Source: Omnitrophica WOR_2 bacterium GWF2_43_52
Lineage (GTDB): Bacteria; Omnitrophota; Gorgyraeia; Gygaellales; UBA12090
Direction: 5' to 3'
Assembly (NCBI GenBank): GCA_001805445.1
Contig: MHGF01000022.1
Location: 10,613 to 74,612 of the forward strand
DNA length: 64,000 nucleotides
Shown here: in pieces, positions 1 to 64,000 of the stretch
How positions within the stretch are numbered: position 1 is the first letter of the stretch
Layout: every line of letters begins with the position of its first letter
Position numbers and translations under genes: made by a program
Notes under the pieces: generated by a model
What the model was told of the DNA's origin: nothing
What the model saw: the letters and a program-made list of their open reading frames with translations, nothing else
Database searches by the model: none

Positions 1-129
1 TTTTCTATACAACGAATCCTTTATTTCTTTAGCTTTTCCTAGTAATTCATACTCGTTATTTATGTTTTTAAAAATATCATCTGTGCTTTTTAACTTTACC
101 TCATCAGGAAGAAAATTATTAAAACTCAT
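1..129 (-). CDS. Partial CDS (5' end only; gene runs off the left edge of the window); unknown function
   Basis: ATG (complement of 127-129) opens an uninterrupted reading frame on the minus strand (MSFNNFLPDEVKLKSTDDIF...) to position 1; not in ORF track because truncated. Confidence 0.25.
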   Translation of the reverse strand, partial: MSFNNFLPDEVKLKSTDDIFKNINNEYELLGKAKEIKDSLYRK

Positions 130-183
130 CAATATGGTCACAATCTTTTCTTTATCTTCTGTAAGCGCCGAAGAGGCGTCGGA

Positions 184-2025
184 TTAATTCATAACGCCTA
201 ATTCCAAAGCGGCTGCTTTAGATAAAGCTTTGAACTTATCAACTAATACTTGTGCCGCATTCTTAAGAACCGTATCTTTAATTGCGTTTACATCTCTCAC
301 TAAACGAGTTATCCCGCTATTCAAGGTGTCTAAATATTTTTCTTCGTCTATTTTAAAATCGGCATAATAAGGATACTTCTTATCTATATCTTTCCACTCC
401 GATTGGTCTTTAAAGCTTGGGTTGCGGTTTAATAAATCAAACTGTGCTCGAACCTGCTTTCTTGCCTCTACCTGTGTTAGCGGCGAAGAGCCAGCAGATG
501 TTTTTTTAAGCATCTCGTAAATTTCCTCAAGCCTTAAAACAATATTTTCTTTATGTTGCAGACCGCGAAAATAAGCAAGTGCTTCCTTTATTCTCCCCAA
601 TAATTCTTTATTTTCTAAACCTGCAAACCCAACAAGATAAGATCTAAGCTTTTCAAAATCTTCCCAAGAAATATTCTTATCATCAAGCATATCTAAAATT
701 GCACGCCTTGCATCATAATCGGCTTGTATACTAAGCATAACTTCCTGTAGTGTAGGTTCTGGCGGGACACGATGTATCAAATCATGGGAAAAAGCCCCAA
801 GCACATAGCTAACAAACCCAATAGCGATTAGATCTAATATTTGCATTGATTTACCTTTGAATAGTGGACTTCCGGCCTTAAAACCGCCTTTAATTAAAGG
901 CTCAGATTTCCCGGTCATATCTGTCCCCCCGCTCATATAGCTTCTGACTGACTGTCCGTAGAGGCCGGGTACTGTTTCTTTGAGATTATACTCGCCTTGC
1001 TCAAAAGACTTCTTGTATTCATTAAAGTAAGTAGTCGTGTTCCATTGTTCTTTTGAAGTAAGATTGGTAAGGTTATGTGAATCAATAAGTTTACTATAGG
1101 GGTTAGCTGGTTTGCCGGTAAGCGGGTTAACCGGCTCACTGGTTGACCCGTTCACTGGTTCACCAAATCTATCCTTAAACCATCGTGAGAGAATAAGCGA
1201 AAAGTAGACCTGCCGTAAAGAGGCATAGCGCTTGGCGGTATTTACCTCTTTGGTGAGTTTCGGTAAAATAAGCTCCCGGATAAGTTGGGTAGAATATTGA
1301 TTAAGCTCTTTTAGCCTTAGATCTTTGAAACTATAATTTATTATCGTCCCTCGTCTTTCGTCCTTCGTCTCTCGTAAATAATCCTCCTCCAGCATCACCT
1401 TCAGGTTCGCCTTATACACATACGCGCTTGCGGAAAGCGAAGCCGAACCGGAATCTTCGCTCTCCCTGATAATTACCTCACCCGGCACAATCCAAGGCCG
1501 GGTTATGGTGGGAATAGTGATATTTTCTGTTCCAAAGAGCTCACCTGCTCTCTTATATAGCTTATCCCAATAGCTCTTTCCTTCGGGTGTTTGAGGTGAG
1601 GTAAAATTGGCGGTATCTTTCTTAAGCTGCAGGTCTGCCTCAAGGAGTATTTTTCCTATATCTGTCCTTTCAAGCTCAGGGTCAATGATCTGGCTTTCGG
1701 CATCCGGCCTCAAGTTTACCCAAAACTTGTCATTGGGCAGAGATATTCCTATAAGAAAATAATTAAGCAGTTCTTTAGCTTTATCCTGCAATTCCTCATC
1801 CTTTATATCCTTGAGGTCACCTTTATCTAAAAGAAGGTTAAAATTATCGGCAAGGCTGTCGTAGGAGAAATAGCGCAGGTGGAGGGGGCGGAATTTATCT
1901 GTACTCATTAACGGCATCTGGGTTAAATACTGCCCAATATTCAACTCTGCTATGCCTTGGGCAAAAACCGGCTGGGTAAATATCATACTTAGGGATAAAA
2001 ACAGGGAAATGATTTTCTTGAACAT
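184..2025 (-). CDS. Large secreted hypothetical protein (613 aa) with N-terminal signal peptide
   Basis: Long ORF, signal peptide MFKKIISLFLSLSMIFTQPVFAQG, AGGAGG Shine-Dalgarno 8 nt upstream of ATG; no recognisable catalytic motif. Confidence 0.6.
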   Translation of the reverse strand: MFKKIISLFLSLSMIFTQPVFAQGIAELNIGQYLTQMPLMSTDKFRPLHLRYFSYDSLADNFNLLLDKGDLKDIKDEELQDKAKELLNYFLIGISLPNDKFWVNLRPDAESQIIDPELERTDIGKILLEADLQLKKDTANFTSPQTPEGKSYWDKLYKRAGELFGTENITIPTITRPWIVPGEVIIRESEDSGSASLSASAYVYKANLKVMLEEDYLRETKDERRGTIINYSFKDLRLKELNQYSTQLIRELILPKLTKEVNTAKRYASLRQVYFSLILSRWFKDRFGEPVNGSTSEPVNPLTGKPANPYSKLIDSHNLTNLTSKEQWNTTTYFNEYKKSFEQGEYNLKETVPGLYGQSVRSYMSGGTDMTGKSEPLIKGGFKAGSPLFKGKSMQILDLIAIGFVSYVLGAFSHDLIHRVPPEPTLQEVMLSIQADYDARRAILDMLDDKNISWEDFEKLRSYLVGFAGLENKELLGRIKEALAYFRGLQHKENIVLRLEEIYEMLKKTSAGSSPLTQVEARKQVRAQFDLLNRNPSFKDQSEWKDIDKKYPYYADFKIDEEKYLDTLNSGITRLVRDVNAIKDTVLKNAAQVLVDKFKALSKAAALELGVMN

Positions 2026-2085
2026 CTTTTAATCCTCCTAAACTACCAATAACCTACCAAATTCAACCTCGTAGGTTGATTTTGG

Positions 2086-2134
2086 TTATCAAAAACAAAA
2101 AGCCAGACTGACCATTTTCTGAGTCTGTCTGGCT
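2086..2134 (-). terminator. Rho-independent terminator downstream of the ZIP transporter gene
   Basis: Hairpin agccagac...gtctggct followed on the minus strand by a U-rich tract (ttttgttttt). Confidence 0.5.
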
Positions 2135-2238
2135 TAAATTTTACTCGCCGCTTGCAGAGCGCCTCCACACTCTACAAGCTTGAACAGTTATATTGTTTTA
2201 TAAAGACTATATTAAGTATACAATAAAAAAAGATTTTG

Positions 2239-2973
2239 TCAAGCTATTTTGGTTAAAAGAAACATGAGAAAAATCCCAAATAAGAAGAAAGCTAAAGATA
2301 GGCCGGATCTTTTGGCATCTGTTTCCTTATGAATCTCGGGGACAAGGTCAGCGCTGGCTATATAGAGAAAACCTCCCGCGGTAAACGCAAGCAGTATATG
2401 AGAAAAACCTTCAATTGTATGAGAAATAAAATAGCCTAAGAGCGCTCCTCCAAAAGCAGTTAAAGCTGAGAGAAAATTATAAAAAAGCGCTTTTGCCTTG
2501 CTGAATCCTCCATACACCAATACCCCGAAATCCCCAAGCTCCTGAGGGATTTCATGGATAATCACAAGCAAGGTGGTAAAAAAACCTACCTGCGTGGAAA
2601 CGGAAAAACTTCCCGCTATGACCAAGCCGTCAATAAAATTATGCAGGCTGTCGCCGGCTATGTTAAGATAGGTAAAGGCGTGCTTATGGCAGACGCCGTC
2701 ATGGCAGTGGCGCCAAAAAAGGTATTTTTCCAGGAAAAAAAATAAAACAAAACCGCCCAATACAAAGATAAAAACAGCCTGCGTGCCGCCTTTTTCTATT
2801 GCCTCAGGGATAAGGTGGAGGAAAGCCCCACCCATCAGCGCGCCCGCGGAAAAGGCAACAAGCAAGAAAAGAATCGCGTTAAGAAACTTTTCCTTCATTG
2901 CCAAGGTCAAGACTCCGATAAGCGAAATAACGCTCACCGCAAATGTGCTTAATAAAATAAGTAAGAGTTGCAT
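2239..2973 (-). CDS. zupT: ZIP family zinc/metal transporter (ZupT-like)
   Basis: Multi-TM protein with the ZIP signature HEIPQELGDFGVL; start trimmed to the internal Met MQLLLILLS because upstream codons lie inside a repeat element. Confidence 0.8.
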   Translation of the reverse strand: MQLLLILLSTFAVSVISLIGVLTLAMKEKFLNAILFLLVAFSAGALMGGAFLHLIPEAIEKGGTQAVFIFVLGGFVLFFFLEKYLFWRHCHDGVCHKHAFTYLNIAGDSLHNFIDGLVIAGSFSVSTQVGFFTTLLVIIHEIPQELGDFGVLVYGGFSKAKALFYNFLSALTAFGGALLGYFISHTIEGFSHILLAFTAGGFLYIASADLVPEIHKETDAKRSGLSLAFFLFGIFLMFLLTKIA

Positions 2974-2979
2974 ACTTTT

Positions 2980-3075
2980 AACACGAATTAACACGAATTA
3001 CACACAAATGTACACGAATATAATTAAATAATTCGTGCCTGTTCGTGTTTGATTTGTGTGAATTCGTGTAAATTT
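2980..3075. repeat. Copy 1 of a roughly 90-bp imperfect palindrome built from ACACGAATT / AATTCGTGT and CACACAAAT words
   Basis: acacgaatta acacgaatta cacacaaatg tacacgaata | taattaaata | attcgtgcc tgttcgtgtt tgatttgtgtg aattcgtgta; right half is the inverted complement of the left half; 6 nt upstream of the zupT start. Confidence 0.8.
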
Positions 3076-3333
3076 TATTACCCTAGATTCGGTTTTCTGC
3101 CTTTATTAGCCTTCTTTGAACGCCAATTAAGTTTACCCCTTCTTTTACGCTTACTCATTGTGAGGACCGCTCCTTTCATGCAATAATTAATTTCTGGTAT
3201 AATTCTTGCCGTATTATAGCTTAGGCTTGCGAGAAAATCAACAACTATTGACAATAAGGAATCTTATGATTATAATATAATTAGAAATTTAAAGGTATAC
3301 TAGAGTTTTATACTAAGAAAGGAGCGATATTCG

Positions 3334-3639
3334 ATGAAAAAGGCTGTAGTTCTAACCATAATGATGCTTATGCCTCTTGCCATTATTAGTTGCACCACTA
3401 CTCAAAAAGGAGCGGCAGTAGGCGGATTAGGCGGGGCTGCCTTAGGTGGAATAATTGGCCATCAATCAGGACATGGCGGTGAAGGCGCGGCAATTGGAGC
3501 AGCGGTTGGCGCGATCTCAGGGGCGTTAGTCGGCGAGCAGATGGATAAAAAATTCTGCCCCGTATGCGGCGCTGAATACACCTCAGGGGTTACATACTGC
3601 TCAAAAGACGGCACAGAGCTAAAGTTAAAGCAAAAATAA
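3334..3639 (+). CDS. Small lipoprotein with glycine-zipper segment and C-terminal zinc-ribbon (C-x2-C ... C)
   Basis: Signal peptide plus lipobox-like IISC, Gly-rich GAAVGGLGGAALGGIIG, CPVCGAEYTSGVTYC. Confidence 0.5.
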   Translation: MKKAVVLTIMMLMPLAIISCTTTQKGAAVGGLGGAALGGIIGHQSGHGGEGAAIGAAVGAISGALVGEQMDKKFCPVCGAEYTSGVTYCSKDGTELKLKQK

Positions 3640-3725
3640 TTCTTTAAAGAAACTTCTTAAAGAAGTTTCTTTAAAGAAGCCAGGTTTTTTATTATTTTAA
3701 AAGGCCTGGCTTTTTTTATTTCCGA
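3640..3725. terminator. Bidirectional terminator region between convergent genes (tandem hairpins)
   Basis: Perfect 17-bp-arm palindrome ttctttaaagaaacttc ttaa gaagtttctttaaagaa followed by agccagg...cctggct hairpin and T7 run. Confidence 0.55.
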
Positions 3726-4319
3726 AACCGTGCTTGAGCCGGTTGTTACCGCGATTGCCTTTACCTTTGCATTGCGCGCGGTTTGAATATCAACGGTCAT
3801 ATCGCCGACAAAAAGCGTTTCTGAGTTTTTTGCTTTTAGCCTTTTCATAATGGTAATGATAATTTCCGGATCAGGTTTTCCCCGCGGGAGCTTGTCCGCG
3901 CATAAAATATAATCAAAAAACTCCTTGATTTTTAACTGCTTGACAATGATATTGGTAAATGCCGCAGGACGGTTAGAGGCAATAGCGATCTTAAAGCCAT
4001 GGCGTTTTAAATAGTGTAATAACCGCTTCGCGAAAGGAAGGAGCTTGGAATATTTTTTCAAGGAATCCCGATGGTGGCTGCGGTAAATCCTCAAGGCTTT
4101 CGTTATATCCTTTTCTTTGATAAACGCTGATACAAGCCTTGTATCTCCCCAGCCTACCGCCCTGCATATACGCCAAGGCTCTGCCTGAGGATACCCTAAC
4201 GTTTGAAGCGTAAAATTCATGCTTCTGACAATTGCTTCATAGGCATTAACCAAAGTGCCGTCAAGGTCAAAAATAACCACTCGTACACCGCGGGAATCCC
4301 GAACATTGCTGTTTTTCAT
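3657..4319 (-). CDS. HAD-superfamily hydrolase (phosphoglycolate-phosphatase-like)
   Basis: Motif I VVIFDLDGTLVN and C-terminal GDM..D motif typical of HAD hydrolases. Confidence 0.8.
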   Translation of the reverse strand: MKNSNVRDSRGVRVVIFDLDGTLVNAYEAIVRSMNFTLQTLGYPQAEPWRICRAVGWGDTRLVSAFIKEKDITKALRIYRSHHRDSLKKYSKLLPFAKRLLHYLKRHGFKIAIASNRPAAFTNIIVKQLKIKEFFDYILCADKLPRGKPDPEIIITIMKRLKAKNSETLFVGDMTVDIQTARNAKVKAIAVTTGSSTVSEIKKARPFKIIKNLASLKKLL

Positions 4320-4389
4320 AGAGTCATACTACCAATAAAAAACCCTTGGCATCTAAGAAGTTTTGCTTCATAGAATGCCAAGGGTAAAA

Positions 4390-4827
4390 CTATTGCGCTT
4401 TTTCTTCCGGGATTATCCCCATGAGCGGATCATCACTCATACCGGGAGTTTCAGGCATTGCTTCTATATTCTCGATAGAAATATTTCTTGCGATGTTCTG
4501 GCCATTGTTGAGCGCGTAATCAATACTCGCGGTATCGCCTATCTTAATTCCGCTTATATCCTTTACGCCTTCAAATTTTGTCTCCGCGTCTGTTATCAGG
4601 AGAAGCTCTTTTTCTTCATCAGTTTGATAGTCCATATAAATAACGGTTAACTTTGCTGCCTGCGAATCTATCTCCTTTACCTCACCCCAAACCCAGGAAA
4701 TTTCATCCGTTGCGGGCATACTCTCCGTTACCGCCTCTTCTACCGCTCTCGGCTCATGCTGGCAGAATCCTGCTCCCGCTAAAGAAAGTAACCCGATTAT
4801 CGTTAATGCGTACACCTTGGTTTTCAT
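4390..4827 (-). CDS. Secreted/periplasmic hypothetical protein (145 aa)
   Basis: ORF with signal peptide MKTKVYALTIIGLLSLAGAG; no family recognised. Confidence 0.45.
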   Translation of the reverse strand: MKTKVYALTIIGLLSLAGAGFCQHEPRAVEEAVTESMPATDEISWVWGEVKEIDSQAAKLTVIYMDYQTDEEKELLLITDAETKFEGVKDISGIKIGDTASIDYALNNGQNIARNISIENIEAMPETPGMSDDPLMGIIPEEKAQ

Positions 4828-4908
4828 ATTTATCCAGCCTCCTCTCTTTCTATAGAAGTACTATAAACAAATCTTATCTTATTGTCAAGGACAATCAGGA
4901 ATTCCCCT

Positions 4909-5511
4909 TTAGCCGGCATCCGGTTTGAGGATGCCCCCGGATATGATAAGCTTCATCCCATCTTCAATAGACATATCCATGAATTTTACATCCCGCTTAG
5001 CCACAAATACTAAAAACCCGCTCCATGGCCCCGGAGTTGTGCCTATAAGCACGTGAATAAGTTCTTCTCCTATTTTATCCTGTGCCTCTTTAAAACCCGT
5101 ATTGGTCATAAAACCAAGCGACCAAATACCTTTTGAAGGATATTCTATCAAAACGACTTTCTTAAAAGCCGCCTGATCCTTGGAAAAGAGAAAGCCGACA
5201 ATCTGTTTTGCCGAAGGATAAATCTGGCGTATTCCCGGAAGTTTGAGAAACCAGCCCTCAAAGGCATGCAAAACTTTTTTACCTAAGAAATGAGAAGCGA
5301 AAAATCCTGCTACCAAAACCAGGGTAATCCCTAAGACAATGCCTATCCCGGGGATAAAAAAACCGAACGTTTGTTCAAGATAGTTGTTGATAAACCCGCC
5401 GAAAATACCATCAATAAACTTAAAGATAAACGTGATAAGGTATACGGTAATAAAAAGGGGTAGAATCAACAGTAAGCCCGCGACAAAATAACGGCGTAAT
5501 TTTATCATCAT
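4909..5511 (-). CDS. DUF502 family membrane protein
   Basis: Two N-terminal TM helices then conserved ...KGIWSLGFMT...TTPGPWSGFLVFV...GGILKP region characteristic of DUF502. Confidence 0.6.
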   Translation of the reverse strand: MMIKLRRYFVAGLLLILPLFITVYLITFIFKFIDGIFGGFINNYLEQTFGFFIPGIGIVLGITLVLVAGFFASHFLGKKVLHAFEGWFLKLPGIRQIYPSAKQIVGFLFSKDQAAFKKVVLIEYPSKGIWSLGFMTNTGFKEAQDKIGEELIHVLIGTTPGPWSGFLVFVAKRDVKFMDMSIEDGMKLIISGGILKPDAG

Positions 5512-5748
5512 CTTTGTCTCCTCAGAATATATCGGTAACGGCACCCAAAAACTTGCCTGAGAAATCAGGAATGGTTACTTATAGATAAAAACTATGCCCT
5601 TCTCCTTTACCGGAATATATGAGAAAAGCATAGGGGCATACCTTTAAGGCCCACAAGAAATTAAAAAAATACCCTGCCCTTATCTTCTGTAAGCATTACT
5701 CTCACAAATAATAAAGGCAGGGTAAACAGCACGGTTAAAAACCCCTTG

Positions 5749-5967
5749 CTATTCTTTAGCTATAGCTAAAGCAATGACACCTGCTAAAATAAGGAATGGG
5801 CCTGCGCATCCTTTAATTAAGGTCCAGATTTCCCATCTCCATCTCACAACCAAATATGCCCCTAAAACCAAAAGAACAAGGCCTAATACGACTTTCAGGA
5901 CTGTTTTGAATATTTTGTCCGTATCTGTCTTTTCTGCTTCTTTTGTTTCCTTCACCTCTTCTGCCAT
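5749..5967 (-). CDS. Small membrane protein (72 aa), hypothetical
   Basis: Acidic N-terminus followed by two hydrophobic helices; lies downstream of repeat copy 2. Confidence 0.35.
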   Translation of the reverse strand: MAEEVKETKEAEKTDTDKIFKTVLKVVLGLVLLVLGAYLVVRWRWEIWTLIKGCAGPFLILAGVIALAIAKE

Positions 5968-6078
5968 TTTTCCACCTCCTTAATTTCGTTGTTTCGCGGT
6001 TACGTTGAATTATAATAAGAAAACAACTGCTCCCCCACCCTTCAGCTATAGTAGTTATCACTGAAAAAGCGTCTTTTA

Positions 6079-6172
6079 AACACGAATTCCCACGAATTAC
6101 ACACTAATCATCACGAATACAGCGACGAAGTAATTCGTGTGTATTTGTGTGTAATTTGTGCCTATTCGTGTA
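6079..6172. repeat. Copy 2 of the CACGAAT-word imperfect palindrome
   Basis: aacacgaattcccacgaattacacactaatcatcacgaatac...aattcgtgtgtatttgtgtgtaatttgtgcctattcgtgtaaaa. Confidence 0.8.
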
Positions 6173-6229
6173 AAATAAAGGTTTTTCAGCGGTAACTATA
6201 GTATATAGCTGAAGGCAACACAGGGACTT

Positions 6230-7141
6230 TTAATGTGGCCTGCTTTTCCATCTTCGGTGTATCCATCCCCATTCCTGAGGATACTTTTGTATGTATGACT
6301 CAATGATTGATGTAATCCTTTGTATGATAGCGTGTATTGTTTCATCATTGGTATCTTTTTTCTCAATACTTACTTCCGGTTCTATCATTAGTGTATGTGT
6401 ATCAGACGGCTGGCGTACAATAAACATAGGAAGTATCGGAGCCTGAGTTCTTAACGCGAGGATAGCCGGCCCTGTCGCGGTTGCTGCCTGCCTACCAAAG
6501 AAATCCACGAATACCCCGGCTGTACCGAAATTTTGGTCTAATTGGATAAAAAGCACCTCATTATTGCGTAGCGCCCTCAAAGAATTATCCACACACGCTT
6601 GGCGGGGCGTGCTATGAATAGAATGTATTCCCATCATAGCCCTGCGCTTCTCCAGAAAATCTTCCACCTTATCGTCTCGCATCTTGCGCAAAATCACGCT
6701 TACCTTATAGCCTTCCTGTCTTAATTTGGTAAGCGCTAAAGGGAAATTTCCGAAATGCGCGCTTACGGCAATGGCACCATTCCCCTTTAACAGGGCTTGA
6801 TCAAGATAGCATTTCCCTTCAATGGCCACCATTCCCTTTGCTCTTTGCGGGGCTTCAAGAATCGAAAGTAATTCAACACCGCTTTTTGCCATATTCTGGA
6901 AGCAATTTCGCGCGATGGTTACCTTTGCTTGCTTTGTTAAACGATTCTCAAAAGCAACCTCCAAACTCTCTAAAGCGATGTGCCGCTGTTTTACTGCTAT
7001 CCCATAAGCCATTGTGGCTATTGTCTGGGCAAAACCATAAAGCCATTTCCTGGGTAAACACCCAACTATCAAAGAACAAAGATATAATGATTCCCTGGCA
7101 AGCAAACGATTAAAACGCTTCCCAGCATCCTTTAAAGCCAT
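6230..7141 (-). CDS. lpxL: Lipid A biosynthesis lauroyl/myristoyl acyltransferase (LpxL/HtrB family)
   Basis: LPLAT HX4E-type motif AHFGNFP and C-terminal KYPQEWGWIHRRWK typical of LpxL. Confidence 0.75.
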   Translation of the reverse strand: MALKDAGKRFNRLLARESLYLCSLIVGCLPRKWLYGFAQTIATMAYGIAVKQRHIALESLEVAFENRLTKQAKVTIARNCFQNMAKSGVELLSILEAPQRAKGMVAIEGKCYLDQALLKGNGAIAVSAHFGNFPLALTKLRQEGYKVSVILRKMRDDKVEDFLEKRRAMMGIHSIHSTPRQACVDNSLRALRNNEVLFIQLDQNFGTAGVFVDFFGRQAATATGPAILALRTQAPILPMFIVRQPSDTHTLMIEPEVSIEKKDTNDETIHAIIQRITSIIESYIQKYPQEWGWIHRRWKSRPH

Positions 7142-7189
7142 ATAAGCTCCTACTAGTATAACAAATTTGTTCTTCTAAGCAAGTATTTT

Positions 7190-7675
7190 TTATCGCTTGT
7201 AGCCAAGTTTGCGCAGCAACCCCTTACGCCAGCGCACATCTTCTTCTTTTTCCAGCCCTTTCGGCCCTGCGCCGTCAATAACACCCATAATCCCCCTGCC
7301 TAAGGCTGTCTGGGCTACAATCACCTCAAGAGGATTCGCGGTCGCGCAATAAACAGTACAGACCTCCGCAATCATCTTTACACCATTAAGGATATTGATA
7401 GGATACCCCTGGCGTACTACTACTACAAAACAATGGCCGCAGGCAAGTTCCAAACAATTCTGCTCGGCCAAGGCTTTAAGTTCATCATCATTGCCATCGC
7501 TGCGCACAAGGCAAGCGCCTGAAGCCTCGGAAAATGCCACGCCAAACTTGATTGCCGGGCTTGATTGCGCGATCGTTTCATACATATCTTCAACTGTCTT
7601 AATAAAATGAGCCTGGCCAATAATAATATTGGCGTCATCGGGCTTCTTCATAGAAATTACTTTGAGCTCTACCAT
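7190..7675 (-). CDS. DUF355 / adenosine-specific-kinase-like small protein
   Basis: About 160-aa protein; resemblance to PF04008-type proteins is from memory only. Confidence 0.35.
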   Translation of the reverse strand: MVELKVISMKKPDDANIIIGQAHFIKTVEDMYETIAQSSPAIKFGVAFSEASGACLVRSDGNDDELKALAEQNCLELACGHCFVVVVRQGYPINILNGVKMIAEVCTVYCATANPLEVIVAQTALGRGIMGVIDGAGPKGLEKEEDVRWRKGLLRKLGYKR

Positions 7676-8559
7676 TGTCCCTTACCTCTTTTCTTGCCAT
7701 CATTGCTCCCCGGTTCTACATGTACCACGACGTCAGAAACCCCGTTTATCGCCGTTTTTATTTTCTCCTCAATCCTATCACATAACTTGTCTGCCTGCGT
7801 AACAGTCATATCCTTATGCACCAGGACGTGTAAATCTATATGGATATCGTCAGTTCTTCCCCGCGTCCTGATATCGTGGCATTCAAGCACCCCGTCGATA
7901 GCAGTGACGAGCGCCTCAATACTTTTTATCTCTACCATCGCGGTATCACATAAGACTTTTGAGCTGGAAAATACGATACTCCATGCCGCGTAAGCAATGA
8001 ATAATGCCACAATCAATGAACATACAGGGTCTAACAGAGGGTAGCCGATTTTTACCCCAATGAGCGCGCCTATCACTGTCAAGGAAGTCAAGATATCCGA
8101 ACGAGTATGAAGAGAATCTGCTACCAGAAAATCACTTTTTAATCTTTTGCCCATCCGGGATTCATATATCATGACACCGATATTGATGCCCATGGTAACA
8201 ATCATCACCGCAAAGCTCCAGAACGTAACCTCGGGCACGATGGGATGACGGAAACGTTCTAGCGTATCATGAATAATATAAAAAGCAATAATACTTAAGA
8301 TGAAGGCAATCACTATCGCGGCGAAAGTCTCATATTTCTTATGGCCGTAGGGATGATCCTCATCCTTAGGGCGCAGGCTGATGCTGACGCCGATAAGCCC
8401 AATGATATTTGAGGCCCCGTCAGAGAAAGAATGATACCCGTCACTTACCATCCCTGCACTTTTGGCGGTATAGCCGAAAACAACTTTTACAAGGGCAACA
8501 AACCAATTAAGCGCGAGCACCGCGATAAGGATATGTTTCACCTGCCTGCACTGTGCCAT
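7669..8559 (-). CDS. Cation diffusion facilitator (CDF) family metal efflux transporter
   Basis: Six TM helices, motif SDGYHSFSDGASN and C-terminal cytoplasmic domain typical of CzcD/FieF. Confidence 0.85.
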   Translation of the reverse strand: MAQCRQVKHILIAVLALNWFVALVKVVFGYTAKSAGMVSDGYHSFSDGASNIIGLIGVSISLRPKDEDHPYGHKKYETFAAIVIAFILSIIAFYIIHDTLERFRHPIVPEVTFWSFAVMIVTMGINIGVMIYESRMGKRLKSDFLVADSLHTRSDILTSLTVIGALIGVKIGYPLLDPVCSLIVALFIAYAAWSIVFSSSKVLCDTAMVEIKSIEALVTAIDGVLECHDIRTRGRTDDIHIDLHVLVHKDMTVTQADKLCDRIEEKIKTAINGVSDVVVHVEPGSNDGKKRGKGQW

Positions 8560-8560
8560 A

Positions 8561-9103
8561 TTATTCTAGGAAATCCATGGGATCAAGCAATTCCCCCTTG
8601 TTCCAGATTTCAAAATGTACATGCGGAATAACTCCATAGTGATTGGCGTTACCGGTTTTCCCAACTTCACCGACTATCTGGCCTTGGCGCAAAAGCTGGT
8701 TTTTCTTTACGCTTATTTTAGAAAGATGCCCGTACACCGTTACATACCCTTGGCCATGAAGTAAGCTGACATAATTACCCATCCCGCGGCTAAAACGGGC
8801 CTCTTGTACCTTCGCCTTCCTTACCGCGTAGACCGGAACACCCAGAGGAGCCTGCAAATCTATGCCGTTATGCTTACGGCTGCCGTTGCCGCGGCGTGCC
8901 TGAAAATCTCCCTCTCCCCAGCTATCATGACGAATGATAATCCTATCCTGCGTATAGTTAATAGGGCAACGAAAAAAAACCTTATCCAAATAATAAAGCT
9001 CGCCTGCCACATACAGGGGAAAAATGATTAAAAATATAAGTAAAATAAGATTGAGTATCCGTTGACGCATTTCGCTGAAAAACAAAAAAGCGATGGAGCC
9101 CAC
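8561..9103 (-). CDS. M23 family metallopeptidase
   Basis: HNGIDLQAP...GNYVSLLHGQGYVTVYGHL...HVHFEIW (HxxxD and HxH zinc motifs). Confidence 0.8.
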   Translation of the reverse strand: MGSIAFLFFSEMRQRILNLILLIFLIIFPLYVAGELYYLDKVFFRCPINYTQDRIIIRHDSWGEGDFQARRGNGSRKHNGIDLQAPLGVPVYAVRKAKVQEARFSRGMGNYVSLLHGQGYVTVYGHLSKISVKKNQLLRQGQIVGEVGKTGNANHYGVIPHVHFEIWNKGELLDPMDFLE

Positions 9104-9394
9104 CCGGGCTAAAGCCCGGGATCCTTTTCTTCTTGCCCCTTCGGGGCGGAATCCCGACCGACTCTTGTCTGTCCCGGCCGAAACGTCGGGACTCCATCCG
9201 CGCCCCTGAAGGCCGCGGTTTTGAAGCGTCGGGATAAATTAACCGATAGTTCACATTGGAATTGGTAGAAATTAATAGATATTTATGGAAATTGATTGCC
9301 TTTCTGTAACCTCTTTATATATAGCCGAACAATTAATTTCTATGAATCTCCACAAATTTCTATTAATTTCAACAAAGTTCCAGTTTCTTTTCAC

Positions 9395-11034
9395 TCATTT
9401 CTTGAAGATTATACCACAAAACCCTGCTAACGCACAACAGGCGAGGATAAAGATATCGCCCAGTCCGGTATAAAGGCTTCCTGTTGCGCGTAAAAAGACA
9501 TCCTGGAATTTTATTCCCGGAATAAAAATTTCTTTTCCGTTTTCTGAAACACGTGCCGTAATTTTACCAGTACCATCAATAAAACAGGATACTCCGGTAT
9601 TCGCCGCGCGCACCAAAGGAACCCTATTTTCAACCGCCCTAAACACCGAAGCGCTCAAATGCTGGAAAGGAGCGGATGTTTTCTGAAACCACGCGTCATT
9701 GGTGATAGTGACCAAAAATGCTGCTCCTTTCTTTACAAAGTTACGCGCCAATTCAGGAATAGTATCTTCAAAACAGATGAGAACGGAAAATATCGCAGAT
9801 CCTTGATTCTTGATTCTTGATGCTTGATTCGCATTATTCGTTGGCAATGAAAATAAAACATACTCCCTCCCGGAAGTAAAATCTCCAATAGGAACTATGG
9901 TTTCCAAGAATTTTAAGGAATTCTTTAAGGGAATATATTCTCCGAAAGGCACAAGGTGAAGCTTATCATAACGGCCCGAAAGCTTGCCTTCTTTATTTAT
10001 CAATAACGCGCTATTAAAATATTCCTCATTTTCTTTTACGACGGTACCAAACAATACAGGTATATTTGTTTTCTCCGCTAACGAAAAAATATGTTCTGCT
10101 ATCCATCTATCGTGCGTATCTCCATAAAATCCGGGGCTTGAAGCCTCCGGCCAGATAATAAGATCGGGATTTTCTAAGGCCGCTTTTTGTGTCAAGTGGG
10201 TATACCTCTCCAAAATGAGCGGCTGCGAACCCAAAGCCCATTTCAACTCTTGAGGAATATTACCCTGGATGAGGGAAAGCTTCACAACGAAGGGCGAAGG
10301 GCGAAGGGCGAAGGACGAAAGATACTGTAATTTTAAAAAACCATATAGTAGATAAATAAATAAAGTTATAATTGTAAAACATATATATCTTTTACTGATG
10401 GCCTTGTGCCCGCCACATTGCTTTGGCGGGCATCCGCCAATGCTTTGTGGCGGATGACTTGGTGACTTGGTGACCACGAAATTATATATCGTTACATTCA
10501 CCATCATTATCACAAACGATACCCCATATACTCCAAAGATATCGGCTATCTGAATTATGGGCAGATTAAGATATTGCGAATACCCCAAGAGCGCCCAGCC
10601 AAAGCCGGTCAACACATGCGAACGCACGTATTCAAGAATAACCCAGACGGAAGGAATAAGAAATAAGACGATGGACGATGCCTGCCTGCCTGTCGGCAAG
10701 GCAGGGACGAGGGACGAAATGATAATGCCGAAGAATCCGAAATATACAGCCAGATAGGCAATAAGGAGAATTTGGCCAAGCAGGGTAACGTGGATGAGCC
10801 AGTAAATAGTTATTGACCAAAAGATTATTCCGCAAAGATAAGATAAAAGAAAGGATTGGAGGCGGCTTTTATTCCGCAAGGCGAGAAATAAGGGAACAAA
10901 ACCAAACCAGGCAAGAATCCAAAGCCTGCCATCACAAAAAGGCAGGGCTGATACTATCCCCGATAAGATACTAAGAACTATACTCTTATATTTTTTGACT
11001 GGTGACGTGGTGACGTGGTGACGTGGTGACCTAT

Positions 11035-11050
<16 letters not shown>
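9395..11050 (-). CDS. lnt: Apolipoprotein N-acyltransferase Lnt, with a roughly 65-codon in-frame low-complexity insertion; true start probably downstream of 11050
   Basis: N-terminal polytopic membrane domain plus C-terminal CN-hydrolase domain ([10 protein letters not shown]...RAANTGVS); insertion at about 10265-10480; N-terminal 17 codons are encoded by an 8-mer tandem repeat. Confidence 0.8.
10994..11030. repeat. Tandem 8-mer repeat (GGTGACGT)x4 between secA stop and lnt
   Basis: gactggtgacgtggtgacgtggtgacgtggtgacc. Confidence 0.8.
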
Positions 11051-13947
<2,897 letters not shown>

Positions 13948-13950
13948 AGG

Positions 13951-14042
13951 AACACGAATAGGCACGAATCGCACACAAATCCACACAAATTGTCCCCGCA
14001 ATAATTCGCGGGAATTCGTGTGTAATGTGTGTTAATTCGTGT
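13951..14042. repeat. Copy 3 of the CACGAAT-word imperfect palindrome, abutting the secA start codon
   Basis: aacacgaataggcacgaatcgcacacaaatccacacaaatt...aattcgcgggaattcgtgtgtaatgtgtgttaattcgtgtt. Confidence 0.8.
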
Positions 14043-14049
14043 TGCTTAC

Positions 14050-15151
14050 TCAATATTTTACCTTCTGCATTTTTAAATATGCCTCTATAAACTCTTCCAA
14101 TTTTCCGTCCATGACCGCGTGCACATTGCCGGTTTCATAGTCAGTGCGATGGTCCTTCACCATACTATAGGGATGCATCACGTACGAACGCACCTGGCTT
14201 CCCCATTCAATCCTCTGTTTCTGGGAATACTGGGCCTGCAGTTTCTCCTCCTGCTTGCGCCGCTGGTCTTCATAGAGGCGCGCCTTCAGAATTTTAAGGG
14301 CAGTCTGCTTATTCTGAAACTGCGAGCGTTCATTCTGGCACTGCGCTACGACACCTGTGGGAATATGGGTAATCCTTACTGCGGAATCTGTGGTATTTAC
14401 CGACTGCCCTCCGGGGCCGCTGGAGCGATAGACGTCAATCCTCAAGTCTTTTTCTTCAACCTTGATATCTATTTCATCTGAAATCTGGGGCACCACATCC
14501 ACGGAAGCAAACGAGGTATGCCTGCGCTTATTGGCATCAAACGGCGATATGCGCACCAGCCGATGCACGCCAGACTCTGCCTTCAGATACCCGTACGCGT
14601 AGGCTCCTTCAATAAGCAACGTTACATTTTTTATCCCCGCTTCTTCTCCTTCAAGCATATCAATAGTTTTAACTTTATAGCCTTTGCCTTCGGCGAAGCG
14701 GCAATACATGCGCATAAGCATCTGTGCCCAATCGCAGGATTCAGTGCCGCCTGCCCCCGCGTTGATGGACAAAATCGCGCCGAGAGCGTCAAATTCACCG
14801 CTTAGCAAAAGCTTAAACTCTAAGGAGTCAATCCCTTTTACAATACTCTCTAAGTCCTTTTGTAAATCTGAAATTAATGACGCGTCTTTACTAGTGGCTA
14901 ACTCGGCTAAGTCCTGTAAGTCTTTGAGTTTACCCTGAATCTCATGAAACGGCTGTACCTTGGCTCTAAGAAGTTTTAGTTCCGCGATAATCTTGGTTGA
15001 CTTTTGGCTATCCTGCCAGAAATCAGACGCTGTCATCAGGGTATTCAATTCATTGATACGCGTTTCTACGGCAGGCGCGTCAAAGATACCCCCTTAGCTC
15101 GTTAAGCCTTTTGTTTAACTGTGCCAATGCCGCTTTAATTTCTTCTATCAC
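14050..15151 (-). CDS. prfB: Peptide chain release factor 2 (prfB) with programmed +1 ribosomal frameshift
   Basis: Frame-0 start GTG (complement 15149-15151) after AGGAG, then 23 codons (V IEEIKAALAQLNKRLNELRGYL) ending in AGG GGG TAT CTT TGA C (complement of about 15079-15095); +1 frame continues as DAPAVETRINELNTLMTASDFWQDS = the annotated ORF; SPF and GGQ-region motifs downstream. Confidence 0.85.
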
Positions 15152-15192
15152 TAAAAACTCCTATAATATGTTTTATAAGCTAAGTTAATTGT

Positions 15193-15301
15193 GGTTATCA
15201 GAAAATCAGGGTATCAGGATTTGGGTATCGGGATATCAGGTTTGTTTTTAACCCCCTACCTTCCGATTCCCTGATCCCCAAATCCCAATCTCCTGATAAC
15301 C
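15193..15301. repeat. Long imperfect palindrome made of ATCAGG/CCTGAT words between pilT and prfB
   Basis: ggttatcagaaaatcagggtatcaggatttgggtatcgggatatcagg ...loop... ccgattccctgatccccaaatcccaatctcctgataacc. Confidence 0.7.
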
Positions 15302-15332
15302 TACTATCCGCTTTTAACATAACACTACCCCA

Positions 15333-16403
15333 CTATCTTTTAATCCCCTTTATCATCAACTCAAACTCATCCTTATTATCGCTGAATTGCTTTGCCTCTT
15401 CCACCGTAACCTTTCCTTCTTTAACTAACTTGGCAAGCGATTGATTAAAGCTCTGCATGCCGAATATTCCGCCGTCTTCCAAATAGCGGGGAATCTCCCA
15501 TACCTTGCGCTCACGAATGAGGCGGGCAATGGTAGGAGTAAGCACCATAGACTCATACGCGGGCTCCCGGCCGGAGCCTTCTTTTAAAGGAATCAGCCTC
15601 AAAGAAATAACACCCTTTAATAATCCTGAAAGCTGTATCGCTATCTGTTCATGCTGATAAGGCGGGAAAAAGTTGATAATGCGTTCAACGGTTTGCGCCG
15701 CGTTAATAGTATGCAGGGTGCTTAACACCAACACCCCTGTCTCGGCAGCAGTCAAGGCCGCGGCCATAGTTTCATGGTCACGGATATTCCCGACATAAAT
15801 CACATCGGGGCTTTGCAGGGTAAACGCCCGAAGCGCGATGCCATAACTATAAACATCGGGGCCGAGTTCACGCTGATTAATAACCGATAATTGGTCGGTA
15901 AAGGTAAATTCTATCGGCTCTTCTACCGTAAGGATATGTTTTTTTGTATGCACATTGATATGTTCAATCATTGAGGCAATGGCAGTCGACTTACCTGAAC
16001 CCATCGAGCCTGTTAAAAGCACCAAGCCTCTCTTTTCTGTAGCTAATTTCTCAAAAACCTCATTGGGCAGGTTTAGTTCCTTGAAAGACTTTATATATTG
16101 ATTCACCTGGCGCACTACGATAGAGGCGGTATTGCGCTGCATAAAGATACTGACGCGAAAACGCTGTTTTTTATCTTCAAGGAACATGCCATAATCGATA
16201 TCTTTGTGTTCCCGAAACGCGGCCCGCTGGCTTTCCGAGGTTATCTGCTCAAGAGCCTGAAGGACATCTTCCACGCTCAAGTCATTTTCTGAAACAGGGA
16301 CAATCTGTCCGTCAATGCGCATATGCACAGGGCCGCCGGCACGGTAAAAAAGGTCCGAGGCGTTCCTGTCACTCATTGTTCTCAGATAATCTTTAATTGT
16401 CAT
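15333..16403 (-). CDS. pilT: Type IV pilus retraction ATPase PilT/PilU family
   Basis: PilT N-domain, Walker A GSMGSGKST, Walker B/His-box region; start trimmed to MTIKDYLRTM (preceded by GAGAGGG SD); ORF-track extension is encoded by a repeat. Confidence 0.85.
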   Translation of the reverse strand: MTIKDYLRTMSDRNASDLFYRAGGPVHMRIDGQIVPVSENDLSVEDVLQALEQITSESQRAAFREHKDIDYGMFLEDKKQRFRVSIFMQRNTASIVVRQVNQYIKSFKELNLPNEVFEKLATEKRGLVLLTGSMGSGKSTAIASMIEHINVHTKKHILTVEEPIEFTFTDQLSVINQRELGPDVYSYGIALRAFTLQSPDVIYVGNIRDHETMAAALTAAETGVLVLSTLHTINAAQTVERIINFFPPYQHEQIAIQLSGLLKGVISLRLIPLKEGSGREPAYESMVLTPTIARLIRERKVWEIPRYLEDGGIFGMQSFNQSLAKLVKEGKVTVEEAKQFSDNKDEFELMIKGIKR

Positions 16404-16410
16404 ATACCCT

Positions 16411-16500
16411 CTCTTTGTAACCGCAGAAACGCAGAATATTTGTAAAATGCCTTGTTTGCAAAAAACGCAGAAAGCTGCTCTATGGCTTTTGCACACATCG
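16411..16500. repeat. Copy A of a roughly 95-bp direct repeat (GTAACCGCAGAARCGCAGAAT...TGGCTTTTGCAYACATC)
   Basis: Aligns at about 85% identity to 16596-16690; immediately upstream of pilT. Confidence 0.75.
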
Positions 16501-16595
16501 TTTTTCCTTAGCGGCTCTGCGAAAGCTACTATTTTTATTAATTACTTTGCGCGTCTGCGGTTACTATACCTCTTTTTTACGGTTTAGGCAAAATA

Positions 16596-16690
16596 TATTT
16601 TTGTAACCGCAGAAGCGCAGAATGCTTGTTACGTAGCTTGTTTGCAGAAAACGCGGAAAAATTGCTTCATGGCTTTTGCATACATCATTT
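16596..16690. repeat. Copy B of the roughly 95-bp direct repeat; overlaps the last codons of ogt
   Basis: ttgtaaccgcagaagcgcagaatgcttgttacgtagcttgtttgcagaaaacgcggaaaaattgcttcatggcttttgcatacatc. Confidence 0.75.
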
Positions 16691-17077
16691 CTCTTTAGTT
16701 ACTCTGCGTAATCCGCGGTTCTTTAGCCGTTTCTCAAACTCAATCAGCTGCTTCTTTATCTCTTGCCCTTGCGAATACTGGCCTATCTCGCCGTTAGACT
16801 TCACCACCCGATGACAGGGAATAATAAAAGGATAGGGATTTTTCCTTAAGGCGCTTCCTACCGCCCTTATCGCTTTTGGCGCGCCTATACGCTTGGCAAT
16901 CCAACGATATGTTCTTAGCTCCCCAAAAGGAATTTTTAAGGTGGCTTCAAAAACCCTCAGCTGGAAATCCGTCAAGCGAAATCCGCCTCTGGCGTTTTGA
17001 TTTTGCTTGATCCTGAGCGCGGCCGGAGGATTTCCAATTTTCTGATTACGTTTCCGGATTTTCGGCTTTTTCATCAC
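16685..17077 (-). CDS. ogt: Methylated-DNA--protein-cysteine methyltransferase (Ogt/Ada C-domain)
   Basis: Active-site PCHRVV and HTH recognition region. Confidence 0.85.
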   Translation of the reverse strand: MMKKPKIRKRNQKIGNPPAALRIKQNQNARGGFRLTDFQLRVFEATLKIPFGELRTYRWIAKRIGAPKAIRAVGSALRKNPYPFIIPCHRVVKSNGEIGQYSQGQEIKKQLIEFEKRLKNRGLRRVTKEK

Positions 17078-18306
17078 GAAAACATTCTTTTCTTTCTTAA
17101 CAAACGATGGTACTTTAAAGCAAATCTATGAGATTCATCACGAATATGCTGAATCAAACGAAGCGCGGCCGAATCTCTTCTTAGTTTTATTGGTTGAGGC
17201 GCCGCCAGGGTATACATCACTTCTTCTTTCTTTGCCAAACTAATGATCGGTATAGTAAGACCTACAGTGTCTAATTCCTTTTTCGCTGCCGACAACTGTC
17301 CTTTGCCGCCGTCAACGACAATTAAATCCGGGAAAGGCCCCTGTTCCGCTTTTAGCCGATTATACCGCCGATAAATAGCTTCTGCCATCATTCTGTAATC
17401 ATCGCTCTGTGTAACCATCTTAATCCTGAACCTGCGGTAATTATCCTTATCGGCTACACCATTGTAAAAAGATACCATTGAAGCGGTTGCCTGTCTACCT
17501 AAAATAGTGGAGACATCAAAAGCCTCTATCCTGCGCGGCATAACAGACAGCCCCAAAACTTCTCTTACCTCACTCAGCGCTGCATCCGCGTTATATAAGG
17601 ATGGCCTCAACGTGCTTAAAGCAATCATCTTATCCCGTAACTGAGCTGCCTCTTCAAACTTATGCTCCCTGGCTTTTAACTCCATTTCCTGAGCAAGCGC
17701 TTTGCTTAACTCATCGCTCTTGCCTTCTAGAATCAGGCTGATGTGCTTTATGGTTTTCGCGTAGCCTGCCTTACTGATTTTCCCAATACAAGGAGCGGGC
17801 GAAAGTTTTATGCGATAATAAATACAGGCTTTTTTGGGAAGCACCTTACAGGAACGGTAAGGGAAACTGCGGCGGATAATCTTTAACGCCTCTTTCAATA
17901 AGCCAGCGCTGATATAGGGGCCGAAATAGGCAGCTCCATTATCCTCGCGTTTACGGGTCACATAAATCGCGGGAAATTCCTCATTGGTAATTTTGACGAA
18001 GGGAAAGCTCTTATCATCCCGAAGCGAAACGTTATATTTTGGCTTATATTCTTTGATAAGGCTTGCCTCTAAAAAAAGCGCCATGCTTTCGCTTGGGCAA
18101 AGCCGGTATTCTATATCCGTAACATTGCTCATCAGCCGCGTGGTCTTTGCCGAAAGCTCGCGCGCTAAATAACTGCTCACGCGTTTTCGAAGCGAAAGTG
18201 CCTTACCGATATAGATAATCGCGCCCAAGGCATCTTTCATCACATACACCCCTGGAGAATCCGGCATTGCGGCGATTTTTGATTTGAGCGTAGTGCTAGT
18301 ATTCAT
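17074..18306 (-). CDS. uvrC: Excinuclease ABC subunit C (compact UvrC lacking the C-terminal HhH domain)
   Basis: GIY-YIG N-domain (GVYVMKD...IYIGKA), UvrBC-interaction motif (EEAAQLRDKM), endonuclease domain (FRIKMV...DLIVVDGGKGQL...RDESHRFA); ends about 80 aa before the usual (HhH)2. Confidence 0.75.
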   Translation of the reverse strand: MNTSTTLKSKIAAMPDSPGVYVMKDALGAIIYIGKALSLRKRVSSYLARELSAKTTRLMSNVTDIEYRLCPSESMALFLEASLIKEYKPKYNVSLRDDKSFPFVKITNEEFPAIYVTRKREDNGAAYFGPYISAGLLKEALKIIRRSFPYRSCKVLPKKACIYYRIKLSPAPCIGKISKAGYAKTIKHISLILEGKSDELSKALAQEMELKAREHKFEEAAQLRDKMIALSTLRPSLYNADAALSEVREVLGLSVMPRRIEAFDVSTILGRQATASMVSFYNGVADKDNYRRFRIKMVTQSDDYRMMAEAIYRRYNRLKAEQGPFPDLIVVDGGKGQLSAAKKELDTVGLTIPIISLAKKEEVMYTLAAPQPIKLRRDSAALRLIQHIRDESHRFALKYHRLLRKKRMFS

Positions 18307-18359
18307 TGAGTACTGTAACCATTCTATCTGCTTTTACTCCGAGCAAATTTTTGTAGGAA

Positions 18360-19982
18360 TTAAATAGTTCGATCCCGCCTCATCCATTTCCATAACTGCC
18401 CTATCTCGTTGACCCGGAATATAAAGCAAAAAATAACATAAGAGGCTAACCCTGAGATAATAGAGAAACTTAAGCTTACTACTTTATGGAAAGCCGCGGT
18501 TTTTACAGAAACAAAATAACACACGGCACCCATACATACGCTTGCGATAAGAATCCTGGCGAAAGAATCCGCAATCTCATTCACCTTAAGGCCGCCGAGC
18601 CGTTTTTTCAAAATCACAAAAAGAATCAAAAATGTGTTAATGCCCGAGAGAGAGGTCGCTAACGCGATGCCACCTATTTTAAACGGTACTATAAGCAGGG
18701 CATTGAGTATCACGTTGCTGACCAGCGCCACTAATGCCGCTTTAGTCGGCGTCACCGTATCTTTGAGGGCAAAGAACGCGGACTGCAAAACCTTGGTTGC
18801 CCCATAGCTCGACAAGCCAATGCTATAGAAGAATAAGGCTGATGAGGTTTGCTGTATTGAGTAGGCATCAAACCTTTTTCCGCCGAAAAGGGCCGCGATA
18901 ATTGGCGTAGACAGCGCCATAAAGGCTGCTGAGGCAGGCAGCATCACGAAAAATACACAGCGCAGGCCCCAGGAAAGCGTATGCCTTAATGTATCGTGAG
19001 TATCTTCCAATACCTGCGTGGAAAACGCCGGCAGTATCGCCTGTGAAAGGGCATTGCTGAAAATCCCTAAAGGAAATTGGATTAACCTATAGGAAAAATA
19101 CAATACCGCCACCCCCCCTTCTCCTACTATCCGCGCCAATGAGCCGAATATGGAGTCCACAAAATTATTTAATTGATAAATACTTGAGCTTACCACACGC
19201 GGCGCCATAAGCCTGCCTACCGCGCCTGCCCCGGGATGCTTAAATCGCTTAAACAATGTAAGCCGGAATCCCTTTTTATATAAAACCGGGATTTGCACTG
19301 CCAACTGCAAGAACCCTCCGATCAAAACGCCTGATGCCAAGCCCGCTGTCCTCTCGCCAAATAAAAGGGCACAGATAATAATTGCAATGTTCATCAGGCA
19401 CGGCGCGAAGGCGGAAATAGAAAAGTGCTTTAAGGTGTTAAGGATTCCCATCGCGTACGCGGCCAAACCGGCCAGAAGGATATAAGGGAAAAGCAATCGC
19501 GTCAACCGTATGGTAGTTTCTAACTTTTCCGGTGAGGCAATAAACCCAGGGGCGATAAGCCGCACAATAACCGGCGCAAAGGCGATTCCCAGGATAGTGA
19601 GAGACATAAGGATAACCAGCATACTATTGAGCAAGCAGTTTACCAGCTCCCAGAATTCTTCTTTTGTGTGTTTGGCATTATATTCGCTCAATACCGGTAC
19701 AAAGGCGGCGTTGGCAGCGCCTTCTCCCACTAAATCCCGCAGGAGATTAGGAATCTTAAAAGCAATGACAAATGCCTGGGCATAAAGGTATACGCCAAAC
19801 ATTCGGGCTATCACCACATCCCTGATAAACCCCAGGATACGCGAGCATAGCGTAAAAAGGCCGATTATAGAGGCTGATCTGGCTATGGTTCGATTAGACT
19901 CACCATCAGCCCTAAGCGGCTTGTGGTGAGCGAAGTCGAACCAAGTCGAATGGGCTATATCTTTATTGGTTGACATCTTCAA
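18360..19982 (-). CDS. murJ: Lipid II flippase MurJ (MviN)
   Basis: 14-TM MOP-superfamily protein with conserved MurJ N-terminal motifs (RDVVIARMFG...). Confidence 0.85.
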   Translation of the reverse strand: MKMSTNKDIAHSTWFDFAHHKPLRADGESNRTIARSASIIGLFTLCSRILGFIRDVVIARMFGVYLYAQAFVIAFKIPNLLRDLVGEGAANAAFVPVLSEYNAKHTKEEFWELVNCLLNSMLVILMSLTILGIAFAPVIVRLIAPGFIASPEKLETTIRLTRLLFPYILLAGLAAYAMGILNTLKHFSISAFAPCLMNIAIIICALLFGERTAGLASGVLIGGFLQLAVQIPVLYKKGFRLTLFKRFKHPGAGAVGRLMAPRVVSSSIYQLNNFVDSIFGSLARIVGEGGVAVLYFSYRLIQFPLGIFSNALSQAILPAFSTQVLEDTHDTLRHTLSWGLRCVFFVMLPASAAFMALSTPIIAALFGGKRFDAYSIQQTSSALFFYSIGLSSYGATKVLQSAFFALKDTVTPTKAALVALVSNVILNALLIVPFKIGGIALATSLSGINTFLILFVILKKRLGGLKVNEIADSFARILIASVCMGAVCYFVSVKTAAFHKVVSLSFSIISGLASYVIFCFIFRVNEIGQLWKWMRRDRTI

Positions 19983-20132
19983 GAAGATATGTTATATATA
20001 ATATGTTTTTAAGTTTAGGAACTGAGTTTGTTTAATGTTTAATTATAAGTGTTGGATTTTCTATTTTAATTCATACCTTATAACTTCTCATTTATAATTT
20101 TCAATCTACAATTTACTTAACCGGAGGATGTA

Positions 20133-20405
20133 ATGGCTCAACGTAGACGTCAATCGCTCAAAGCACAGCGTAAAGACAAAAAAAGACACACCAAAAATGT
20201 TCAGATTAAAACCGCGATAAAGAAATCCCTCAAAGAATTGCAGGCAGCCTTAACCAGTAAAAATAGCGACGCGGCTAAAAAATGCCTTCGAGCAGTTACG
20301 TCCAAGCTTGCCAAAGCCGCCAAAAAGGATATTATTCACAAGAATGCCGCCCAGCGTAAAATTTCCCGCTTAAGTAAACGCGTCGTAACCCTCACTGCTT
20401 CATAA
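20133..20405 (+). CDS. rpsT: 30S ribosomal protein S20
   Basis: 90-aa highly basic helical protein; GGAGG SD 7 nt upstream of ATG; S20-like C-terminal half. Confidence 0.8.
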   Translation: MAQRRRQSLKAQRKDKKRHTKNVQIKTAIKKSLKELQAALTSKNSDAAKKCLRAVTSKLAKAAKKDIIHKNAAQRKISRLSKRVVTLTAS

Positions 20406-20415
20406 AGAACCAGAA

Positions 20416-21051
20416 TTAACGGCAGAGTTTAACGACTAACATTTCTAAAGCAAATTCCGGCTTGAGCTTGCCGGTTTTGAGATTGACATCTGTTTCTAAT
20501 AGGAAGTTTACTTTTTTTCTTTTATCTTCAAGAGTACTGCTCTGTTTCACCAGTTGATAGCGCAGCCCGCCAAGGATCCGCTCCGCTTTTTCTCCCGCCT
20601 TAAATAAATCTGCTAAAAGAACTAATGCCGAGTCAGCATTCTTTTTCTCTATTGCCCGCGCTAAGCTAAAGGCATTAACGCTCCCTGCCGTTTTAAAATG
20701 CGCCACTTCGGTAATTTTCAGCATGTGGCTTAAGAATATATTTCTTTCCTCCGGCATGCGCCCCACATCAAAAACAATAGTACTCTTTTCCGCCTGTGCC
20801 TTGAGATGGTTAACGCAATATTCCTGAAGCGCGCTTTTTAACTTAAGCATATCCTTAATCACCAAGAGCCGGTTTTTTGCCCTGACAGGAATACGGCCGA
20901 GCGCCTGCGTCAATAAAGGCAAAGTTAATTCTTTAGCCGAAAAAACATCGTAGTTAAAAGGCTCTAATTCCGGGGGGAATAATTGTTTCTTCAAAGACTG
21001 GATTTTTTCTTGTTTGGCGAGTTCGTCTTCACCGATAAGGAGGTACATCAT
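20416..21051 (-). CDS. holA: DNA polymerase III delta subunit-like (short HolA)
   Basis: N-terminal MMYLLIGEDE...NRLLVIKDM and C-terminal domain-III-like helices; lptE-holA synteny as in leuS-lptE-holA operons of other bacteria. Confidence 0.5.
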   Translation of the reverse strand: MMYLLIGEDELAKQEKIQSLKKQLFPPELEPFNYDVFSAKELTLPLLTQALGRIPVRAKNRLLVIKDMLKLKSALQEYCVNHLKAQAEKSTIVFDVGRMPEERNIFLSHMLKITEVAHFKTAGSVNAFSLARAIEKKNADSALVLLADLFKAGEKAERILGGLRYQLVKQSSTLEDKRKKVNFLLETDVNLKTGKLKPEFALEMLVVKLCR

Positions 21052-21108
21052 CTCAAGCTACTCTGGAGGCAATAGTAGTGTCTGCTGGAAGGAGAAATAA
21101 AACCTTTA

Positions 21109-21663
21109 CTACCAATTTTCAACCGTGCGTTCAATCACTCGGCGTGCCAGGTCACTAATAGCATCATCCAGGGCGGTTGCTTCGGTTTTGGCCTGAGCGC
21201 CGCTGGTAAAATAGGTGGCATCCCCCACAAAATTCGGTTCATCCCACACCGGATTTTCTTGGCCTTGCTTAGAGAGTGTCAGATGCATAATCAGGCTGAT
21301 ACGATATTCCGCGACATCCTCCTGATTATTCTCATAACGAAGCGCGTCCCGCTGATAATCAATAAGCTCACCTTTTAAGATTAAATCCGCGGCTTCCTTA
21401 TCCGCGATACGTAATCCGCCGTCAGACATAAAGCGGTTTATGACCGCGGTACGCAGATCATTCTCCATAAGAGGATGATACGTTCTATACCTTTGAGAGA
21501 GGCTCGTGGCATTTTCGGAAAGGATATCAACCTTATTGGCAAAGGGTTCGACATAGATTGTCTTCTCTACGCCTCGATATAAGGAATGGGTCGTATACCC
21601 GCAACCGAAAAGAGTAGAAAGTAGTAAGTAGTAAGTAGTAAGTAAGGAAAGTTTTGCCTTCAT
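21109..21663 (-). CDS. lptE: LptE-like LPS-assembly lipoprotein
   Basis: Lipoprotein signal LLSTLFGCG, size and position directly upstream of holA; start set at MKAKLSLL, which abuts the stop of the upstream TPR gene. Confidence 0.5.
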   Translation of the reverse strand: MKAKLSLLTTYYLLLSTLFGCGYTTHSLYRGVEKTIYVEPFANKVDILSENATSLSQRYRTYHPLMENDLRTAVINRFMSDGGLRIADKEAADLILKGELIDYQRDALRYENNQEDVAEYRISLIMHLTLSKQGQENPVWDEPNFVGDATYFTSGAQAKTEATALDDAISDLARRVIERTVENW

Positions 21664-22604
21664 TTTTTCTCCAATTCTTTTAATTTCTCCCGCGCCTGGG
21701 TAGCGCTTGCGCAATAGGAACAATTAGCCACTATTTCCCGATAATAAATACGGGCAGAGTCGTATTGTTTCTGTTTCTCATAGAATTCCGCTATTTTAAG
21801 GTTGCCCTCCGCCTCTTTTTCTTTCAGGCTGTCAATCTGGCTCTTGGCCTCTTCCTGCAGTGCTTCGTCAGGGTGTGATTTCACAAACTCCTCAAACTTT
21901 CGTTTTGCTTCCTGGGTCAATTCCTGGTCATATTCTGCTTTCGGGGCAATTCTATTAGCGCAATCGGCTACCTGAAACTTCGCGGGAGAAGACCACTCGT
22001 CTTCCGGATACGTAGTCACCACCTTTTCAAACTCATCCCGTGCCTCCTGATAACGGTTGAGATTCTTTAAGGTCATCCCCAAAAGATACTGGGCATGAGC
22101 GGCATGCTTTCCGTAAGGGGAATTCTCGACTACTTTCCGGAATATCTCAATAGAAGGGTTCTCAACCGGAAGTTCTAACCCCAGGGCCTTACGCTTCTCA
22201 CCTGACATAAATGCCTGCCCTATCGTAAGTTGACGCTCTATAATTTCATCTATCCGGGCGCTAAATGGATATTTATCAATGACTTTTTGATATGCCTTAT
22301 ACGCCTCGAAAGGTTTACGCGTAGCTTCAAAGGTTAACCCCAGGTAAAATTGCGCCTCAGAAGCCTCGTAAGCCTTAGGATAATACTTGATAAGTTTCTT
22401 GCATTCCTCAATGGCTTCCTGATATTTTGTTCTATCATAAAACTCCTGAATAAGCTTTAATTGCTCTTTGGGAGTGGGCTTAACGCTTTGTTTCGGATTT
22501 TTCCACTGGCTTGTCTTCGGGCTCCAGATCCAAAAACCATAACTTGGCCTCACCAACAACGAAAAAACGCTCAACCAGATAAGGGTAAAAATCACTTTTT
22601 TCAT
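21660..22604 (-). CDS. Secreted tetratricopeptide-repeat protein (BamD/YfiO-like)
   Basis: Signal peptide plus several TPR-like helical pairs. Confidence 0.45.
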   Translation of the reverse strand: MKKVIFTLIWLSVFSLLVRPSYGFWIWSPKTSQWKNPKQSVKPTPKEQLKLIQEFYDRTKYQEAIEECKKLIKYYPKAYEASEAQFYLGLTFEATRKPFEAYKAYQKVIDKYPFSARIDEIIERQLTIGQAFMSGEKRKALGLELPVENPSIEIFRKVVENSPYGKHAAHAQYLLGMTLKNLNRYQEARDEFEKVVTTYPEDEWSSPAKFQVADCANRIAPKAEYDQELTQEAKRKFEEFVKSHPDEALQEEAKSQIDSLKEKEAEGNLKIAEFYEKQKQYDSARIYYREIVANCSYCASATQAREKLKELEKK

Positions 22605-22715
22605 AGCCTTACTCTATCATATCATAGATACTTTGTCAACGCGGCAAAGCCGGGGCCGCTCTTAGTATTCATTAACAAGCTAGGCTCACGCGACAACGAC
22701 TGGCTAAAGGGTAGG

Positions 22716-25520
22716 CTAAACCTTCGGCAAGGTAAAACTGAATTTGGCCCCCTGTCCCAGTTCACTTTCAACCCACATTCTGCCATTATGCAGCTCGACT
22801 ATTTCTTTAGCAATAGAAAGGCCTAATCCCGTACCTCGTTCACCTGGAGATGCCGCGCGGCTGAATTGCTCAAACTTACTAAAAAGTTTAGGAATATTTT
22901 CTTTGGCAATCCCTATTCCTGTATCCGTTACCGCGCACTCAACGGTATCAATTTTATCAATAATGGAGATTTCAATGGAACCCCGCGGGGTAAATTTGAA
23001 GGCATTGCCTACCAAATTCGTAAAAACCTGAATAATCCTGTCCCTGTCTAAGGCAATCTCTATCTTCTCTTTGGAAAAGTTCTCTTTAAGCACTATATGA
23101 GTATCCTGTGTTTTAAAATGAAAGATTGCAACCACCCCTCGGGCAACACTCACGATATCCGTGATTTCTTTTTTTATTTTAAGCTTCCCTGCCTCAATCT
23201 TTGAAATATCCAGAAGGTTATCGATAATCCGCGAAAGCCTGTCAATATGCTCCAAGGCTAATACCAAAACCTCTTTCTGTGTAGTGCTTATCCCTCCGTG
23301 TAAACCTTCAAAAACCTGGGAAACGCCTTCTTTAATTACCGCCATGGGCGTACGCAGTTCGTGCGATACGACAGAAACAAACTCATCCTTGAGGCGTTCG
23401 ATTTCCTTACGCTGGGCGATATCCTCTTTTACCGCCACATAATGGGTAATCATGCCTTCGCTATTACGGATAGCGGAAATAGAACTAAATTCCCAGTACA
23501 ATTCACCGTTTTTCTTTTTATTGCGCAGCTCTCCCCGCCATTCCTTGCCGGCAGTAATGGTTCCCCACAACTGCTTATAGACATCGGCAGAAACCTCCCC
23601 AGATTTTAGTATCTTGATATTCTCGCCTACAGCTTCGTCAAAAGTATATCCGGTTAATTGCGTGAATTTTGGATTCACGTATTCAATTTTTCCCGCGGTA
23701 TCGGTTATTACGATACCGCTAGGAGCCTGCTCTATAGCCCTCTGCAGCCTGCGGATTTCTTCTTCCTGCTGTTTGCGTTTGATAAACTGCCCTATCTGGC
23801 TTCCGACAGAATCAAACATATGCAAAAGCTCAGCATCAGGCTTACGCAGCTCGTGGCTGAAAAACTCAAAGACGCCGATAACTTCGCGTTCAATGCGGAT
23901 AGGAAACCCGAATGCCCCATGAAGGCCTGCCTTGCCCGCAACCTCAACACGGGGGAAATTACTATCTTTGGTTACATCTTCAATCCATCCGGGCGTATTA
24001 TTCATCCATACCCGCCCCGGGAGCCCCACATGCGCGGGAAAACTGATCGTAAAACAGGCATTGATGAAATCATCCGCTTCAAGCTCAGGGACATGCCATA
24101 GTTCCGCGCAATTCAATTGATCGCTGATTTGATTAACCGTCCAGATTGCCCCCAAGTCCCAGCCCAGCGTTTCACAGACAATCTGAAGAATTTTAGAATT
24201 CGCCTCATGCAGTGTCATCGATGTTGACAAAAGCATCGCGACGGCATATTGCACGTCGGAACGCTGTTCCATGCGCTTACGCCTTGAGATATCTTCTTCC
24301 AGCTCGGCATTGGCGTTTTTCAGATTGGCATAGGACTGCCTCAATTTATTGCCTATCGTATTAAACGCGCTGGCTACTTCCGCTAACTCATCTCTATTCT
24401 TGACCACAATATCACTGCCCATACTCTCCATAGACATTGTATCTGCCACAGTATTAAGCAGAGATACAGTATTTTTGACGGATAGATAAAAAGCAATAAT
24501 AAAATAGCTCACTATAGCCAACATAATGCAGGCGAGAAGTTCAACAAAGTATTTCTTCCGGTTAAACCTCCTGATGCGCTCCTCTAGCAATCTATCAAGT
24601 GCCGGGCCAATTGCCTCGCAAAGCTTGAAATTCTCTTCGCTGGCGTTGGCCACAAGAGAATAATAATCGGCCAGAGATATCTCAATGGCCTCTTTGTTTA
24701 ACACCTGGGTATCCAGGAGCTGTAAAAAAAGCTCTGAAGCCGAATTATTCTCTTGCAGGGATATTCCCAATCGTGGCTTAAGTCCGGCATTATTGGTAAA
24801 AGCAGTTTCCATTCCCTTATTCATCAACTGCAAGGTAGTTTTTGTTGTGGCGCTTAACCCAAACAAAAGAGACCTCTCCGCAGGAGATTCAATTTTCTTT
24901 CTGGCTACCGCGGATAAAGCAAAAATTCCCGCCTGATTTAAAGATTCGCTGATAAGCGGAATTTTATTCACCAGCGCGTCCATCAGATAATAACTATCCA
25001 AATCAGGATCTAGGATAAGATTAGAGCTATCCCCCGCTTTGGTAATAAGTGAAAGGATGAGCGAATGAAAGAGAGTATACTCATCATACTTTTTCGATGA
25101 CACATCATCCCAGGATTTAGCTTTTAACTGTTGCCAGCGGGCTTTTATCTCTAGCCAGTCTTTGGTAACATCCAACATATCGCCAAGCCTTATGCTAGCC
25201 TCATCAATGATGGTAAAGGCATTGGTAATTTCTTCTTCTTTGGCGCTTATCCTTTCCTTAAAATAGATATCGCCATTATGATACATCGCCAGCATGCCTT
25301 TATACTGCTGAACATGGTTTAAAAGCCTTTCAAGCGGCAGAATATATTCAACCCCTTTTCTTTCTTTTTGGGCAAAGCTGGCCTTAAGATTGACCTCTGT
25401 AATCAAAAGATACATCACGACCCCAAGGGGAAGAACAAAAATCAAGCCGATGAGAAGGAATTTCTGCAGGTATTTGAGGGTATTGAGCAGCGTAATGGCT
25501 GGGGAAAAAATAGTTTTCAT
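22716..25520 (-). CDS. Sensor histidine kinase with periplasmic sensor domain, HAMP, GAF, PAS, HisKA and HATPase_c
   Basis: Two TM segments flanking a roughly 280-aa extracytoplasmic domain; H-box VSHELRTP; N, G1, G2 boxes at the C-terminus. Confidence 0.85.
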   Translation of the reverse strand: MKTIFSPAITLLNTLKYLQKFLLIGLIFVLPLGVVMYLLITEVNLKASFAQKERKGVEYILPLERLLNHVQQYKGMLAMYHNGDIYFKERISAKEEEITNAFTIIDEASIRLGDMLDVTKDWLEIKARWQQLKAKSWDDVSSKKYDEYTLFHSLILSLITKAGDSSNLILDPDLDSYYLMDALVNKIPLISESLNQAGIFALSAVARKKIESPAERSLLFGLSATTKTTLQLMNKGMETAFTNNAGLKPRLGISLQENNSASELFLQLLDTQVLNKEAIEISLADYYSLVANASEENFKLCEAIGPALDRLLEERIRRFNRKKYFVELLACIMLAIVSYFIIAFYLSVKNTVSLLNTVADTMSMESMGSDIVVKNRDELAEVASAFNTIGNKLRQSYANLKNANAELEEDISRRKRMEQRSDVQYAVAMLLSTSMTLHEANSKILQIVCETLGWDLGAIWTVNQISDQLNCAELWHVPELEADDFINACFTISFPAHVGLPGRVWMNNTPGWIEDVTKDSNFPRVEVAGKAGLHGAFGFPIRIEREVIGVFEFFSHELRKPDAELLHMFDSVGSQIGQFIKRKQQEEEIRRLQRAIEQAPSGIVITDTAGKIEYVNPKFTQLTGYTFDEAVGENIKILKSGEVSADVYKQLWGTITAGKEWRGELRNKKKNGELYWEFSSISAIRNSEGMITHYVAVKEDIAQRKEIERLKDEFVSVVSHELRTPMAVIKEGVSQVFEGLHGGISTTQKEVLVLALEHIDRLSRIIDNLLDISKIEAGKLKIKKEITDIVSVARGVVAIFHFKTQDTHIVLKENFSKEKIEIALDRDRIIQVFTNLVGNAFKFTPRGSIEISIIDKIDTVECAVTDTGIGIAKENIPKLFSKFEQFSRAASPGERGTGLGLSIAKEIVELHNGRMWVESELGQGAKFSFTLPKV

Positions 25521-25597
25521 AATTATTACGTTAGACTATACCATTGCTTCTTTTCTGTCAAGCGAATCCTTAGAGAGTATTGAAAAAATACTTTTTT

Positions 25598-25682
25598 ACA
25601 CGAATTCTCACGAATTCAATGCCGAATTACCACAAATTGCCGGCGAGACACATTCGTGTAAATGTAACAAAAATTCGTGCTT
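25598..25682. repeat. Copy 4 of the CACGAAT-word imperfect palindrome, 76 nt upstream of the histidine-kinase start
   Basis: tacacgaattctcacgaattcaatgccgaattaccacaaatt...cattcgtgtaaatgtaacaaaaattcgtgct. Confidence 0.8.
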
Positions 25683-25747
25683 AACTTAATCTTTCGGCAA
25701 CCTCCTTAAAATCCCCCAGTAGTTACCACTTTTTCAGTGGTAACTAT

Positions 25748-27241
25748 TTATCGCGGTAAATAAAAATAAGCGCCAGGAATACTGCTTAACCAGTGCGTAA
25801 TCTTCAATAAAAACCCAAGCGAATAATTCGTAGTAGCGGCAATCGGTGCCGCGATGGCAGGGAAAATGAGCGCGGACAAGCCAAGGCTAAAGCCCAAAAC
25901 GATAATCAGGCTTGTATAAGGAACGATGATCAGGTTAGCCAACACGGTTATCGGGCTTACAATCCTAAAATAGTAGGCTATGGCCCCGGCAGTCACAAAC
26001 CATGCCGCCAAAGAAACAGAAAAACAGTTGATACTCCATTTCTTTACCTGCATCGCTGTTTTTGTAAGGCGGTTTACGGCGGAAGGCCTTTCGGGCACAG
26101 GATTGCCGCGCGCGCCTAAAAAACTTTCAATACGCCCTGACAATAACACTATCCCCAAAACACTCACAAAAGAAAGCTGAAACCCGATGTCAAAGAGCTG
26201 TAAGGGATTAGCGCCTAAAATAATAAGCGCTGCCAAACCAAGGCTATTGGTAATCTGAGATTCTCTTTCCATTAAATAACCGCTGAGCACAATAATTGCC
26301 ATAATCGTTGCCCGCACCACTGAGGCACTTGCTCCCACCGCATACATATGCATAATCAAAAGAGGTATGGTAAGATAATAACGCGGTTTTCGCTTTATTC
26401 CTAAAGCCTTCAAAATAATTAAAACAACAAACGCAACGATTCCCACGTTAAAACCGCTTATGGCAATAATATGGCTTGTGCCTGTTCGCACAAAAGCGTC
26501 TCGGATAGCGTGAGGAAAATTCTGGCGTTCCCCCAGGATGATTCCCGAAAGGATACGGCTGTTTTCAGGCCAAAGGTAGGCTTCAAATATACTTTTAAAT
26601 GTATGTTTTGCCTTAAGGGCAAACGCCTTTACTCTATTGCTTTGCGCCTTTTGTAAAAAAACAATCCCATCTTCTTTGGTAACACTCAAGATATAGGCTA
26701 TCCCCTGGTTTTTAAGATACTCCCGATACGAAAAGCTTTTCCCGCCAAAATTAAACGGCCTATACAGCCTTCCCTCTAAAATCAAGCTATCCCCATAAGC
26801 AAATTTTTCTTTTTTAAACACATTGACGACGATGTATCCTTTCATTTCATAGTCTCTGCCTGCGACGATAAGTTTTTTACTGTTGAGAATAAAACTTACT
26901 TTGCGAGCGCTATAGGCAGGATCATTTTCAATGATTCCCTCTATGTGAACAGGCAGCGAGTGTTGTAGATTTAAAGAGGCGTTGTGCCGGTAATGCGGGA
27001 AAAGATAATTATTACAATGTAAGGCGCCTAACCCAAAACAAAACACTAAAAAAATAAAGGAAAAGAGGGCGTCTTTCTCCTTACTCCATACTGCAATCAC
27101 CAAAGAAAGGGCGCACCAAATAAACCATACAAAAAATGGGATAGCGCTAGCGTAAGCTATCACTATCCCAAGGATAAAAAATACCGCTACAGCGGTAAGA
27201 ATGGGAATTTGGTTTAAATGAGCGGTAATTTTATTCAACAA
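25748..27241 (-). CDS. comEC: ComEC/Rec2-family DNA internalisation channel protein (no metallo-beta-lactamase domain)
   Basis: DUF4131-like N-terminus, competence domain with HIIAISGFNVG; protein ends without an MBL fold. Confidence 0.75.
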   Translation of the reverse strand: MLNKITAHLNQIPILTAVAVFFILGIVIAYASAIPFFVWFIWCALSLVIAVWSKEKDALFSFIFLVFCFGLGALHCNNYLFPHYRHNASLNLQHSLPVHIEGIIENDPAYSARKVSFILNSKKLIVAGRDYEMKGYIVVNVFKKEKFAYGDSLILEGRLYRPFNFGGKSFSYREYLKNQGIAYILSVTKEDGIVFLQKAQSNRVKAFALKAKHTFKSIFEAYLWPENSRILSGIILGERQNFPHAIRDAFVRTGTSHIIAISGFNVGIVAFVVLIILKALGIKRKPRYYLTIPLLIMHMYAVGASASVVRATIMAIIVLSGYLMERESQITNSLGLAALIILGANPLQLFDIGFQLSFVSVLGIVLLSGRIESFLGARGNPVPERPSAVNRLTKTAMQVKKWSINCFSVSLAAWFVTAGAIAYYFRIVSPITVLANLIIVPYTSLIIVLGFSLGLSALIFPAIAAPIAATTNYSLGFLLKITHWLSSIPGAYFYLPR

Positions 27242-27572
27242 TAATGCTGTCTTTTAAAAGTTCAAATTTCCTGTTTCCTATGCCCTTGACTTTTTTAATA
27301 TCCTCTATTGTCTTAAATCCTCCGCTGGTCACGCGGTACTCAATAATCCTTGAGGCTAATTCAGGGCCGATTCCGGGGAGGGAAATCAATTCATCCGGAG
27401 AAGCATTTCCAAGATTGATTTTTTTACTACTGCTTTCTTGTGAAGAGATATCGGAAAAATAATTTTTAAAGCGGGGGTTGTGCTTAGCAATATAAGAAAT
27501 ACTGATGCCTAGAAACACAACAGAAGAAACAAAAAGCAAGACTATTTTTTCCTGGCGCGTGAGGTTAACCAT
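27231..27572 (-). CDS. comEA: ComEA-like helix-hairpin-helix DNA-binding competence protein
   Basis: N-terminal TM anchor then tandem HhH (INLGNASPDELISLPGIGPELASRII ... KVKGIGNRKFELL). Confidence 0.8.
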   Translation of the reverse strand: MVNLTRQEKIVLLFVSSVVFLGISISYIAKHNPRFKNYFSDISSQESSSKKINLGNASPDELISLPGIGPELASRIIEYRVTSGGFKTIEDIKKVKGIGNRKFELLKDSIIVE

Positions 27573-27576
27573 GCGG

Positions 27577-28674
27577 CTACAACTGCTTTGTTCGATACCC
27601 TTTTTTCTCTAAAAGCCTCAGGATGCCTTTATCGCCTAGCATATGCCCTGAGCCCACGACAACAAAATACGTCCCTTGTGTTTTTAGAAAACCATCTATT
27701 TTGGAAGCCATTGTAAGGTTACGCTCATAAAAAAGCTTTTCGTATATCGGCAGAAAGCGAGGATGTTCCGCCAAGCCTTTAAAGGCCATCTGCTCCATTG
27801 CTTTGGCATTGCCGGAAACCCACGATGCGTATAAGGCATCCACCCTTTTTTCAAGATTATCCAAATCCGTAAGGGTAGATACCAAAAATAGGTCTTGATG
27901 GGCATCCGAAAAGTTATTAAATAGCGTAACCTGAAAATCAATACTCTCAAGCTCCATGATTTTTTTGTCTTTGGCTTTCTTGAGAAAATGAATGTCAATG
28001 CCTGCTTCAGTATCAAAACCCCGCAGTTTCAATTCTATGGCTGAAAGTGTCATTGCTACAAACCACGGTTTAAATATCTCAAACTGGCTGATATCAAGCC
28101 CTAAGGCAGCACATCTGGTTTTTACCAACGCGTAACTTTCGGCTGATACGTGGTTTTTAAACGTATCGCCTGCCTGGTATACTGAGGTGGATAAGGTGAG
28201 CATTTGCATGTGGGAAAGTTTACCGGCATCGGTAATATCAGCCTCTACAACAAGGGTATCGGCGGCACGAAAGGCATCTTCAATTTTCTGCGGCAGAGGG
28301 TACCATCCCGGCTTGGCGGCATGAATAGAGCCGAGTAAATATACGTTACTGCCTGCGGAAGATTTAATTTCCCATAAGAAACAGGTAGCTGATTGAGAAG
28401 AACTTCCGAGGGAAAGTGTTGAGGCTGAAGCATTACCCTGCCTTACGGCGGGTGAGGTTTTAGCAACAACAGCTTGAGGGGCTTCGGATATTCTGCTTAT
28501 TTCATCTTTATCATAGGTTAAGGTAACACCTTGAAAGTTAACCTTGATAGTGGTATCAGTCTTTTCTACGATTTTTCCTTCAACTTTAGTGCCGGATTTC
28601 AGGTAAATCGTATCCGCGAAAACAGAAGCCGGCAAGAGTACTATTCCAAGAAGAAAGAGTATTTTTCTAATCAT
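27577..28674 (-). CDS. TraB/GumN family protein
   Basis: Signal peptide; conserved FLWEIKSSAGSNVYLLGSIH motif. Confidence 0.65.
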   Translation of the reverse strand: MIRKILFLLGIVLLPASVFADTIYLKSGTKVEGKIVEKTDTTIKVNFQGVTLTYDKDEISRISEAPQAVVAKTSPAVRQGNASASTLSLGSSSQSATCFLWEIKSSAGSNVYLLGSIHAAKPGWYPLPQKIEDAFRAADTLVVEADITDAGKLSHMQMLTLSTSVYQAGDTFKNHVSAESYALVKTRCAALGLDISQFEIFKPWFVAMTLSAIELKLRGFDTEAGIDIHFLKKAKDKKIMELESIDFQVTLFNNFSDAHQDLFLVSTLTDLDNLEKRVDALYASWVSGNAKAMEQMAFKGLAEHPRFLPIYEKLFYERNLTMASKIDGFLKTQGTYFVVVGSGHMLGDKGILRLLEKKGYRTKQL

Positions 28675-28685
28675 TGTACCAGAGG

Positions 28686-31118
28686 CTATACTACGATACT
28701 GACCAATTTTGAGGGGACGACAATGATATTTTTAACCTGTTTTCCCTGAAGCCAGGGAATAAGCTTTTCGTCACTGAGCACACGCTTTTTAAGCTTTTCT
28801 TCATCGATATCCGAAGCCACCTCTATTTTAAAACGCACCTTGCCGTTTACCTGGACTACCATCGTTACCATCGCTTCAACCAATAAAGTAGGGTCATGCA
28901 GAGGCCATTGGCTTTTAAAAATGCTTTCCTCGTTGCCTAAAATCTGCCAAAGCTCTTCCGCAAAATGCGGCATAAAAGGGCTTAACATAAGGACAAGCTT
29001 TGAAAAAACCTCCTTATCCGCGCCCAACTGATAGATGGCATTCACTAACTCCATAAGGCTGGCGATCGCGGTATTGAATTTGAAAGCAGCGACGTCATCT
29101 GAAACTTTTTTTATAGTCTTATGTAAGATACGTATAAGGTGAGGCTCCGGCGTATCTTTCAAATTCTCCTGGATGCGCCAGACGCGGTTTAAAAATTTAA
29201 ACGCCCCTTCAATCCCGCGGTCATCCCACTCAAGCTCGGTTTCCGGTGGCGCGGCAAAAAGAATAAACAACCGTAAGGAGTCCGCGCCGTATTTTTGAAT
29301 GATTGAGTCAGGGTCAACGATATTGCCTTTTGACTTTGACATTACTTCGCCATCTTTTAACACCATGCCTTGGGTAAGCAGGCATCGAAATGGCTCATCG
29401 TGGCCGCTGCAATTATCGGCTGCGGATGGAAAATCTACCATTCCTAAATCCCTAAAAAACTTGGTAAAAAAACGGGAATAAAGCAGATGCAAAATCGCAT
29501 GCTCAATCCCTCCGATATATTGGTCAACCGGCATCCAATAGCGAGCTTCCTGCGTATTAAATGGGGCAGAATCATCTTTTGGTGAGCAAAATCGTAAGAA
29601 ATACCATGAAGAATCAAAAAAAGTAGCCATAGTATCGGTTTCCCGACGGGCAGGAGCATCGCATTGTGGGCAGGCCACATTCACAAATGACTCAACCTTT
29701 CCTAAGGGGCTGCCGCCTTCTCCGGTAAACGGGGCGTCCGCCGGTAACACAACCGGCAAATCTTTATACGGCACGCCAACCACGCCGCAAGCCTTGCAAT
29801 AAATCATAGGAATGGGTGTGCCCCAATAGCGCTGGCGCGAAATCAACCAATCCCGCAGGCGCCAATGAGTTACAATTTTGCCCATCCCTTTATCCTGCAT
29901 CCACTGGGCAATTTTTGTTTTGGCTTCTTGATTCGGCAAGCCGTTAAACTCACCTGAATTAACCTGCAGGCCATCACCCGCATAGGCTCCAGTCATCTCA
30001 TCTGGTGACTTGGTGACTTGGTGACTTGGTGACTTTATCACAATTCGCATCGGCAGATGATGTTCCTTGGCAAAAAGAAAATCCCGCTGATCATGAGTCG
30101 GCACCGCCATAATTGCCCCTGTGCCGTATTCCATCAATACATAATCCGCAATCCAGATGGGGATAACCTCATTATTCACCGGATTAACGCAGAATGTGCC
30201 GGTAAAAAGCCCTTCTTTCTTAACATCTTCCTTAACCCTGGCTATTTTACTTTCCTTGGATACCTTATCGATAAAGTCCAGAACGTCCTTCTCCTGAGGT
30301 TTCCCCTTAATCAACTCCTTGACCAAAGGATGTTCCGGCGCAAGGACCACATAGGTTGCCCCAAAAATCGTATCTGCCCGCGTGGTAAAAACCGTAATGA
30401 CGGTATCATTTTCTTTTAAACGAAAATATATTTCTACCCCCTGGCTTTTTCCTATCCAATTCTTCTGCATAGCGATAACCCGCTCAGGCCAGTGTTGCAG
30501 CCGGTTTAAGTCATCCAAAAGACGCTCTTTATAGTCGGTAATTTTTAGAAACCACTGTTCCAGCTCTTTTTGCTGGACAGGGTTATGACAGCGCCAGCAT
30601 TCTCCGTCAATAACCTCTTCATTGGCCAAGGTCGTCTGGCACGAAGGGCACCAGTTGACGCTTGAGGCCTTTTGGTAGGCAAGGCCGCGCTCATACATCT
30701 TCAGGAATATCCACTGATTCCACCTGTAGTAAGTACTATCGCAGGTTGAGAGCTCCCTCTCCCAATCATAGGAAAAACCCATTTTCTCTAATTCTATCTT
30801 CATCCAGTCAATACACTTATGGGTCCAGCTATCGGGCTTGGTATTATTTTTGATGGCGGCATTTTCCGCCGGCTGGCCAAAGGCGTCAAAACCCATAGGA
30901 TGCAGCACCGAATAACCCTCAAGCCATTTATAGCGGCTATAGACATCGCCAATGGTATAGTTACGCACGTGGCCCATATGGATTTTCCCGGACGGATAAG
31001 GAAACATCTCCAGGCAATAGAACTTTTTCTTTTCCGGAGCGTGCGAGGCCTTAAAAATCTGCTTCTCCTGCCAATAGCACTGCCACTTCTCTTCTATTTC
31101 TTTAAATGAATAGCTCAT
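28686..31118 (-). CDS. leuS: Leucyl-tRNA synthetase, containing an in-frame 8-mer tandem-repeat insertion
   Basis: HIGH (HMGHVRNY) and KMSKS (VMSKSKGN) motifs, CP1 editing domain; repeat (GGTGACTT)x4 at 30004-30035 encodes [11 protein letters not shown]. Confidence 0.95.
30004..30035. repeat. Tandem 8-mer repeat (GGTGACTT)x4 inside leuS
   Basis: ggtgacttggtgacttggtgacttggtgactt; same 8-mer family as 10455-10478 and 10994-11030. Confidence 0.85.
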
Positions 31119-31127
31119 CTATTGTTA

Positions 31128-31511
31128 CTATATCCGCGCGGGAATAAGTGAAATCATCGTGCGTATCCCCCGCAGTACTTTCTCCATTTCGCAAGGCTTG
31201 GTTAAATAATGGTCTGCTTCCATGTTATAACACTTCTCGAGAGACGCCAACTCATCCTGTGCGCTCATAATCATTACCGGACGCCACTTATCCTTATGCT
31301 TTTCCCGTATTTCCTTGAGCACCTCAAAACCGTTAAGCTTAGGCATCATTAAATCCAGGAGAATAACATCGGGATTAGTTTCTGTGAGCTTTTCTAACGC
31401 TTCCTGGCCGTCATAGGCAACGACCGGCTCATAGCCTTCCCTGGTTAAACGATTCTTAAGCACCTCTATGATATCCTTATCATCATCAACCACTAATATT
31501 TTATACGCCAT
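31128..31511 (-). CDS. Stand-alone response-regulator receiver domain (CheY-like)
   Basis: ILVVDDD...DLMMPKLNG...K; no output domain. Confidence 0.85.
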   Translation of the reverse strand: MAYKILVVDDDKDIIEVLKNRLTREGYEPVVAYDGQEALEKLTETNPDVILLDLMMPKLNGFEVLKEIREKHKDKWRPVMIMSAQDELASLEKCYNMEADHYLTKPCEMEKVLRGIRTMISLIPARI

Positions 31512-31680
31512 CGTTTTTATCGTGTAGTGCTCCGTGACAAAAAGTTATGTCACCGTCGAGTACACCGTGACATTAATTCTTGCAAAATAACCAAACATCA
31601 ATTTCCAATAACCAAATAATAACCAATGTGCCAATTATCAAACGATTTGGTTATTGGTGATTGATACTCAATCATTTTAG

Positions 31681-32538
31681 TCACAGCGCACTAGTGGTGC
31701 CGATTAGTTTTTTGACCACTGCCAAATTCTGTTTATCCGCGGACTCGGAATCTTTCGGTGTCTCCAGGATAAAAGCAACGTCTTTGAGGCGCCTGTCATG
31801 TAAGAGCCGCCGAAAACCTGCTAAACCGATTTTTCCTTTACCAATATGTTCATGCCTGTCACGGTGGCTGGATAAAATATCCTTCGTATCGTTTAAATGA
31901 ATGAGCTTAAGCCGCTCAAAACCAACGATGGTATCTAACTGGCGCATGGTTTCTTTATAGCCATCTTCAGAAGCTAAATCATAGCCTGCGGCATAGGCGT
32001 GGCAGGTATCTAAACATATTCCTACCCTCTGTTTTTGCTCTAAACCATCAATAATCCGGCGGCTATGCTCAAAACAATACCCTAACCAAGAGCCTGATCC
32101 GGAAGTATTTTCCAAAAGAAGCTTGACCGGTGATTTTTTTGTCCTCTTTAAAATCATATTGAGTGCCGAAGTAATCCTTTTAATACCTAAATCCTCCCCG
32201 CTTTTTTTATGGCTGCCCATATGGGTTACGATATACTCTACGCCCAAGGCCTCGGCCTCTTTAATGTCTTCAATATAAGCCTTAACCGAATCCCTGTATA
32301 ATACCGCAAAAGGCGAGGCAAGGTTTATAAGATACGGCACATGCATAAACACGGGCGCAATATTACTTTCTGTCCTACGTTTTCTAAACTCCTCGATATC
32401 CTCAAGGCTTAAGCGCGCTTTACGCCACTGGCGGGGATCACGGGAGAATATCTGCATTGTAGTAACCCCAAGCGCCTTTGCCCTATCAATCGCCTCATAA
32501 ATATGCCCCGCCACTGAAACATGAACACCTATACGCAT
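31681..32538 (-). CDS. nfo: Endonuclease IV (AP endonuclease, xylose-isomerase-like TIM barrel)
   Basis: IHLNDTKDILSSHRDRHEHIGKGKIG metal-binding signature. Confidence 0.85.
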   Translation of the reverse strand: MRIGVHVSVAGHIYEAIDRAKALGVTTMQIFSRDPRQWRKARLSLEDIEEFRKRRTESNIAPVFMHVPYLINLASPFAVLYRDSVKAYIEDIKEAEALGVEYIVTHMGSHKKSGEDLGIKRITSALNMILKRTKKSPVKLLLENTSGSGSWLGYCFEHSRRIIDGLEQKQRVGICLDTCHAYAAGYDLASEDGYKETMRQLDTIVGFERLKLIHLNDTKDILSSHRDRHEHIGKGKIGLAGFRRLLHDRRLKDVAFILETPKDSESADKQNLAVVKKLIGTTSAL

Positions 32539-32620
32539 TGTTAAATTTTAGCACACTCAGAAGCTAATTGCCAATAAAAAAGGGCAGGTCTACCCCGCCC
32601 AAAACGCAGACAAAAATGTT

Positions 32621-33388
32621 TTATCGTTGTGTCCCTTCCTTTATGTGATACGCAACTTTATTCTTCTTACAAAACTTAATAACTGCCTGAGCTGAACTGT
32701 TGTAGAATTCCTTAGTATATTTAAATTCAGAAGATTTAACGCTATAGTTAAGCCGGCCAAATATAATTTTGTTTACAAATGATACTGCCTCTAAGATCTC
32801 CCTCAAATCCTGCTTAATTAAATTTGGCGTTGGGTATGGTTCCATGCTCACCCAAGTTTTGAATCCTCTACTACTCAGGTTCTTTAAGGTTTTAACTCTG
32901 TCCTTAAAAGGAGCGGAATTCGGCTCAAATTCCTTCCTGAAATCTTCGCTCAAGGATACCAAAGTAATGCCATATTCATTATTCGTACTTTGCCCGTTTC
33001 TGTCCGCTAATTCTTTGGGATAGGTACCCTTAGTTAGCACTGTGCAACGAATACTATTTTGATTAAGCCTATCAATAATTTTAAGGCTTAATTCGCCTAC
33101 TTCCGGTTGATTATACATGAATGGATCCGTAGAAAAACACATGTGGACATATTTTATTTTTTCTTTATAGCGAGGGATCTCCTTGTCTAGAAGCTCTAAT
33201 GCATTAGAAACAATCTTAGGCCGGCACCAATCTTCATAGGTTTTGACTATACCACATCTTTTTTTCATCATATAAGCGTAGCAGGGATATTTACAGCCAT
33301 GAGAACAACCCTCTACATGGTTTAAGCAAAAGTCGGCATATTCAACGCCGCTTTGATAAAGTAAAGTTTTACGCTCTATCTGATTCAT
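32621..33388 (-). CDS. COG1533/SPL-like radical-SAM-related protein with variant three-Cys cluster C-x3-C-x3-C
   Basis: GCSHGCKYPCYAY resembles the GCxHxCxYCYA core of DNA-repair-photolyase-like radical SAM proteins but with a one-residue insertion; start overlaps the upstream gene by 20 nt. Confidence 0.45.
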   Translation of the reverse strand: MNQIERKTLLYQSGVEYADFCLNHVEGCSHGCKYPCYAYMMKKRCGIVKTYEDWCRPKIVSNALELLDKEIPRYKEKIKYVHMCFSTDPFMYNQPEVGELSLKIIDRLNQNSIRCTVLTKGTYPKELADRNGQSTNNEYGITLVSLSEDFRKEFEPNSAPFKDRVKTLKNLSSRGFKTWVSMEPYPTPNLIKQDLREILEAVSFVNKIIFGRLNYSVKSSEFKYTKEFYNSSAQAVIKFCKKNKVAYHIKEGTQR

Positions 33389-34466
33389 CTTTAAATTGAA
33401 TTATATCGTTTTCTTCTATGGCTTTTCTCTGGCGCCCCTTAGGCGTGAATGGAGGAATTCTTCGAATTTTGATTTTATTCTTTGCTTCTAAACATTTTAA
33501 GGTATCCCTGAATTGACTCTCTAAGTAAACAGTCGAATCGATATTATCCTCAAGCAACGATTTAAATGATACTTCTTTGCCGAGATATTTTTTAAATAAT
33601 AACTCTATTATCTCACTTTGTTTTATATCCGCAAGTTCAAATAATTCTAGCTGACCAGAGCGGAATCCGCGATATTCCACTCGTCCGAGATTGTATTTAG
33701 CAAAAGACGATTTCATAATAGAACAGCCCATATAATAATTAGATAAATGAAAAAGATAATAATAAGTTTTGCGTTTCTCAGGAAATTCAAGTTTATAATA
33801 ATACACAAATTTAGAAAATGTCTTTAGCTGTTCCCTGTAGTGCTCGATAATTCCTTTCTCTCTTGCCTGCCCTTTCAATGTTTTGAATATCTGCCAACCG
33901 TTTCCACCAAATAAATCATTGTAAACATTCTCAACTCTTGGTGCAGATAAAAACTGATTTATTCGCGTAAACATAAAATTCAACAATATCTCTGATTTCT
34001 CAACGCTCATAATCTTTTTTAAAGTTTCCATCTTTATTTTGAATCCAAATGGATCTATAAAAACGAATGTTGGCGCAATATTCTTTACCGTACTAATAAC
34101 ATTATTTATGGTTTCATCAAAATCTTTGTCCACCATAAATGGCTTTATTTTAATCTTCGAATAATCCAGAATTTTCTGTATATTCTCCAAGTGTTCTTTG
34201 CTTTCATCAACAATAATAACATTTATATCTCGAGAGTTTTTTAAAGCTATCCTCTCAATAGCCTGACAGACTAATACCGGTGAACCATAAAAAAGCTTTC
34301 CTTCTTTATCTTTATATCCCCCAATCCCACCAAAACCATCGATAAAATTAAGTTTATTATATTTCCCGACAATTTTTATCCATTTATCAATATAATCAGC
34401 AAAAACAGAGTGCTTGGTTTTAGTCTGTTCTTCGTACTCCCAGGTTTTAAATGGCAATTCACCCAT
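33369..34466 (-). CDS. TcmP-like (three-Cys-motif partner) protein with methyltransferase-fold motifs
   Basis: LNFIDGFGGIGGY (FxGxG SAM-binding motif-I-like) and FVFIDPFGF (DPPY/DPPF-like motif IV) about 90 aa apart; family name recalled from memory, not verified. Confidence 0.4.
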   Translation of the reverse strand: MGELPFKTWEYEEQTKTKHSVFADYIDKWIKIVGKYNKLNFIDGFGGIGGYKDKEGKLFYGSPVLVCQAIERIALKNSRDINVIIVDESKEHLENIQKILDYSKIKIKPFMVDKDFDETINNVISTVKNIAPTFVFIDPFGFKIKMETLKKIMSVEKSEILLNFMFTRINQFLSAPRVENVYNDLFGGNGWQIFKTLKGQAREKGIIEHYREQLKTFSKFVYYYKLEFPEKRKTYYYLFHLSNYYMGCSIMKSSFAKYNLGRVEYRGFRSGQLELFELADIKQSEIIELLFKKYLGKEVSFKSLLEDNIDSTVYLESQFRDTLKCLEAKNKIKIRRIPPFTPKGRQRKAIEENDIIQFKDESDRA

Positions 34467-34479
34467 AATTATACTTTTG

Positions 34480-35460
34480 TTAAAACTGTTTAAATTTATA
34501 TTTACGAGTTAACAGTTTAACTTTTGCTTGTAAATCAGAATCAGACCCGCAAGCTGAAGCTTTTTTTATATTATAAGCTTCTGCTAGGGGTTGAAAAATA
34601 TTCTCGGTTAAGTCGTATATCTTTTTATGTAATCCTTCGCAATACTCAAAAATATCACATTCCATCAAGAGATCATCAAAATATGATTTGAGATTGTCTT
34701 CTTTTGACTTTCCATACGTAATACCTTGCTGAAAATAGTATGGCCATTGCCGGGAAAGAAAATGGTAGAATTTCTCATCGTTATCGTGGAAAAGAAATCC
34801 GCTATGATACCTAAAATGAGCCATTTTATCCCTATAAAGTTTAAATAGCTCAAACCACTCATTATTGCTATCATCGAGTATTTCCATTTTAATAAGATTG
34901 TTTATATCATCCTGATATTTTTCATCAGCTGAAACAATGGTTTTTTTACCCGAAGCAGCTGACGTTTTTAAGCCATCCTTGACTTTCTTTACAATCTCGG
35001 CAAAACTCGCTCTGCCGAAATTACCCCATGATAAAACAGCGCTTATGACTTCAGCGGTAGAATCTAAAATTGAATACATATTGATTAATAAAAGCTGAAG
35101 GCACCTGTTGAAGTGCTTAGGCGCTGAGGGATCAAAAGGCTCATTTTTTAGTTTCTTTATGGGGTTATAGGTATCAGCGTCATATTTTTTCATCAAATCA
35201 AACAACTCATGGTAATCCTCAAAAGAGGATTTTATTAAATCGACACTTGCGCCAAGATGAGAAAACATTATTCTTTGGTCATCAGCCAAGAACTTCGGGC
35301 ATTTATCAAAAGAAAAATAGTCTGCCTCAACATAAAATTTAAACAAAGGTTCAGGAATAACCTTGCTATTACGTGCCACTATCCATGAATCTTCGGGACA
35401 TGTTCTGGCTAATAGTGCTGATACAACAACATCTGCGGTTAAGCAATCTTTAAATTTCAT
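34480..35460 (-). CDS. Hypothetical protein of the cassette (possible HEPN-like R-x4-H motif)
   Basis: 326-aa ORF, AT-rich, tightly spaced with neighbours; YRDKMAHF motif. Confidence 0.3.
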   Translation of the reverse strand: MKFKDCLTADVVVSALLARTCPEDSWIVARNSKVIPEPLFKFYVEADYFSFDKCPKFLADDQRIMFSHLGASVDLIKSSFEDYHELFDLMKKYDADTYNPIKKLKNEPFDPSAPKHFNRCLQLLLINMYSILDSTAEVISAVLSWGNFGRASFAEIVKKVKDGLKTSAASGKKTIVSADEKYQDDINNLIKMEILDDSNNEWFELFKLYRDKMAHFRYHSGFLFHDNDEKFYHFLSRQWPYYFQQGITYGKSKEDNLKSYFDDLLMECDIFEYCEGLHKKIYDLTENIFQPLAEAYNIKKASACGSDSDLQAKVKLLTRKYKFKQF

Positions 35461-35565
35461 TATTCTAATCTTTCAATAATTATTTCTTAGACCAAGCGCC
35501 AATGTCATGTGCAGTCAACTGGATTTAATCAATTTAAACCAGCATATTACGCTACGAACTGCGAA

Positions 35566-36831
35566 TTATTTAGAGAAAATGCCATGGTCAACAAGCAATG
35601 GTGTTATAGAAGCGTCAACTAAACATCCGACAATTGCGCCCTTGCCTTCTTCAAATAGTTTTCGCGCCTCAATATTGTAATTTTCTCGAAGCTTTTTTAA
35701 GTCGGAGACATTTTCATTCCTTTTTAAATCAGTTTCGAGTTTAGCCATAAAATTAACAAGGTTATCGTAATTTAAACCTAATAAAAGCGTATTTCCTAAA
35801 ATAAAATCTTTAACTTCTATATGTTTCGCCGTTGCCGCAATCCATTCTTTTTGCGAAATATGATTTGCCCCTACGGCAAAGAGGGCACAAATATACCCCT
35901 CTGCGAGGGTTGCCTTTAGTGAATATATTGAACTTTTCTCTAAGTCATTTTCATCTAACAGTTTTTCTAATGCTAATATCCGCGCGTAGCTCTCTTCGTA
36001 CTTCTTTTCATTCGCTATTTTAGAAATATCTTGTGTTTCTTTAAGAGCATACTTCATGATTTTTTCCTTATCGATATTATTCTTTGCAGTATCGCCATTT
36101 TCGCGAATTGGAGGAAATACTTTCTCCGTGAAATCTACTATCTCTAATTTCCACCATAAATGATTTTTATGGTCGCCGAACTTACGGTAACGCTTACTCG
36201 GATAGTAATAGTCGTGGTCTGAAGGCGATATAGATTTACTATGAAATTGCTCCAAATTCTTAAAATCAGTTATGTTCAATCGAAATAAAATCGCGTCCAA
36301 CGGAATTTCCCGAGTTATAAGTGAGCTTATCTCGTCATATCTTCCTCGATTTAAATGTATTATCAATTCATTCGTTCTAAATAAATATGAGCAGGCCAGG
36401 GATTCCGTTAAAAACGGAACTCCTTCTAAAGCTTTTTGTTCTTCGTCAGAATAAAGGTCTGAAAAACAAAATTCATAGAAAGTCAGAGGATTTAGATAAT
36501 TCCCATTCGCATCTTCTATTTCAAAATAATCATTGAATTTTTCATCTTCATACGTCCAGATTTTTGCTCGACAGTAGTTATTCGCGTATAATTCCATTTT
36601 ATATGTAACACTGAATTTCTTTTTAGATATTTTCTCTACCGCTGAATCATCGTAGCTAGTTTTATTTTTAATCGTCTTTAGATAAAATGCTGGAAGTGGG
36701 GTAAGAGAAATGCTAACAATCTGATCTATCCCAGTAGGATTTACTATTTTTTCTATTAATGGACATTTGCAATGTAAACACGCTTTAATATTATCATCAT
36801 ATGATTTGTTGCATTTAGGACACTGTTTCAT
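35566..36831 (-). CDS. Hypothetical protein with N-terminal zinc ribbon (first gene of cassette operon)
   Basis: CPKCNKSY...CLHCKC at N-terminus; GAGGAGG SD upstream. Confidence 0.4.
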   Translation of the reverse strand: MKQCPKCNKSYDDNIKACLHCKCPLIEKIVNPTGIDQIVSISLTPLPAFYLKTIKNKTSYDDSAVEKISKKKFSVTYKMELYANNYCRAKIWTYEDEKFNDYFEIEDANGNYLNPLTFYEFCFSDLYSDEEQKALEGVPFLTESLACSYLFRTNELIIHLNRGRYDEISSLITREIPLDAILFRLNITDFKNLEQFHSKSISPSDHDYYYPSKRYRKFGDHKNHLWWKLEIVDFTEKVFPPIRENGDTAKNNIDKEKIMKYALKETQDISKIANEKKYEESYARILALEKLLDENDLEKSSIYSLKATLAEGYICALFAVGANHISQKEWIAATAKHIEVKDFILGNTLLLGLNYDNLVNFMAKLETDLKRNENVSDLKKLRENYNIEARKLFEEGKGAIVGCLVDASITPLLVDHGIFSK

Positions 36832-36867
36832 GGTTACCTCCTCACATCTCTTTAGTTAACTTAAAAA

Positions 36868-36912
36868 ACAAAAACCTCCGCCACTACTGGCGAAGGTTTT
36901 AATTATTTTTAC
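36868..36912 (-). terminator. Rho-independent terminator after the XRE regulator gene
   Basis: ccttcgccagtagtggcggagg hairpin followed by tttttgtttttt on the minus strand. Confidence 0.55.
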
Positions 36913-36991
36913 GTGGCAGTTCCCCCTTCAAACATACCACTTTACTTATACTTAATCGTTGTCTTACATATAGCATAAATTTACCGCCGAG

Positions 36992-37189
36992 TCAAACAAT
37001 TTTTGCCAAGTCATCAAGCGAAATGCCTAAAGATTTTGCTATGCCAACCATAGTGGAAAAAGTAGGATTTTTTGACTCCCCAGATTCAATCTTCACAATC
37101 GTGTTAAAAGATACATCTGCCAAGCAAGCCAGTTTTTCTTGAGATAAACCTTTTTTTAGCCTTAATTCTCTAATTTTCTTAGCTGACAT
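36992..37189 (-). CDS. XRE-family helix-turn-helix transcriptional regulator (65 aa)
   Basis: LRLKKGLSQEKLACLADVSFNTIVKIESG... HTH_3 pattern. Confidence 0.85.
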   Translation of the reverse strand: MSAKKIRELRLKKGLSQEKLACLADVSFNTIVKIESGESKNPTFSTMVGIAKSLGISLDDLAKIV

Positions 37190-37337
37190 TCTCTGACTTT
37201 ATATACTTTTACATATAAACTTTTATTAATAGCGTTTGCCCTATAGCGAATTTAATATACCACATTTTGAGCTTATTTTCCAATCAAAATCGGCAGCAAG
37301 ATGGGCATCAAGAAGCATTGATTTTTGCTTACTTGTA

Positions 37338-37362
37338 TTAAATAAAGCCTAACTTTATTTAA
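37338..37362. promoter_or_regulatory. Perfect 10-bp-arm palindrome, candidate operator for the XRE regulator
   Basis: ttaaataaag cctaa ctttatttaa in the XRE promoter region. Confidence 0.35.
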
Positions 37363-37392
37363 TAAACACGCTATGAAATTATCCCGGACTAT

Positions 37393-37440
37393 AAAATTTT
37401 TGCACGAAAACAGCTCTTTTTTACGTCTTATATAGTAGGA
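37393..37440 (+). promoter_or_regulatory. Conserved promoter-like motif copy C1 (AAAATTTTTGCACGAAAA-N13-ACGTCTTATATAGTAGG)
   Basis: Near-identical to copies at 39032-39080 and 41574-41623; diverged copy at 43104-43150. Confidence 0.5.
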
Positions 37441-37502
37441 GTATAGTGGTAAAAACTATAACCATTTATGCCAAAAAACGCACTATATGAGGAGGGGAAT
37501 AA

Positions 37503-38207
37503 ATGTTCAAAAAATATTCAAAGCGGATAAAACAAAGAATACGCAATTTAAGAAGCCGAGGCTGGTCATTGGGAGAAATTGGTTTAAAAACGGGCATACC
37601 TAAGAATACCCTGTCTGAATGGGTCAGAGATATTCAGCTTTCTAAGGCTCAAGAAAAACGAATAAAAGAAAAGGAAATAGCATCAGCGGCCATTGGAAGA
37701 GATATAGCCAGAAAAATATTGCGTGAAAAAATTGATAAATGGAAGGAAAAAATACGAGAAAAGGTAAAACATTTTGGCAAATCAGCTTTACTAAATCAAG
37801 AAATGGGAAAACTTGTATGTGGATTATTATATCTGTGCGAAGGCTCTAAGTATCCTTCTACCAGATGTTTGATTTTCGGTAACTCCGATCCTAGAATAAT
37901 CAAGGCGTTCCTTAATTTATTAAGGAACTATTTCCGTATTCGAGAGGACAAGTTACGCTGCAGAATCACTCCTCGTTGGGACCAAAACATTAATAAGTTG
38001 CAGATTTTCTGGTCAAATATTACTAAGATTCCTATTGAACAATTCTACCACACAATACCTGACAAGCGTACCAAAGGCAAGACTACTGGAAAGGAAGATT
38101 ATCAAGGAGTTTGCGTTATATATTATTGCGATACCTCATTACAATTTGAGTTACAATCAATCGGTGAAGCAGTAATTAAAGGTGTAGGGGGGAAATCGAA
38201 AAGTTAG
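37503..38207 (+). CDS. HTH-domain protein (234 aa), possibly a degenerate homing-endonuclease or transposase-like protein
   Basis: N-terminal HTH (GWSLGEIGLKTGIPKNTLSEW); weak LAGLIDADG-like GLLYLCEGS; abuts tRNA-Ala. Confidence 0.4.
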   Translation: MFKKYSKRIKQRIRNLRSRGWSLGEIGLKTGIPKNTLSEWVRDIQLSKAQEKRIKEKEIASAAIGRDIARKILREKIDKWKEKIREKVKHFGKSALLNQEMGKLVCGLLYLCEGSKYPSTRCLIFGNSDPRIIKAFLNLLRNYFRIREDKLRCRITPRWDQNINKLQIFWSNITKIPIEQFYHTIPDKRTKGKTTGKEDYQGVCVIYYCDTSLQFELQSIGEAVIKGVGGKSKS

Positions 38208-38280
38208 TGGAGCTGGAGGGGATCGAACCCTCTGCCTCTTCCATGCCATGGAAGCGCTCTCCCAGGTGAGCTACAGCCCC
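38208..38280 (-). tRNA. tRNA-Ala (anticodon GGC)
   Basis: Reverse complement folds as GGGGCTG/CAGCTCC acceptor with G3:U70, D-stem GCTC/GAGC, anticodon loop AT-GGC-AT, T-loop TTCGATC; no encoded CCA. Confidence 0.85.
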
Positions 38281-38346
38281 ATAAAAGCAGATTTAAGAAC
38301 TAAGAATTAAGATCTAAAAAAAACTATTTTTAAAACGACAAGTTAA

Positions 38347-38739
38347 TTATTCTTGCTTTAAATACTCCGATAGCTTCTCCCAAGTGCGGCTGCCCATGAC
38401 TCCATCTGCATTTAATCCATTTGCTTCCTGGAATTTTCTGATTGCTTCTTTGGTCGCGGAACCGATTTGCCCGTCTGCCTCACCTTTATAAAATCCGGCA
38501 TTCTTTAGCGCGGTTTGAATCTCGGTGGCTACCGGCATCTTAAAGACTACTTTTTGCTTTTTCGTGGCATCGGTCAAGGCCTCTGACAACGCATTCACCT
38601 TGTCTTTTAAGGCGCTATTCTCCTTTTGCAGGCGCTCAACTTGCCCTTCAAGCGAATTTATTTTACCCTGATACTCCAGCGTGGCGCATCCTGATGCCCC
38701 AAAAATTAAAAATAACCCTAAAAATATAGTTCTACCCAT
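38347..38739 (-). CDS. Lipoprotein with coiled-coil segment and C-terminal peptidoglycan-binding (PG_binding_1) domain
   Basis: Lipobox LIFGASGC; ...FYKGEADGQIGSATKEAIRKFQEANGLNADGVMGSRTW; start set at internal ATG (ORF-track start is a TTG). Confidence 0.6.
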   Translation of the reverse strand: MGRTIFLGLFLIFGASGCATLEYQGKINSLEGQVERLQKENSALKDKVNALSEALTDATKKQKVVFKMPVATEIQTALKNAGFYKGEADGQIGSATKEAIRKFQEANGLNADGVMGSRTWEKLSEYLKQE

Positions 38740-38789
38740 TTGGCTTTTCTCCTTTTTTAGAAGAGTAATTATACCCCAGCTTTCTTTGT

Positions 38790-38818
38790 TTGACAAATAT
38801 TATTTTAGGTGCTATATT
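38790..38818 (+). promoter_or_regulatory. Consensus sigma-70 promoter driving tRNA-Leu
   Basis: TTGACA - 17 nt - TATATT, 17 nt upstream of the tRNA 5' end. Confidence 0.5.
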
Positions 38819-38835
38819 TTACTCATTCTTCCTTT

Positions 38836-38918
38836 GCTGGAGTGGTGGAATGGCATACACGCCAGTCTCAAAAACTGGTGGGGTCACACCCGTGTGGGTT
38901 CAACTCCCACCTCCAGCA
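38836..38918 (+). tRNA. tRNA-Leu (anticodon CAA), type II with long variable arm
   Basis: GCTGGAG/CTCCAGC acceptor stem, anticodon stem CCAGT/ACTGG with loop CT-CAA-AA, variable arm GGGGTCACACCC, T-arm GTGGG TTCAACT CCCAC, discriminator A; embedded in spurious N-terminal extension of ORF 38681..39613. Confidence 0.75.
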
Positions 38919-39031
38919 TTTATTATTTTTGGGTTCTCCCGTCCCTCTTGTTAGCTTGCGCGGCGGGATCCCGCTACGCGGGAAACTCCCTTCCCCGGCA
39001 CCATATCTTCCTCCTATCTCATAATCTCCTG

Positions 39032-39080
39032 AAAATTTTTGCACGAAAACCGCCTCTTACTCCGTCTTATATTGTAGGAG
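39032..39080 (+). promoter_or_regulatory. Conserved promoter-like motif copy C2
   Basis: gaaaatttttgcacgaaaaccgcctcttactccgtcttatattgtaggagg directly upstream of ORF6N-1 ATG. Confidence 0.5.
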
Positions 39081-39088
39081 GCGAAGAT

Positions 39089-39613
39089 ATGGCTGATTTA
39101 ATATCTACAGAAATAATAACTGCAAATATTTTAGTTATAAGAGGTAAAAGGGTTATGCTAGATAGTGATTTAGCTGTGCTTTATGGCGTAAAGACCGGAA
39201 GATTAAACGAACAGGTAAGTAGAAACATTAAAAGGTTTCCGGAAGACTTTATGTTTCTGCTTACCAAAGAAGAGGCTTTAAGCTTGAAATCGCATTTTGC
39301 GACTTCAAGCTGGGGCGGCGTAAGAAAACTCCCTCGCGCCTTTACCCAAGAAGGTGTCGCTATGCTCTCAGGTGTGTTAAGCAGCGAACGCGCAATTATG
39401 GTCAATATACAGATTATGCGCGCCTTTACTCATCTAAGGCGCATGCTTCTAACCAATAAGGACCTCAAACGAAGAATTGAAGAAATGGAAGAGAAATACG
39501 ATAAGCAGTTTGCGATAGTATTTCAAGCTTTAAAACAATTATTGGAACCTGCGCCGACAAAACCAAAATCGCAGATTGGGTTTCGTATGTATAATGATTC
39601 TGAAAAAAGTTAA
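39089..39613 (+). CDS. ORF6N-domain DNA-binding protein, paralog 1
   Basis: VMLDSDLAVLYGVKTGRLNEQVSRNIKRFPEDFMFLLT core; AGGAGG SD; ORF-track N-terminal extension rejected. Confidence 0.75.
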   Translation: MADLISTEIITANILVIRGKRVMLDSDLAVLYGVKTGRLNEQVSRNIKRFPEDFMFLLTKEEALSLKSHFATSSWGGVRKLPRAFTQEGVAMLSGVLSSERAIMVNIQIMRAFTHLRRMLLTNKDLKRRIEEMEEKYDKQFAIVFQALKQLLEPAPTKPKSQIGFRMYNDSEKS

Positions 39614-39697
39614 ATTCTAATGGCGAGGGTGGTATAATATTATATATTCAATCATTCTTAGAACAAAGTTAATAACTCAAAAAAGGAGACAGAAACC

Positions 39698-40015
39698 ATG
39701 TTCATTAAAGGCATGACTTTAACAAGTACTGTGCTATTAGCTTGGGGGTTTTATTATATTATCCTTAGAAAGGCTTATGATAAACAAAGCAGGTCAAGAA
39801 ATAATTGGATTATAGGATTAATTTTTATGTTAAGTTCTAAATTATACGACATCATCATGTATAAAATTCATCATGGCATCAAAGATGAAATCAACTCAAC
39901 CGATACTGCATTTTTTATAATATCTATTTTTGTTTCGATAGCAACCATAGCAAAGATATTAAATAAAATAGAAAAAATAAAAAAACTGGATTCGAAGGAC
40001 GAAAATATTAGTTGA
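39698..40015 (+). CDS. Small membrane protein (105 aa), hypothetical
   Basis: Two hydrophobic helices; AT-rich island cargo; GGAGA SD. Confidence 0.35.
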   Translation: MFIKGMTLTSTVLLAWGFYYIILRKAYDKQSRSRNNWIIGLIFMLSSKLYDIIMYKIHHGIKDEINSTDTAFFIISIFVSIATIAKILNKIEKIKKLDSKDENIS

Positions 40016-40039
40016 CGCTTTTCAATCGAAAGTTATTAA

Positions 40040-40654
40040 ATGGCACACATAACACATGTTCCTTTAAATTTTGAAGAAGCTTGGGATTTAGCTGACTTGG
40101 AGGGCAGGAAACATGATTTGGAGTGGGTGAAAGAAGTCAGTCAAAAATATCTACAATGTTTTGACAAAATTAGCGATTTTATTATTCATGATGTTTTCTG
40201 TTCTGCAATAATTGTGAGATATGGACGCGCTCATAACAAAGGGCGTAAGAAAATTATGCCAGCCGAATGTTTCAAAGGCTTAACGCAAGAAGAAAAAGAT
40301 AAGCATAATTTTTTTATGAACTTGCGAAATAAACATTACGCGCATTCTGCGAATAACTACGAATATAATATCCCCAAAGCATGGATTAGAAACATAGATT
40401 CTCCTGGCCCAGAGTTTGATCAGGTAGGTGTAGTACATGAACGTATTGTCGGATTAAGTATCCAAGAAATACGGGATATTATGTCTTTGGTAGAAAAATT
40501 ATTACCGAACCTAGAAAACAAGATTAAAGAAACAAAAAATACGGTAACAGAGATTGCAAAACGGATTTCGATTAGCGAATTGATAAAAAATAAATTTCCA
40601 GAAATACTTACGACAAAGGAATCCGCCGGACAACCAAGAAAACGAAAACTTTAA
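40040..40654 (+). CDS. Hypothetical protein (204 aa) with possible HEPN/Abi-like RN-x4-H motif
   Basis: NLRNKHYAHS motif; AT-rich; flanked by small TM proteins. Confidence 0.35.
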   Translation: MAHITHVPLNFEEAWDLADLEGRKHDLEWVKEVSQKYLQCFDKISDFIIHDVFCSAIIVRYGRAHNKGRKKIMPAECFKGLTQEEKDKHNFFMNLRNKHYAHSANNYEYNIPKAWIRNIDSPGPEFDQVGVVHERIVGLSIQEIRDIMSLVEKLLPNLENKIKETKNTVTEIAKRISISELIKNKFPEILTTKESAGQPRKRKL

Positions 40655-40690
40655 GTTGGAAAACAATGAGTATCCGGAGGCTAAAAGAAA

Positions 40691-41083
40691 ATGGATATAA
40701 GAAAAATTAAAAGAAGGCAGTGGTTGATTGTGATTCTTTTGGGTATCCCGACTTTTATACTAGGAAGATTCTTTCTGAAATATTACAGTAATTTATTGAC
40801 TATAGTCGTACTTCTTGTATGGCTGGGTACCCTTCGACTTATACTCCTTTTAGTTGAGAAAATTCAGAGAAAACCTATTAAGCAGATTCAAAAGAAAATA
40901 GACGCTTATGAGAAAATAACAAAAGAAGAATTTGAATTTTGGCAGAAGAATTACAATGGTCTTACAAATTATGGCACTTATGAAAATTATTTAAGAATCT
41001 GTGACTTGCCTCCAGACAAGCGAGATCCTTTCAGAGGGGTAGATTTTTCGAAAATATTTAAAACAAATAAAAATGAACATTAA
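40691..41083 (+). CDS. Small membrane protein (130 aa), hypothetical
   Basis: Two N-terminal TM helices then a charged soluble tail. Confidence 0.35.
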   Translation: MDIRKIKRRQWLIVILLGIPTFILGRFFLKYYSNLLTIVVLLVWLGTLRLILLLVEKIQRKPIKQIQKKIDAYEKITKEEFEFWQKNYNGLTNYGTYENYLRICDLPPDKRDPFRGVDFSKIFKTNKNEH

Positions 41084-41195
41084 TAAAATTATATTCTGAT
41101 AAGAGTTATTAAAGTTTTAGCTATAAAGATAGAAGAAACATAAATTTTCATCTCCGAAACAAATTTTTTTGTTGGCTCTCAAACCATCTCCACAA

Positions 41196-41232
41196 AAGGC
41201 TCGGCATGCCGCACCGCCGAGTTTTTTTTGTT
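41196..41232 (+). terminator. Rho-independent terminator after the 39.7-41.1 kb gene trio
   Basis: ggctcggcatgccgcaccgccgag followed by T8. Confidence 0.55.
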
Positions 41233-41573
41233 GCTGATTGCGGCATAGCGGACGAGCATAGGTAGTTTTTAGGGGACTAGAGCGAGGACGCTGGGGTTGG
41301 CGGCGCCGCCGCCAGCCCCAAGCCTAGCCGAACACGCACGGCATTAGCTGGAAGCCTACCGCCGAGGCAGGCGCCGAGTGAGTCCCGCTCCCAAGCGGGG
41401 CGAACGGTGCAAGGGAGATGCGGAAGCGCGCCCAAGCTCGCGGGACATTATTTCATTGACGAGGAATTGTGATTGTAATAATCTTGGAGTGAATAGTTTA
41501 TTTGACAAATTGCCTTTTGGGGCATTCCTCATAGGAAGAGCACTATCTTGTTCCTTTTCCTAAGATTCCCTCT

Positions 41574-41623
41574 AAAAAATTTTGCACGAAAATAGCTTCC
41601 TTTTACGTCTTATATAGTAGGGG
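41574..41623 (+). promoter_or_regulatory. Conserved promoter-like motif copy C3
   Basis: aaaaaattttgcacgaaaatagcttccttttacgtcttatatagtagggg. Confidence 0.5.
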
Positions 41624-41720
41624 CAATATTTTAACCCTAATTTGGCCAATTAGATGCCAAAGTAAACCTTGATGCGCCATTTTGGCACATCAAATCGGGC
41701 GTTGGAAGGAGGAATACACT

Positions 41721-42293
41721 ATGTCTAAGGCTATCACCGCGGAAATCATCGCTGCAGAAATTCTAGAATTTAGAGGAAAAAAGGTAATGCTGGATCGTGA
41801 TTTAGCAACACTTTATGGAGTTACTCCTAAAGTTTTGAATCAAGCAGTAAAAAGAAATATCAAACGTTTTCCTGAGGATTTTATGTTTCAGCTCTCTTGG
41901 GAAGAAACAGATTCTTTAAGGTCACAATTTGTGACCTTAAAGAATACAAGACTCGAAGCCTCCAAAAGAGGCAAACATATTAAATATCTCCCCTATGTTT
42001 TTACAGAACACGGTGTAGCTATGCTCTCCAGCGTTTTAAACAGCGAAAGAGCCATACAAGTGAACATCCAAATTATGAGGGCTTTTACTAAATTAAGAGA
42101 AATGCTGCTAACTCATAAAGACTTAGCAGAAAAGATTGAGACCCTTGAGAAGAAATACGCCGAACATGATCAGGCTATTAAGGCAATATTTGAAGCAATT
42201 AAACAGCTCCTTGAGCCGCCGCTAGCAAAACCAAAGCCACAGATTGGATTCCGCTCTTATAAAGAGCCTACAGAAGAAGTAAAATATGCCTAA
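41721..42293 (+). CDS. ORF6N-domain DNA-binding protein, paralog 2
   Basis: VMLDRDLATLYGVTPKVLNQAVKRNIKRFPEDFMFQLS; start set at MSKAITAEI after GGAAGGAGG SD. Confidence 0.75.
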   Translation: MSKAITAEIIAAEILEFRGKKVMLDRDLATLYGVTPKVLNQAVKRNIKRFPEDFMFQLSWEETDSLRSQFVTLKNTRLEASKRGKHIKYLPYVFTEHGVAMLSSVLNSERAIQVNIQIMRAFTKLREMLLTHKDLAEKIETLEKKYAEHDQAIKAIFEAIKQLLEPPLAKPKPQIGFRSYKEPTEEVKYA

Positions 42294-42585
42294 TTCGATC
42301 TCAACAGAAGTAATAACCAGTAAAATCTTTATGTTAAGAGGTAAAAAGGTAATATTGGATAGAGATTTAGCCCTGCTTTATGGTGCAACAACTAAACGGC
42401 TAAATGAACGGGTAAGAAGAAATGAAAAACGGTTTCCTGAGGATTTCATGTTTCAATTAACAAAACCCGAGAAAATCGAACTGGTCGCAATTTGCGGCCG
42501 GTTCGATTCTATGAAACATTCAACTGTTTTACCCTATGCCTTTACCGTATGTTTCGGCTTACTGGAGGAGAGCGTGATTTTTTGA
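42286..42585 (+). pseudogene. Truncated ORF6N-domain paralog 3 (pseudogene fragment)
   Basis: Intact N-terminal 70 aa (VILDRDLALLYGATTKRLNERVRRNEKRFPEDFMFQLT) then premature stop; downstream DNA (about 42586-42610) still matches ORF6N-1 nt about 39290-39320 (tcgcattytgcgacttcaagcyggg). Confidence 0.55.
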
Positions 42586-42633
42586 GGTCGCATTCTGCGA
42601 CTTCAAGCCGGGGATACGTTAGATAGGCTTTTG

Positions 42634-43056
42634 CTAAAAACTTACCCTATCCCCTATTTTTATTTCATTCTTCTTCGCAAAGCCGGCGTTTACTTCTAAG
42701 ACATACAACGCCTTATCGCCAGGCGTGAGGCTTTCGCAGGTTTGGTTACAGGTAGGGACATCGGTTTTTATATCCACGATCCGCTTATCTTTATCAATCC
42801 AGATGATATCCAAGGGGAAACGCATATTTTTCATCCAAAAGCTGTAGCGCGCTTCTTTTTCAAAAACAAAAAGCATCCCCTTGCTTTCGGGCAAGCCTTC
42901 CCGGTACATTAAGCCTCTCTGCCTCAAGGCATCAATATCCGCGATTTCCGCCTCTACGCAGACATCGTTAAGGCAAACCCGCGTAATCGGCTCTTGGGCA
43001 CAAAGGACAGTGCAAAAAATCAGCCAAGAGATAAAAGTTATTGTTTTTACTCGCAT
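42634..43056 (-). CDS. DUF192 family secreted protein
   Basis: Signal peptide and MRFPLDIIWIDKDKRIVDI core typical of DUF192. Confidence 0.6.
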   Translation of the reverse strand: MRVKTITFISWLIFCTVLCAQEPITRVCLNDVCVEAEIADIDALRQRGLMYREGLPESKGMLFVFEKEARYSFWMKNMRFPLDIIWIDKDKRIVDIKTDVPTCNQTCESLTPGDKALYVLEVNAGFAKKNEIKIGDRVSF

Positions 43057-43103
43057 ATCAAACCTGTGAAAAATGAATGGGTTATGTTATAATAAGTATA
43101 CTA

Positions 43104-43150
43104 CAAAATTTTTGGGAATAAAATGAGAACTTTTTACGTCTAATATGGTG
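43104..43150 (+). promoter_or_regulatory. Diverged copy C4 of the conserved promoter-like motif, upstream of the ECF sigma gene
   Basis: acaaaatttttgggaataaaatgagaactttttacgtctaatatgg; shares AAAATTTTTG and TTTTTACGTCTnATAT blocks with C1-C3. Confidence 0.45.
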
Positions 43151-43161
43151 AAAGGGCAATA

Positions 43162-43701
43162 ATGGACGAAGATTTAGAACTTATCAATAAGTTCAAAAGC
43201 GGACATTTGGAGGGTTTTGAGATGCTGGTGAAAAAATATCACACAAGGGTTATCACTATTGCCAATTCCTTCGTTGGCAATACCAGCGATGCCGAAGATA
43301 TCGCCCAGGAAACGTTTCTTAAAATATACCATACTCTGGAAAGCTTTAAGGCCCAGGCAAAATTCTCCAGCTGGCTTTATAGAATTACCGTCAATACTGC
43401 CTATGACCATTTACGAAAAAATAAACACAAGCCTCTATCGCTTGATGAGATTGACTACTCTGCTATAAGCGACAATAAAAACCGCGAAGACCTGGTAGCC
43501 AAAGAAGCGATGCAAGAAGCCTTGAATAAAATCCCCTTTGATTTTAGAAGCGCGCTTACTTTGAAAGAAATTGAAGGCCTCTCCTATCAAGAAATTGCCG
43601 AGGCCTTAAAAATAACTATCGGCACGGTAGAATCGCGCATTTTCAGGGCGCGCCAAATACTTAAAAAACTGCTTACGCACAAGGAGCCAGACAAAAGATG
43701 A
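43162..43701 (+). CDS. ECF-type RNA polymerase sigma factor (sigma-70 family group IV)
   Basis: Region 2 (DAEDIAQETFLKIYHTLESF...WLYRITVNTAYD) and region 4 (LSYQEIAEALKITIGTVESRIFRARQ). Confidence 0.9.
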   Translation: MDEDLELINKFKSGHLEGFEMLVKKYHTRVITIANSFVGNTSDAEDIAQETFLKIYHTLESFKAQAKFSSWLYRITVNTAYDHLRKNKHKPLSLDEIDYSAISDNKNREDLVAKEAMQEALNKIPFDFRSALTLKEIEGLSYQEIAEALKITIGTVESRIFRARQILKKLLTHKEPDKR

Positions 43702-44180
43702 ACTGCGCACACTCAAGACGTATAAGCCGCTACGCGGATAACGAACTCCCTCAAAAAGAAAAAGAGTTTTTAGACAAGCACATATTCACCTGCCCTCCCT
43801 GCCTGCACGAGCTAAAGGCCATTACTTCAATAAAAGAACGCATCCTTAAAAATAAAGTTGATACGAATGCCGGATTCTTCTGGCAGACGCTTAAAAAGCG
43901 CATCGATACAGAAGCACGCGCTGTATCAACGAAAGAAATGTTTTCCTTGGACTTCGGTAGTTGGGCAAAGCGGCTGATTCCCGTTCCGATTTTTGCAAGC
44001 CTTCTCGTGCTTGCGTTCTTAACTATAAACTCTAGAAACTCAAATTTAATTGATGCATACCTATTTACCAATCAAGACAGCAGTGTTTTAGAGCTGATGG
44101 ATAATGCCGGTAGCCAATCAGAGATAAATATACTGCTGTATAACCAAACCTCTTTCTTACGCTCGCAATCGATATGCTAA
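43698..44180 (+). CDS. Zinc-finger (zf-HC2) anti-sigma factor with one TM segment
   Basis: HIFTCPPCLHEL motif; ATGA start overlap with the sigma gene. Confidence 0.7.
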   Translation: MNCAHSRRISRYADNELPQKEKEFLDKHIFTCPPCLHELKAITSIKERILKNKVDTNAGFFWQTLKKRIDTEARAVSTKEMFSLDFGSWAKRLIPVPIFASLLVLAFLTINSRNSNLIDAYLFTNQDSSVLELMDNAGSQSEINILLYNQTSFLRSQSIC

Positions 44181-44211
44181 AGCGCAGAGAAAAGGATAAA
44201 AGGAGGTCACA

Positions 44212-44748
44212 ATGAAAAAAACAGCTATCTACGCGGTAACACTCACTGTTATTTCTCTTGGGGCAGGAGCGGTGATAGGCGTGGCGGTTGACCACCAGCT
44301 CATAAAGAAACGCCTGCAGCGTTTGCACCATGACAAAATAGCAAAATTTCAACAGGCCAGACAAGGAGGGCCAAAGGAACTATTTGAAAAGATATCTAGT
44401 GCTTTGCGCCTTGATGATAAGCAAAAAGAAGTTGTTAAACAAATTTTAGAAAAGACGCGTAACGACATTGCCGAAATCGGCAAAGAAGCACATGAGAAGA
44501 TGCTTACGGTGCGTAACGAAAGTAATGACAGGATGCGGGAAATCCTTAATCCCCAGCAGCAGCAACAATTTCAGAAGATGTTATCCGACTTGGAAGAAAA
44601 AGGACAAAAGGCGCGCCGCTTCTTACAAAGGCGCTTAAGCCCGCAGCCTCCCGCGCCGGGAGAGGCTCCCGAGGCAGATGAGCATCTTCCTCCTCCCCCG
44701 CCACCTGGAGCGCCTGAAGATTTTCCTGAACCACCGGAAAATTTCTGA
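44212..44748 (+). CDS. Periplasmic Spy/CpxP-like (LTXXQ-motif) protein with Pro-rich C-terminus
   Basis: Signal peptide; LDDKQKEVVKQIL and LNPQQQQQFQKML repeats; PPPPPPGAPEDFPEPP tail. Confidence 0.45.
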   Translation: MKKTAIYAVTLTVISLGAGAVIGVAVDHQLIKKRLQRLHHDKIAKFQQARQGGPKELFEKISSALRLDDKQKEVVKQILEKTRNDIAEIGKEAHEKMLTVRNESNDRMREILNPQQQQQFQKMLSDLEEKGQKARRFLQRRLSPQPPAPGEAPEADEHLPPPPPPGAPEDFPEPPENF

Positions 44749-44773
44749 TTAAAGAGAACTTCACCTTATAGCA

Positions 44774-44818
44774 AAAGAGGAGAGGCGCCTTTCTAATGAG
44801 TTGCCTCTCCTCTTTTTA
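44774..44818 (+). terminator. Rho-independent terminator after the sigma/anti-sigma/Spy-like operon
   Basis: aaagaggagaggc ... gcctctcctcttt then TTTAT. Confidence 0.6.
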
Positions 44819-45833
44819 TCCTTAACTGCCCACAGGCTCCTTCTATATCCTGGCCGCGGGATTTCCGCAGCGTCACCACAAGCCCTGCCCGTATCAAAGC
44901 GTGGCTGAATTTTTCGGTCTCGCCTTTATCCGGGGCCTTATAAGGCAATTCCTTTACCGGATTATAGATGAGTAAATTAACCTTGGCATTCCAGCCTTTT
45001 AAAAGCCTGATAATATCTTGAGCGGCTTCTTGCGAACAATTAATTCCTTTAAGTAAAGCATATTCAAAAGTAACCTGACGATTGGTATCTACAGCGTATT
45101 TTTTACAGGCTGCGATTAATTCATTAAGCGGATATTTCTTATTAACAGGCATGAGGCGGCTTCTCGTGAGGCTATCGGCGGAGTGCAAAGATACCGAAAG
45201 CTCTATTTGTAAACCCTCAGAAGCCAAGCGCTTAATTCCCGGAATAATTCCTGATGTAGAAACCGTTATCCTGCGCGCGCCAATACCGAAACCTTCCTTG
45301 CTATTAATAATTCGTATTGCCTTAAGAACATTATCATAATTATCGAGAGGCTCTCCCGTACCCATAAATACAACATGCGTAACCCTCCCCGCACCCCCGC
45401 GGTGCGTGTGGGTTATTGCCAAAAGCTGTGCCAGGATTTCCCAGGCCTTTAAATTCCTCTTGAAACCCAACAATCCGCTCGCGCAGAAATCGCAGGCATA
45501 TTTACAACCAACCTGCGATGAAAGACACACAGTATTTCTGCCTCGAGCAGGTATTACTACCGACTCAACTGAACTCCCATCTTCTAAACGAAAAAGGAAT
45601 TTTCTTGTTCCATCCCTTGATTCCTGCAAAGTAATTAATGCTATCGCCCTATGGGCGAATGTTTCCGTGAGCCGGCTTCGTAGGGACGCGGAAAGATTGG
45701 TCATTGCATCAAAGGAACACGCTCCCCTCTGGTATAACCAAGAAAATATCTGTTTGGCATGATATAACGGCTCATGCCAGTCTTTCAAAACAGATTCTAC
45801 TTCTTGCAGGGAGCAATTTTTTATATCGGTCAT
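44793..45833 (-). CDS. rlmN: 23S rRNA/tRNA m2A methyltransferase RlmN (radical SAM)
   Basis: CKYACDFCASG radical-SAM cluster and RlmN-specific C-terminal Cys. Confidence 0.9.
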   Translation of the reverse strand: MTDIKNCSLQEVESVLKDWHEPLYHAKQIFSWLYQRGACSFDAMTNLSASLRSRLTETFAHRAIALITLQESRDGTRKFLFRLEDGSSVESVVIPARGRNTVCLSSQVGCKYACDFCASGLLGFKRNLKAWEILAQLLAITHTHRGGAGRVTHVVFMGTGEPLDNYDNVLKAIRIINSKEGFGIGARRITVSTSGIIPGIKRLASEGLQIELSVSLHSADSLTRSRLMPVNKKYPLNELIAACKKYAVDTNRQVTFEYALLKGINCSQEAAQDIIRLLKGWNAKVNLLIYNPVKELPYKAPDKGETEKFSHALIRAGLVVTLRKSRGQDIEGACGQLRIKRGEATH

Positions 45834-47107
45834 TGCCGTAGTATAGTTTTTACTATCTCGCGCGCCTTAATGGCCTCAACATTGCCACGCACCTCTTGCA
45901 TCCGCGGAGTAAGGCTCACAACAACCAGAAACCTCATGATTGATGAAATAAAAAAAAGAAATAATAAGCGGTATCCAAAGAGTTCAGGGACATGCGTTGC
46001 TAAATATCCGCCAATCAACGCCCCCGCGCTGCTGGCCAATCCGTTAATGACGTTAAAATAAGAAAAGCATCGCGTGCGTTTTGCCGCGCTGACGCTGTCA
46101 AAAATAAAATTAGTAACACACAGGTTAAAACCGCTCCAGGCAAATCCGCCTAAAATCTGGACAAACACTAAGAAAACAGGATGACGGTAAATAATCCACG
46201 GCAAGGGAAGGCTGGCAATAAAACACGCGGTAAATTTCAAGACACGGATATTCCCCACCCTGTCCGCGAGCCTGCCCCAGCGCTCTATCAACAAAAGGGA
46301 AGTAATGGGAACGGTAACCATCACGAGCGTATACGTGATATAGCTTAGTTTCATATCCCGGAGCATAAAGACGGCAAAAAACGGCGCGGCGATATTAACG
46401 CAAAAATTTAGCCCCGCGGCAAAGAAAACAAATTGGGCGAAATTACTTTCTTTCGCGCGTTTTAAAAAAGCTAAAAAGCTAAAGTAGCTTTCATGGCTAT
46501 GCCTGAAGGTAGGCTCATACATCTTCATCAGAAAATAGCAGCAACTCACGCGCGCTACCAATGCGAAAATAAGAATGATAAGGAATCCCGCGAGTATGTT
46601 ATGCTTAAAAAGCTGTAGAATCACTCCCGCGGAAAGCGATGAAACAACAACCATAAACCCCAGTGCCCTGTTACGCCAGCCAAAATAAGCCCCTCGCTTA
46701 GACGCGGGGATATACTCGCTCATAAGCGAAAGCCATGGCCCTAAGCTTACCGCGCCAAAACCAGTAAAGATGACCACTAAAACAATCAGCATCACCGCGG
46801 GATTGTTCTTGATACAATACGGAATAAACATAATAGGAAGTAAGGTCAACGCCTGAAAAAACACAGAACTTAGAATAATTTTTTTACGGCTGGCGAGGCG
46901 TTCGGTAAAATCCGCGCTCTTTAACTGGATTAACGCGGAACAAAGATTGGGCAGAGAACTTAAAAGGCCAATTTGCTTAACAGAAGCTTTGAGCATAAGC
47001 GCATAGGGAATGATGTAATCTTGCGTAAAACCAATCATTATGGAAGCGCCTATACCATCCCAATATGAAACACGCAGGCTCTTTCTAATTTTGTTATCTT
47101 TAGACAT
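45830..47107 (-). CDS. MFS transporter
   Basis: 12-TM profile, MFS motif-A-like GRLADRVG. Confidence 0.8.
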   Translation of the reverse strand: MSKDNKIRKSLRVSYWDGIGASIMIGFTQDYIIPYALMLKASVKQIGLLSSLPNLCSALIQLKSADFTERLASRKKIILSSVFFQALTLLPIMFIPYCIKNNPAVMLIVLVVIFTGFGAVSLGPWLSLMSEYIPASKRGAYFGWRNRALGFMVVVSSLSAGVILQLFKHNILAGFLIILIFALVARVSCCYFLMKMYEPTFRHSHESYFSFLAFLKRAKESNFAQFVFFAAGLNFCVNIAAPFFAVFMLRDMKLSYITYTLVMVTVPITSLLLIERWGRLADRVGNIRVLKFTACFIASLPLPWIIYRHPVFLVFVQILGGFAWSGFNLCVTNFIFDSVSAAKRTRCFSYFNVINGLASSAGALIGGYLATHVPELFGYRLLFLFFISSIMRFLVVVSLTPRMQEVRGNVEAIKAREIVKTILRQ

Positions 47108-47280
47108 CTTATAAATAAAGAAATAACCAATCCCAAAATCTCAAGAACCAAATAAATCCCACTATCCAATGACCATAGTATCAAACTGTTTGGTAATTGA
47201 TAAATTGATTATTGGATATTATCTGGTTATTGCCTGCCTCTGGCAGGGATCTTGGTTATTGGTTATTTTCCTCTGCCTGT

Positions 47281-48306
47281 TTAGGGCTGAATAATAATTT
47301 TGATGGATTCCTTTGACTCAACCATAAGCCGAAAACCATCCCCTATGTTCGCTAAAGGGAACCGATGGGTAATTAACGGATTCACTTCAATTTTCTTAGC
47401 CCGAAGCAACTCTAAGGCCTGCGCGTTATCCGACGGGCTTGAGCCGTATGAATGGAGTATCTTTATGTTATTACGCCAAAAATCATTTACCGGGATATTA
47501 AAGGTTACCCCAGGAGAGGTAGGCGCGAAACAAAGAATAGCCCCCGCGCGCTCTACGGTATTGAGCGCCTGGTTAAAAACAGACTGAGCGCTCGCGCAGA
47601 TAATCACGATATCCGCTAAACGGTTTTCATTTACCCCGCGCAAGGAAGTAACGATATCCTCTTTCGCGTTAAAGACGAAATCCGCGCCTAATTCTTTGGC
47701 TTTCCTTAAGCGGAATTCGTTGATATCGGTCATAATAACTCTTCCTGCGCCGGAAGCCTTGGCTAATAAAAGGTGCAGTAACCCCGAAATGCCACTGCCT
47801 AAAACAAGCACAGTATCCGTTGTCTTAACCTGAACTGCTCTCTGGGCGCGCAACACGCAGGCAAGCGGCTCTATAAACGTTCCCTGTTCGAATGAAACCT
47901 CATCGGGCAAAAGCAAGCTGCCGCGTTCTACATTAATCGCGGGCACCCGGATATATTCCGCGAAACCACCGGGAAAATAGTTTGTTGTATGCAGCATCTG
48001 GCAGGCAGTATGATTACCGGCTACACAATAGCGGCAGCTATTACAAGGAACATGATGGGCTACAAACACCCTATCGCCGACTTTATACTTCTTAAGCCCC
48101 TGGCCTATTTCAGTAATTTCACCGGTTGCTTCATGGCCTAAGACTAAGGGCGCCTTTTTAATCCGATACCATTCCATAACATCGGAGCCACAAATCCCGC
48201 TTGCCTTCACTTTAAACAGGAATTCCCCGGCCTCGATTTTTGGCTTGGGCATTTCTTCAAGGCGCACATCATTGTTGCTATAATACATTCCTACCCGCAT
48301 CTTCAT
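47281..48306 (-). CDS. Zinc-dependent alcohol dehydrogenase (MDR family; threonine/sorbitol dehydrogenase-like)
   Basis: GHEATGEITEIG...GDRV zinc signature, structural-zinc Cys cluster (CNSCRYCVAGNHTAC), GxGxxG. Confidence 0.85.
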   Translation of the reverse strand: MKMRVGMYYSNNDVRLEEMPKPKIEAGEFLFKVKASGICGSDVMEWYRIKKAPLVLGHEATGEITEIGQGLKKYKVGDRVFVAHHVPCNSCRYCVAGNHTACQMLHTTNYFPGGFAEYIRVPAINVERGSLLLPDEVSFEQGTFIEPLACVLRAQRAVQVKTTDTVLVLGSGISGLLHLLLAKASGAGRVIMTDINEFRLRKAKELGADFVFNAKEDIVTSLRGVNENRLADIVIICASAQSVFNQALNTVERAGAILCFAPTSPGVTFNIPVNDFWRNNIKILHSYGSSPSDNAQALELLRAKKIEVNPLITHRFPLANIGDGFRLMVESKESIKIIIQP

Positions 48307-48343
48307 CTCTTTCTTACCATTGGAAAAGAAAACTAAAACATTC

Positions 48344-49144
48344 TTAATGATATTCTACATTCTTAATCTCGTTGAATACCTCAAGCGCTTTCTTTACATT
48401 GGCATCCTTATGCACTATCGCCTGCAAGGCCTTAGCCATAGCTACCGGGTACTTACTCTGCCACACATTCCTTCCTAAATTAATGCCAATCGCTCCTTTT
48501 TGCATTCCATCATAAACAAATTCCAAGACCTCTTTTTCTGTTTCGCATTGAGGGCCGCCGGCAATCACTACAGGAACAGGACAGCCTGCGACAACCTTAT
48601 CAAAATCCTTATCACACCAATAGGTTTTCACAATCCGCGCTCCTAATTCCGCGCAGATGCGGCAGGCTAAACCCAAATACCGCGCGTCGCGCTTCTCCAA
48701 TTCCTTGCCTACCGCGGTAACAGACATTACAGGAATCCCGTACGCTTCACATTCATTAACTAATTTTGAAAGATTCATAAGCGTCTGATGTTCATACTCG
48801 CTTCCTACAAAAACAGAAATCCCTACAGCCGAAGCATTAAGACGGATAATCTCTTCTATAGAAGTAGTCAGGCCCTCATGAGCTAAATCTTTTCCAACCA
48901 TACTCGTTCCGCCTGAAACCCGTAAAATAATCGGTTTGGTATTTGACGGATCTATCGCCGAACGCAAAACTCCCCGGCTGACAAATAAAGCGTCATAATA
49001 AGGCAAAAGCGGCCTGATAGTTTCCCCGGGCTTTTCCAGACATCTGGTCGGCCCCTGAAAATATCCATGGTCAATAGGCATAAAAAAACATTTCCCGTCT
49101 GACGGAATTACCTGAGCTAAACGATTCTTCATTCCCCAGTCCAT
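48344..49144 (-). CDS. DhnA-type class I aldolase family protein (COG1830; LsrF / ADH-synthase-like)
   Basis: ...GARIVKTYW... Schiff-base lysine region and overall DhnA-like layout. Confidence 0.65.
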   Translation of the reverse strand: MDWGMKNRLAQVIPSDGKCFFMPIDHGYFQGPTRCLEKPGETIRPLLPYYDALFVSRGVLRSAIDPSNTKPIILRVSGGTSMVGKDLAHEGLTTSIEEIIRLNASAVGISVFVGSEYEHQTLMNLSKLVNECEAYGIPVMSVTAVGKELEKRDARYLGLACRICAELGARIVKTYWCDKDFDKVVAGCPVPVVIAGGPQCETEKEVLEFVYDGMQKGAIGINLGRNVWQSKYPVAMAKALQAIVHKDANVKKALEVFNEIKNVEYH

Positions 49145-49164
49145 GTTATAACCTCCTTATAAAA

Positions 49165-49325
49165 TTTGGTTACTATTAGTTACTAAGCGAATTACAAAAA
49201 TAGCTTATTTGTTACAAACAGTTACTATCCGTTACTTAAGAAACGTATAATCAAAACGTAACTATTAGTAACCGTTAGTAACTATCCATGATATTTTCCC
49301 GGCTTTAGTAACTGTTTGTAACTCC
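49165..49325. promoter_or_regulatory. Dense array of about 12 GTTACTA/TAGTAAC sites in the leader of the aldolase operon
   Basis: ggTTACTAttaGTTACTA...GTTACaaacaGTTACTAtccGTTACT...GTAACTAttaGTAACcgttaGTAACTA...GTAACtgtttGTAAC. Confidence 0.6.
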
Positions 49326-49329
49326 TATG

Positions 49330-50814
49330 TTAAAATCCATACCAATAATTCACCAGCGGCTTGGCGCCTTTGGTCTGATCAATAATTATATTTTTCTGCC
49401 TTGTGTATTCCAGAAATCCTTCCCTGCCCAGCTCCTTGCCAAAGCCGCTTTGCTTAAAACCGCCATAAGGAGCCTCGTTGTAAAACATCCCGTAGGTATT
49501 GATCCAGCAGGCCCCGGCATTGATCCGGGAGGCCAACTTTTGAGCCAAGGCCGTATCCTCTGACCAGATAGCGCAGGCCAAGGCAAAATCTGTGGCATTG
49601 GCTAATTGGATGGCCTCATCCCTATCTGAAAATTTACTCACGCAGGCCACCGGCCCAAAGACCTCTTCCTTAAAAATAGCCATGTGGGGCATAACATCAG
49701 TCAATACCGTTGGCTCAAAAAAGAAACCGTTTCGCAGTTCTGGATTATCCGGAATTTTCCCGCCGCAAAGCAGTTTTGCGCCCTCACTCTTTGCCTTTTC
49801 CACATATTCAATTACTTTTCTACGCTGGGCATCACTCATCAAAGGCCCCATCTGGGTTTCATAATTCAGTCCGTCACCTAATTTAATCTTTTTTGCCTTC
49901 TCCACAAACTCGGTAATAAATTTATCATATATATCATCTTCAACAAAAATCCTCGACAATGCCGTGCACATCTGCCCTTGGTTAAGAAAAATAGAACACA
50001 GAGAGCCGTTTACCGCCAACTCTAAGTCTGCATCTTTCAAAACTATCCCCGCGGACTTACCGCCCAGTTCCATAATTAGCTTTTTGACATTCCTGGAGGA
50101 ATAGCCGATAATCTTTTTTCCCACTTCCGGGCTTCCGGTAAAAGAAATTATATCCACCCTTTTATCCGCGCAGAGCTGTTCACCGGCAACATCACCGCTG
50201 GCATTGATGATATTAACCACTCCCTTCGGTAAACCAGCTTCCTGAATAATCTTAGCTAATTCTAAAACACTCAAAGGGGTTAAGCTAGAAGGCTTTAAGA
50301 TAACGGTGTTTCCCGCGGCTAAAGCTTGGGCTAATTTCCAAGAGGCAATTAAAAGCGGATAGTTCCAAGGGACAATCAAGACCGCTACACCTAAAGGCTC
50401 GCGTACCAACTGGCTTCTGGCATTCTCTAATTCCTTTGTTTCTTCTTTCAAAAACTCTTCTAAATGATTAGCAAAGTATTCAAAGGTCTTAGCGCTGGAG
50501 GGCACATCCATAAAGGTAGATTCCTTGATTGGCTTACCGGTATTCAAAGTCTCTAAGCGCGCCAATTCACCGGCCTTATCAAGAATGCCTTGTGAGATTT
50601 TTAAGAGAAAATCCTTACGCTCGACTAAAGCAATCTCCCTCCAGGATCCCGAATCAAAAGCCGCGCGCGCCGAAGTTACCGCGGCTTCAATATCGCCTTT
50701 TGAGGCCAGTGCCGCCTCAGCAATAATTTCACCGTTTGCGGGATTGGTTATCTTCTGTTTGTTTGAAGAATCTTTGAATTCGCCGTTAATGTATAAAGGA
50801 TAATAGGAATCCAT
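49330..50814 (-). CDS. NAD(P)-dependent aldehyde dehydrogenase
   Basis: ELGGKSAGIV glutamate motif and catalytic Cys (QGQMCTALSR). Confidence 0.9.
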   Translation of the reverse strand: MDSYYPLYINGEFKDSSNKQKITNPANGEIIAEAALASKGDIEAAVTSARAAFDSGSWREIALVERKDFLLKISQGILDKAGELARLETLNTGKPIKESTFMDVPSSAKTFEYFANHLEEFLKEETKELENARSQLVREPLGVAVLIVPWNYPLLIASWKLAQALAAGNTVILKPSSLTPLSVLELAKIIQEAGLPKGVVNIINASGDVAGEQLCADKRVDIISFTGSPEVGKKIIGYSSRNVKKLIMELGGKSAGIVLKDADLELAVNGSLCSIFLNQGQMCTALSRIFVEDDIYDKFITEFVEKAKKIKLGDGLNYETQMGPLMSDAQRRKVIEYVEKAKSEGAKLLCGGKIPDNPELRNGFFFEPTVLTDVMPHMAIFKEEVFGPVACVSKFSDRDEAIQLANATDFALACAIWSEDTALAQKLASRINAGACWINTYGMFYNEAPYGGFKQSGFGKELGREGFLEYTRQKNIIIDQTKGAKPLVNYWYGF

Positions 50815-50854
50815 TTTCGGACTTTAAAAAGGGTAAAAATACTTTAATTTTCCC

Positions 50855-50886
50855 TTGACTATACCATACTAAGTATGGTATATAAA
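50855..50886. promoter_or_regulatory. Consensus-like promoter with an embedded perfect 21-bp palindrome
   Basis: TTGACT ataccatact a agtatggtat ataaat; palindrome ATACCATACTAAGTATGGTAT. Confidence 0.45.
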
Positions 50887-50989
50887 TAAGTGAGCGGTAA
50901 GACCGCTGCGGGTTGTTCCAAGTGTTCCCTTCCGTATGGTTGGCCATAGCTTGGACACTTCAAGCCTGCAGGGCGCGCTCATTTTCATT

Positions 50990-51631
50990 TTATGGCAGAT
51001 ATACGCTGTCATACCTGACCTTTTCTTTCCAAAACACATTAAACCACTCCATATCGCGTTTTTCGTATTTCCTAAAGATTCCCCAACAGAATATATCCAC
51101 CGCCTGTAATCCTAAACTCTCATGCGATAAATAATGATAAATATCAACAGGAATCTTAGGATCAATCCTCCCTTTCAACTCCCTCATAATGTAAGAATTG
51201 AATTCTGCTATTTCCGGCCTTGCCTTGCTTTTATCCACAACTAAATATATCCTTGAGTGCGCCGCTTCAAGAGGAATTTTGTCCATAGCGAGCCGTACAA
51301 CATAATTGTAAACCCGCTCTTTATCTTTCGTAAGGTGGGCATAAAGCCGTTTTTTATTCAAAGTGAGCGAATAAATGTCAAACTCTATACCCTTACACTG
51401 GCTATAAAAATACTTCAATACTCCGAGAGAGGTCTTTGAGCCTTTTAATTCCATCATATCCGATTTTTTATTGAGCTTACGTTTTATCGTGTTTTTGACG
51501 GAATTGATTAACGAGCGGTTTGCCGCGGATCCCATTAACGCAAGAATAGTAACGGTAAAAAAATTGGAGGGTTTCTTGTTCACAAAATCAAACCCCAAAT
51601 CACCGCTTTCATCAAGATACAAATAAAGCAC
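50990..51631 (-). CDS. DUF3800 family protein
   Basis: N-terminal MLYLYLDESGD motif characteristic of DUF3800. Confidence 0.55.
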   Translation of the reverse strand: MLYLYLDESGDLGFDFVNKKPSNFFTVTILALMGSAANRSLINSVKNTIKRKLNKKSDMMELKGSKTSLGVLKYFYSQCKGIEFDIYSLTLNKKRLYAHLTKDKERVYNYVVRLAMDKIPLEAAHSRIYLVVDKSKARPEIAEFNSYIMRELKGRIDPKIPVDIYHYLSHESLGLQAVDIFCWGIFRKYEKRDMEWFNVFWKEKVRYDSVYLP

Positions 51632-51774
51632 TTTTACCCTACCTTTTGCGCAACCACGCTTTCAAATCCGGAGGTATTTATACTGCCTTAACGCGGACCA
51701 TGTGATGAAACTTCCTCAGCACGCTCAATTAAGAAGACTTAATTTTTCGCGAAATGCTTTTCTTCCGCGGGCAC

Positions 51775-52245
51775 TCATCTTTTCTCAATTAATTCTTCCA
51801 ATTTAACTATAATCTCATCTAATTTGTCTTTAATGCTATCCCCAAAAGAACTGCCGTCTAAAGAACTTAGATCTTCCTTTATGGAACTCACATCGCTCTC
51901 AAGCGAACTTAAATCATTCAACTTTGCGTCTACCGAACTTAAATGGCTCTCAATATCTAATAAATCTGTTCTATCACTCTCGAGCGACTTTAAATTGCTT
52001 AATTTTGCGTCTATTGAACTTAAATGGCGTTCAATGTTAGATAAATCTGTTCTATCCAATGAACTGATTAACTTGTACGAAATTGAGCTTACATCACTTT
52101 CAATTGAACTTAAACACATTTTAAACCAAACCAGAAAAATAATAAGTAAAACAAAACATATATACACTACCATTCCTTGCCCTCCTTTTCGGATATATTC
52201 ACGATTAGGGCAATAACTTTCATTGCCATTAAGCGCGGGTGGCAA
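51775..52245 (-). CDS. Membrane-anchored coiled-coil protein with internal tandem repeats; N-terminal extension doubtful
   Basis: Repeats RTDLxxIExHLSSxDAKLxxLxSLESD x2; likely true start at MVVYICF; upstream codons overlap the 160-bp repeat element. Confidence 0.4.
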   Translation of the reverse strand: MPPALNGNESYCPNREYIRKGGQGMVVYICFVLLIIFLVWFKMCLSSIESDVSSISYKLISSLDRTDLSNIERHLSSIDAKLSNLKSLESDRTDLLDIESHLSSVDAKLNDLSSLESDVSSIKEDLSSLDGSSFGDSIKDKLDEIIVKLEELIEKR

Positions 52246-52390
52246 GGTTGTGTTTGAGTAGGGCGTACGGAAATTTTTGCAGCTTGGCCGCCGAGCGACA
52301 GCGAGGCGTGCAAAAATTTACGCCGAGTGAGGCTTACCGCAGGAGTAAGCCGAACGTCCCTGCGAAAACATAACCTTGACAGGACCCGCG
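52232..52390. repeat. Copy A of a roughly 160-bp GC-rich hairpin-rich repeat element
   Basis: About 95% identical to 57781-57940; internal inverted repeats ggcgtacggaaatttttgca / tgcaaaaatttacgcc and gcttaccgcaggagtaagc. Confidence 0.85.
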
Positions 52391-53413
52391 TCACTTTATC
52401 CTCACCTGTTTAAACAGCTCAAACAAACGGCTAAAAGGCACATACCAGCGGGAAAGTTTACCCATCTCTCCCTTTAATTTCATCTTCCCCTGCATCACCG
52501 CCACAAAGGGGTCAAGTTTGCCTAAGAATACCAACTGCCAAACATCGGTGGGTGCGCTAATCACAAAGGGCGCGTTATTATCGGCGTCTAGCTTCGTTAT
52601 CTTTCCCTTCTCAAAAGTAAATTTAAAATCCTTGGCATGGCCATCCAAGGTAATCGCAAGCTGCAAAGTCAAATCCAGCTCCCCGCCTTTTTTAGCAATC
52701 AATTCATCTTTATTCACCAAATCCACAATCGCCTGGATATGCTCTTTAGAAAACATCACATACGCATTATCTTGGCTCAAGTTTTCCTTAAGTGCTTTAT
52801 CCAAATCATCCAAAATCTCTTTTTTAAATAATCGGGCAACTGCCGCCACCTTTACCGCCTCCTCTAAGGTTTCAATCATATACAGGCAATCGCTGAATTT
52901 ATCGGCCACCGAAACTACGCCATGGTTCTTGGCTATCACCAAATTGCTGGCCTTTAAAGCATCGATGATTAACTCTGGCCTGGTAATAGCTGGAGTATCT
53001 TGCTCTACCACAGGAATAGTTCCCAAATAAAGCTTACTCTCAAAAGTTAAGGTTTTTAATTCCGAGCACACCGCGAAATAGGCGTTAATAAGACTAGGGT
53101 GGCAATGGATAATGGTTTTATGCGGGAAATTCTCATAGACCAAACGGTGCAGAGGAAATTCGGTAGTCAGGAGCTTATTCTTTAAATCTTCTTCGCTCTT
53201 TAAGTCAATTTTGATAATATCATCGGAAGTTAAACTCCCCAAACTTGTGCCGGTTGCGGTAACCAAGATATTATTTTCATCAAGCCTCGCGCTTAAATTC
53301 CCAGAACGCCCCACCACAAGGCGTAAATCATATAATTTCCTCCCGATAGTGATAATATCATCCCGTAACGATTTTTCTTTTCCAAATATCATCGCACAAA
53401 TCCGTAATCTCAA
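52391..53413 (-). CDS. Class II aldolase/adducin-domain protein fused to a C-terminal SCP2 sterol-carrier domain
   Basis: N-terminal class II aldolase fold with HCHPS metal motif; C-terminal 100 aa resemble SCP2 (LDPFVAVMQGKMKLKGEMGKL). Confidence 0.65.
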   Translation of the reverse strand: MRLRICAMIFGKEKSLRDDIITIGRKLYDLRLVVGRSGNLSARLDENNILVTATGTSLGSLTSDDIIKIDLKSEEDLKNKLLTTEFPLHRLVYENFPHKTIIHCHPSLINAYFAVCSELKTLTFESKLYLGTIPVVEQDTPAITRPELIIDALKASNLVIAKNHGVVSVADKFSDCLYMIETLEEAVKVAAVARLFKKEILDDLDKALKENLSQDNAYVMFSKEHIQAIVDLVNKDELIAKKGGELDLTLQLAITLDGHAKDFKFTFEKGKITKLDADNNAPFVISAPTDVWQLVFLGKLDPFVAVMQGKMKLKGEMGKLSRWYVPFSRLFELFKQVRIK

Positions 53414-53487
53414 TGCCAGGCACTTTCCGTTATAACGGAATCCCGCCTAAGGCGGGAAAAAGGCGTTTTAGTGCCAGACGTTGAACT

Positions 53488-54426
53488 TCATCTTGCAATC
53501 CTAAGATGAAAGTGTTGGGTAATTAAATTGCTGGGAGTTATATCAAAAGCCGGATAAAAGCCCTTTACCCCGTATGGCGCAAGGCGTATGCCTTGATATT
53601 CCAACAGTTCTTTGTCCGGACGGATTTCAACCTTAATATCTTTTCCAGTTTTGGCGCTTGAGGCGGGCGGACAAAGAACGTAAAAAGGTATCTTAAAATG
53701 TTGCGCTACAAGGGCAATCTGGTAAGTGCCGATTTTATTGGCGATATCGCCATTCTGCGCTAATTGATCAGCGCCAACTATTACCTTCGTAATTTTCCCC
53801 TGGCTCATAATACTGGCTACCATCCCATCTGTCATTATGGTAACCGGAAAACCGGCTAAATTTAACTCCCACGCGGTTAAACGGCTGCCTTGCAGATAGG
53901 GCCTAGTTTCGGTAACAAAAAACTCAATGTGTTTACCTTGGCTACGGCAAAACTCAGCAATCAAGGCAAGTTCACCACTAACATTACAATGGGTAAGAAT
54001 AATATCTTTATCTTGAATAATTTCTGCTACTTCCTGCGCACGCTGAATACGCTTTTCTTTAAGAACCTCAAGAAATCCGTTAATCTTTCTTTCGACATCA
54101 CCGGTCTTTGCCCAACCCAAAACCATATCGGTTAAAAATTTAAACGGCAAAGTAGGGCGAGTGGCATTAATAACTCTAGCTACTTTTTCAAAAAGCGGCT
54201 GTATATTCTTCTTATCTTTATTCTGTTTTAATACTAACAAAAATATACAAAACACCAAAAGCACCTGTCCAAAAGCCCGGGTCTTCATATCTTTGATAGC
54301 CTTTGCCGCCTCCTGATACGTCTTTGCCTTTACATACGCAAGCTTTTGCGGTAGAAGAGTTTCATCAAGGATAAAAAGCGTGTTGCCTTTAAGTTGTATC
54401 GGCCAAAAAAGTGGTGAGAATTTCAT
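53488..54426 (-). CDS. mtnA: Methylthioribose-1-phosphate isomerase (MtnA / eIF-2B family)
   Basis: VIVGADQLAQNGDIANKIGTYQIALVAQHFKIPFYVLCPPASS; assignment from memory of the eIF-2B-like family. Confidence 0.65.
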   Translation of the reverse strand: MKFSPLFWPIQLKGNTLFILDETLLPQKLAYVKAKTYQEAAKAIKDMKTRAFGQVLLVFCIFLLVLKQNKDKKNIQPLFEKVARVINATRPTLPFKFLTDMVLGWAKTGDVERKINGFLEVLKEKRIQRAQEVAEIIQDKDIILTHCNVSGELALIAEFCRSQGKHIEFFVTETRPYLQGSRLTAWELNLAGFPVTIMTDGMVASIMSQGKITKVIVGADQLAQNGDIANKIGTYQIALVAQHFKIPFYVLCPPASSAKTGKDIKVEIRPDKELLEYQGIRLAPYGVKGFYPAFDITPSNLITQHFHLRIAR

Positions 54427-54434
54427 ATTCGTTT

Positions 54435-55184
54435 TTATATTCCCTCTAACCTCTTCACTGTTTCAAGGGCAATCTCAATTAACTTACTTTCCGCCATATA
54501 ATAGAGCGGATTCATAAAGCCCATTTCACCGGTAATCACATTATCGCTTACCGCCAGAATTGAGCCGGCCTTTACATTGTAGGTCTGGGCAATAGTTAAC
54601 AATGTCGAGGAAACCATATCCACGGCAATCGCCCCCTCTTTGCGCTTTGCTTCAACAAGTTCCCTGGTTTCTCTTAAGAGCGCGTCGGTAGTCCAGACAC
54701 AGCCGCGGTGCACCGTTACTCCTAAATCCTTGGCTGCCTTCTCCAAAGTATCACTGATCTTTTTATCAGCTACGGTCTCAAAATCTTTATCCACATAATA
54801 CGGAGTAACCCCATCACCGCGGATTATCTTATCCGCCACCACCAAATCACCGACTTTTATCTTTTCATCCATTGCCCCGCAGGTGCCGATACGGATGATA
54901 TTTGATATCTGGGCATTGCACATTACCTCAGTAGTAATTGAGGTATCGGTAGAAAACCTGCCGCCGTTTATCGCGGTAACCTTAATTCCGCTATAAGTTC
55001 CGGTATACATCGTATATTCCATAAAGGAAAAATTCCGCACTGGGCTTTCTATCTTTTTAATCAGGACATCAAGCCTGTCTTTTGGCCCGGGGACTATCGC
55101 GTATTTACCCACATCCTGCGGCCTTAACTGTACCATTTCGGTTAAATCTTTTCCTGTTAGGTGAACCTCTTTTTGCATTTGCAT
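54435..55184 (-). CDS. Nucleoside phosphorylase, PNP/UDP family 1 (candidate MTA phosphorylase)
   Basis: PNP_UDP_1-like fold motifs (IVPGPKDRLDV, GTCGAMD); context next to mtnA. Confidence 0.65.
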   Translation of the reverse strand: MQMQKEVHLTGKDLTEMVQLRPQDVGKYAIVPGPKDRLDVLIKKIESPVRNFSFMEYTMYTGTYSGIKVTAINGGRFSTDTSITTEVMCNAQISNIIRIGTCGAMDEKIKVGDLVVADKIIRGDGVTPYYVDKDFETVADKKISDTLEKAAKDLGVTVHRGCVWTTDALLRETRELVEAKRKEGAIAVDMVSSTLLTIAQTYNVKAGSILAVSDNVITGEMGFMNPLYYMAESKLIEIALETVKRLEGI

Positions 55185-55486
55185 CTCTTTTTCTCCTCAA
55201 TGAGCACTTGACTTATGGAGTCCGAAGGACGAACATAAGTCAATGTGCGAATTGATCCCGCCGAGTGTGGGAAAATTATCCGCGGGATAGCCCTTCTTGT
55301 ACCAATTTAAGGAGAGGGTTTATCGAAGAGAATTTTCCCACATCTTACGAGGCGGGATGTTTAATGACAATATGCCTTACGGAACGAGCGAAGAGAGTGA
55401 ACGTAAGTCACTGCGCGAATTAACTCCGCCGAGCCCCAGCCTCTGGCGGGGTGTTGGCGAGACGGAGTAATCATTCTCTCTCTTTA
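55185..55486 (-). ncRNA. Roughly 300-nt structured leader/possible riboregulator upstream of the phosphorylase-mtnA-aldolase operon
   Basis: Two tandem about 60-nt repeats each with an 8-bp stem (gacttatg..cataagtc / gccttacg..cgtaagtc), a long-range pairing tcccgccgagtgtgggaaaa / ttttcccaca..ggcggga, and a UUCG-capped hairpin just before the SD. Confidence 0.3.
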
Positions 55487-56413
55487 TTAAACTGTTAGCT
55501 GTAAATCAATTATATTCTCCAAATTCTTACCTAAAATCTTTTCCTTTTGCTCTTTGTCAATATCCAATTCTTTAATTACCTGAATCGAACCAAGGACATC
55601 TTTATTTGCCGGATAATCCGAACCCCATAATAAATGTTCAGCTCCAAATGTATCCAGAGCCATTTTCAAGATATTCTTTGATTTCACCGCGCTGGTATCG
55701 CAGTAAATATTCTTAAAAATATCAGAGGGGAATTTCCCTAAGTCCTTCACGATATTTCTCATCCGTAACATCGTATACACGGTGTCAAACCTGTCTTTTA
55801 AAAATGGCAGCACCCCTCCAAAATGGGCAAAGACAAATTTTAAGGAAGGGAAATTGGTAAAAATACCGGACATCATCATCTTAGAAACGCACATGGTCAT
55901 ATCAAAGACATATTCAATGACTGGGGTAAGCAATGGGTCATTGACTCTTTCAAACCCGATAGGGTTAATCGTCTGGGTATGCACAAAAAGGGGAATCTTT
56001 TCTGCCTGTGCTTCTTCATATAAGGGATAAAACCTCCTATCATCAAGATACACACCGTTATAGCTTGAGGCAAGCGAAATACCCTGTAAGCCCAATTCCT
56101 TACGGCAACGTTTAAACTCATACAACATTTTCTCTTTACTCTGGACAGGGATAATCCCTAAACCGATAAATTTATGCGGGTATTTACGAATAACCTTGGA
56201 CAAACCATCATTATAGAGTTTACAGGCTTTTTCCTCATCGCTTAATTTAATATGGGCATCAGTAGTAGGATAATGTAATATTGCTTTCTCAACCACAGCC
56301 TCATCCATCCCCTTTAACTGAGCCTCTATATCAGCCCAGCTTGGATTATAAAAAGAGGCAACCTTCAAAATATCCTCCGGCAAATAATGGCTATGCGCGT
56401 CGATGATTTTCAT
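55487..56413 (-). CDS. Amidohydrolase-2 family metal-dependent hydrolase
   Basis: MKIIDAHSHY N-terminal metal-binding motif and TIM-barrel hydrolase pattern. Confidence 0.7.
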   Translation of the reverse strand: MKIIDAHSHYLPEDILKVASFYNPSWADIEAQLKGMDEAVVEKAILHYPTTDAHIKLSDEEKACKLYNDGLSKVIRKYPHKFIGLGIIPVQSKEKMLYEFKRCRKELGLQGISLASSYNGVYLDDRRFYPLYEEAQAEKIPLFVHTQTINPIGFERVNDPLLTPVIEYVFDMTMCVSKMMMSGIFTNFPSLKFVFAHFGGVLPFLKDRFDTVYTMLRMRNIVKDLGKFPSDIFKNIYCDTSAVKSKNILKMALDTFGAEHLLWGSDYPANKDVLGSIQVIKELDIDKEQKEKILGKNLENIIDLQLTV

Positions 56414-56473
56414 TGTTTAATACTACGAATTTACGCGAATTTATGCCTGCTTAGCAAGCAGGCTCATCAAATT

Positions 56474-56525
56474 GACACGAATATTCGTGTTAATTCGGCT
56501 CTTGATTCGCGGGAATTCGTGTTAT
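56474..56525. repeat. Copy 5 (short) of the CACGAAT-word palindrome; encodes the last 11 codons of the upstream hydrolase
   Basis: attgacacgaatattcgtgttaattcggctcttgattcgcgggaattcgtgtt. Confidence 0.75.
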
Positions 56526-57317
56526 AAAATCTGTTATTTTTTCCCTTAAAATATCTTCCGATTCAAAAAAATTGCTATTATGAGCGCCGCGAATCTCTAA
56601 GAATTCTTTTGGTGTCGCCGCTTCATCATAAAGCTTCCTGCCCAAACGAAAAGGCACAATCTCGTCATTACTGCTATGGATTATTAACTTTGGAATTCCT
56701 ATAGTTTTAATCTTCTGTACCGAATCAAACCTGCTGGCAAATACCCAATGCGGCAGGAACGGATAGAGAAACTTTATCATATCCTTTGCAGAAGTAAAAG
56801 AACTATCAATAATAAGCGCGGCCATTCTCTTCTTTACTGCTCCATCAATGATAACCGCTCCTCCGAGGGATTCTCCATAACCAATTATATTCTCTGGCGC
56901 TATCCCGCGAGAAATTAAATACTCATACGCCGCCGCTATATCAAGGTAAAAACCTTTTTCTGAAGGCCTTCCCTGGCTCCTTCCATAGCCACGATAATCA
57001 AAGATAAATACATTACAGCCAAGCTTACTAAAAAACTTTAATTTCTCAATCCTATGGCTGATATTGCCGGCATTCCCGTGGGCAAAAAGGACGGTATATT
57101 TCGCGGCCGGCCCAACAATAAGCCATCCGTTAAGTGTAGTGCCGTCAGAACTCCGCACGTTGACATCCGTATAAGGCATCCCAAGGTCATCAGGCTTACC
57201 GGCAATCTCTTTTTCCGGATAAAAAAGGCTTCGTTTCTCGATAAAACGTAAATAAAGAACAAATGCTACAATTGTTACGAGCGCTAAAAACGCGTGAGCT
57301 GATAATCGCGAAGCCAT
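56490..57317 (-). CDS. Alpha/beta hydrolase (S9/BAAT-like) with N-terminal membrane anchor
   Basis: GYGESLGGAV nucleophile elbow and His-containing C-terminus. Confidence 0.75.
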   Translation of the reverse strand: MASRLSAHAFLALVTIVAFVLYLRFIEKRSLFYPEKEIAGKPDDLGMPYTDVNVRSSDGTTLNGWLIVGPAAKYTVLFAHGNAGNISHRIEKLKFFSKLGCNVFIFDYRGYGRSQGRPSEKGFYLDIAAAYEYLISRGIAPENIIGYGESLGGAVIIDGAVKKRMAALIIDSSFTSAKDMIKFLYPFLPHWVFASRFDSVQKIKTIGIPKLIIHSSNDEIVPFRLGRKLYDEAATPKEFLEIRGAHNSNFFESEDILREKITDFITRIPANQEPN

Positions 57318-57321
57318 CAGT

Positions 57322-57753
57322 TTAAGTATGCGTTTGTTTTTCTTCTAAGATTCTTTTTATCATCTCTTCGTGATAAGCTGCCTTGATTTTTGTTAGCCCT
57401 TCCTGTCCGGCATCTTTTACAATTGCCTTTTCTATGGCATTAAGCTTTACGTCTAAAAAGATAAATTCAGGGTCAATTTTTTTGCCTTTATATTTTAACT
57501 GCAGACAGGCTTTTTCTTTTTCGACAATATACGACCTAAATTCATTAACTAATTTCTCTAAAGGCTTTTTCTCCTGTGGCATATAGGAACCTTTGAGTTC
57601 TTTTTCCATCTCTTTTAAAATAAACTCATCAATCTCTAGTTGAGTGAATTTGCGTTCATAGCGGTCAAAGGCTTCTTTGGTAGTCTTATAAAGCCATGTC
57701 AAATAACGAATTCTTAGATTCTTCTCGTCTTTTTTATCCACTCCCCCCTCCAT
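57322..57753 (-). CDS. Hypothetical protein (143 aa), helical
   Basis: ORF with no recognisable motif; preceded by the 160-bp repeat. Confidence 0.4.
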   Translation of the reverse strand: MEGGVDKKDEKNLRIRYLTWLYKTTKEAFDRYERKFTQLEIDEFILKEMEKELKGSYMPQEKKPLEKLVNEFRSYIVEKEKACLQLKYKGKKIDPEFIFLDVKLNAIEKAIVKDAGQEGLTKIKAAYHEEMIKRILEEKQTHT

Positions 57754-57780
57754 TTATAATTTACTAATGTTGCGCATGCT

Positions 57781-57940
57781 AGCGCGGGCGGCGAGGTTGT
57801 GTTTGAGCAGGGCGTACGGAAATTTTTGCAGCTTGGCCGCCGAGCGGTAAGCGAGGCGTGCAAAAATTTACGCCGAGTGAGGCTTGCCGCAGGAGCGAGC
57901 CGAACGTCCCTGCGAAAACATAACCTTGACAGGACCCGCG
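57781..57940. repeat. Copy B of the roughly 160-bp GC-rich hairpin-rich repeat element
   Basis: See copy A; hairpin gcttgccgcaggagcgagc carries compensatory changes relative to copy A (A-U to G-C). Confidence 0.85.
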
Positions 57941-57942
57941 CC

Positions 57943-58716
57943 CTATTTCCCGGGGTGTTCCTGCTTAAACGGTATCACCGGAGCAGTCCAGGGAGTCTGT
58001 TGATTTATCACTGCGATCTCCAGAGGACAAACATTTGCCGGAACCGTCAACGCGAACTTAACTGCGTTCTCAATCGCCTCAGTACTCATAAGGCGCGAGG
58101 TATTGGCGGTAATATCCTTAAGTTTTCCGGTTAAGTCCGTATCGGTTACTCCCGGCAAAATAGAAGTTACCTTAATCCCATGGTCACGCATCTCCCAGAA
58201 TAACCCCTTACAAAATGCGCGCAGGCCTACTTTCAGAGAACTGTATACCACAAAATTTCTAGGAACAGGGTCACACAAGGTTGAGCCTGAAACCATATTG
58301 ATGATTGCACCTGCTTTATTTTTTATCATATCATTTATCACTAAGCGAATCAAACGCACATAACCTAAATAATTGGTAAAAGCCAATTTCTCAAAATCCT
58401 CAATAGGTTGCTTCTCAAAAGGCGACTGGCTTGATACCCCCGCATTATTAATAAGAATATCTGTCGTACCAAATTTCTCTTTGGTTTTATTAACTAAATT
58501 CTCTAAATCGGCTAATTGCGTTACATCGCAGCCTATCGGGAGAACGTCAACCTTATATTTTTTGCGAATTTCATCCGCCGTTTCCTTAAGCGGGCCTTCT
58601 CCACGGGCGGCGAGTGCCAGATTAATCCCTAAACTTGCGGCGGTACAGGCCAAGGCCTTGCCAATTCCCCTGCTGGCCCCGGTCACAATCGCGGTTTTTC
58701 CTTTTAAGTCGGACAT
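57943..58716 (-). CDS. Short-chain dehydrogenase/reductase (FabG-like)
   Basis: TGASRGIG cofactor motif and Tyr/Lys catalytic region. Confidence 0.85.
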   Translation of the reverse strand: MSDLKGKTAIVTGASRGIGKALACTAASLGINLALAARGEGPLKETADEIRKKYKVDVLPIGCDVTQLADLENLVNKTKEKFGTTDILINNAGVSSQSPFEKQPIEDFEKLAFTNYLGYVRLIRLVINDMIKNKAGAIINMVSGSTLCDPVPRNFVVYSSLKVGLRAFCKGLFWEMRDHGIKVTSILPGVTDTDLTGKLKDITANTSRLMSTEAIENAVKFALTVPANVCPLEIAVINQQTPWTAPVIPFKQEHPGK

Positions 58717-58786
58717 CTTAAACCTCCCATAAATTACAGGTCAACAGCCGATGGTCTATAGACTATGGACCATTGACTATCGGCCT

Positions 58787-59968
58787 TTATCTATTTTCTC
58801 GTAGAATCTTATTTGACGCAATCGCTAAAATTAAAATAATTACCCCTAACCCCAAGAAGCTTAAACCAAAACTCTGCTGCATAAAAATCCCGGCTACGCC
58901 TACGCCCAATCCCCCGCTGGCAAAACGTACCGCGCTGTTTAGGCTGGCTAATTCCGGGCGCAATTTATCCGGAAAATCTGTCAACACGGTGGAAACCGCG
59001 TTATGGTTCATTGTCCAGGCAATGCCAAAGATAAAAAGAACTATCGCTAAATAAACGAAAGAAAACGGCTTAATTAAAAGAAACGTTGCAAGCGATAATC
59101 CTGCCAATCCCAAAGTCGCGGCAAACCCCATTCCTTTTTTATCAGTAACCCAGCCGCCAAAAGGCTGGCCGAATATTCCGCTAAAAACTACCAAGCTTAA
59201 AAGCAGGCTCACCTGCGCTTGTGTATACTGTAAAGAAGAAAAATATACGCCTAACCAATTATATATACCGTGATAAGCCAGGCTTAAAATCAGGATATAG
59301 ATAAATATCCTTACTATGCGGCGCTCTTTAATTATATGTAAATAATTTACCTCATAATCATATTCTACTTTTGATTTAAAGTCAAAGAACAGAAAAACCA
59401 ATACCGCGTTTACCAGCGCGAAAACCGCCGGTAGTATAAAAAGCATCCGCCAGGGTAAAACCGCGCTTAAAATAACGCCGGCAAACGCGGCAATAAAGGT
59501 AGCGCTGAAAAAAGCACCCACCATCCGCCCCCGGATTTCCTTAGGCGCAAGCTCACCCGTGAGAATCAACGCTATAGGCGTTGTGGCGCTGGCGGCGATT
59601 CCGGCAAAGATTCGGCTTGAAAAAAGGCCAAGGGCCGAAGTGCTTAAACCTCCGATTAAACTTGCCAAAGCAAATACCAAAAGGCAAACCGTTTTAATTG
59701 CCTTGACTGAATGCCTTTTTACCAGAGGGGCATAGATAAGCGCCGCCAGGCCATAAGGAATCATATATAATGAAATTACCCTGGCAATCTCAAAGCTGCT
59801 TCTATGCAAATCTCCGGCGATTGCCGGAATTACCGCGGCAACACAGGCGGTATTAAAGGATACGACTGCCCCCTCAAGCCATAAAAGAGCAAAAATTACC
59901 TTGGAATTAGGGACAGACACTAATTTATTTTTAACCATACTATTGGTGTCTGTCCCTAATTCCTTCAA
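58787..59968 (-). CDS. MFS transporter
   Basis: 12-TM profile with MFS motif A. Confidence 0.8.
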   Translation of the reverse strand: MKELGTDTNSMVKNKLVSVPNSKVIFALLWLEGAVVSFNTACVAAVIPAIAGDLHRSSFEIARVISLYMIPYGLAALIYAPLVKRHSVKAIKTVCLLVFALASLIGGLSTSALGLFSSRIFAGIAASATTPIALILTGELAPKEIRGRMVGAFFSATFIAAFAGVILSAVLPWRMLFILPAVFALVNAVLVFLFFDFKSKVEYDYEVNYLHIIKERRIVRIFIYILILSLAYHGIYNWLGVYFSSLQYTQAQVSLLLSLVVFSGIFGQPFGGWVTDKKGMGFAATLGLAGLSLATFLLIKPFSFVYLAIVLFIFGIAWTMNHNAVSTVLTDFPDKLRPELASLNSAVRFASGGLGVGVAGIFMQQSFGLSFLGLGVIILILAIASNKILRENR

Positions 59969-60386
59969 TTACTTCCTTAAATATCTTTAAATTATCTTGA
60001 GAATGTTTATTGATAAAACCCTCAACCTGCTCATCATTAAACTTCGCCTTCCCATCCATCTCAAAGTGTTGGATCCAGGTCATTTCTGTACCTTCAGGCT
60101 TTGGGGTATAGAGCCAGATAATCTTCATATACTTAAACGGAAACTTCGGCTCTTCTCTTTCTGAATAGGTAAAATATTTTTCTTTAAAAAGCAGCCGCCA
60201 TGACTGCCAGGATTTTCCCTCATCGTCAGTCAGGCGAAAAGTAATCTTATTATCTTCTTTCTTAACTATCTCGGCCTTTTGGTATTCGCTCCCAAATAAC
60301 TCCGTCCAGCGCGGGATGTCGTTAGAGATATCAAAGATTAACTCATACGGCGCGTTGATAATTATTGAGTTACAAGTGTGTCCCAT
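59940..60386 (-). CDS. SRPBCC (Bet v1/polyketide-cyclase-like) domain protein
   Basis: About 148-aa protein, NAPYELIFDISNDIPRWTELF N-terminal pattern. Confidence 0.5.
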   Translation of the reverse strand: MGHTCNSIIINAPYELIFDISNDIPRWTELFGSEYQKAEIVKKEDNKITFRLTDDEGKSWQSWRLLFKEKYFTYSEREEPKFPFKYMKIIWLYTPKPEGTEMTWIQHFEMDGKAKFNDEQVEGFINKHSQDNLKIFKEVIEGIRDRHQ

Positions 60387-60494
60387 TAGTTCCTCCCTTC
60401 GGTCGGAAAAGATAACAGAGTACAGAGTACAGAAAAAAATAACACTATTACAAACTATCTGCCGGACAAGCTCAACAGAATCACCAAATTCTCA

Positions 60495-60833
60495 TCAACG
60501 CTCAAGGATTAAATCAATCCTGCGCTTTAGATCAGGGAGTTTATGTTGGATAACATCCCAAACAATCTCCCAGTTTACGCCAAAATAGAAATGAATAATC
60601 TTATCCCTCATTCCCGCGATCTTTTTCCATTCAACTTCAGCATGCTTCTTCTTAAATTCGCCGGGAATATTCTTTGCTGCCTCTCCGATAATCTCCGGAT
60701 TTCTAATTATCGCATCTTGAATCATAGAATTTTTCAATAGTCCTTGAAAAGAAACGCCTTTTGTGTAATTGTCTATTCGTTTTATAGACTCTAAAATATC
60801 ATAAAGGAATTCCTCTGTTCTCCTCTTAGACAT
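60495..60833 (-). CDS. hepT: HepT-like HEPN toxin (DUF86)
   Basis: R-x4-H HEPN motif MRDKIIHFY; 8-nt overlap with upstream nucleotidyltransferase gene. Confidence 0.8.
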
Positions 60834-61137
60834 AGATTAAACTCCTCTTAATTTCCTCGGCTACTTGCTTTATCCTTATGCTTTTTACTCCACAAGGAGT
60901 CAAAATGTCTACCTTCCTTTTAAACAAATTTTCCAGATAATCCACCAAATCAATATAATTATCAAAAGATGGTTTTTTAAACTCTACTACCAGGTCTATA
61001 TCACTCTTCTTGGTCTCGGTTCCTCTGGCAAAAGAACCAAATACCCCCACCTTCTTAACCCCATACTTCTTTAAGACATCCCAATGCACTCTTAGCAGCT
61101 TCAGTATTTTCTTGTCCGCAAGATTGACTGTTTTCAT
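60826..61137 (-). CDS. mntA: MntA-like minimal nucleotidyltransferase antitoxin
   Basis: [23 protein letters not shown] (GS-x9-DxD). Confidence 0.8.
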
Positions 61138-61140
61138 ATT

Positions 61141-61455
61141 TTATCTCCCCGACAAGCTCAACAGAATCGCCAAGTCCTCATCCGCACTCAATGAATGCGG
61201 CGCGTTTTTGGGCATAAAGATAAATACTCCCGGCTTCATTTTAATCTTCTTGCGCCTTAAAATAAAAGTTCCTGTTCCCTTTAAAACGGTTACCGCTGCC
61301 TCGCGGGTTGAGGTATGCTCGGACATATCACTGCCCTTAGCCATGCAAAAAAGCGTATGGTTTGAAATATTTGTCTTTACCAAAACCTTGCTGAAAATCC
61401 CCTCTCTGGGGAACTCCATCATTTTTTCCAAATCCTGAATTACAGATTTCACCAT
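61141..61455 (-). CDS. Cupin-domain protein
   Basis: About 100-aa double-stranded beta-helix pattern with conserved His. Confidence 0.55.
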   Translation of the reverse strand: MVKSVIQDLEKMMEFPREGIFSKVLVKTNISNHTLFCMAKGSDMSEHTSTREAAVTVLKGTGTFILRRKKIKMKPGVFIFMPKNAPHSLSADEDLAILLSLSGR

Positions 61456-61465
61456 CGGTAACCTC

Positions 61466-62260
61466 TCATTGTAAGAATGCGACTACCCTACTCCAGGCCG
61501 CACCTGTGCCTTTTATCTTTACCGGAAAACACTGAACTTTAAAGCCGCTATCGGGAAGCTTCTCTAAATTAGCAAGCCTCTCTATATGGATAAATTCTCT
61601 TTTCCTTCCGTAAAAATGCGATGGATATAAAGGCTTTTTCTCTTCTAAAAACTCCTTAAGCATAAATTTATACGGCCGGTCAATGCCCATGGTGTCCACG
61701 CCGAAGATTTTTATTTCTCTGTTCAGCAGATAATCTATCGCCGAGATATTCACTCCCGGATATTCAGAAAAATACTTAGGCCCGCCGTAAAGTTTATCCG
61801 CGCCCGTATGCAAAAGCACGATGTCTTGGGGCTTTAAGGTATATTTTATCTTCTTTAGGGCATCTTCTATATCCTGGGCAGTGATTGTTTCATTAGGTTT
61901 CTTATGGGTAAGCGTAAGCTTAACTCCGTCGCAATAACACCATTCCAGGGGAATTTCCTCGGCAGTCTTAGACGGCCTGCCCTCTGATTTTGAACCGTAA
62001 TGAAAAGAGTAATCTAAGTGGGTGCCGACATGCACCGGGGAATGTACCACTTCAAGAGAAAGAAATTCCTCATCCGGCACATCATCTTTCTTAAGGATAC
62101 GCTTACCCAAAAGATATTGAATCTTGCCCTTAAAGGTTTTTCCCATAATGACACGGTTGAATTTCTCCACCCCGTCCTTATGAGAAACCCTCTCAATCTC
62201 CACATGGTGGACCTCAAAGGCCTTCTCGTCTATCGGCAGACTCAAGTCAATTATTCTCAT
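61466..62260 (-). CDS. Cyclase-family protein (kynurenine-formamidase-like)
   Basis: HVGTHLDYSFHYG metal-binding signature. Confidence 0.75.
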   Translation of the reverse strand: MRIIDLSLPIDEKAFEVHHVEIERVSHKDGVEKFNRVIMGKTFKGKIQYLLGKRILKKDDVPDEEFLSLEVVHSPVHVGTHLDYSFHYGSKSEGRPSKTAEEIPLEWCYCDGVKLTLTHKKPNETITAQDIEDALKKIKYTLKPQDIVLLHTGADKLYGGPKYFSEYPGVNISAIDYLLNREIKIFGVDTMGIDRPYKFMLKEFLEEKKPLYPSHFYGRKREFIHIERLANLEKLPDSGFKVQCFPVKIKGTGAAWSRVVAFLQ

Positions 62261-62280
62261 ATTAATCTTCTAAACCATCT

Positions 62281-63009
62281 ACGCACCGCGGGGGTGCGTT
62301 ATTGGTTATCATTCTAGTATTTGTTGTTTTATTGCCGCCAAATCTCTTTGATATCCAATCATATCATTGACAAACTTTTTATATTGGTCCACAGCTATGT
62401 TTATCACATTTTCATACCTACAAATACGATTAGTAACTTCCAAGATATATTCTTTATAAGAAGAATATATCCAAGACTCGGGAATATCTGTTAGATATGC
62501 CGTAACGGGGTTCAAATGAATGTATCTTGTAAGGTGGAGCAACTGTTCGTCCGTTTTAATCAAGACATTCTTAAATCGTCCTTCCCATAACGGCCCTTTT
62601 CGCTTATGTTTTATGTTAAAATATTTCGTGTAGCTATTAAAAATATTATTCATAAAAAGTGATATGCCATTATCTTTTAATTGCTTTAAAATAAAATGGG
62701 TATGGGTAGGCATAATACAATAAGATACGATATCTACCAGTTTATCTTGCTTATTCTTTAAACAATCACTCAGATACTCATCAATTGTATGTTTATTGGC
62801 ATCTTTCGTTCTAAGAAAGTCTGAAAGCCTTAAGGAATGTCCTTCACATTGATAATATCTAATTGCTACAATTATCCTTAAATATTCTGATTCATTATTA
62901 AATATCTTAAATCCCGCGATACTTTTATTAAAAACATGATAAAACTCTCCTATCGCTAATGGTTCTTTTCTATACATTGTAAACAAACCATACGCACCGC
63001 GGGGGTGCG
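62281..63009 (-). mobile_element. RAYT (REP-associated tyrosine transposase, IS200/HUH-like) gene flanked by two copies of an 18-bp REP-like hairpin
   Basis: ACGCACCGCGGGGGTGCG at 62281-62298 and 62992-63009; enclosed ORF has YHVFNKS N-terminus, HuH motif HTHFIL and catalytic Tyr region. Confidence 0.7.
62309..62986 (-). CDS. REP-associated tyrosine transposase (RAYT / IS200-like Y1 HUH transposase)
   Basis: See mobile element; 225 aa. Confidence 0.7.
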   Translation of the reverse strand: MFTMYRKEPLAIGEFYHVFNKSIAGFKIFNNESEYLRIIVAIRYYQCEGHSLRLSDFLRTKDANKHTIDEYLSDCLKNKQDKLVDIVSYCIMPTHTHFILKQLKDNGISLFMNNIFNSYTKYFNIKHKRKGPLWEGRFKNVLIKTDEQLLHLTRYIHLNPVTAYLTDIPESWIYSSYKEYILEVTNRICRYENVINIAVDQYKKFVNDMIGYQRDLAAIKQQILE

Positions 63010-63017
63010 GAGAAAGG

Positions 63018-63266
63018 TTATACCCTCGCTGCCGCTACTAGCTTTGACTGTATCGTCTTTTCAATCTCATTTACCGAGCAAAATTTGGTTATTTCTTTAG
63101 GGCTGAGTTTCACCCCAAAAACCTTTTCCAGGACAATCACAAACTCCACCATCTCGGTAGAATCCACTCCGATTCCATCACAGAGCTTCATATCATCCCT
63201 CACTTCATTCGGTTTTAATTTTAGAAGATTTATCAGCGTTTCTCTTATCTTATCTTTCACTTCCAT
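63018..63266 (-). CDS. Acyl carrier protein-like
   Basis: Phosphopantetheine-attachment motif GVDSTEMVE; start set at MEVKDKI after GGAGGAAG SD. Confidence 0.6.
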   Translation of the reverse strand: MEVKDKIRETLINLLKLKPNEVRDDMKLCDGIGVDSTEMVEFVIVLEKVFGVKLSPKEITKFCSVNEIEKTIQSKLVAAARV

Positions 63267-63323
63267 TTCTTCCTCCGCTTCATAACGGGCAGGCACAAGG
63301 CCTGCCCCTACATTGTCCATACT

Positions 63324-64000
63324 CTATATATGATGTTCCCCTTTCGTTGCCCCGGCTTCCCACTTTCCGACCCCTGCCATAACATCCTGGAAACAGAGTT
63401 TGGCGAGCATATCAAAGTTACTTTCCATGATCCTATTGATTCTCCCAGGCTTAGAAAAAAACTCCCGCATGCACCATGCCCCCAGCCTGCCCAATTCTTC
63501 TATTGAAAGATGATCCGTAGGCATAACCGGATGCAGGAAATCCCAATCGCGGAAATCTATCTTCGCCGGATTAATCCAATTTTTCTTCATGCCGATTCTC
63601 CACATCGGAGAATTCGGAGCCGGAGTCACATAGCCGATCCAAAGGATATCCGGATCAACCTCGTCGGTAAACTCGTATCTTTGCTTGATGATTTTCTCAT
63701 CGTCATAATCAAAACCCATCATAATATCCGCAACCACCGCGATATCATTGCGCCGTAAGATATCAATGGTCTTTTTGATCTGGTCAATGGTAATGCCTTT
63801 GGCAATTTTCTTTAATTCCTCGGGCGTAGTAACCTCAATGCCAAAGACCCCGATAAAAAGCCCGGCCTTTTTCATTAAAGGAAGGATGGATTCACAGTTA
63901 ACCCAGTCAACGGCCCTGCCTAAAGAAACCCATTTGATAGGGATATTTCTTTCTAACTTTAGCTCGCAGAATTCCTTTACCCGTTCGGGATTGACATTAA
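63324..64000 (-). CDS. Radical SAM superfamily protein, C-terminal part (gene continues beyond the right window edge)
   Basis: Reading frame stays open upstream of the ORF-track Met to position 64000; ...LMKKAGLFIGVFGIEV...ADIMMGFDYDDEK... is typical of the second half of a radical-SAM TIM barrel. Confidence 0.5.
   Translation of the reverse strand, partial: NVNPERVKEFCELKLERNIPIKWVSLGRAVDWVNCESILPLMKKAGLFIGVFGIEVTTPEELKKIAKGITIDQIKKTIDILRRNDIAVVADIMMGFDYDDEKIIKQRYEFTDEVDPDILWIGYVTPAPNSPMWRIGMKKNWINPAKIDFRDWDFLHPVMPTDHLSIEELGRLGAWCMREFFSKPGRINRIMESNFDMLAKLCFQDVMAGVGKWEAGATKGEHHI

Follow-up and report, generated by a model that had tools for sequence, protein, structure and literature searches.

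Two putative ECF-type promoter classes with a common -10 half in a genome segment of Candidatus Omnitrophota

In E. coli, the -35 element of sigma-E promoters is GGAACTT, and in B. subtilis the promoters of sigma-W, sigma-M, and sigma-X have TGAAAC, TGCAAC, or TGTAAC, followed after 16–17 nt by CGTA or CGTC. The regulons of these three B. subtilis factors overlap: the -35 element is shared and the -10 element discriminates. The RpoE1 promoter of T. tengcongensis, which is autoregulated, has the form tGTTAC-N16-CGTC, and the DXXR motif of this sigma factor reads the G of -13CGTC-10 (PMC3397946). The phylum Omnitrophota is widespread and has hardly any representatives in culture, and its transcription signals are nearly undescribed.

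We analysed a window of 64,000 nt from Omnitrophica WOR_2 bacterium GWF2_43_52, for which a preliminary description had reported a promoter-like motif before four genes, one of them encoding an ECF sigma factor, and had proposed that the sites define the regulon of that factor. The sites resemble RpoE-like CGTC promoters in their -35 penta- or hexamer, the 16–18 nt that follow it, the CGTC element, an A/T-rich, 'TATA'-like stretch, and a Shine-Dalgarno sequence, and the fourth site lies, as in those systems, directly before a sigma/anti-sigma operon. They differ at the -35 element: site 4 has GGAAT with a conserved AAA(A) after it, and sites 1 to 3 have TTGCACG, without the usual AAC (a relative has TTGAACG). 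As in the sigma-W/X/M promoters, one half-site is shared and the other would separate two regulons, but the halves trade roles: here, the -10 CGTCT is common, and the -35 element, GGAAT or TTGCACG, would discriminate. For three of the four sites, a single regulon of the local sigma factor is probably the wrong description.

Four sites of one family

The four sites lie where they were first reported, and a repeat-family search of the window placed them in a single 47-nt family (D3), with all copies on the forward strand (sites 1 to 4: 37393–37439, 39032–39078, 41575–41621, and 43106–43152). Identity to the copy at 37393 is 83%, 89%, and 64% for sites 2, 3, and 4, respectively. All four have in common, in one register, AAAA-N13-CGTCT(T/A)ATA and a T-rich segment ahead of the -10 element, and the spacing from the GCACG or GGAAT pentamer to CGTCT is 17 nt in every case. 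Expected counts were taken from shuffles of the 64-kb window. The pattern AAAA-N13-CGTCTNNTA has four matches against 0.04 expected, and CGTCTWATATNGT, with at most one mismatch, has four against 0.42 (four were reached in 0 of 100 shuffles); TTTTGCACGAAAA occurs exactly three times. The motif ends 63 nt before the start codon at site 1 (gene 37503–38207), 10 nt at site 2 (ORF6N gene 39089–39613), 99 nt at site 3 (ORF6N gene 41721–42293), and 9 nt at site 4 (sigma gene 43162–43701).

The likeness to ECF promoters that had been noticed at the outset extends to the whole anatomy of the sites: a -35 block, 17 nt, CGTC, an upstream A/T tract, and a suitably spaced Shine-Dalgarno sequence, which at sites 2 and 4 comes 9–10 nt after CGTC. 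It is from this anatomy and from conservation that we infer promoter function, i.e., that the four sites are regions of transcription start, and sites 1 to 3 are probably promoters of the ECF type.

Several other identities were considered for the sites. A sigma-70 reading of sites 1 to 3 was rejected, with TTGCAC and TATATA lying 23 nt apart; a scan of these sites for sigma-70 promoters returned none but one 9/12 match that uses TTTACG. A structured RNA or riboswitch was also rejected: Rfam at E ≤ 1 matched two tRNAs in 36800–43300, and, below threshold, two elements at 36830–36963, with nothing at the four sites; at gathering thresholds, the whole window contains only two tRNAs and DUF3800-V. 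A mobile repeat or MITE is at odds with the presence of only four copies in 64 kb, each pointing to a gene start and syntenic in relatives; the scattered distribution expected of such a repeat was not what we found, the sites being kept at orthologous positions in other genomes. The shorter fragment reported from a 160-bp repeat is indeed present, as the 13-mer AAATTTTTGCACG on the minus strand at 52307–52319 and 57857–57869. It forms one arm of a long, 160-nt hairpin element (-68.7 kcal/mol, z = -7.2), where it pairs with TGCAAAAATTT in the stem. These copies have no CGTCT at promoter spacing and are therefore not of this promoter type. The GC-rich segments beside sites 2 and 3 showed no homology to the 160-nt elements with blastn.

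The local sigma operon and the site before it

Site 4 (class 2) precedes sig1 (43162–43701, forward strand), which encodes an RpoE-like ECF sigma factor of 179 aa. The protein matches Pfam Sigma70_r2 and r4_2 and NCBIfam TIGR02937 (sigma70-ECF; 107 bits, cut-off 42.9), its nearest solved structures are of the AlgU and sigma-E types, its region 2.4 carries a DXXR motif (DHLR), and its family is broad. The start of the second gene (43698–44180, forward strand) overlaps the sigma stop codon. It encodes a zf-HC2 anti-sigma factor (Pfam zf-HC2, E = 2.3e-8) with one membrane-spanning segment, at approximately residues 90–112, in a hydropathy scan. The order of sigma and anti-sigma genes is kept in all orthologous loci, as is the presence of a gene of 142–178 aa 3' of the latter. 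In the window, this third gene (44212–44748, forward strand) encodes a signal-anchored, coiled protein with a weak LTXXQ/Spy-CpxP-like match (Pfam LTXXQ, E = 0.0017, below the cut-off). A Spy-like protein had been counted among the members of the local regulon, and the LTXXQ gene does belong to the sigma operon by position. In distant lineages, sig1 stands beside ETF or other genes, with no ORF6N gene nearby.

The predicted promoter at site 4 comprises an A/T tract, the -35 element GGAAT (43115–43119), AAAA, a 13-nt spacer, and the -10 element CGTCT (43137–43141), and it is followed by the Shine-Dalgarno sequence GAAAGGG and the ATG at 43162. This GGAAT-N17-CGTCT, 20 nt upstream of the sigma gene, is the single occurrence of its type in the window; relative to -35 elements of the GGAAC/TGAAC ('AAC') type, it has GGAAT at 17 nt, with T in place of C. 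We examined the sig1 orthologues of about 10 lineages of Candidatus Omnitrophota, with 52–78% protein identity (L010, L012/13, L014, L019, L033, L034, L035, L036, L037, and L058). Each is preceded, 20–30 nt before the ATG, by GGAATAAA(A)-N13/14-CGTCT(A/T)AT, and the flanks diverge. Aligned over the lineages, the sites give the consensus aaa..T...GGAATAAAa.........tT..CGTCTaAT, outside which conservation is lost. GGAAT is invariant in the nine distinct sites, and CGTCT is present in all nine, which were found through the orthologous genes, so that the element was not fixed by a search pattern. Across approximately 700 kb of related Omnitrophota DNA, GGAAT-N16-18-CGTC[AT] occurs only before sig1 orthologues. 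Since none of the orthologues examined, even at 52% protein identity, lacks the block, site 4 is very probably the autoregulatory promoter of sig1, which agrees with the autoregulation first suggested from the usual behaviour of ECF sigma factors. Its description as a diverged copy of the other three sites holds in that it belongs to the same family, but its GGAAT is a different, separately conserved element.

Just upstream, at 43066–43093 on the forward strand, lies a sigma-70-like promoter with an extended -10 element (GTGAAA-16-TGtTATAAT), identified by its match to the consensus. TGcTATAAT or TGtTATAAT is found at the equivalent place in L010, L012, and L019, and the segment is a probable housekeeping promoter (P1) of the sigma operon.

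The class 1 module and a second ECF sigma factor

Sites 1 to 3 (class 1) have the form TTGCACGAAAA-N13-CGTCTTATA. Compared with the 'AAC' type of -35 element, they have TTGCACG, with no AAC, about 17–18 nt before the -10 element; their relatives in L075 have TTGAACG, with AAC. The predicted module at site 1 consists of AAAATTTT, TTGCACG (37400–37406), AAAA, a 13-nt spacer, CGTCT (37424–37428), and TATATAGTAGGAG. The open reading frame 3' of it (37503–38207, forward strand) encodes a protein of 234 aa with an N-terminal HTH-like segment, for which family searches gave no significant match and only sub-threshold HTH hits. Orthologous sites precede the same gene in L025, L051, L057, L060, and L069, and homologues of the protein lie downstream of the same motif in L025, L051, L055, L057, and L072. 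We rejected the idea that GTAGGAG at site 1 is followed by a short conserved reading frame, since the GTG of the window is GTA in L025.

At site 2 (TTGCACG 39039–39045, CGTCT 39063–39067), GTAGGAGG is the Shine-Dalgarno sequence for the ATG at 39089. The gene that starts there (39089–39613, forward strand) encodes an ORF6N-domain protein, with a KilA-N-like DNA-binding domain (Pfam ORF6N, E = 1.6e-31), and heads a four-gene forward-strand unit that reaches 41083 and closes at a terminator-like hairpin. This GC-rich stem (ctcggc...gccgag), followed by TTTTTTTT, lies at 41198–41236, ahead of site 3; it is listed on the minus strand by the promoter/terminator scan, and the T-run of the forward strand, read directly, makes it the probable intrinsic terminator of the site-2 unit. 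On the other side of site 2 lie tRNA-Leu(CAA) (38835–38919, forward strand) and, directly 5' of the site, what is left of the 3' end of an older tRNA-Leu (about 38984–39006, forward strand), at a place where relatives have an intact tRNA end; orthologues of the site lie directly 3' of tRNA-Leu in L010, L012, L013, L019, L059, L060, L065, and L074. Site 3 (TTGCACG 41582–41588, CGTCT 41606–41610) is followed by a 99-nt leader that contains a conserved hairpin (41668–41694) and is itself conserved in L012 and L013, and then by two forward-strand ORF6N genes, one of full length (41721–42293, Pfam ORF6N E = 6.8e-35) and one truncated (42286–42585, E = 1.6e-23).

In related genomes and metagenomes, class 1 is a module of approximately 50 nt with 31 distinct sites. 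Their consensus, AAaAtttTTGCACGAAAAc.GCc..tT.tT.CGTCTtatataGTAggag, is conserved also where the search pattern left positions free, e.g., at the spacer GC (1.6–1.7 bits of information), while CGTCT, present in 31 of 31, was fixed by the pattern. There are -35 variants with GCGCG and GCATG, and the ORF6N site of L069, a TTGCACG lineage, has CGTCA. The module is found at orthologous positions in several lineages, before genes encoding ORF6N, Bro-N, SpoVG, the 234-aa HTH protein, and a 152-aa zf-HC2 anti-sigma factor. A strict motif scan of species-representative genomes, with a pattern too narrow for the anti-sigma and spoVG sites, gave 18 matches against about 17 by a rough estimate; three were true, all in Omnitrophota, and true matches number one or two per genome, at syntenic positions. 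In length and in conservation (spacer GC, T positions, TATATAGTA), the module goes beyond the requirements of an ECF promoter, and the reason may be a further factor or recent descent from a common source. We also considered a phage origin: a scan of viral contigs for TTGCACGAAAA-N13-CGTCT produced 12 matches, none with flank similarity, which were accordingly taken as chance, and the idea was abandoned.

The 152-aa zf-HC2 gene with its class 1 site directly follows the gene of a second ECF sigma factor, sig2 (198 aa; L071, 4583–5179; TIGR02937, 67.7 bits, cut-off 42.9). The aroC-sig2-anti2-spoVG locus is conserved in L050, L064, L068, L071, L075, L077, and L079, with class 1 sites between sig2 and the anti-sigma gene in L050, L064, L068, L071, L075, and L077, and the module also precedes spoVG. 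The sig2 gene overlaps the end of aroC, and no class 1 promoter lies upstream of it. The module is downstream of sig2, not upstream, unlike the classical autoregulatory arrangement. Both sig1 and sig2 loci have the zf-HC2 gene immediately 3' of the sigma gene, as in ECF/ZAS-type modules; the sig2 locus differs from these in the putative class 1 promoter between sigma and anti-sigma genes, through which feedback would act on the anti-sigma factor only. Region 2.4 of sig2 also has a DXXR motif (DYIR), aligned with the DHLR of sig1. The family is narrow, with 45 proteins, and all its named members are Omnitrophota. In the most distant lineage (L075, 55% identity), the promoters of anti2 and spoVG both read TTGAACGAAAA-N13-CGTCA, a form whose TTGAACG contains the canonical ECF -35 'GAAC'; this concerted change concerns two promoters in one lineage. 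No sig2 was found within the 64-kb window by tblastn. Co-occurrence of sig2 with sig1 and class 1 sites is seen at the level of samples (Ga0209211, Ga0209212, and Hainich H52); a contig checked for co-occurrence in one MAG belongs to GCA_038041105.1 (JBBTHZ01), an accession series other than that of the Hainich MAG with L024 (CAKKRH01).

One regulon or two classes

To compare the two classes, we scored them against a matrix derived from the conserved promoters of sig1. On this sig1-class matrix, the -35 half of sites 1 to 3 scores 1.1 bits against 15.6, a value equalled by about 0.9% of random window positions, and TTGCACG agrees with the GGAAT that is invariant in nine sites at two of five bases. 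The -10 halves cross-score at 12.3 against 16.1 bits, in the upper tail at approximately 2e-5. We lean towards two specificity classes that have the -10 half in common and differ in the -35 half, class 2 being read by sig1 and class 1 by sig2; that sig2 rather than sig1 reads sites 1 to 3 themselves seems to us, on the whole, probable. The proposal of one regulon of the local sigma factor thus survives for site 4 and the sigma operon and probably fails, at the -35 half, for sites 1 to 3. The ORF6N genes assigned to it are probably not members; the TTGCACG type sits in the operon of a second ECF sigma factor.

A reading of all four sites by sig1, in one regulon with the sigma, anti-sigma, LTXXQ, ORF6N, and HTH genes, would require that two -35 elements be tolerated and that most of the binding be carried by the AAAA tract, the A/T-rich upstream element, and the strong CGTCT. 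The identical spacing, the common AAAA-N13-CGTCT(T/A)AT, the T-rich segment, and the cross-scoring -10 halves all fit this, and so does proximity: sites 1 to 3 lie less than 6 kb from sig1, and an ORF6N site lies 2–4.5 kb from it in L010, L012/13, and L019. We nevertheless think it unlikely, given the contrast of the -35 halves and the absence, in the approximately 700 kb of related DNA, of any TTGCACG site before a sig1 orthologue or GGAAT site before another gene. The distant sig1 loci without ORF6N genes, the ORF6N site of L024 with no sig1 within 8 kb, and the embedding of class 1 sites in the operon of another ECF sigma factor speak against it as well. Taken by itself, the location of class 1 sites within 2–6 kb of sig1, both in the window and in its nearest relatives, could have a functional basis. 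The length of the module raises a different idea, namely that class 1 is an operator/leader cassette, with promoter and Shine-Dalgarno sequence, spread by duplication before genes of DNA-binding proteins; control would lie with such a protein, acting at the promoter of its own gene (ORF6N, Bro-N, SpoVG, and the HTH protein are examples), and transcription could be supplied by any ECF sigma factor that reads CGTC. About 50 conserved nt, including spacer GC, T, and TATATAGTAGGAG, do exceed what an ECF promoter typically needs, GTAGGAG is retained even where the start codon is 60–200 nt away, most downstream products are nucleic-acid-binding proteins, and sites 2 and 3 share further upstream homology that includes the tRNA 3'-end remnant, which indicates duplication of a larger unit. 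However, orthologous positions ahead of core genes that are not mobile (anti-sigma and spoVG) also retain the module, in loci where sig2 is 55–68% identical and the neighbouring intergenic sequence has diverged, which argues for selection and not for recent copying. It contains no operator-like palindrome or direct repeat, and the joint -35 and -10 change in L075 is what a trans-acting sigma factor would produce. We regard the cassette as improbable; it is in any case compatible with two promoter classes rather than exclusive of them.

TTGCACG-AAAA-yMGC recalls the TGGCACG-N4-TTGC of sigma-54 (-24/-12) promoters, and GCACG with GC 10 nt downstream is found at each of sites 1 to 3 and in the majority of the 31 sites; the transcript would then start at CGTCT. 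The likeness is superficial. Every site has T in place of the first G of the near-invariant GG doublet, the -12 GC varies (AC in L024, GG in L025, AT in L055), and the TTGAACG of L075 destroys the -24 element while creating a canonical ECF GAAC. A clear ECF promoter has the same CGTCT(T/A)AT at the same spacing, and neither an enhancer-binding-protein gene nor upstream activator sites were seen, all of which leaves sigma-54 very improbable. We give least credence of all to chance similarity, or a functionless by-product of ORF6N duplication. Sites 2 and 3 do precede paralogous ORF6N genes and have the extra upstream homology, but four matches stand against 0.04 expected, the gene at site 1 has no detectable ORF6N similarity (no shared family match), the module precedes five types of genes across many lineages, and the block of site 4 persists before sigma orthologues down to 52% identity. 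The comparative data already contradict this explanation.

With two classes, regulation might proceed as follows. The zf-HC2 anti-sigma factor would keep sig1 inactive until an envelope signal frees it. RNA polymerase with sig1 would then use region 4 to bind GGAAT and region 2 (DXXR) to bind CGTC, and start the site 4 transcript approximately 7–10 nt after CGTC, just ahead of the Shine-Dalgarno sequence; sig1 would thereby amplify its own operon above the basal level of the sigma-70-type promoter 45 nt upstream. The class 1 module would drive the genes of ORF6N, Bro-N, the 234-aa HTH protein, SpoVG, and the zf-HC2 anti-sigma factor in one clade of Candidatus Omnitrophota. Its reader would be the different, lineage-restricted sig2, encoded outside the window at aroC-sig2-anti-sigma-spoVG, and we infer a sig2 in this organism as well. 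The module before anti2 would provide negative feedback. A bolder version, which we offer tentatively and judge somewhat less than even, is that a clade-specific sig2, co-transcribed with aroC, owes its buffering to a sig2-dependent promoter that stands before the anti-sigma gene alone, and that the near-invariant module of about 50 nt marks a regulon whose products, together with SpoVG, are nearly all nucleic-acid-binding proteins of the kinds known from phages or mobile elements (ORF6N, Bro-N, and HTH).

As putative alternative-sigma promoters, the four sites are of an ordinary kind, with no new mechanism. They also advise caution: a shared -10 box and genomic proximity are insufficient to assign sites to a nearby ECF sigma factor, and it is the -35 element, compared with orthologous autoregulatory promoters, that separates the classes. 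For the Omnitrophota, one conserved RpoE-like sigma factor gains a cognate promoter with good support, GGAATAAA-N14-CGTCTAAT, and a second class of promoters, TTGCACGAAAA-N13-CGTCT, can be paired with a candidate sigma factor and regulon; either may serve in annotating the regulons of metagenome-assembled genomes. If the bolder version is true, sig2 would control domesticated KilA-N-like regulators, and the -35 element alone would insulate it from the neighbouring RpoE-like envelope-stress sigma factor.

Four sites in one register and the genes behind them

A repeat search recovers the four plus-strand motif copies of the preliminary description as one 47-nt family, starting at 37393, 39032, 41575 and 43106 (sites 1 to 4), with 83 %, 89 % and 64 % identity of the later copies to the first. 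The matches in the window are well above chance: CGTCTWATATNGT has 4 versus 0.42 expected, AAAA-N13-CGTCTNNTA has 4 versus 0.04 expected, and there are three exact occurrences of TTTTGCACGAAAA. All four sites share one register, consisting of a pentamer (GCACG at sites 1–3, GGAAT at site 4), AAAA, 13 nt, and CGTCT(T/A)ATAT. We call the type of sites 1–3 (−35 TTGCACG) class 1 and that of site 4 (−35 GGAAT) class 2. Their anatomy and conservation agree with the initial view of them as ECF-type promoters, and we regard them as candidate promoters of two classes, of which one site of four is probably owned by the local ECF sigma (sig1). Their reading as a known RNA family was rejected by comparison with Rfam.

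Site 1 would serve the gene (37503-38207) of a 234-aa protein whose HTH matches are all sub-threshold; this gene abuts a tRNA-Ala. Site 2 would drive an ORF6N gene (39089-39613) and three small unknown genes, as far as a hairpin followed by a T-run (about 41198-41236), the probable end of this unit. Beyond this terminator, site 3 would drive two ORF6N genes (41721-42293 and a truncated copy at 42286-42585) through a conserved 99-nt leader. Site 4 lies upstream of sig1 (43162-43701). Behind sig1 come a zf-HC2 anti-sigma gene (43698-44180), whose product has a single membrane segment, and the gene of a protein that weakly resembles LTXXQ (44212-44748).

Remnants of a tRNA-Leu 3' end precede site 2 and, separately, site 3; the ORF6N cassettes may have come in or been copied through integration or duplication at the tRNA gene. 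The region 38835-39006 holds a tRNA-Leu(CAA) and, after about 65 nt, the older remnant (…ccttccccggcacca) directly before site 2, at the position of the intact tRNA end in relatives; the second, degenerate copy (41540-41573) stands before site 3. After the terminator that closes the site-2 unit, and before site 3, comes a stretch of about 175 nt rich in GC (41270-41445), identical in one relative's locus (L074). The site-1 gene is part of a low-GC island (32621-38207; 0.32-0.36 versus about 0.44) between an AP-endonuclease gene and the tRNA-Ala, together with radical-SAM, GMT-wHTH and XRE HTH genes and two encoding large proteins without family matches. The syntenic loci L010 and L012 of relatives lack this island.

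Hairpin elements and other repeats of the window

A motif fragment had also been noticed inside 160-bp repeats, and the 13-mer AAATTTTTGCACG is indeed present at 52307-52319 and 57857-57869 (minus strand). The repeats are two GC-rich intergenic elements of 160 nt, roughly 95 % identical (52232-52390 and 57781-57940, minus strand), with no Rfam match, no copies in the related loci compared and no similarity to the 41270-41445 segment. Folded as RNA, the first forms one long hairpin, of which the 13-mer is one arm, pairing with TGCAAAAATTT (−68.7 kcal/mol, z = −7.2). Neither copy has a CGTCT at promoter spacing. The chance of an exact match to some 13-mer of the motif is fairly low (rough estimate 0.05-0.1); we regard this one as unrelated to the promoter motif or at most coincidental.

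At 2976-3072, 6075-6174, 13947-14045, 25593-25637 and 56424-56521, intergenic sequence carries about four (A)CACGAAT units repeated every 10-11 nt and then the inverted array (ATTCGTG x4), so that large palindromes in helical phase result. When up to 2 mismatches are allowed, CACGAATNNNCACGAAT has 16 matches versus 0.32 expected. The arrays resemble an operator with several sites for some regulator, or an element that works in both directions. A DUF3800-V RNA (Rfam RF02964, 70.9 bits; 50886-50985, plus strand) adjoins the 3' end of a DUF3800 gene (50990-51631, minus strand).

Site 4 and the operon of the local sigma

Metagenome contigs from groundwater (Rifle, ANAN16 / PRJNA268031, and others) encode an identical sig1 protein, whose named homologues belong to Candidatus Omnitrophota. 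We compared the loci of sig1 orthologues in relatives (L010-L014, L019 and L033-L037; 52-78 % protein identity). Every one examined has GGAATAAA(A)-N13/14-CGTCT(A/T)AT 20-30 nt before the start codon in surroundings that are not conserved. Site 4 is most likely, as initially proposed, the autoregulatory promoter of the sigma gene. The class 2 consensus is aaa..T...GGAATAAAa.........tT..CGTCTaAT. The pattern GGAAT-N16-18-CGTC[AT] occurs once in the window; the roughly 700 kb of related DNA compared has it only before sig1 orthologues. The operon order is also kept: the sigma, a zf-HC2 or small anti-sigma-like gene, and a third gene of 142-178 aa.

The anatomy of site 4 is that of RpoE-like ECF promoters. 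RpoE1 of T. tengcongensis has an autoregulated promoter, tGTTAC-N16-CGTC, in which −13CGTC−10 is essential, the TATA stretch after it is dispensable, and the G is read by the D of the region 2.4 DXXR motif (PMC3397946). Where this motif aligns, sig1 has DHLR. A consensus scan finds a sigma-70-like promoter with an extended −10 just upstream of site 4 (43066-43093), also present in close relatives; such pairs of a housekeeping and an ECF promoter are familiar.

Class 1 sites and a second ECF sigma

Orthologous ORF6N genes in four relatives' loci (L010, L012, L013, L019) have TTTTTGCACGAAAA…CGTCT(T/A)(A/T)TATAGTAGGAGG directly after tRNA-Leu(CAA). A strict scan of species-representative genomes gave three true matches, all in Omnitrophota and at syntenic places; the remaining 15, with flanks lacking similarity, are taken as chance matches. 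A scan of viral contigs returned chance matches only. Among metagenome contigs, about 21 carry true matches, several of them two or three. The mobile repeat of random genomic distribution that had been considered at the outset is rejected, as the true matches in genomes are syntenic and viral contigs have none. The 31 distinct class 1 sites have the consensus AAaAtttTTGCACGAAAAc.GCc..tT.tT.CGTCTtatataGTAggag, which is informative beyond the positions fixed by the search patterns (upstream A/T tract, spacer GC, T positions, GTA). In the Hainich relatives (L012 3264, L013 3253 and L013 about 3400-3570), a GC-rich insertion separates the class 1 module from the second ORF6N gene, about 300 nt downstream, and a disrupted −10 region (…ctttacggtgcagtaggag) adjoins the leader, as if the promoter had decayed or been rearranged.

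The genes behind the 31 sites encode ORF6N, homologues of the 234-aa protein, Bro-N, SpoVG, and a 152-aa zf-HC2 protein. The last is always preceded by an ECF sigma of 198-200 aa (sig2), which matches Pfam r2 and r4 and NCBIfam sigma70-ECF (67.7 bits, cut-off 42.9). It is about 22 % identical to sig1, shares its DXXR motif (here DYIR), and belongs to a small, narrowly distributed family of 45 proteins whose named members are all Omnitrophota. The locus aroC-sig2-anti-sigma-spoVG, where the sig2 start overlaps the aroC end, is kept in at least six lineages (L050, L064, L068, L071, L075, L077/L079). One class 1 module lies between sig2 and the anti-sigma gene, and another before spoVG, overlapping the last anti-sigma codons. 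In the most distant lineage (L075, 55 % identity), both promoters read TTGAACGAAAA-N13-CGTCA, a concerted change that restores the canonical ECF "GAAC" −35. The anti-sigma gene ends within the −35 region of the spoVG promoter (L071 5700-5725, L075 6090-6115; …EKIFARK* encoded by GAAAAAATTTTTGCACGAAAATAG), so that the change from GCACG to GAACG in L075 also alters the anti-sigma C-terminus (A to E).

Which sigma reads which class was assessed with position matrices from 9 distinct sites upstream of sig1 and the 31 class 1 sites. The −10 halves cross-score near their self-score (12.3 versus 16.1 bits, in the 2e-5 tail of window positions). At the −35 half, class 1 sites score 1.1 bits on the sig1 matrix, a residue of the shared AAAA, versus 15.6 for true sig1 sites. 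All lineages examined keep GGAAT unchanged before sig1, and TTGCACG is never found there. Class 1 sites also occur without sig1 nearby (L024 and the sig2 loci), and distant sig1 loci have no ORF6N nearby. On these grounds we assign site 4 to sig1, whereas sites 1–3 are more probably read by sig2; sig2 co-occurs with sig1/class 1 loci at the level of samples, and a tblastn search of the 64-kb window did not find sig2, which would be encoded outside it.

The proposal of a single regulon of the local sigma thus most likely holds for site 4 and probably fails for sites 1–3; that all four belong to sig1 would require it to tolerate a poor −35, which we consider unlikely. The conserved class 1 module is unusually long, as it might be in an operator or leader cassette, a still more doubtful explanation, if one compatible with reading by sig2. 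Sigma-54 is rejected by the absence of the GG doublet, the missing −12 GC in three sites and the L075 variant TTGAACG, and sigma-70 by the 23-nt spacing of class 1 sites. For a phylum that is almost wholly uncultured, the assignment to sig1 and, more tentatively, sig2 is of value mainly because it gives, for the first time, a usable definition of the promoters and regulons of two ECF sigmas.

Follow-up and report, generated by a model that had tools for sequence, protein, structure and literature searches.

A previously undescribed family of hairpin-forming, non-coding repeats scattered between Omnitrophota genes, and its likeness to REPINs and other mobile elements

Among the MITEs, the Correia element of Neisseria, ERIC/IRU, RUP and YPAL are 100-170 bp in length and fold to long hairpins that can be processed by RNase, and for Correia and ERIC elements such processing occurs at intercistronic hairpins. 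PATEs, which are derived from IS200/IS605, are non-autonomous and hairpin-dependent, act as strand-specific single-stranded DNA, cause no target duplication and show orientation bias. In IS200/IS605-type elements, the active strand is expected on the lagging-strand template. REPINs possess inverted conserved arms and a variable spacer, form a hairpin in single-stranded DNA or RNA with compensatory changes, and have singlet counterparts (PMC3116915). In attC sites, it is the bottom strand that folds, with an R-box 5'-AAC-3'/GTT (RYYYAAC/GTTRRRY) at the hairpin base and a terminal structure that varies from a 3-nt loop to a branched fold (PMC5027507).

No Omnitrophota have been cultured, and next to nothing is known of the biology of their mobile DNA and RNA. 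We analysed a stretch of 64,000 nucleotides from Omnitrophica WOR_2 bacterium GWF2_43_52 (hereafter the window), in which a first-pass annotation had proposed a duplicated GC-rich element at 52232-52390 and 57781-57940. The duplication proved real. The two copies, A and B, are about 95% identical with 9 aligned positions being different (one of them an indel), and their GC content (57% and 61%, respectively) stands out against the 42% of the window. A 20-mer of the repeat, GGCGTACGGAAATTTTTGCA, occurs exactly twice in the window against a chance expectation of 0.03. Each copy sits between co-directional minus-strand genes and, as had also been proposed, starts right after a stop codon, at a distance of 0-2 nucleotides. 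The right end of copy A (52390) directly adjoins the stop codon of the aldolase-SCP2 gene (TCA/TGA, 52391-52393), and the likely ATG of the next gene, a 132-aa ORF, lies about 58 nucleotides beyond its left end. The right end of copy B (57940) is 2 nucleotides short of the TAG stop codon of an SDR gene (57943-57945), and 27 nucleotides separate its left end from the next gene, a 143-aa ORF with its start at 57753. Six operon genes lie in between the two copies. Aldolase orthologues carry the annotation Omnitrophota or Omnitrophica, and the SDR protein is also encoded on Omnitrophota MAG contigs, including GCA_003451255.1 and GCA_001804385.1.

Two properties had escaped the first-pass annotation: the entire element is one long imperfect hairpin with its ends mutually paired, and of the two strands, the + strand folds better, the one antisense to the flanking genes. 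The two copies and the parts of copy A are as follows.

52232..52390 (+), repeat copy A, 159 nt, in its better-folding orientation (plus form), model score 188.8 bits
57781..57940 (+), repeat copy B, 160 nt, model score 188.2 bits
52234..52240 (+), copy A, 5' arm of basal helix P1, CGCGGGT, partner 52383-52390
52241-52242 (+), copy A, GG on the opposite side of the asymmetric loop
52243..52257 (+), copy A, 5' arm of helix P2, CAAGGTTGTGTTT, plus the GA of the tandem G-A loop; P2 partner 52366-52378
52258..52266 (+), copy A, 5' arm of helix P3, partner 52354-52363; closes the three-way junction
52268..52325 (+), copy A, hairpin 1, arms AAATTTTTGCA / TGCAAAAATTT and inner stem CGCC-GA-GC-loop-GC-GA-GGCG
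52331..52351 (+), copy A, hairpin 2, GGCTTACC-GCAGGA-GTAAGCC, with conserved loop GCAGG
52364-52365 (+), copy A, partner GA of the tandem G-A loop
52379..52390 (+), copy A, 3' side of the asymmetric loop, ACAGG[A] (invariant), then 3' arm of P1, CCCGCG

From base to apex, the fold thus consists of P1, an asymmetric loop (5'-GG / ACAGG), P2 with 13 base pairs, a tandem GA/GA loop and the start of P3. The terminal inverted repeats are CGCGGGT-GG-CAAGGTTGTGTTT and AAACATAACCTTG-ACAGG-ACCCGCG, and the signature GGGUGGC...GACAGGACCC is common to all size variants of the family described below. P1 and the asymmetric GG/ACAGG loop are present in every complete size variant; the full-length copies have GCGGGU/ACCCGC as P1, for which the 40-nt versions have the covarying AUGGGU/ACCCAU. 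Above this base, the structure differs with length. In the 160-nt form, P3 leads into a three-way junction from which two hairpins emerge, with a conserved CCGAG(U/C)G segment linking them. Everything above the asymmetric loop is replaced by a simple triloop hairpin in both 40-nt versions. The left end may alternatively form a hairpin of its own (CTTGCC/GGCAAG). The tandem GA/GA loop recurs in the L019 and L005 copies. Apical parts vary by subfamily and often end in C-G-closed GNA triloops (GCA, GTA, and GAA within GCGAAGC), a type of DNA mini-hairpin that is a classic example of very high stability. When the folding of each window copy was compared with that of dinucleotide-preserving shuffles, z ranged from -4.4 to -7.2 and none of 200 shuffles folded as well.

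Further copies were found by exact 18-mer scans and by a protein-database search with a spurious ORF called over the element. Public contigs provided 13 distinct full-length sequences of 156-172 nucleotides: A and B of the window, L030 and L035, and L003, L012, L014, L017, L021, L025, L036, L038 and L040. The L030 and L035 copies are single-base variants of copy B, the L021 copy occurs in identical form in L008 and L027, and the L038 and L040 copies are diverged (64-81 bits against the model). The family also includes mini versions, one of 69 nucleotides (L019) and two of about 40 nucleotides (L041 and L012), as well as solo arms in L027, L040 and L016. A longer copy in L005 is broken by a run of N (2221-2326) that is probably a scaffold gap, so the 256-nt length of that copy is unreliable. 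Every traceable copy belongs to an Omnitrophota MAG, and the neighbouring genes are unrelated to one another (uvrA, cobD, thiolase, response regulator, TMEM260-like, SDR and aldolase). Copies seen per genome are few (2-3); the genome of the window contains at least 2, both within the 64 kb.

In L016, two solo right arms in direct orientation (3124-3163 and 3763-3801) bracket a 147-aa secreted-protein ORF (3272-3715) in a cassette-like layout; the model scores of these arms are weak (E>=0.2), and they were counted only as solo right arms. The 69-nt mini copy of L019 (3336-3404) lies 165 nucleotides downstream of an Xer-like tyrosine recombinase gene (3570-4664, minus strand). In the right-end 18-mer scans, 4 of 6 genome loci and 14 of 23 metagenome and viral loci possessed no significant match to the element or matched over the seed only (18-20 nucleotides). 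The plasmid and phage collections, searched by blastn in distant mode, gave no match to the element, and Rfam returned nothing on it, either at gathering thresholds or at E<=10. No description of the repeat family was found in Rfam or in the literature searched, and the repeat is a previously undescribed non-coding, hairpin-forming family scattered between Omnitrophota genes.

A 75-aa ORF covers copy A (52167-52394, minus strand). Pfam gave no match for this ORF, the database contained just two relatives of it, each lying over a copy of the repeat, and substitutions keep pairing rather than codons; a coding role was thus rejected. Such repeats yield spurious ORF calls, of which the 75-aa 'protein' is an example. 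They also appear to break or mis-join MAG assemblies, as with the gap inside the L005 copy and with a switch of neighbouring sequence at the repeat boundary in L017.

The first-pass annotation had read a compensatory change in hairpin 2 as the signature of selection on RNA structure. The change itself was confirmed: GCTTAC..GTAAGC in copy A corresponds to GCTTGC..GCGAGC in copy B, an A-U pair having become G-C together with a U-G wobble. We extended the comparison to the 13 distinct copies with a model-based alignment of 55 pairs, an alignment that was itself fitted to the model. Standard pairs made up 97.2% of the cells, and 22 of the 55 pairs showed double compensatory changes. The covariation score was 0.251 as opposed to 0.122 for shuffled alignments, and none of 500 shuffles attained the observed values. 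As a control, sliding the partners by 1-3 columns lowered pairing to 27-48%. A MAFFT alignment of the 11 closest copies already contained six doubly compensated pairs. Within hairpin 1, pairs 50/81 and 59/79 underwent compensatory changes in 5 sequences each. The fold is clearly under selection.

The strand on which the pairing is maintained could also be determined. The RNAalifold consensus reached -73.6 kcal/mol on the plus form but only -41.2 kcal/mol on its complement. Paired positions contained 36 G-U cells distributed over 11 pairs, compared with 5 A-C cells that were all singletons, and this excess of G-U over A-C (36:5) identifies the window + strand as the folded one. When individual copies were folded, the plus form did better in 15 of 16 under RNA parameters and in 16 of 16 under DNA parameters. 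Because the plus form is enriched in G and A, not in G and T, the asymmetry goes beyond what base composition alone would produce. Relative to the flanking genes, the plus form runs antisense in 13 of the 14 complete copies, the exception being L040, and its right end lies -2 to 165 nucleotides from the upstream stop codon. Selection on the pairing of one strand points to a folded single strand as the functional form and argues against double-stranded terminal repeats; that this strand is antisense to the mRNA favours single-stranded DNA. For the earlier claim of selection on RNA structure, the part on secondary structure therefore stood (22 of 55 double changes, 0 of 500 shuffles), whereas RNA as the selected molecule did not follow, since the folded strand is antisense to the operon mRNA and folded single-stranded DNA explains the data equally well.

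These strand results weigh directly on the possibility that the element works in the sense-strand mRNA as a cis element, either as an intercistronic RNase III processing site or as a 3' stabiliser that uncouples upstream from downstream cistrons in stability or translation, being a host-selected and re-used module rather than a mobile one. Its location would suit such a role, as it always lies between co-directional genes, 0-165 nucleotides past the stop codon and in the same orientation in 13 of 14 complete copies, with a sense-strand hairpin that is still very stable (-59 to -75 kcal/mol). Other, unrelated palindromes are found in the same intergenic sites (in L037 and at window 55185-55486), and Correia and ERIC set a precedent for such processing. 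However, pairing is selected on the opposite strand, where each G-U of the plus form would become an A-C mismatch in the mRNA, and the sense-strand alignment fold is much poorer (-41 kcal/mol). Combined with the missing U-tract, the relatives that do without the element at the same sites and the opposite orientation of the L040 copy, these results make an mRNA cis element quite unlikely.

A folded + strand could also be a transcript. According to this explanation, the copies are + strand genes for small structured non-coding RNAs that run antisense to the operon. Each RNA would have a protein-binding basal rod (P1, the 2x5 loop, P2 and the GA/GA loop) and a three-way junction, and would act either in trans or, in cis, on the upstream gene at its 3' end. 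The strand assignment agrees with it, as does the tolerance of G-U but not of A-C. The element is moreover a GC-rich island in an AT-rich genome, as is typical of structured RNAs, and it carries tandem G-A loops, a common RNA motif. The unpaired nucleotides of CCGAG[U/C]G, GCAGG and GA/GA are retained even in the L038 and L040 copies, which have diverged to 64-81 bits, and conservation of loops and junction to this extent would be expected of a functional RNA more than of selfish DNA. By contrast, the signals of a discrete transcription unit were not seen. Neither copy is accompanied by a sigma-70-like promoter or by an intrinsic terminator (hairpin plus U-tract) above chance, and no conserved upstream region was found across independent copies. 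The single terminator-like match on the + strand (52223-52245) is within chance expectation, and the sense strand has none. Both mini forms, of 40 and of 69 nucleotides, dispense with the whole junction, solo arms exist, the loci are unrelated, orthologous sites are empty and Rfam provides no match. An antisense small RNA is thus a doubtful explanation, though it would constitute a new class of antisense structured RNA if RNA were the active form.

Among the roles that the first-pass annotation had listed, the discrete small RNA accordingly keeps some plausibility on the + strand, and the promoter signal that was looked for did not appear. The terminator or antiterminator was not upheld, for lack of a U-tract and of any terminator-like site beyond chance expectation. 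The REP-like element fits best, with its dispersal, presence/absence differences, size variants and solo arms. Likeness to Y RNA, the k-turn and 6S RNA, which had been considered by eye, was dropped because sequence requirements were unmet and Rfam gave no match.

Five relatives (L037-L041) share the operon, with aldolase identities of 76-83%. At the copy A site, the element is absent from all five: what comes directly after the aldolase gene in them is the aldehyde dehydrogenase gene or else some other inserted genes. At the copy B site, the intergenic region after the SDR gene, it is absent from L037-L040, and L041 ends before the site. L038 and L040 instead possess diverged copies in another intergenic region, between the amidohydrolase and PNP genes, in mutually opposite orientations. 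Outside this operon, L012 and L014 have in common only the element and a 57-nt extension, with differing flanking genes, and we rejected them as orthologous loci for this reason. From the first base of copy B rightward, L017 and the window are 99.5% identical, and exactly at that base L017 joins a czcA-like gene (433/434). The junction arose either by rearrangement or by joining via a third copy during assembly, and it makes a third copy in the genome of the window probable. An argument from a conservation peak in L032 was set aside as uninformative because L032 is identical to the window over the whole region. Taken together, the empty orthologous sites and the L012/L014 and L017 results show a dispersed repeat with turnover, as opposed to a fixed syntenic gene.

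A further possibility is an attC-like single-stranded site, whose bottom strand would be recombined by a tyrosine recombinase other than a canonical integron integrase, so that genes could be inserted or exchanged beside it, and through which a 1.5-kb block with a DUF3800 gene next to copy A would have arrived. The element does parallel attC in anatomy, as a bottom-strand hairpin just 3' of an ORF in which the strand antisense to the gene folds better, with two helices, an unpaired spacer and a variable terminus. Copy A borders the accessory block, which is absent or different in relatives; the neighbours in L017 switch exactly at the element boundary; the L016 solo arms bracket an ORF; and the L019 mini copy is 165 nucleotides from a gene for an Xer-like recombinase. 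Identity with attC was nevertheless rejected. The hairpin base is CGCGGGT/ACCCGCG and lacks the AAC/GTT R-box; P2 contains the only GTT/AAC, and its polarity is inverted. The spacer between the helices measures 2x5 unpaired nucleotides versus about 5x6 in attC, and the pattern of extrahelical bases, the cassette arrays of ORFs and sites, and an IntI integrase are all missing, no integrase being present within the annotated 37.5-64 kb of the window. The recombinase beside the L019 mini copy scores 40 bits versus an IntI cut-off of 265 and is thus generic, not an integron integrase, and it is one isolated case; as for the L017 junction, a chimera formed at a repeat during assembly may account for it. 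A recombination site of this kind is therefore very unlikely. By analogy, the core of P1, GG/ACAGG loop and P2 might be a new folded single-stranded DNA recombination site that a non-IntI enzyme uses for insertion and exchange of accessory genes in Omnitrophota operons, for which we see a slim chance.

We consider the family best explained as a non-autonomous REP/REPIN/MITE-like mobile element that would be active as folded single-stranded DNA and recognised by a putative enzyme, with a probability of roughly one half. The repeat is real and dispersed, occurs in size variants and as solo arms, and combines a compensated structure with unequal folding of the two strands and an orientation bias. 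This reading is based on the dispersal, the empty orthologous sites, the common ends with a variable interior, the solo arms and the lack of coding capacity; mobility, a single-stranded DNA intermediate and the enzyme are what we infer from them. The core, consisting of P1, the GG/ACAGG loop, P2 and the G-A loop (about 25 bp per arm), would serve as a recognition platform for a trans-acting enzyme. The apex would be replaceable cargo, either a GNA-triloop hairpin (40 nucleotides) or a three-way junction with two hairpins (160 nucleotides). The active form would most likely be single-stranded DNA, used for copying or insertion at permissive intergenic sites just past stop codons. After insertion into an operon, the weaker complementary hairpin would be co-transcribed and would likely become a substrate of an RNase III-type enzyme. 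Such an active form would imply a hairpin-recognising enzyme that awaits discovery; our search identified no transposition event, excision product or mobilising enzyme. The low apparent copy number (2-3 versus the tens to hundreds typical of REPINs) counts against a mobile element.

Comparison with the described systems places this family closest to REPINs, although the element could not be classified as a REPIN, a classical MITE, an attC site or an Rfam family. Like REPINs, it is extragenic, GC-rich and non-coding, possesses inverted conserved arms with a less conserved spacer and a compensated hairpin, has solo arms and lacks a target-site duplication. It differs from them in being much longer, in its three-way-junction interior with conserved loops and in its low apparent copy number, and no GTAG-type conserved 5' tetranucleotide was seen in it. 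With the MITEs it shares the size range of 100-170 bp, folding to long hairpins, imperfect terminal inverted repeats, transcribed intergenic sites and internal indel variants with the same ends. Target-site duplication or a conserved flanking target was found at none of the full-length copies examined, with TA on both sides at the L019 mini copy only, and exact 18-mer scans of genome, metagenome and viral collections yielded just short elements or chance matches and revealed no parent insertion sequence with the same ends. Moreover, pairing selected on one strand is not predicted for transposase-bound double-stranded inverted repeats. PATEs are comparable in being non-autonomous and hairpin-dependent, in their strand-specific use of single-stranded DNA, in causing no target duplication and in their orientation bias. 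They differ in possessing separate subterminal left- and right-end hairpins, whereas the ends of the element pair mutually. If genes are co-oriented with replication, as read from GC skew, the well-folding strand is on the leading-strand template, opposite to the lagging-strand location expected for the active strand of PATEs and other IS200/IS605-type elements, and this counts against the mobile-element reading. The family thus unites the population behaviour of REP/REPIN/MITE elements with an elaborate conserved fold and one-strand selection antisense to genes.

The window itself encodes a RAYT-like Y1 gene (62309-62986, minus strand), which matches Pfam Y1_Tnp and reaches 61 bits with NCBIfam REP_Tyr_transpos, below the cut-off of 80; its sole PDB match is 4ER8, TnpArep. 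On either side of the gene stands an 18-nt hairpin, ACGCACCGCGGGGGTGCG, in direct copies at 62281-62298 and 62992-63009 (+). The gene is an insertion, since it is missing at the corresponding site in L037-L040. Mobilisation of the repeat by this gene was rejected because the flanking ACGCACCGCGGGGGTGCG hairpins differ from the element. A third copy of this hairpin lies at 45390-45407 on the minus strand, inside an ORF (44793-45833).

The intergenic sites of the operon contain other palindromic sequences. In L037, an unrelated 85-nt palindrome, CGCGGAACTT...AAGTTCCGCG (5561-5645), is located right after the SDR stop codon, which corresponds to the copy B site, and its sense strand is the better folder (-46.6 versus -35.3 kcal/mol). 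The amidohydrolase-PNP intergenic region of the window (55185-55486, 300 nucleotides) contains four GC-rich hairpins and a repeated GCGAATTNAYYCCGCCGAG motif, and folds better on the + strand (-119 versus -104 kcal/mol); the same region is just 15 nucleotides long in L037.

The 1.5-kb block between the aldolase and aldehyde dehydrogenase genes comprises copy A, the 132-aa ORF, a DUF3800 gene and a DUF3800-V RNA. The ORF (51775-52173, minus strand) has a weak EAD9 match and holds an 81-nt tandem repeat (51892-52053). The DUF3800-V RNA motif (RF02964, 50886-50985, + strand, 70.9 bits) adjoins the stop codon of the DUF3800 gene (50990-51631, minus strand) in antisense. The block is absent in L038-L041, and L037 has an SLFN_AlbA_2 ATPase there instead.

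Other repeated or structured sequences were seen elsewhere in the window. A strongly folding intergenic stretch with 61% GC (41207-41478) includes GCGCCGAGTGAG-hairpin-CGAACG, which resembles the junction and hairpin 2 of the element, and gives a weak model match at 41333-41409 (E 0.57). This stretch is perhaps a further structured RNA, or else a related module. A 47-nt repeat, AAAATTTTTGCACGAAAA...TATATAGT, precedes four + strand genes (37393-37439, 39032-39078, 41575-41621 and 43106-43152), among which are those of two ORF6N-domain proteins and one ECF sigma factor. It has AAATTTTTGCA in common with the hairpin 1 arms, and looks like a shared promoter or leader. Finally, clusters of short ACACGAAT-type repeats occur in several intergenic regions (2976-3030, 6075-6119, 13947-13991 and 25593-25637) and may represent an array of regulator binding sites.
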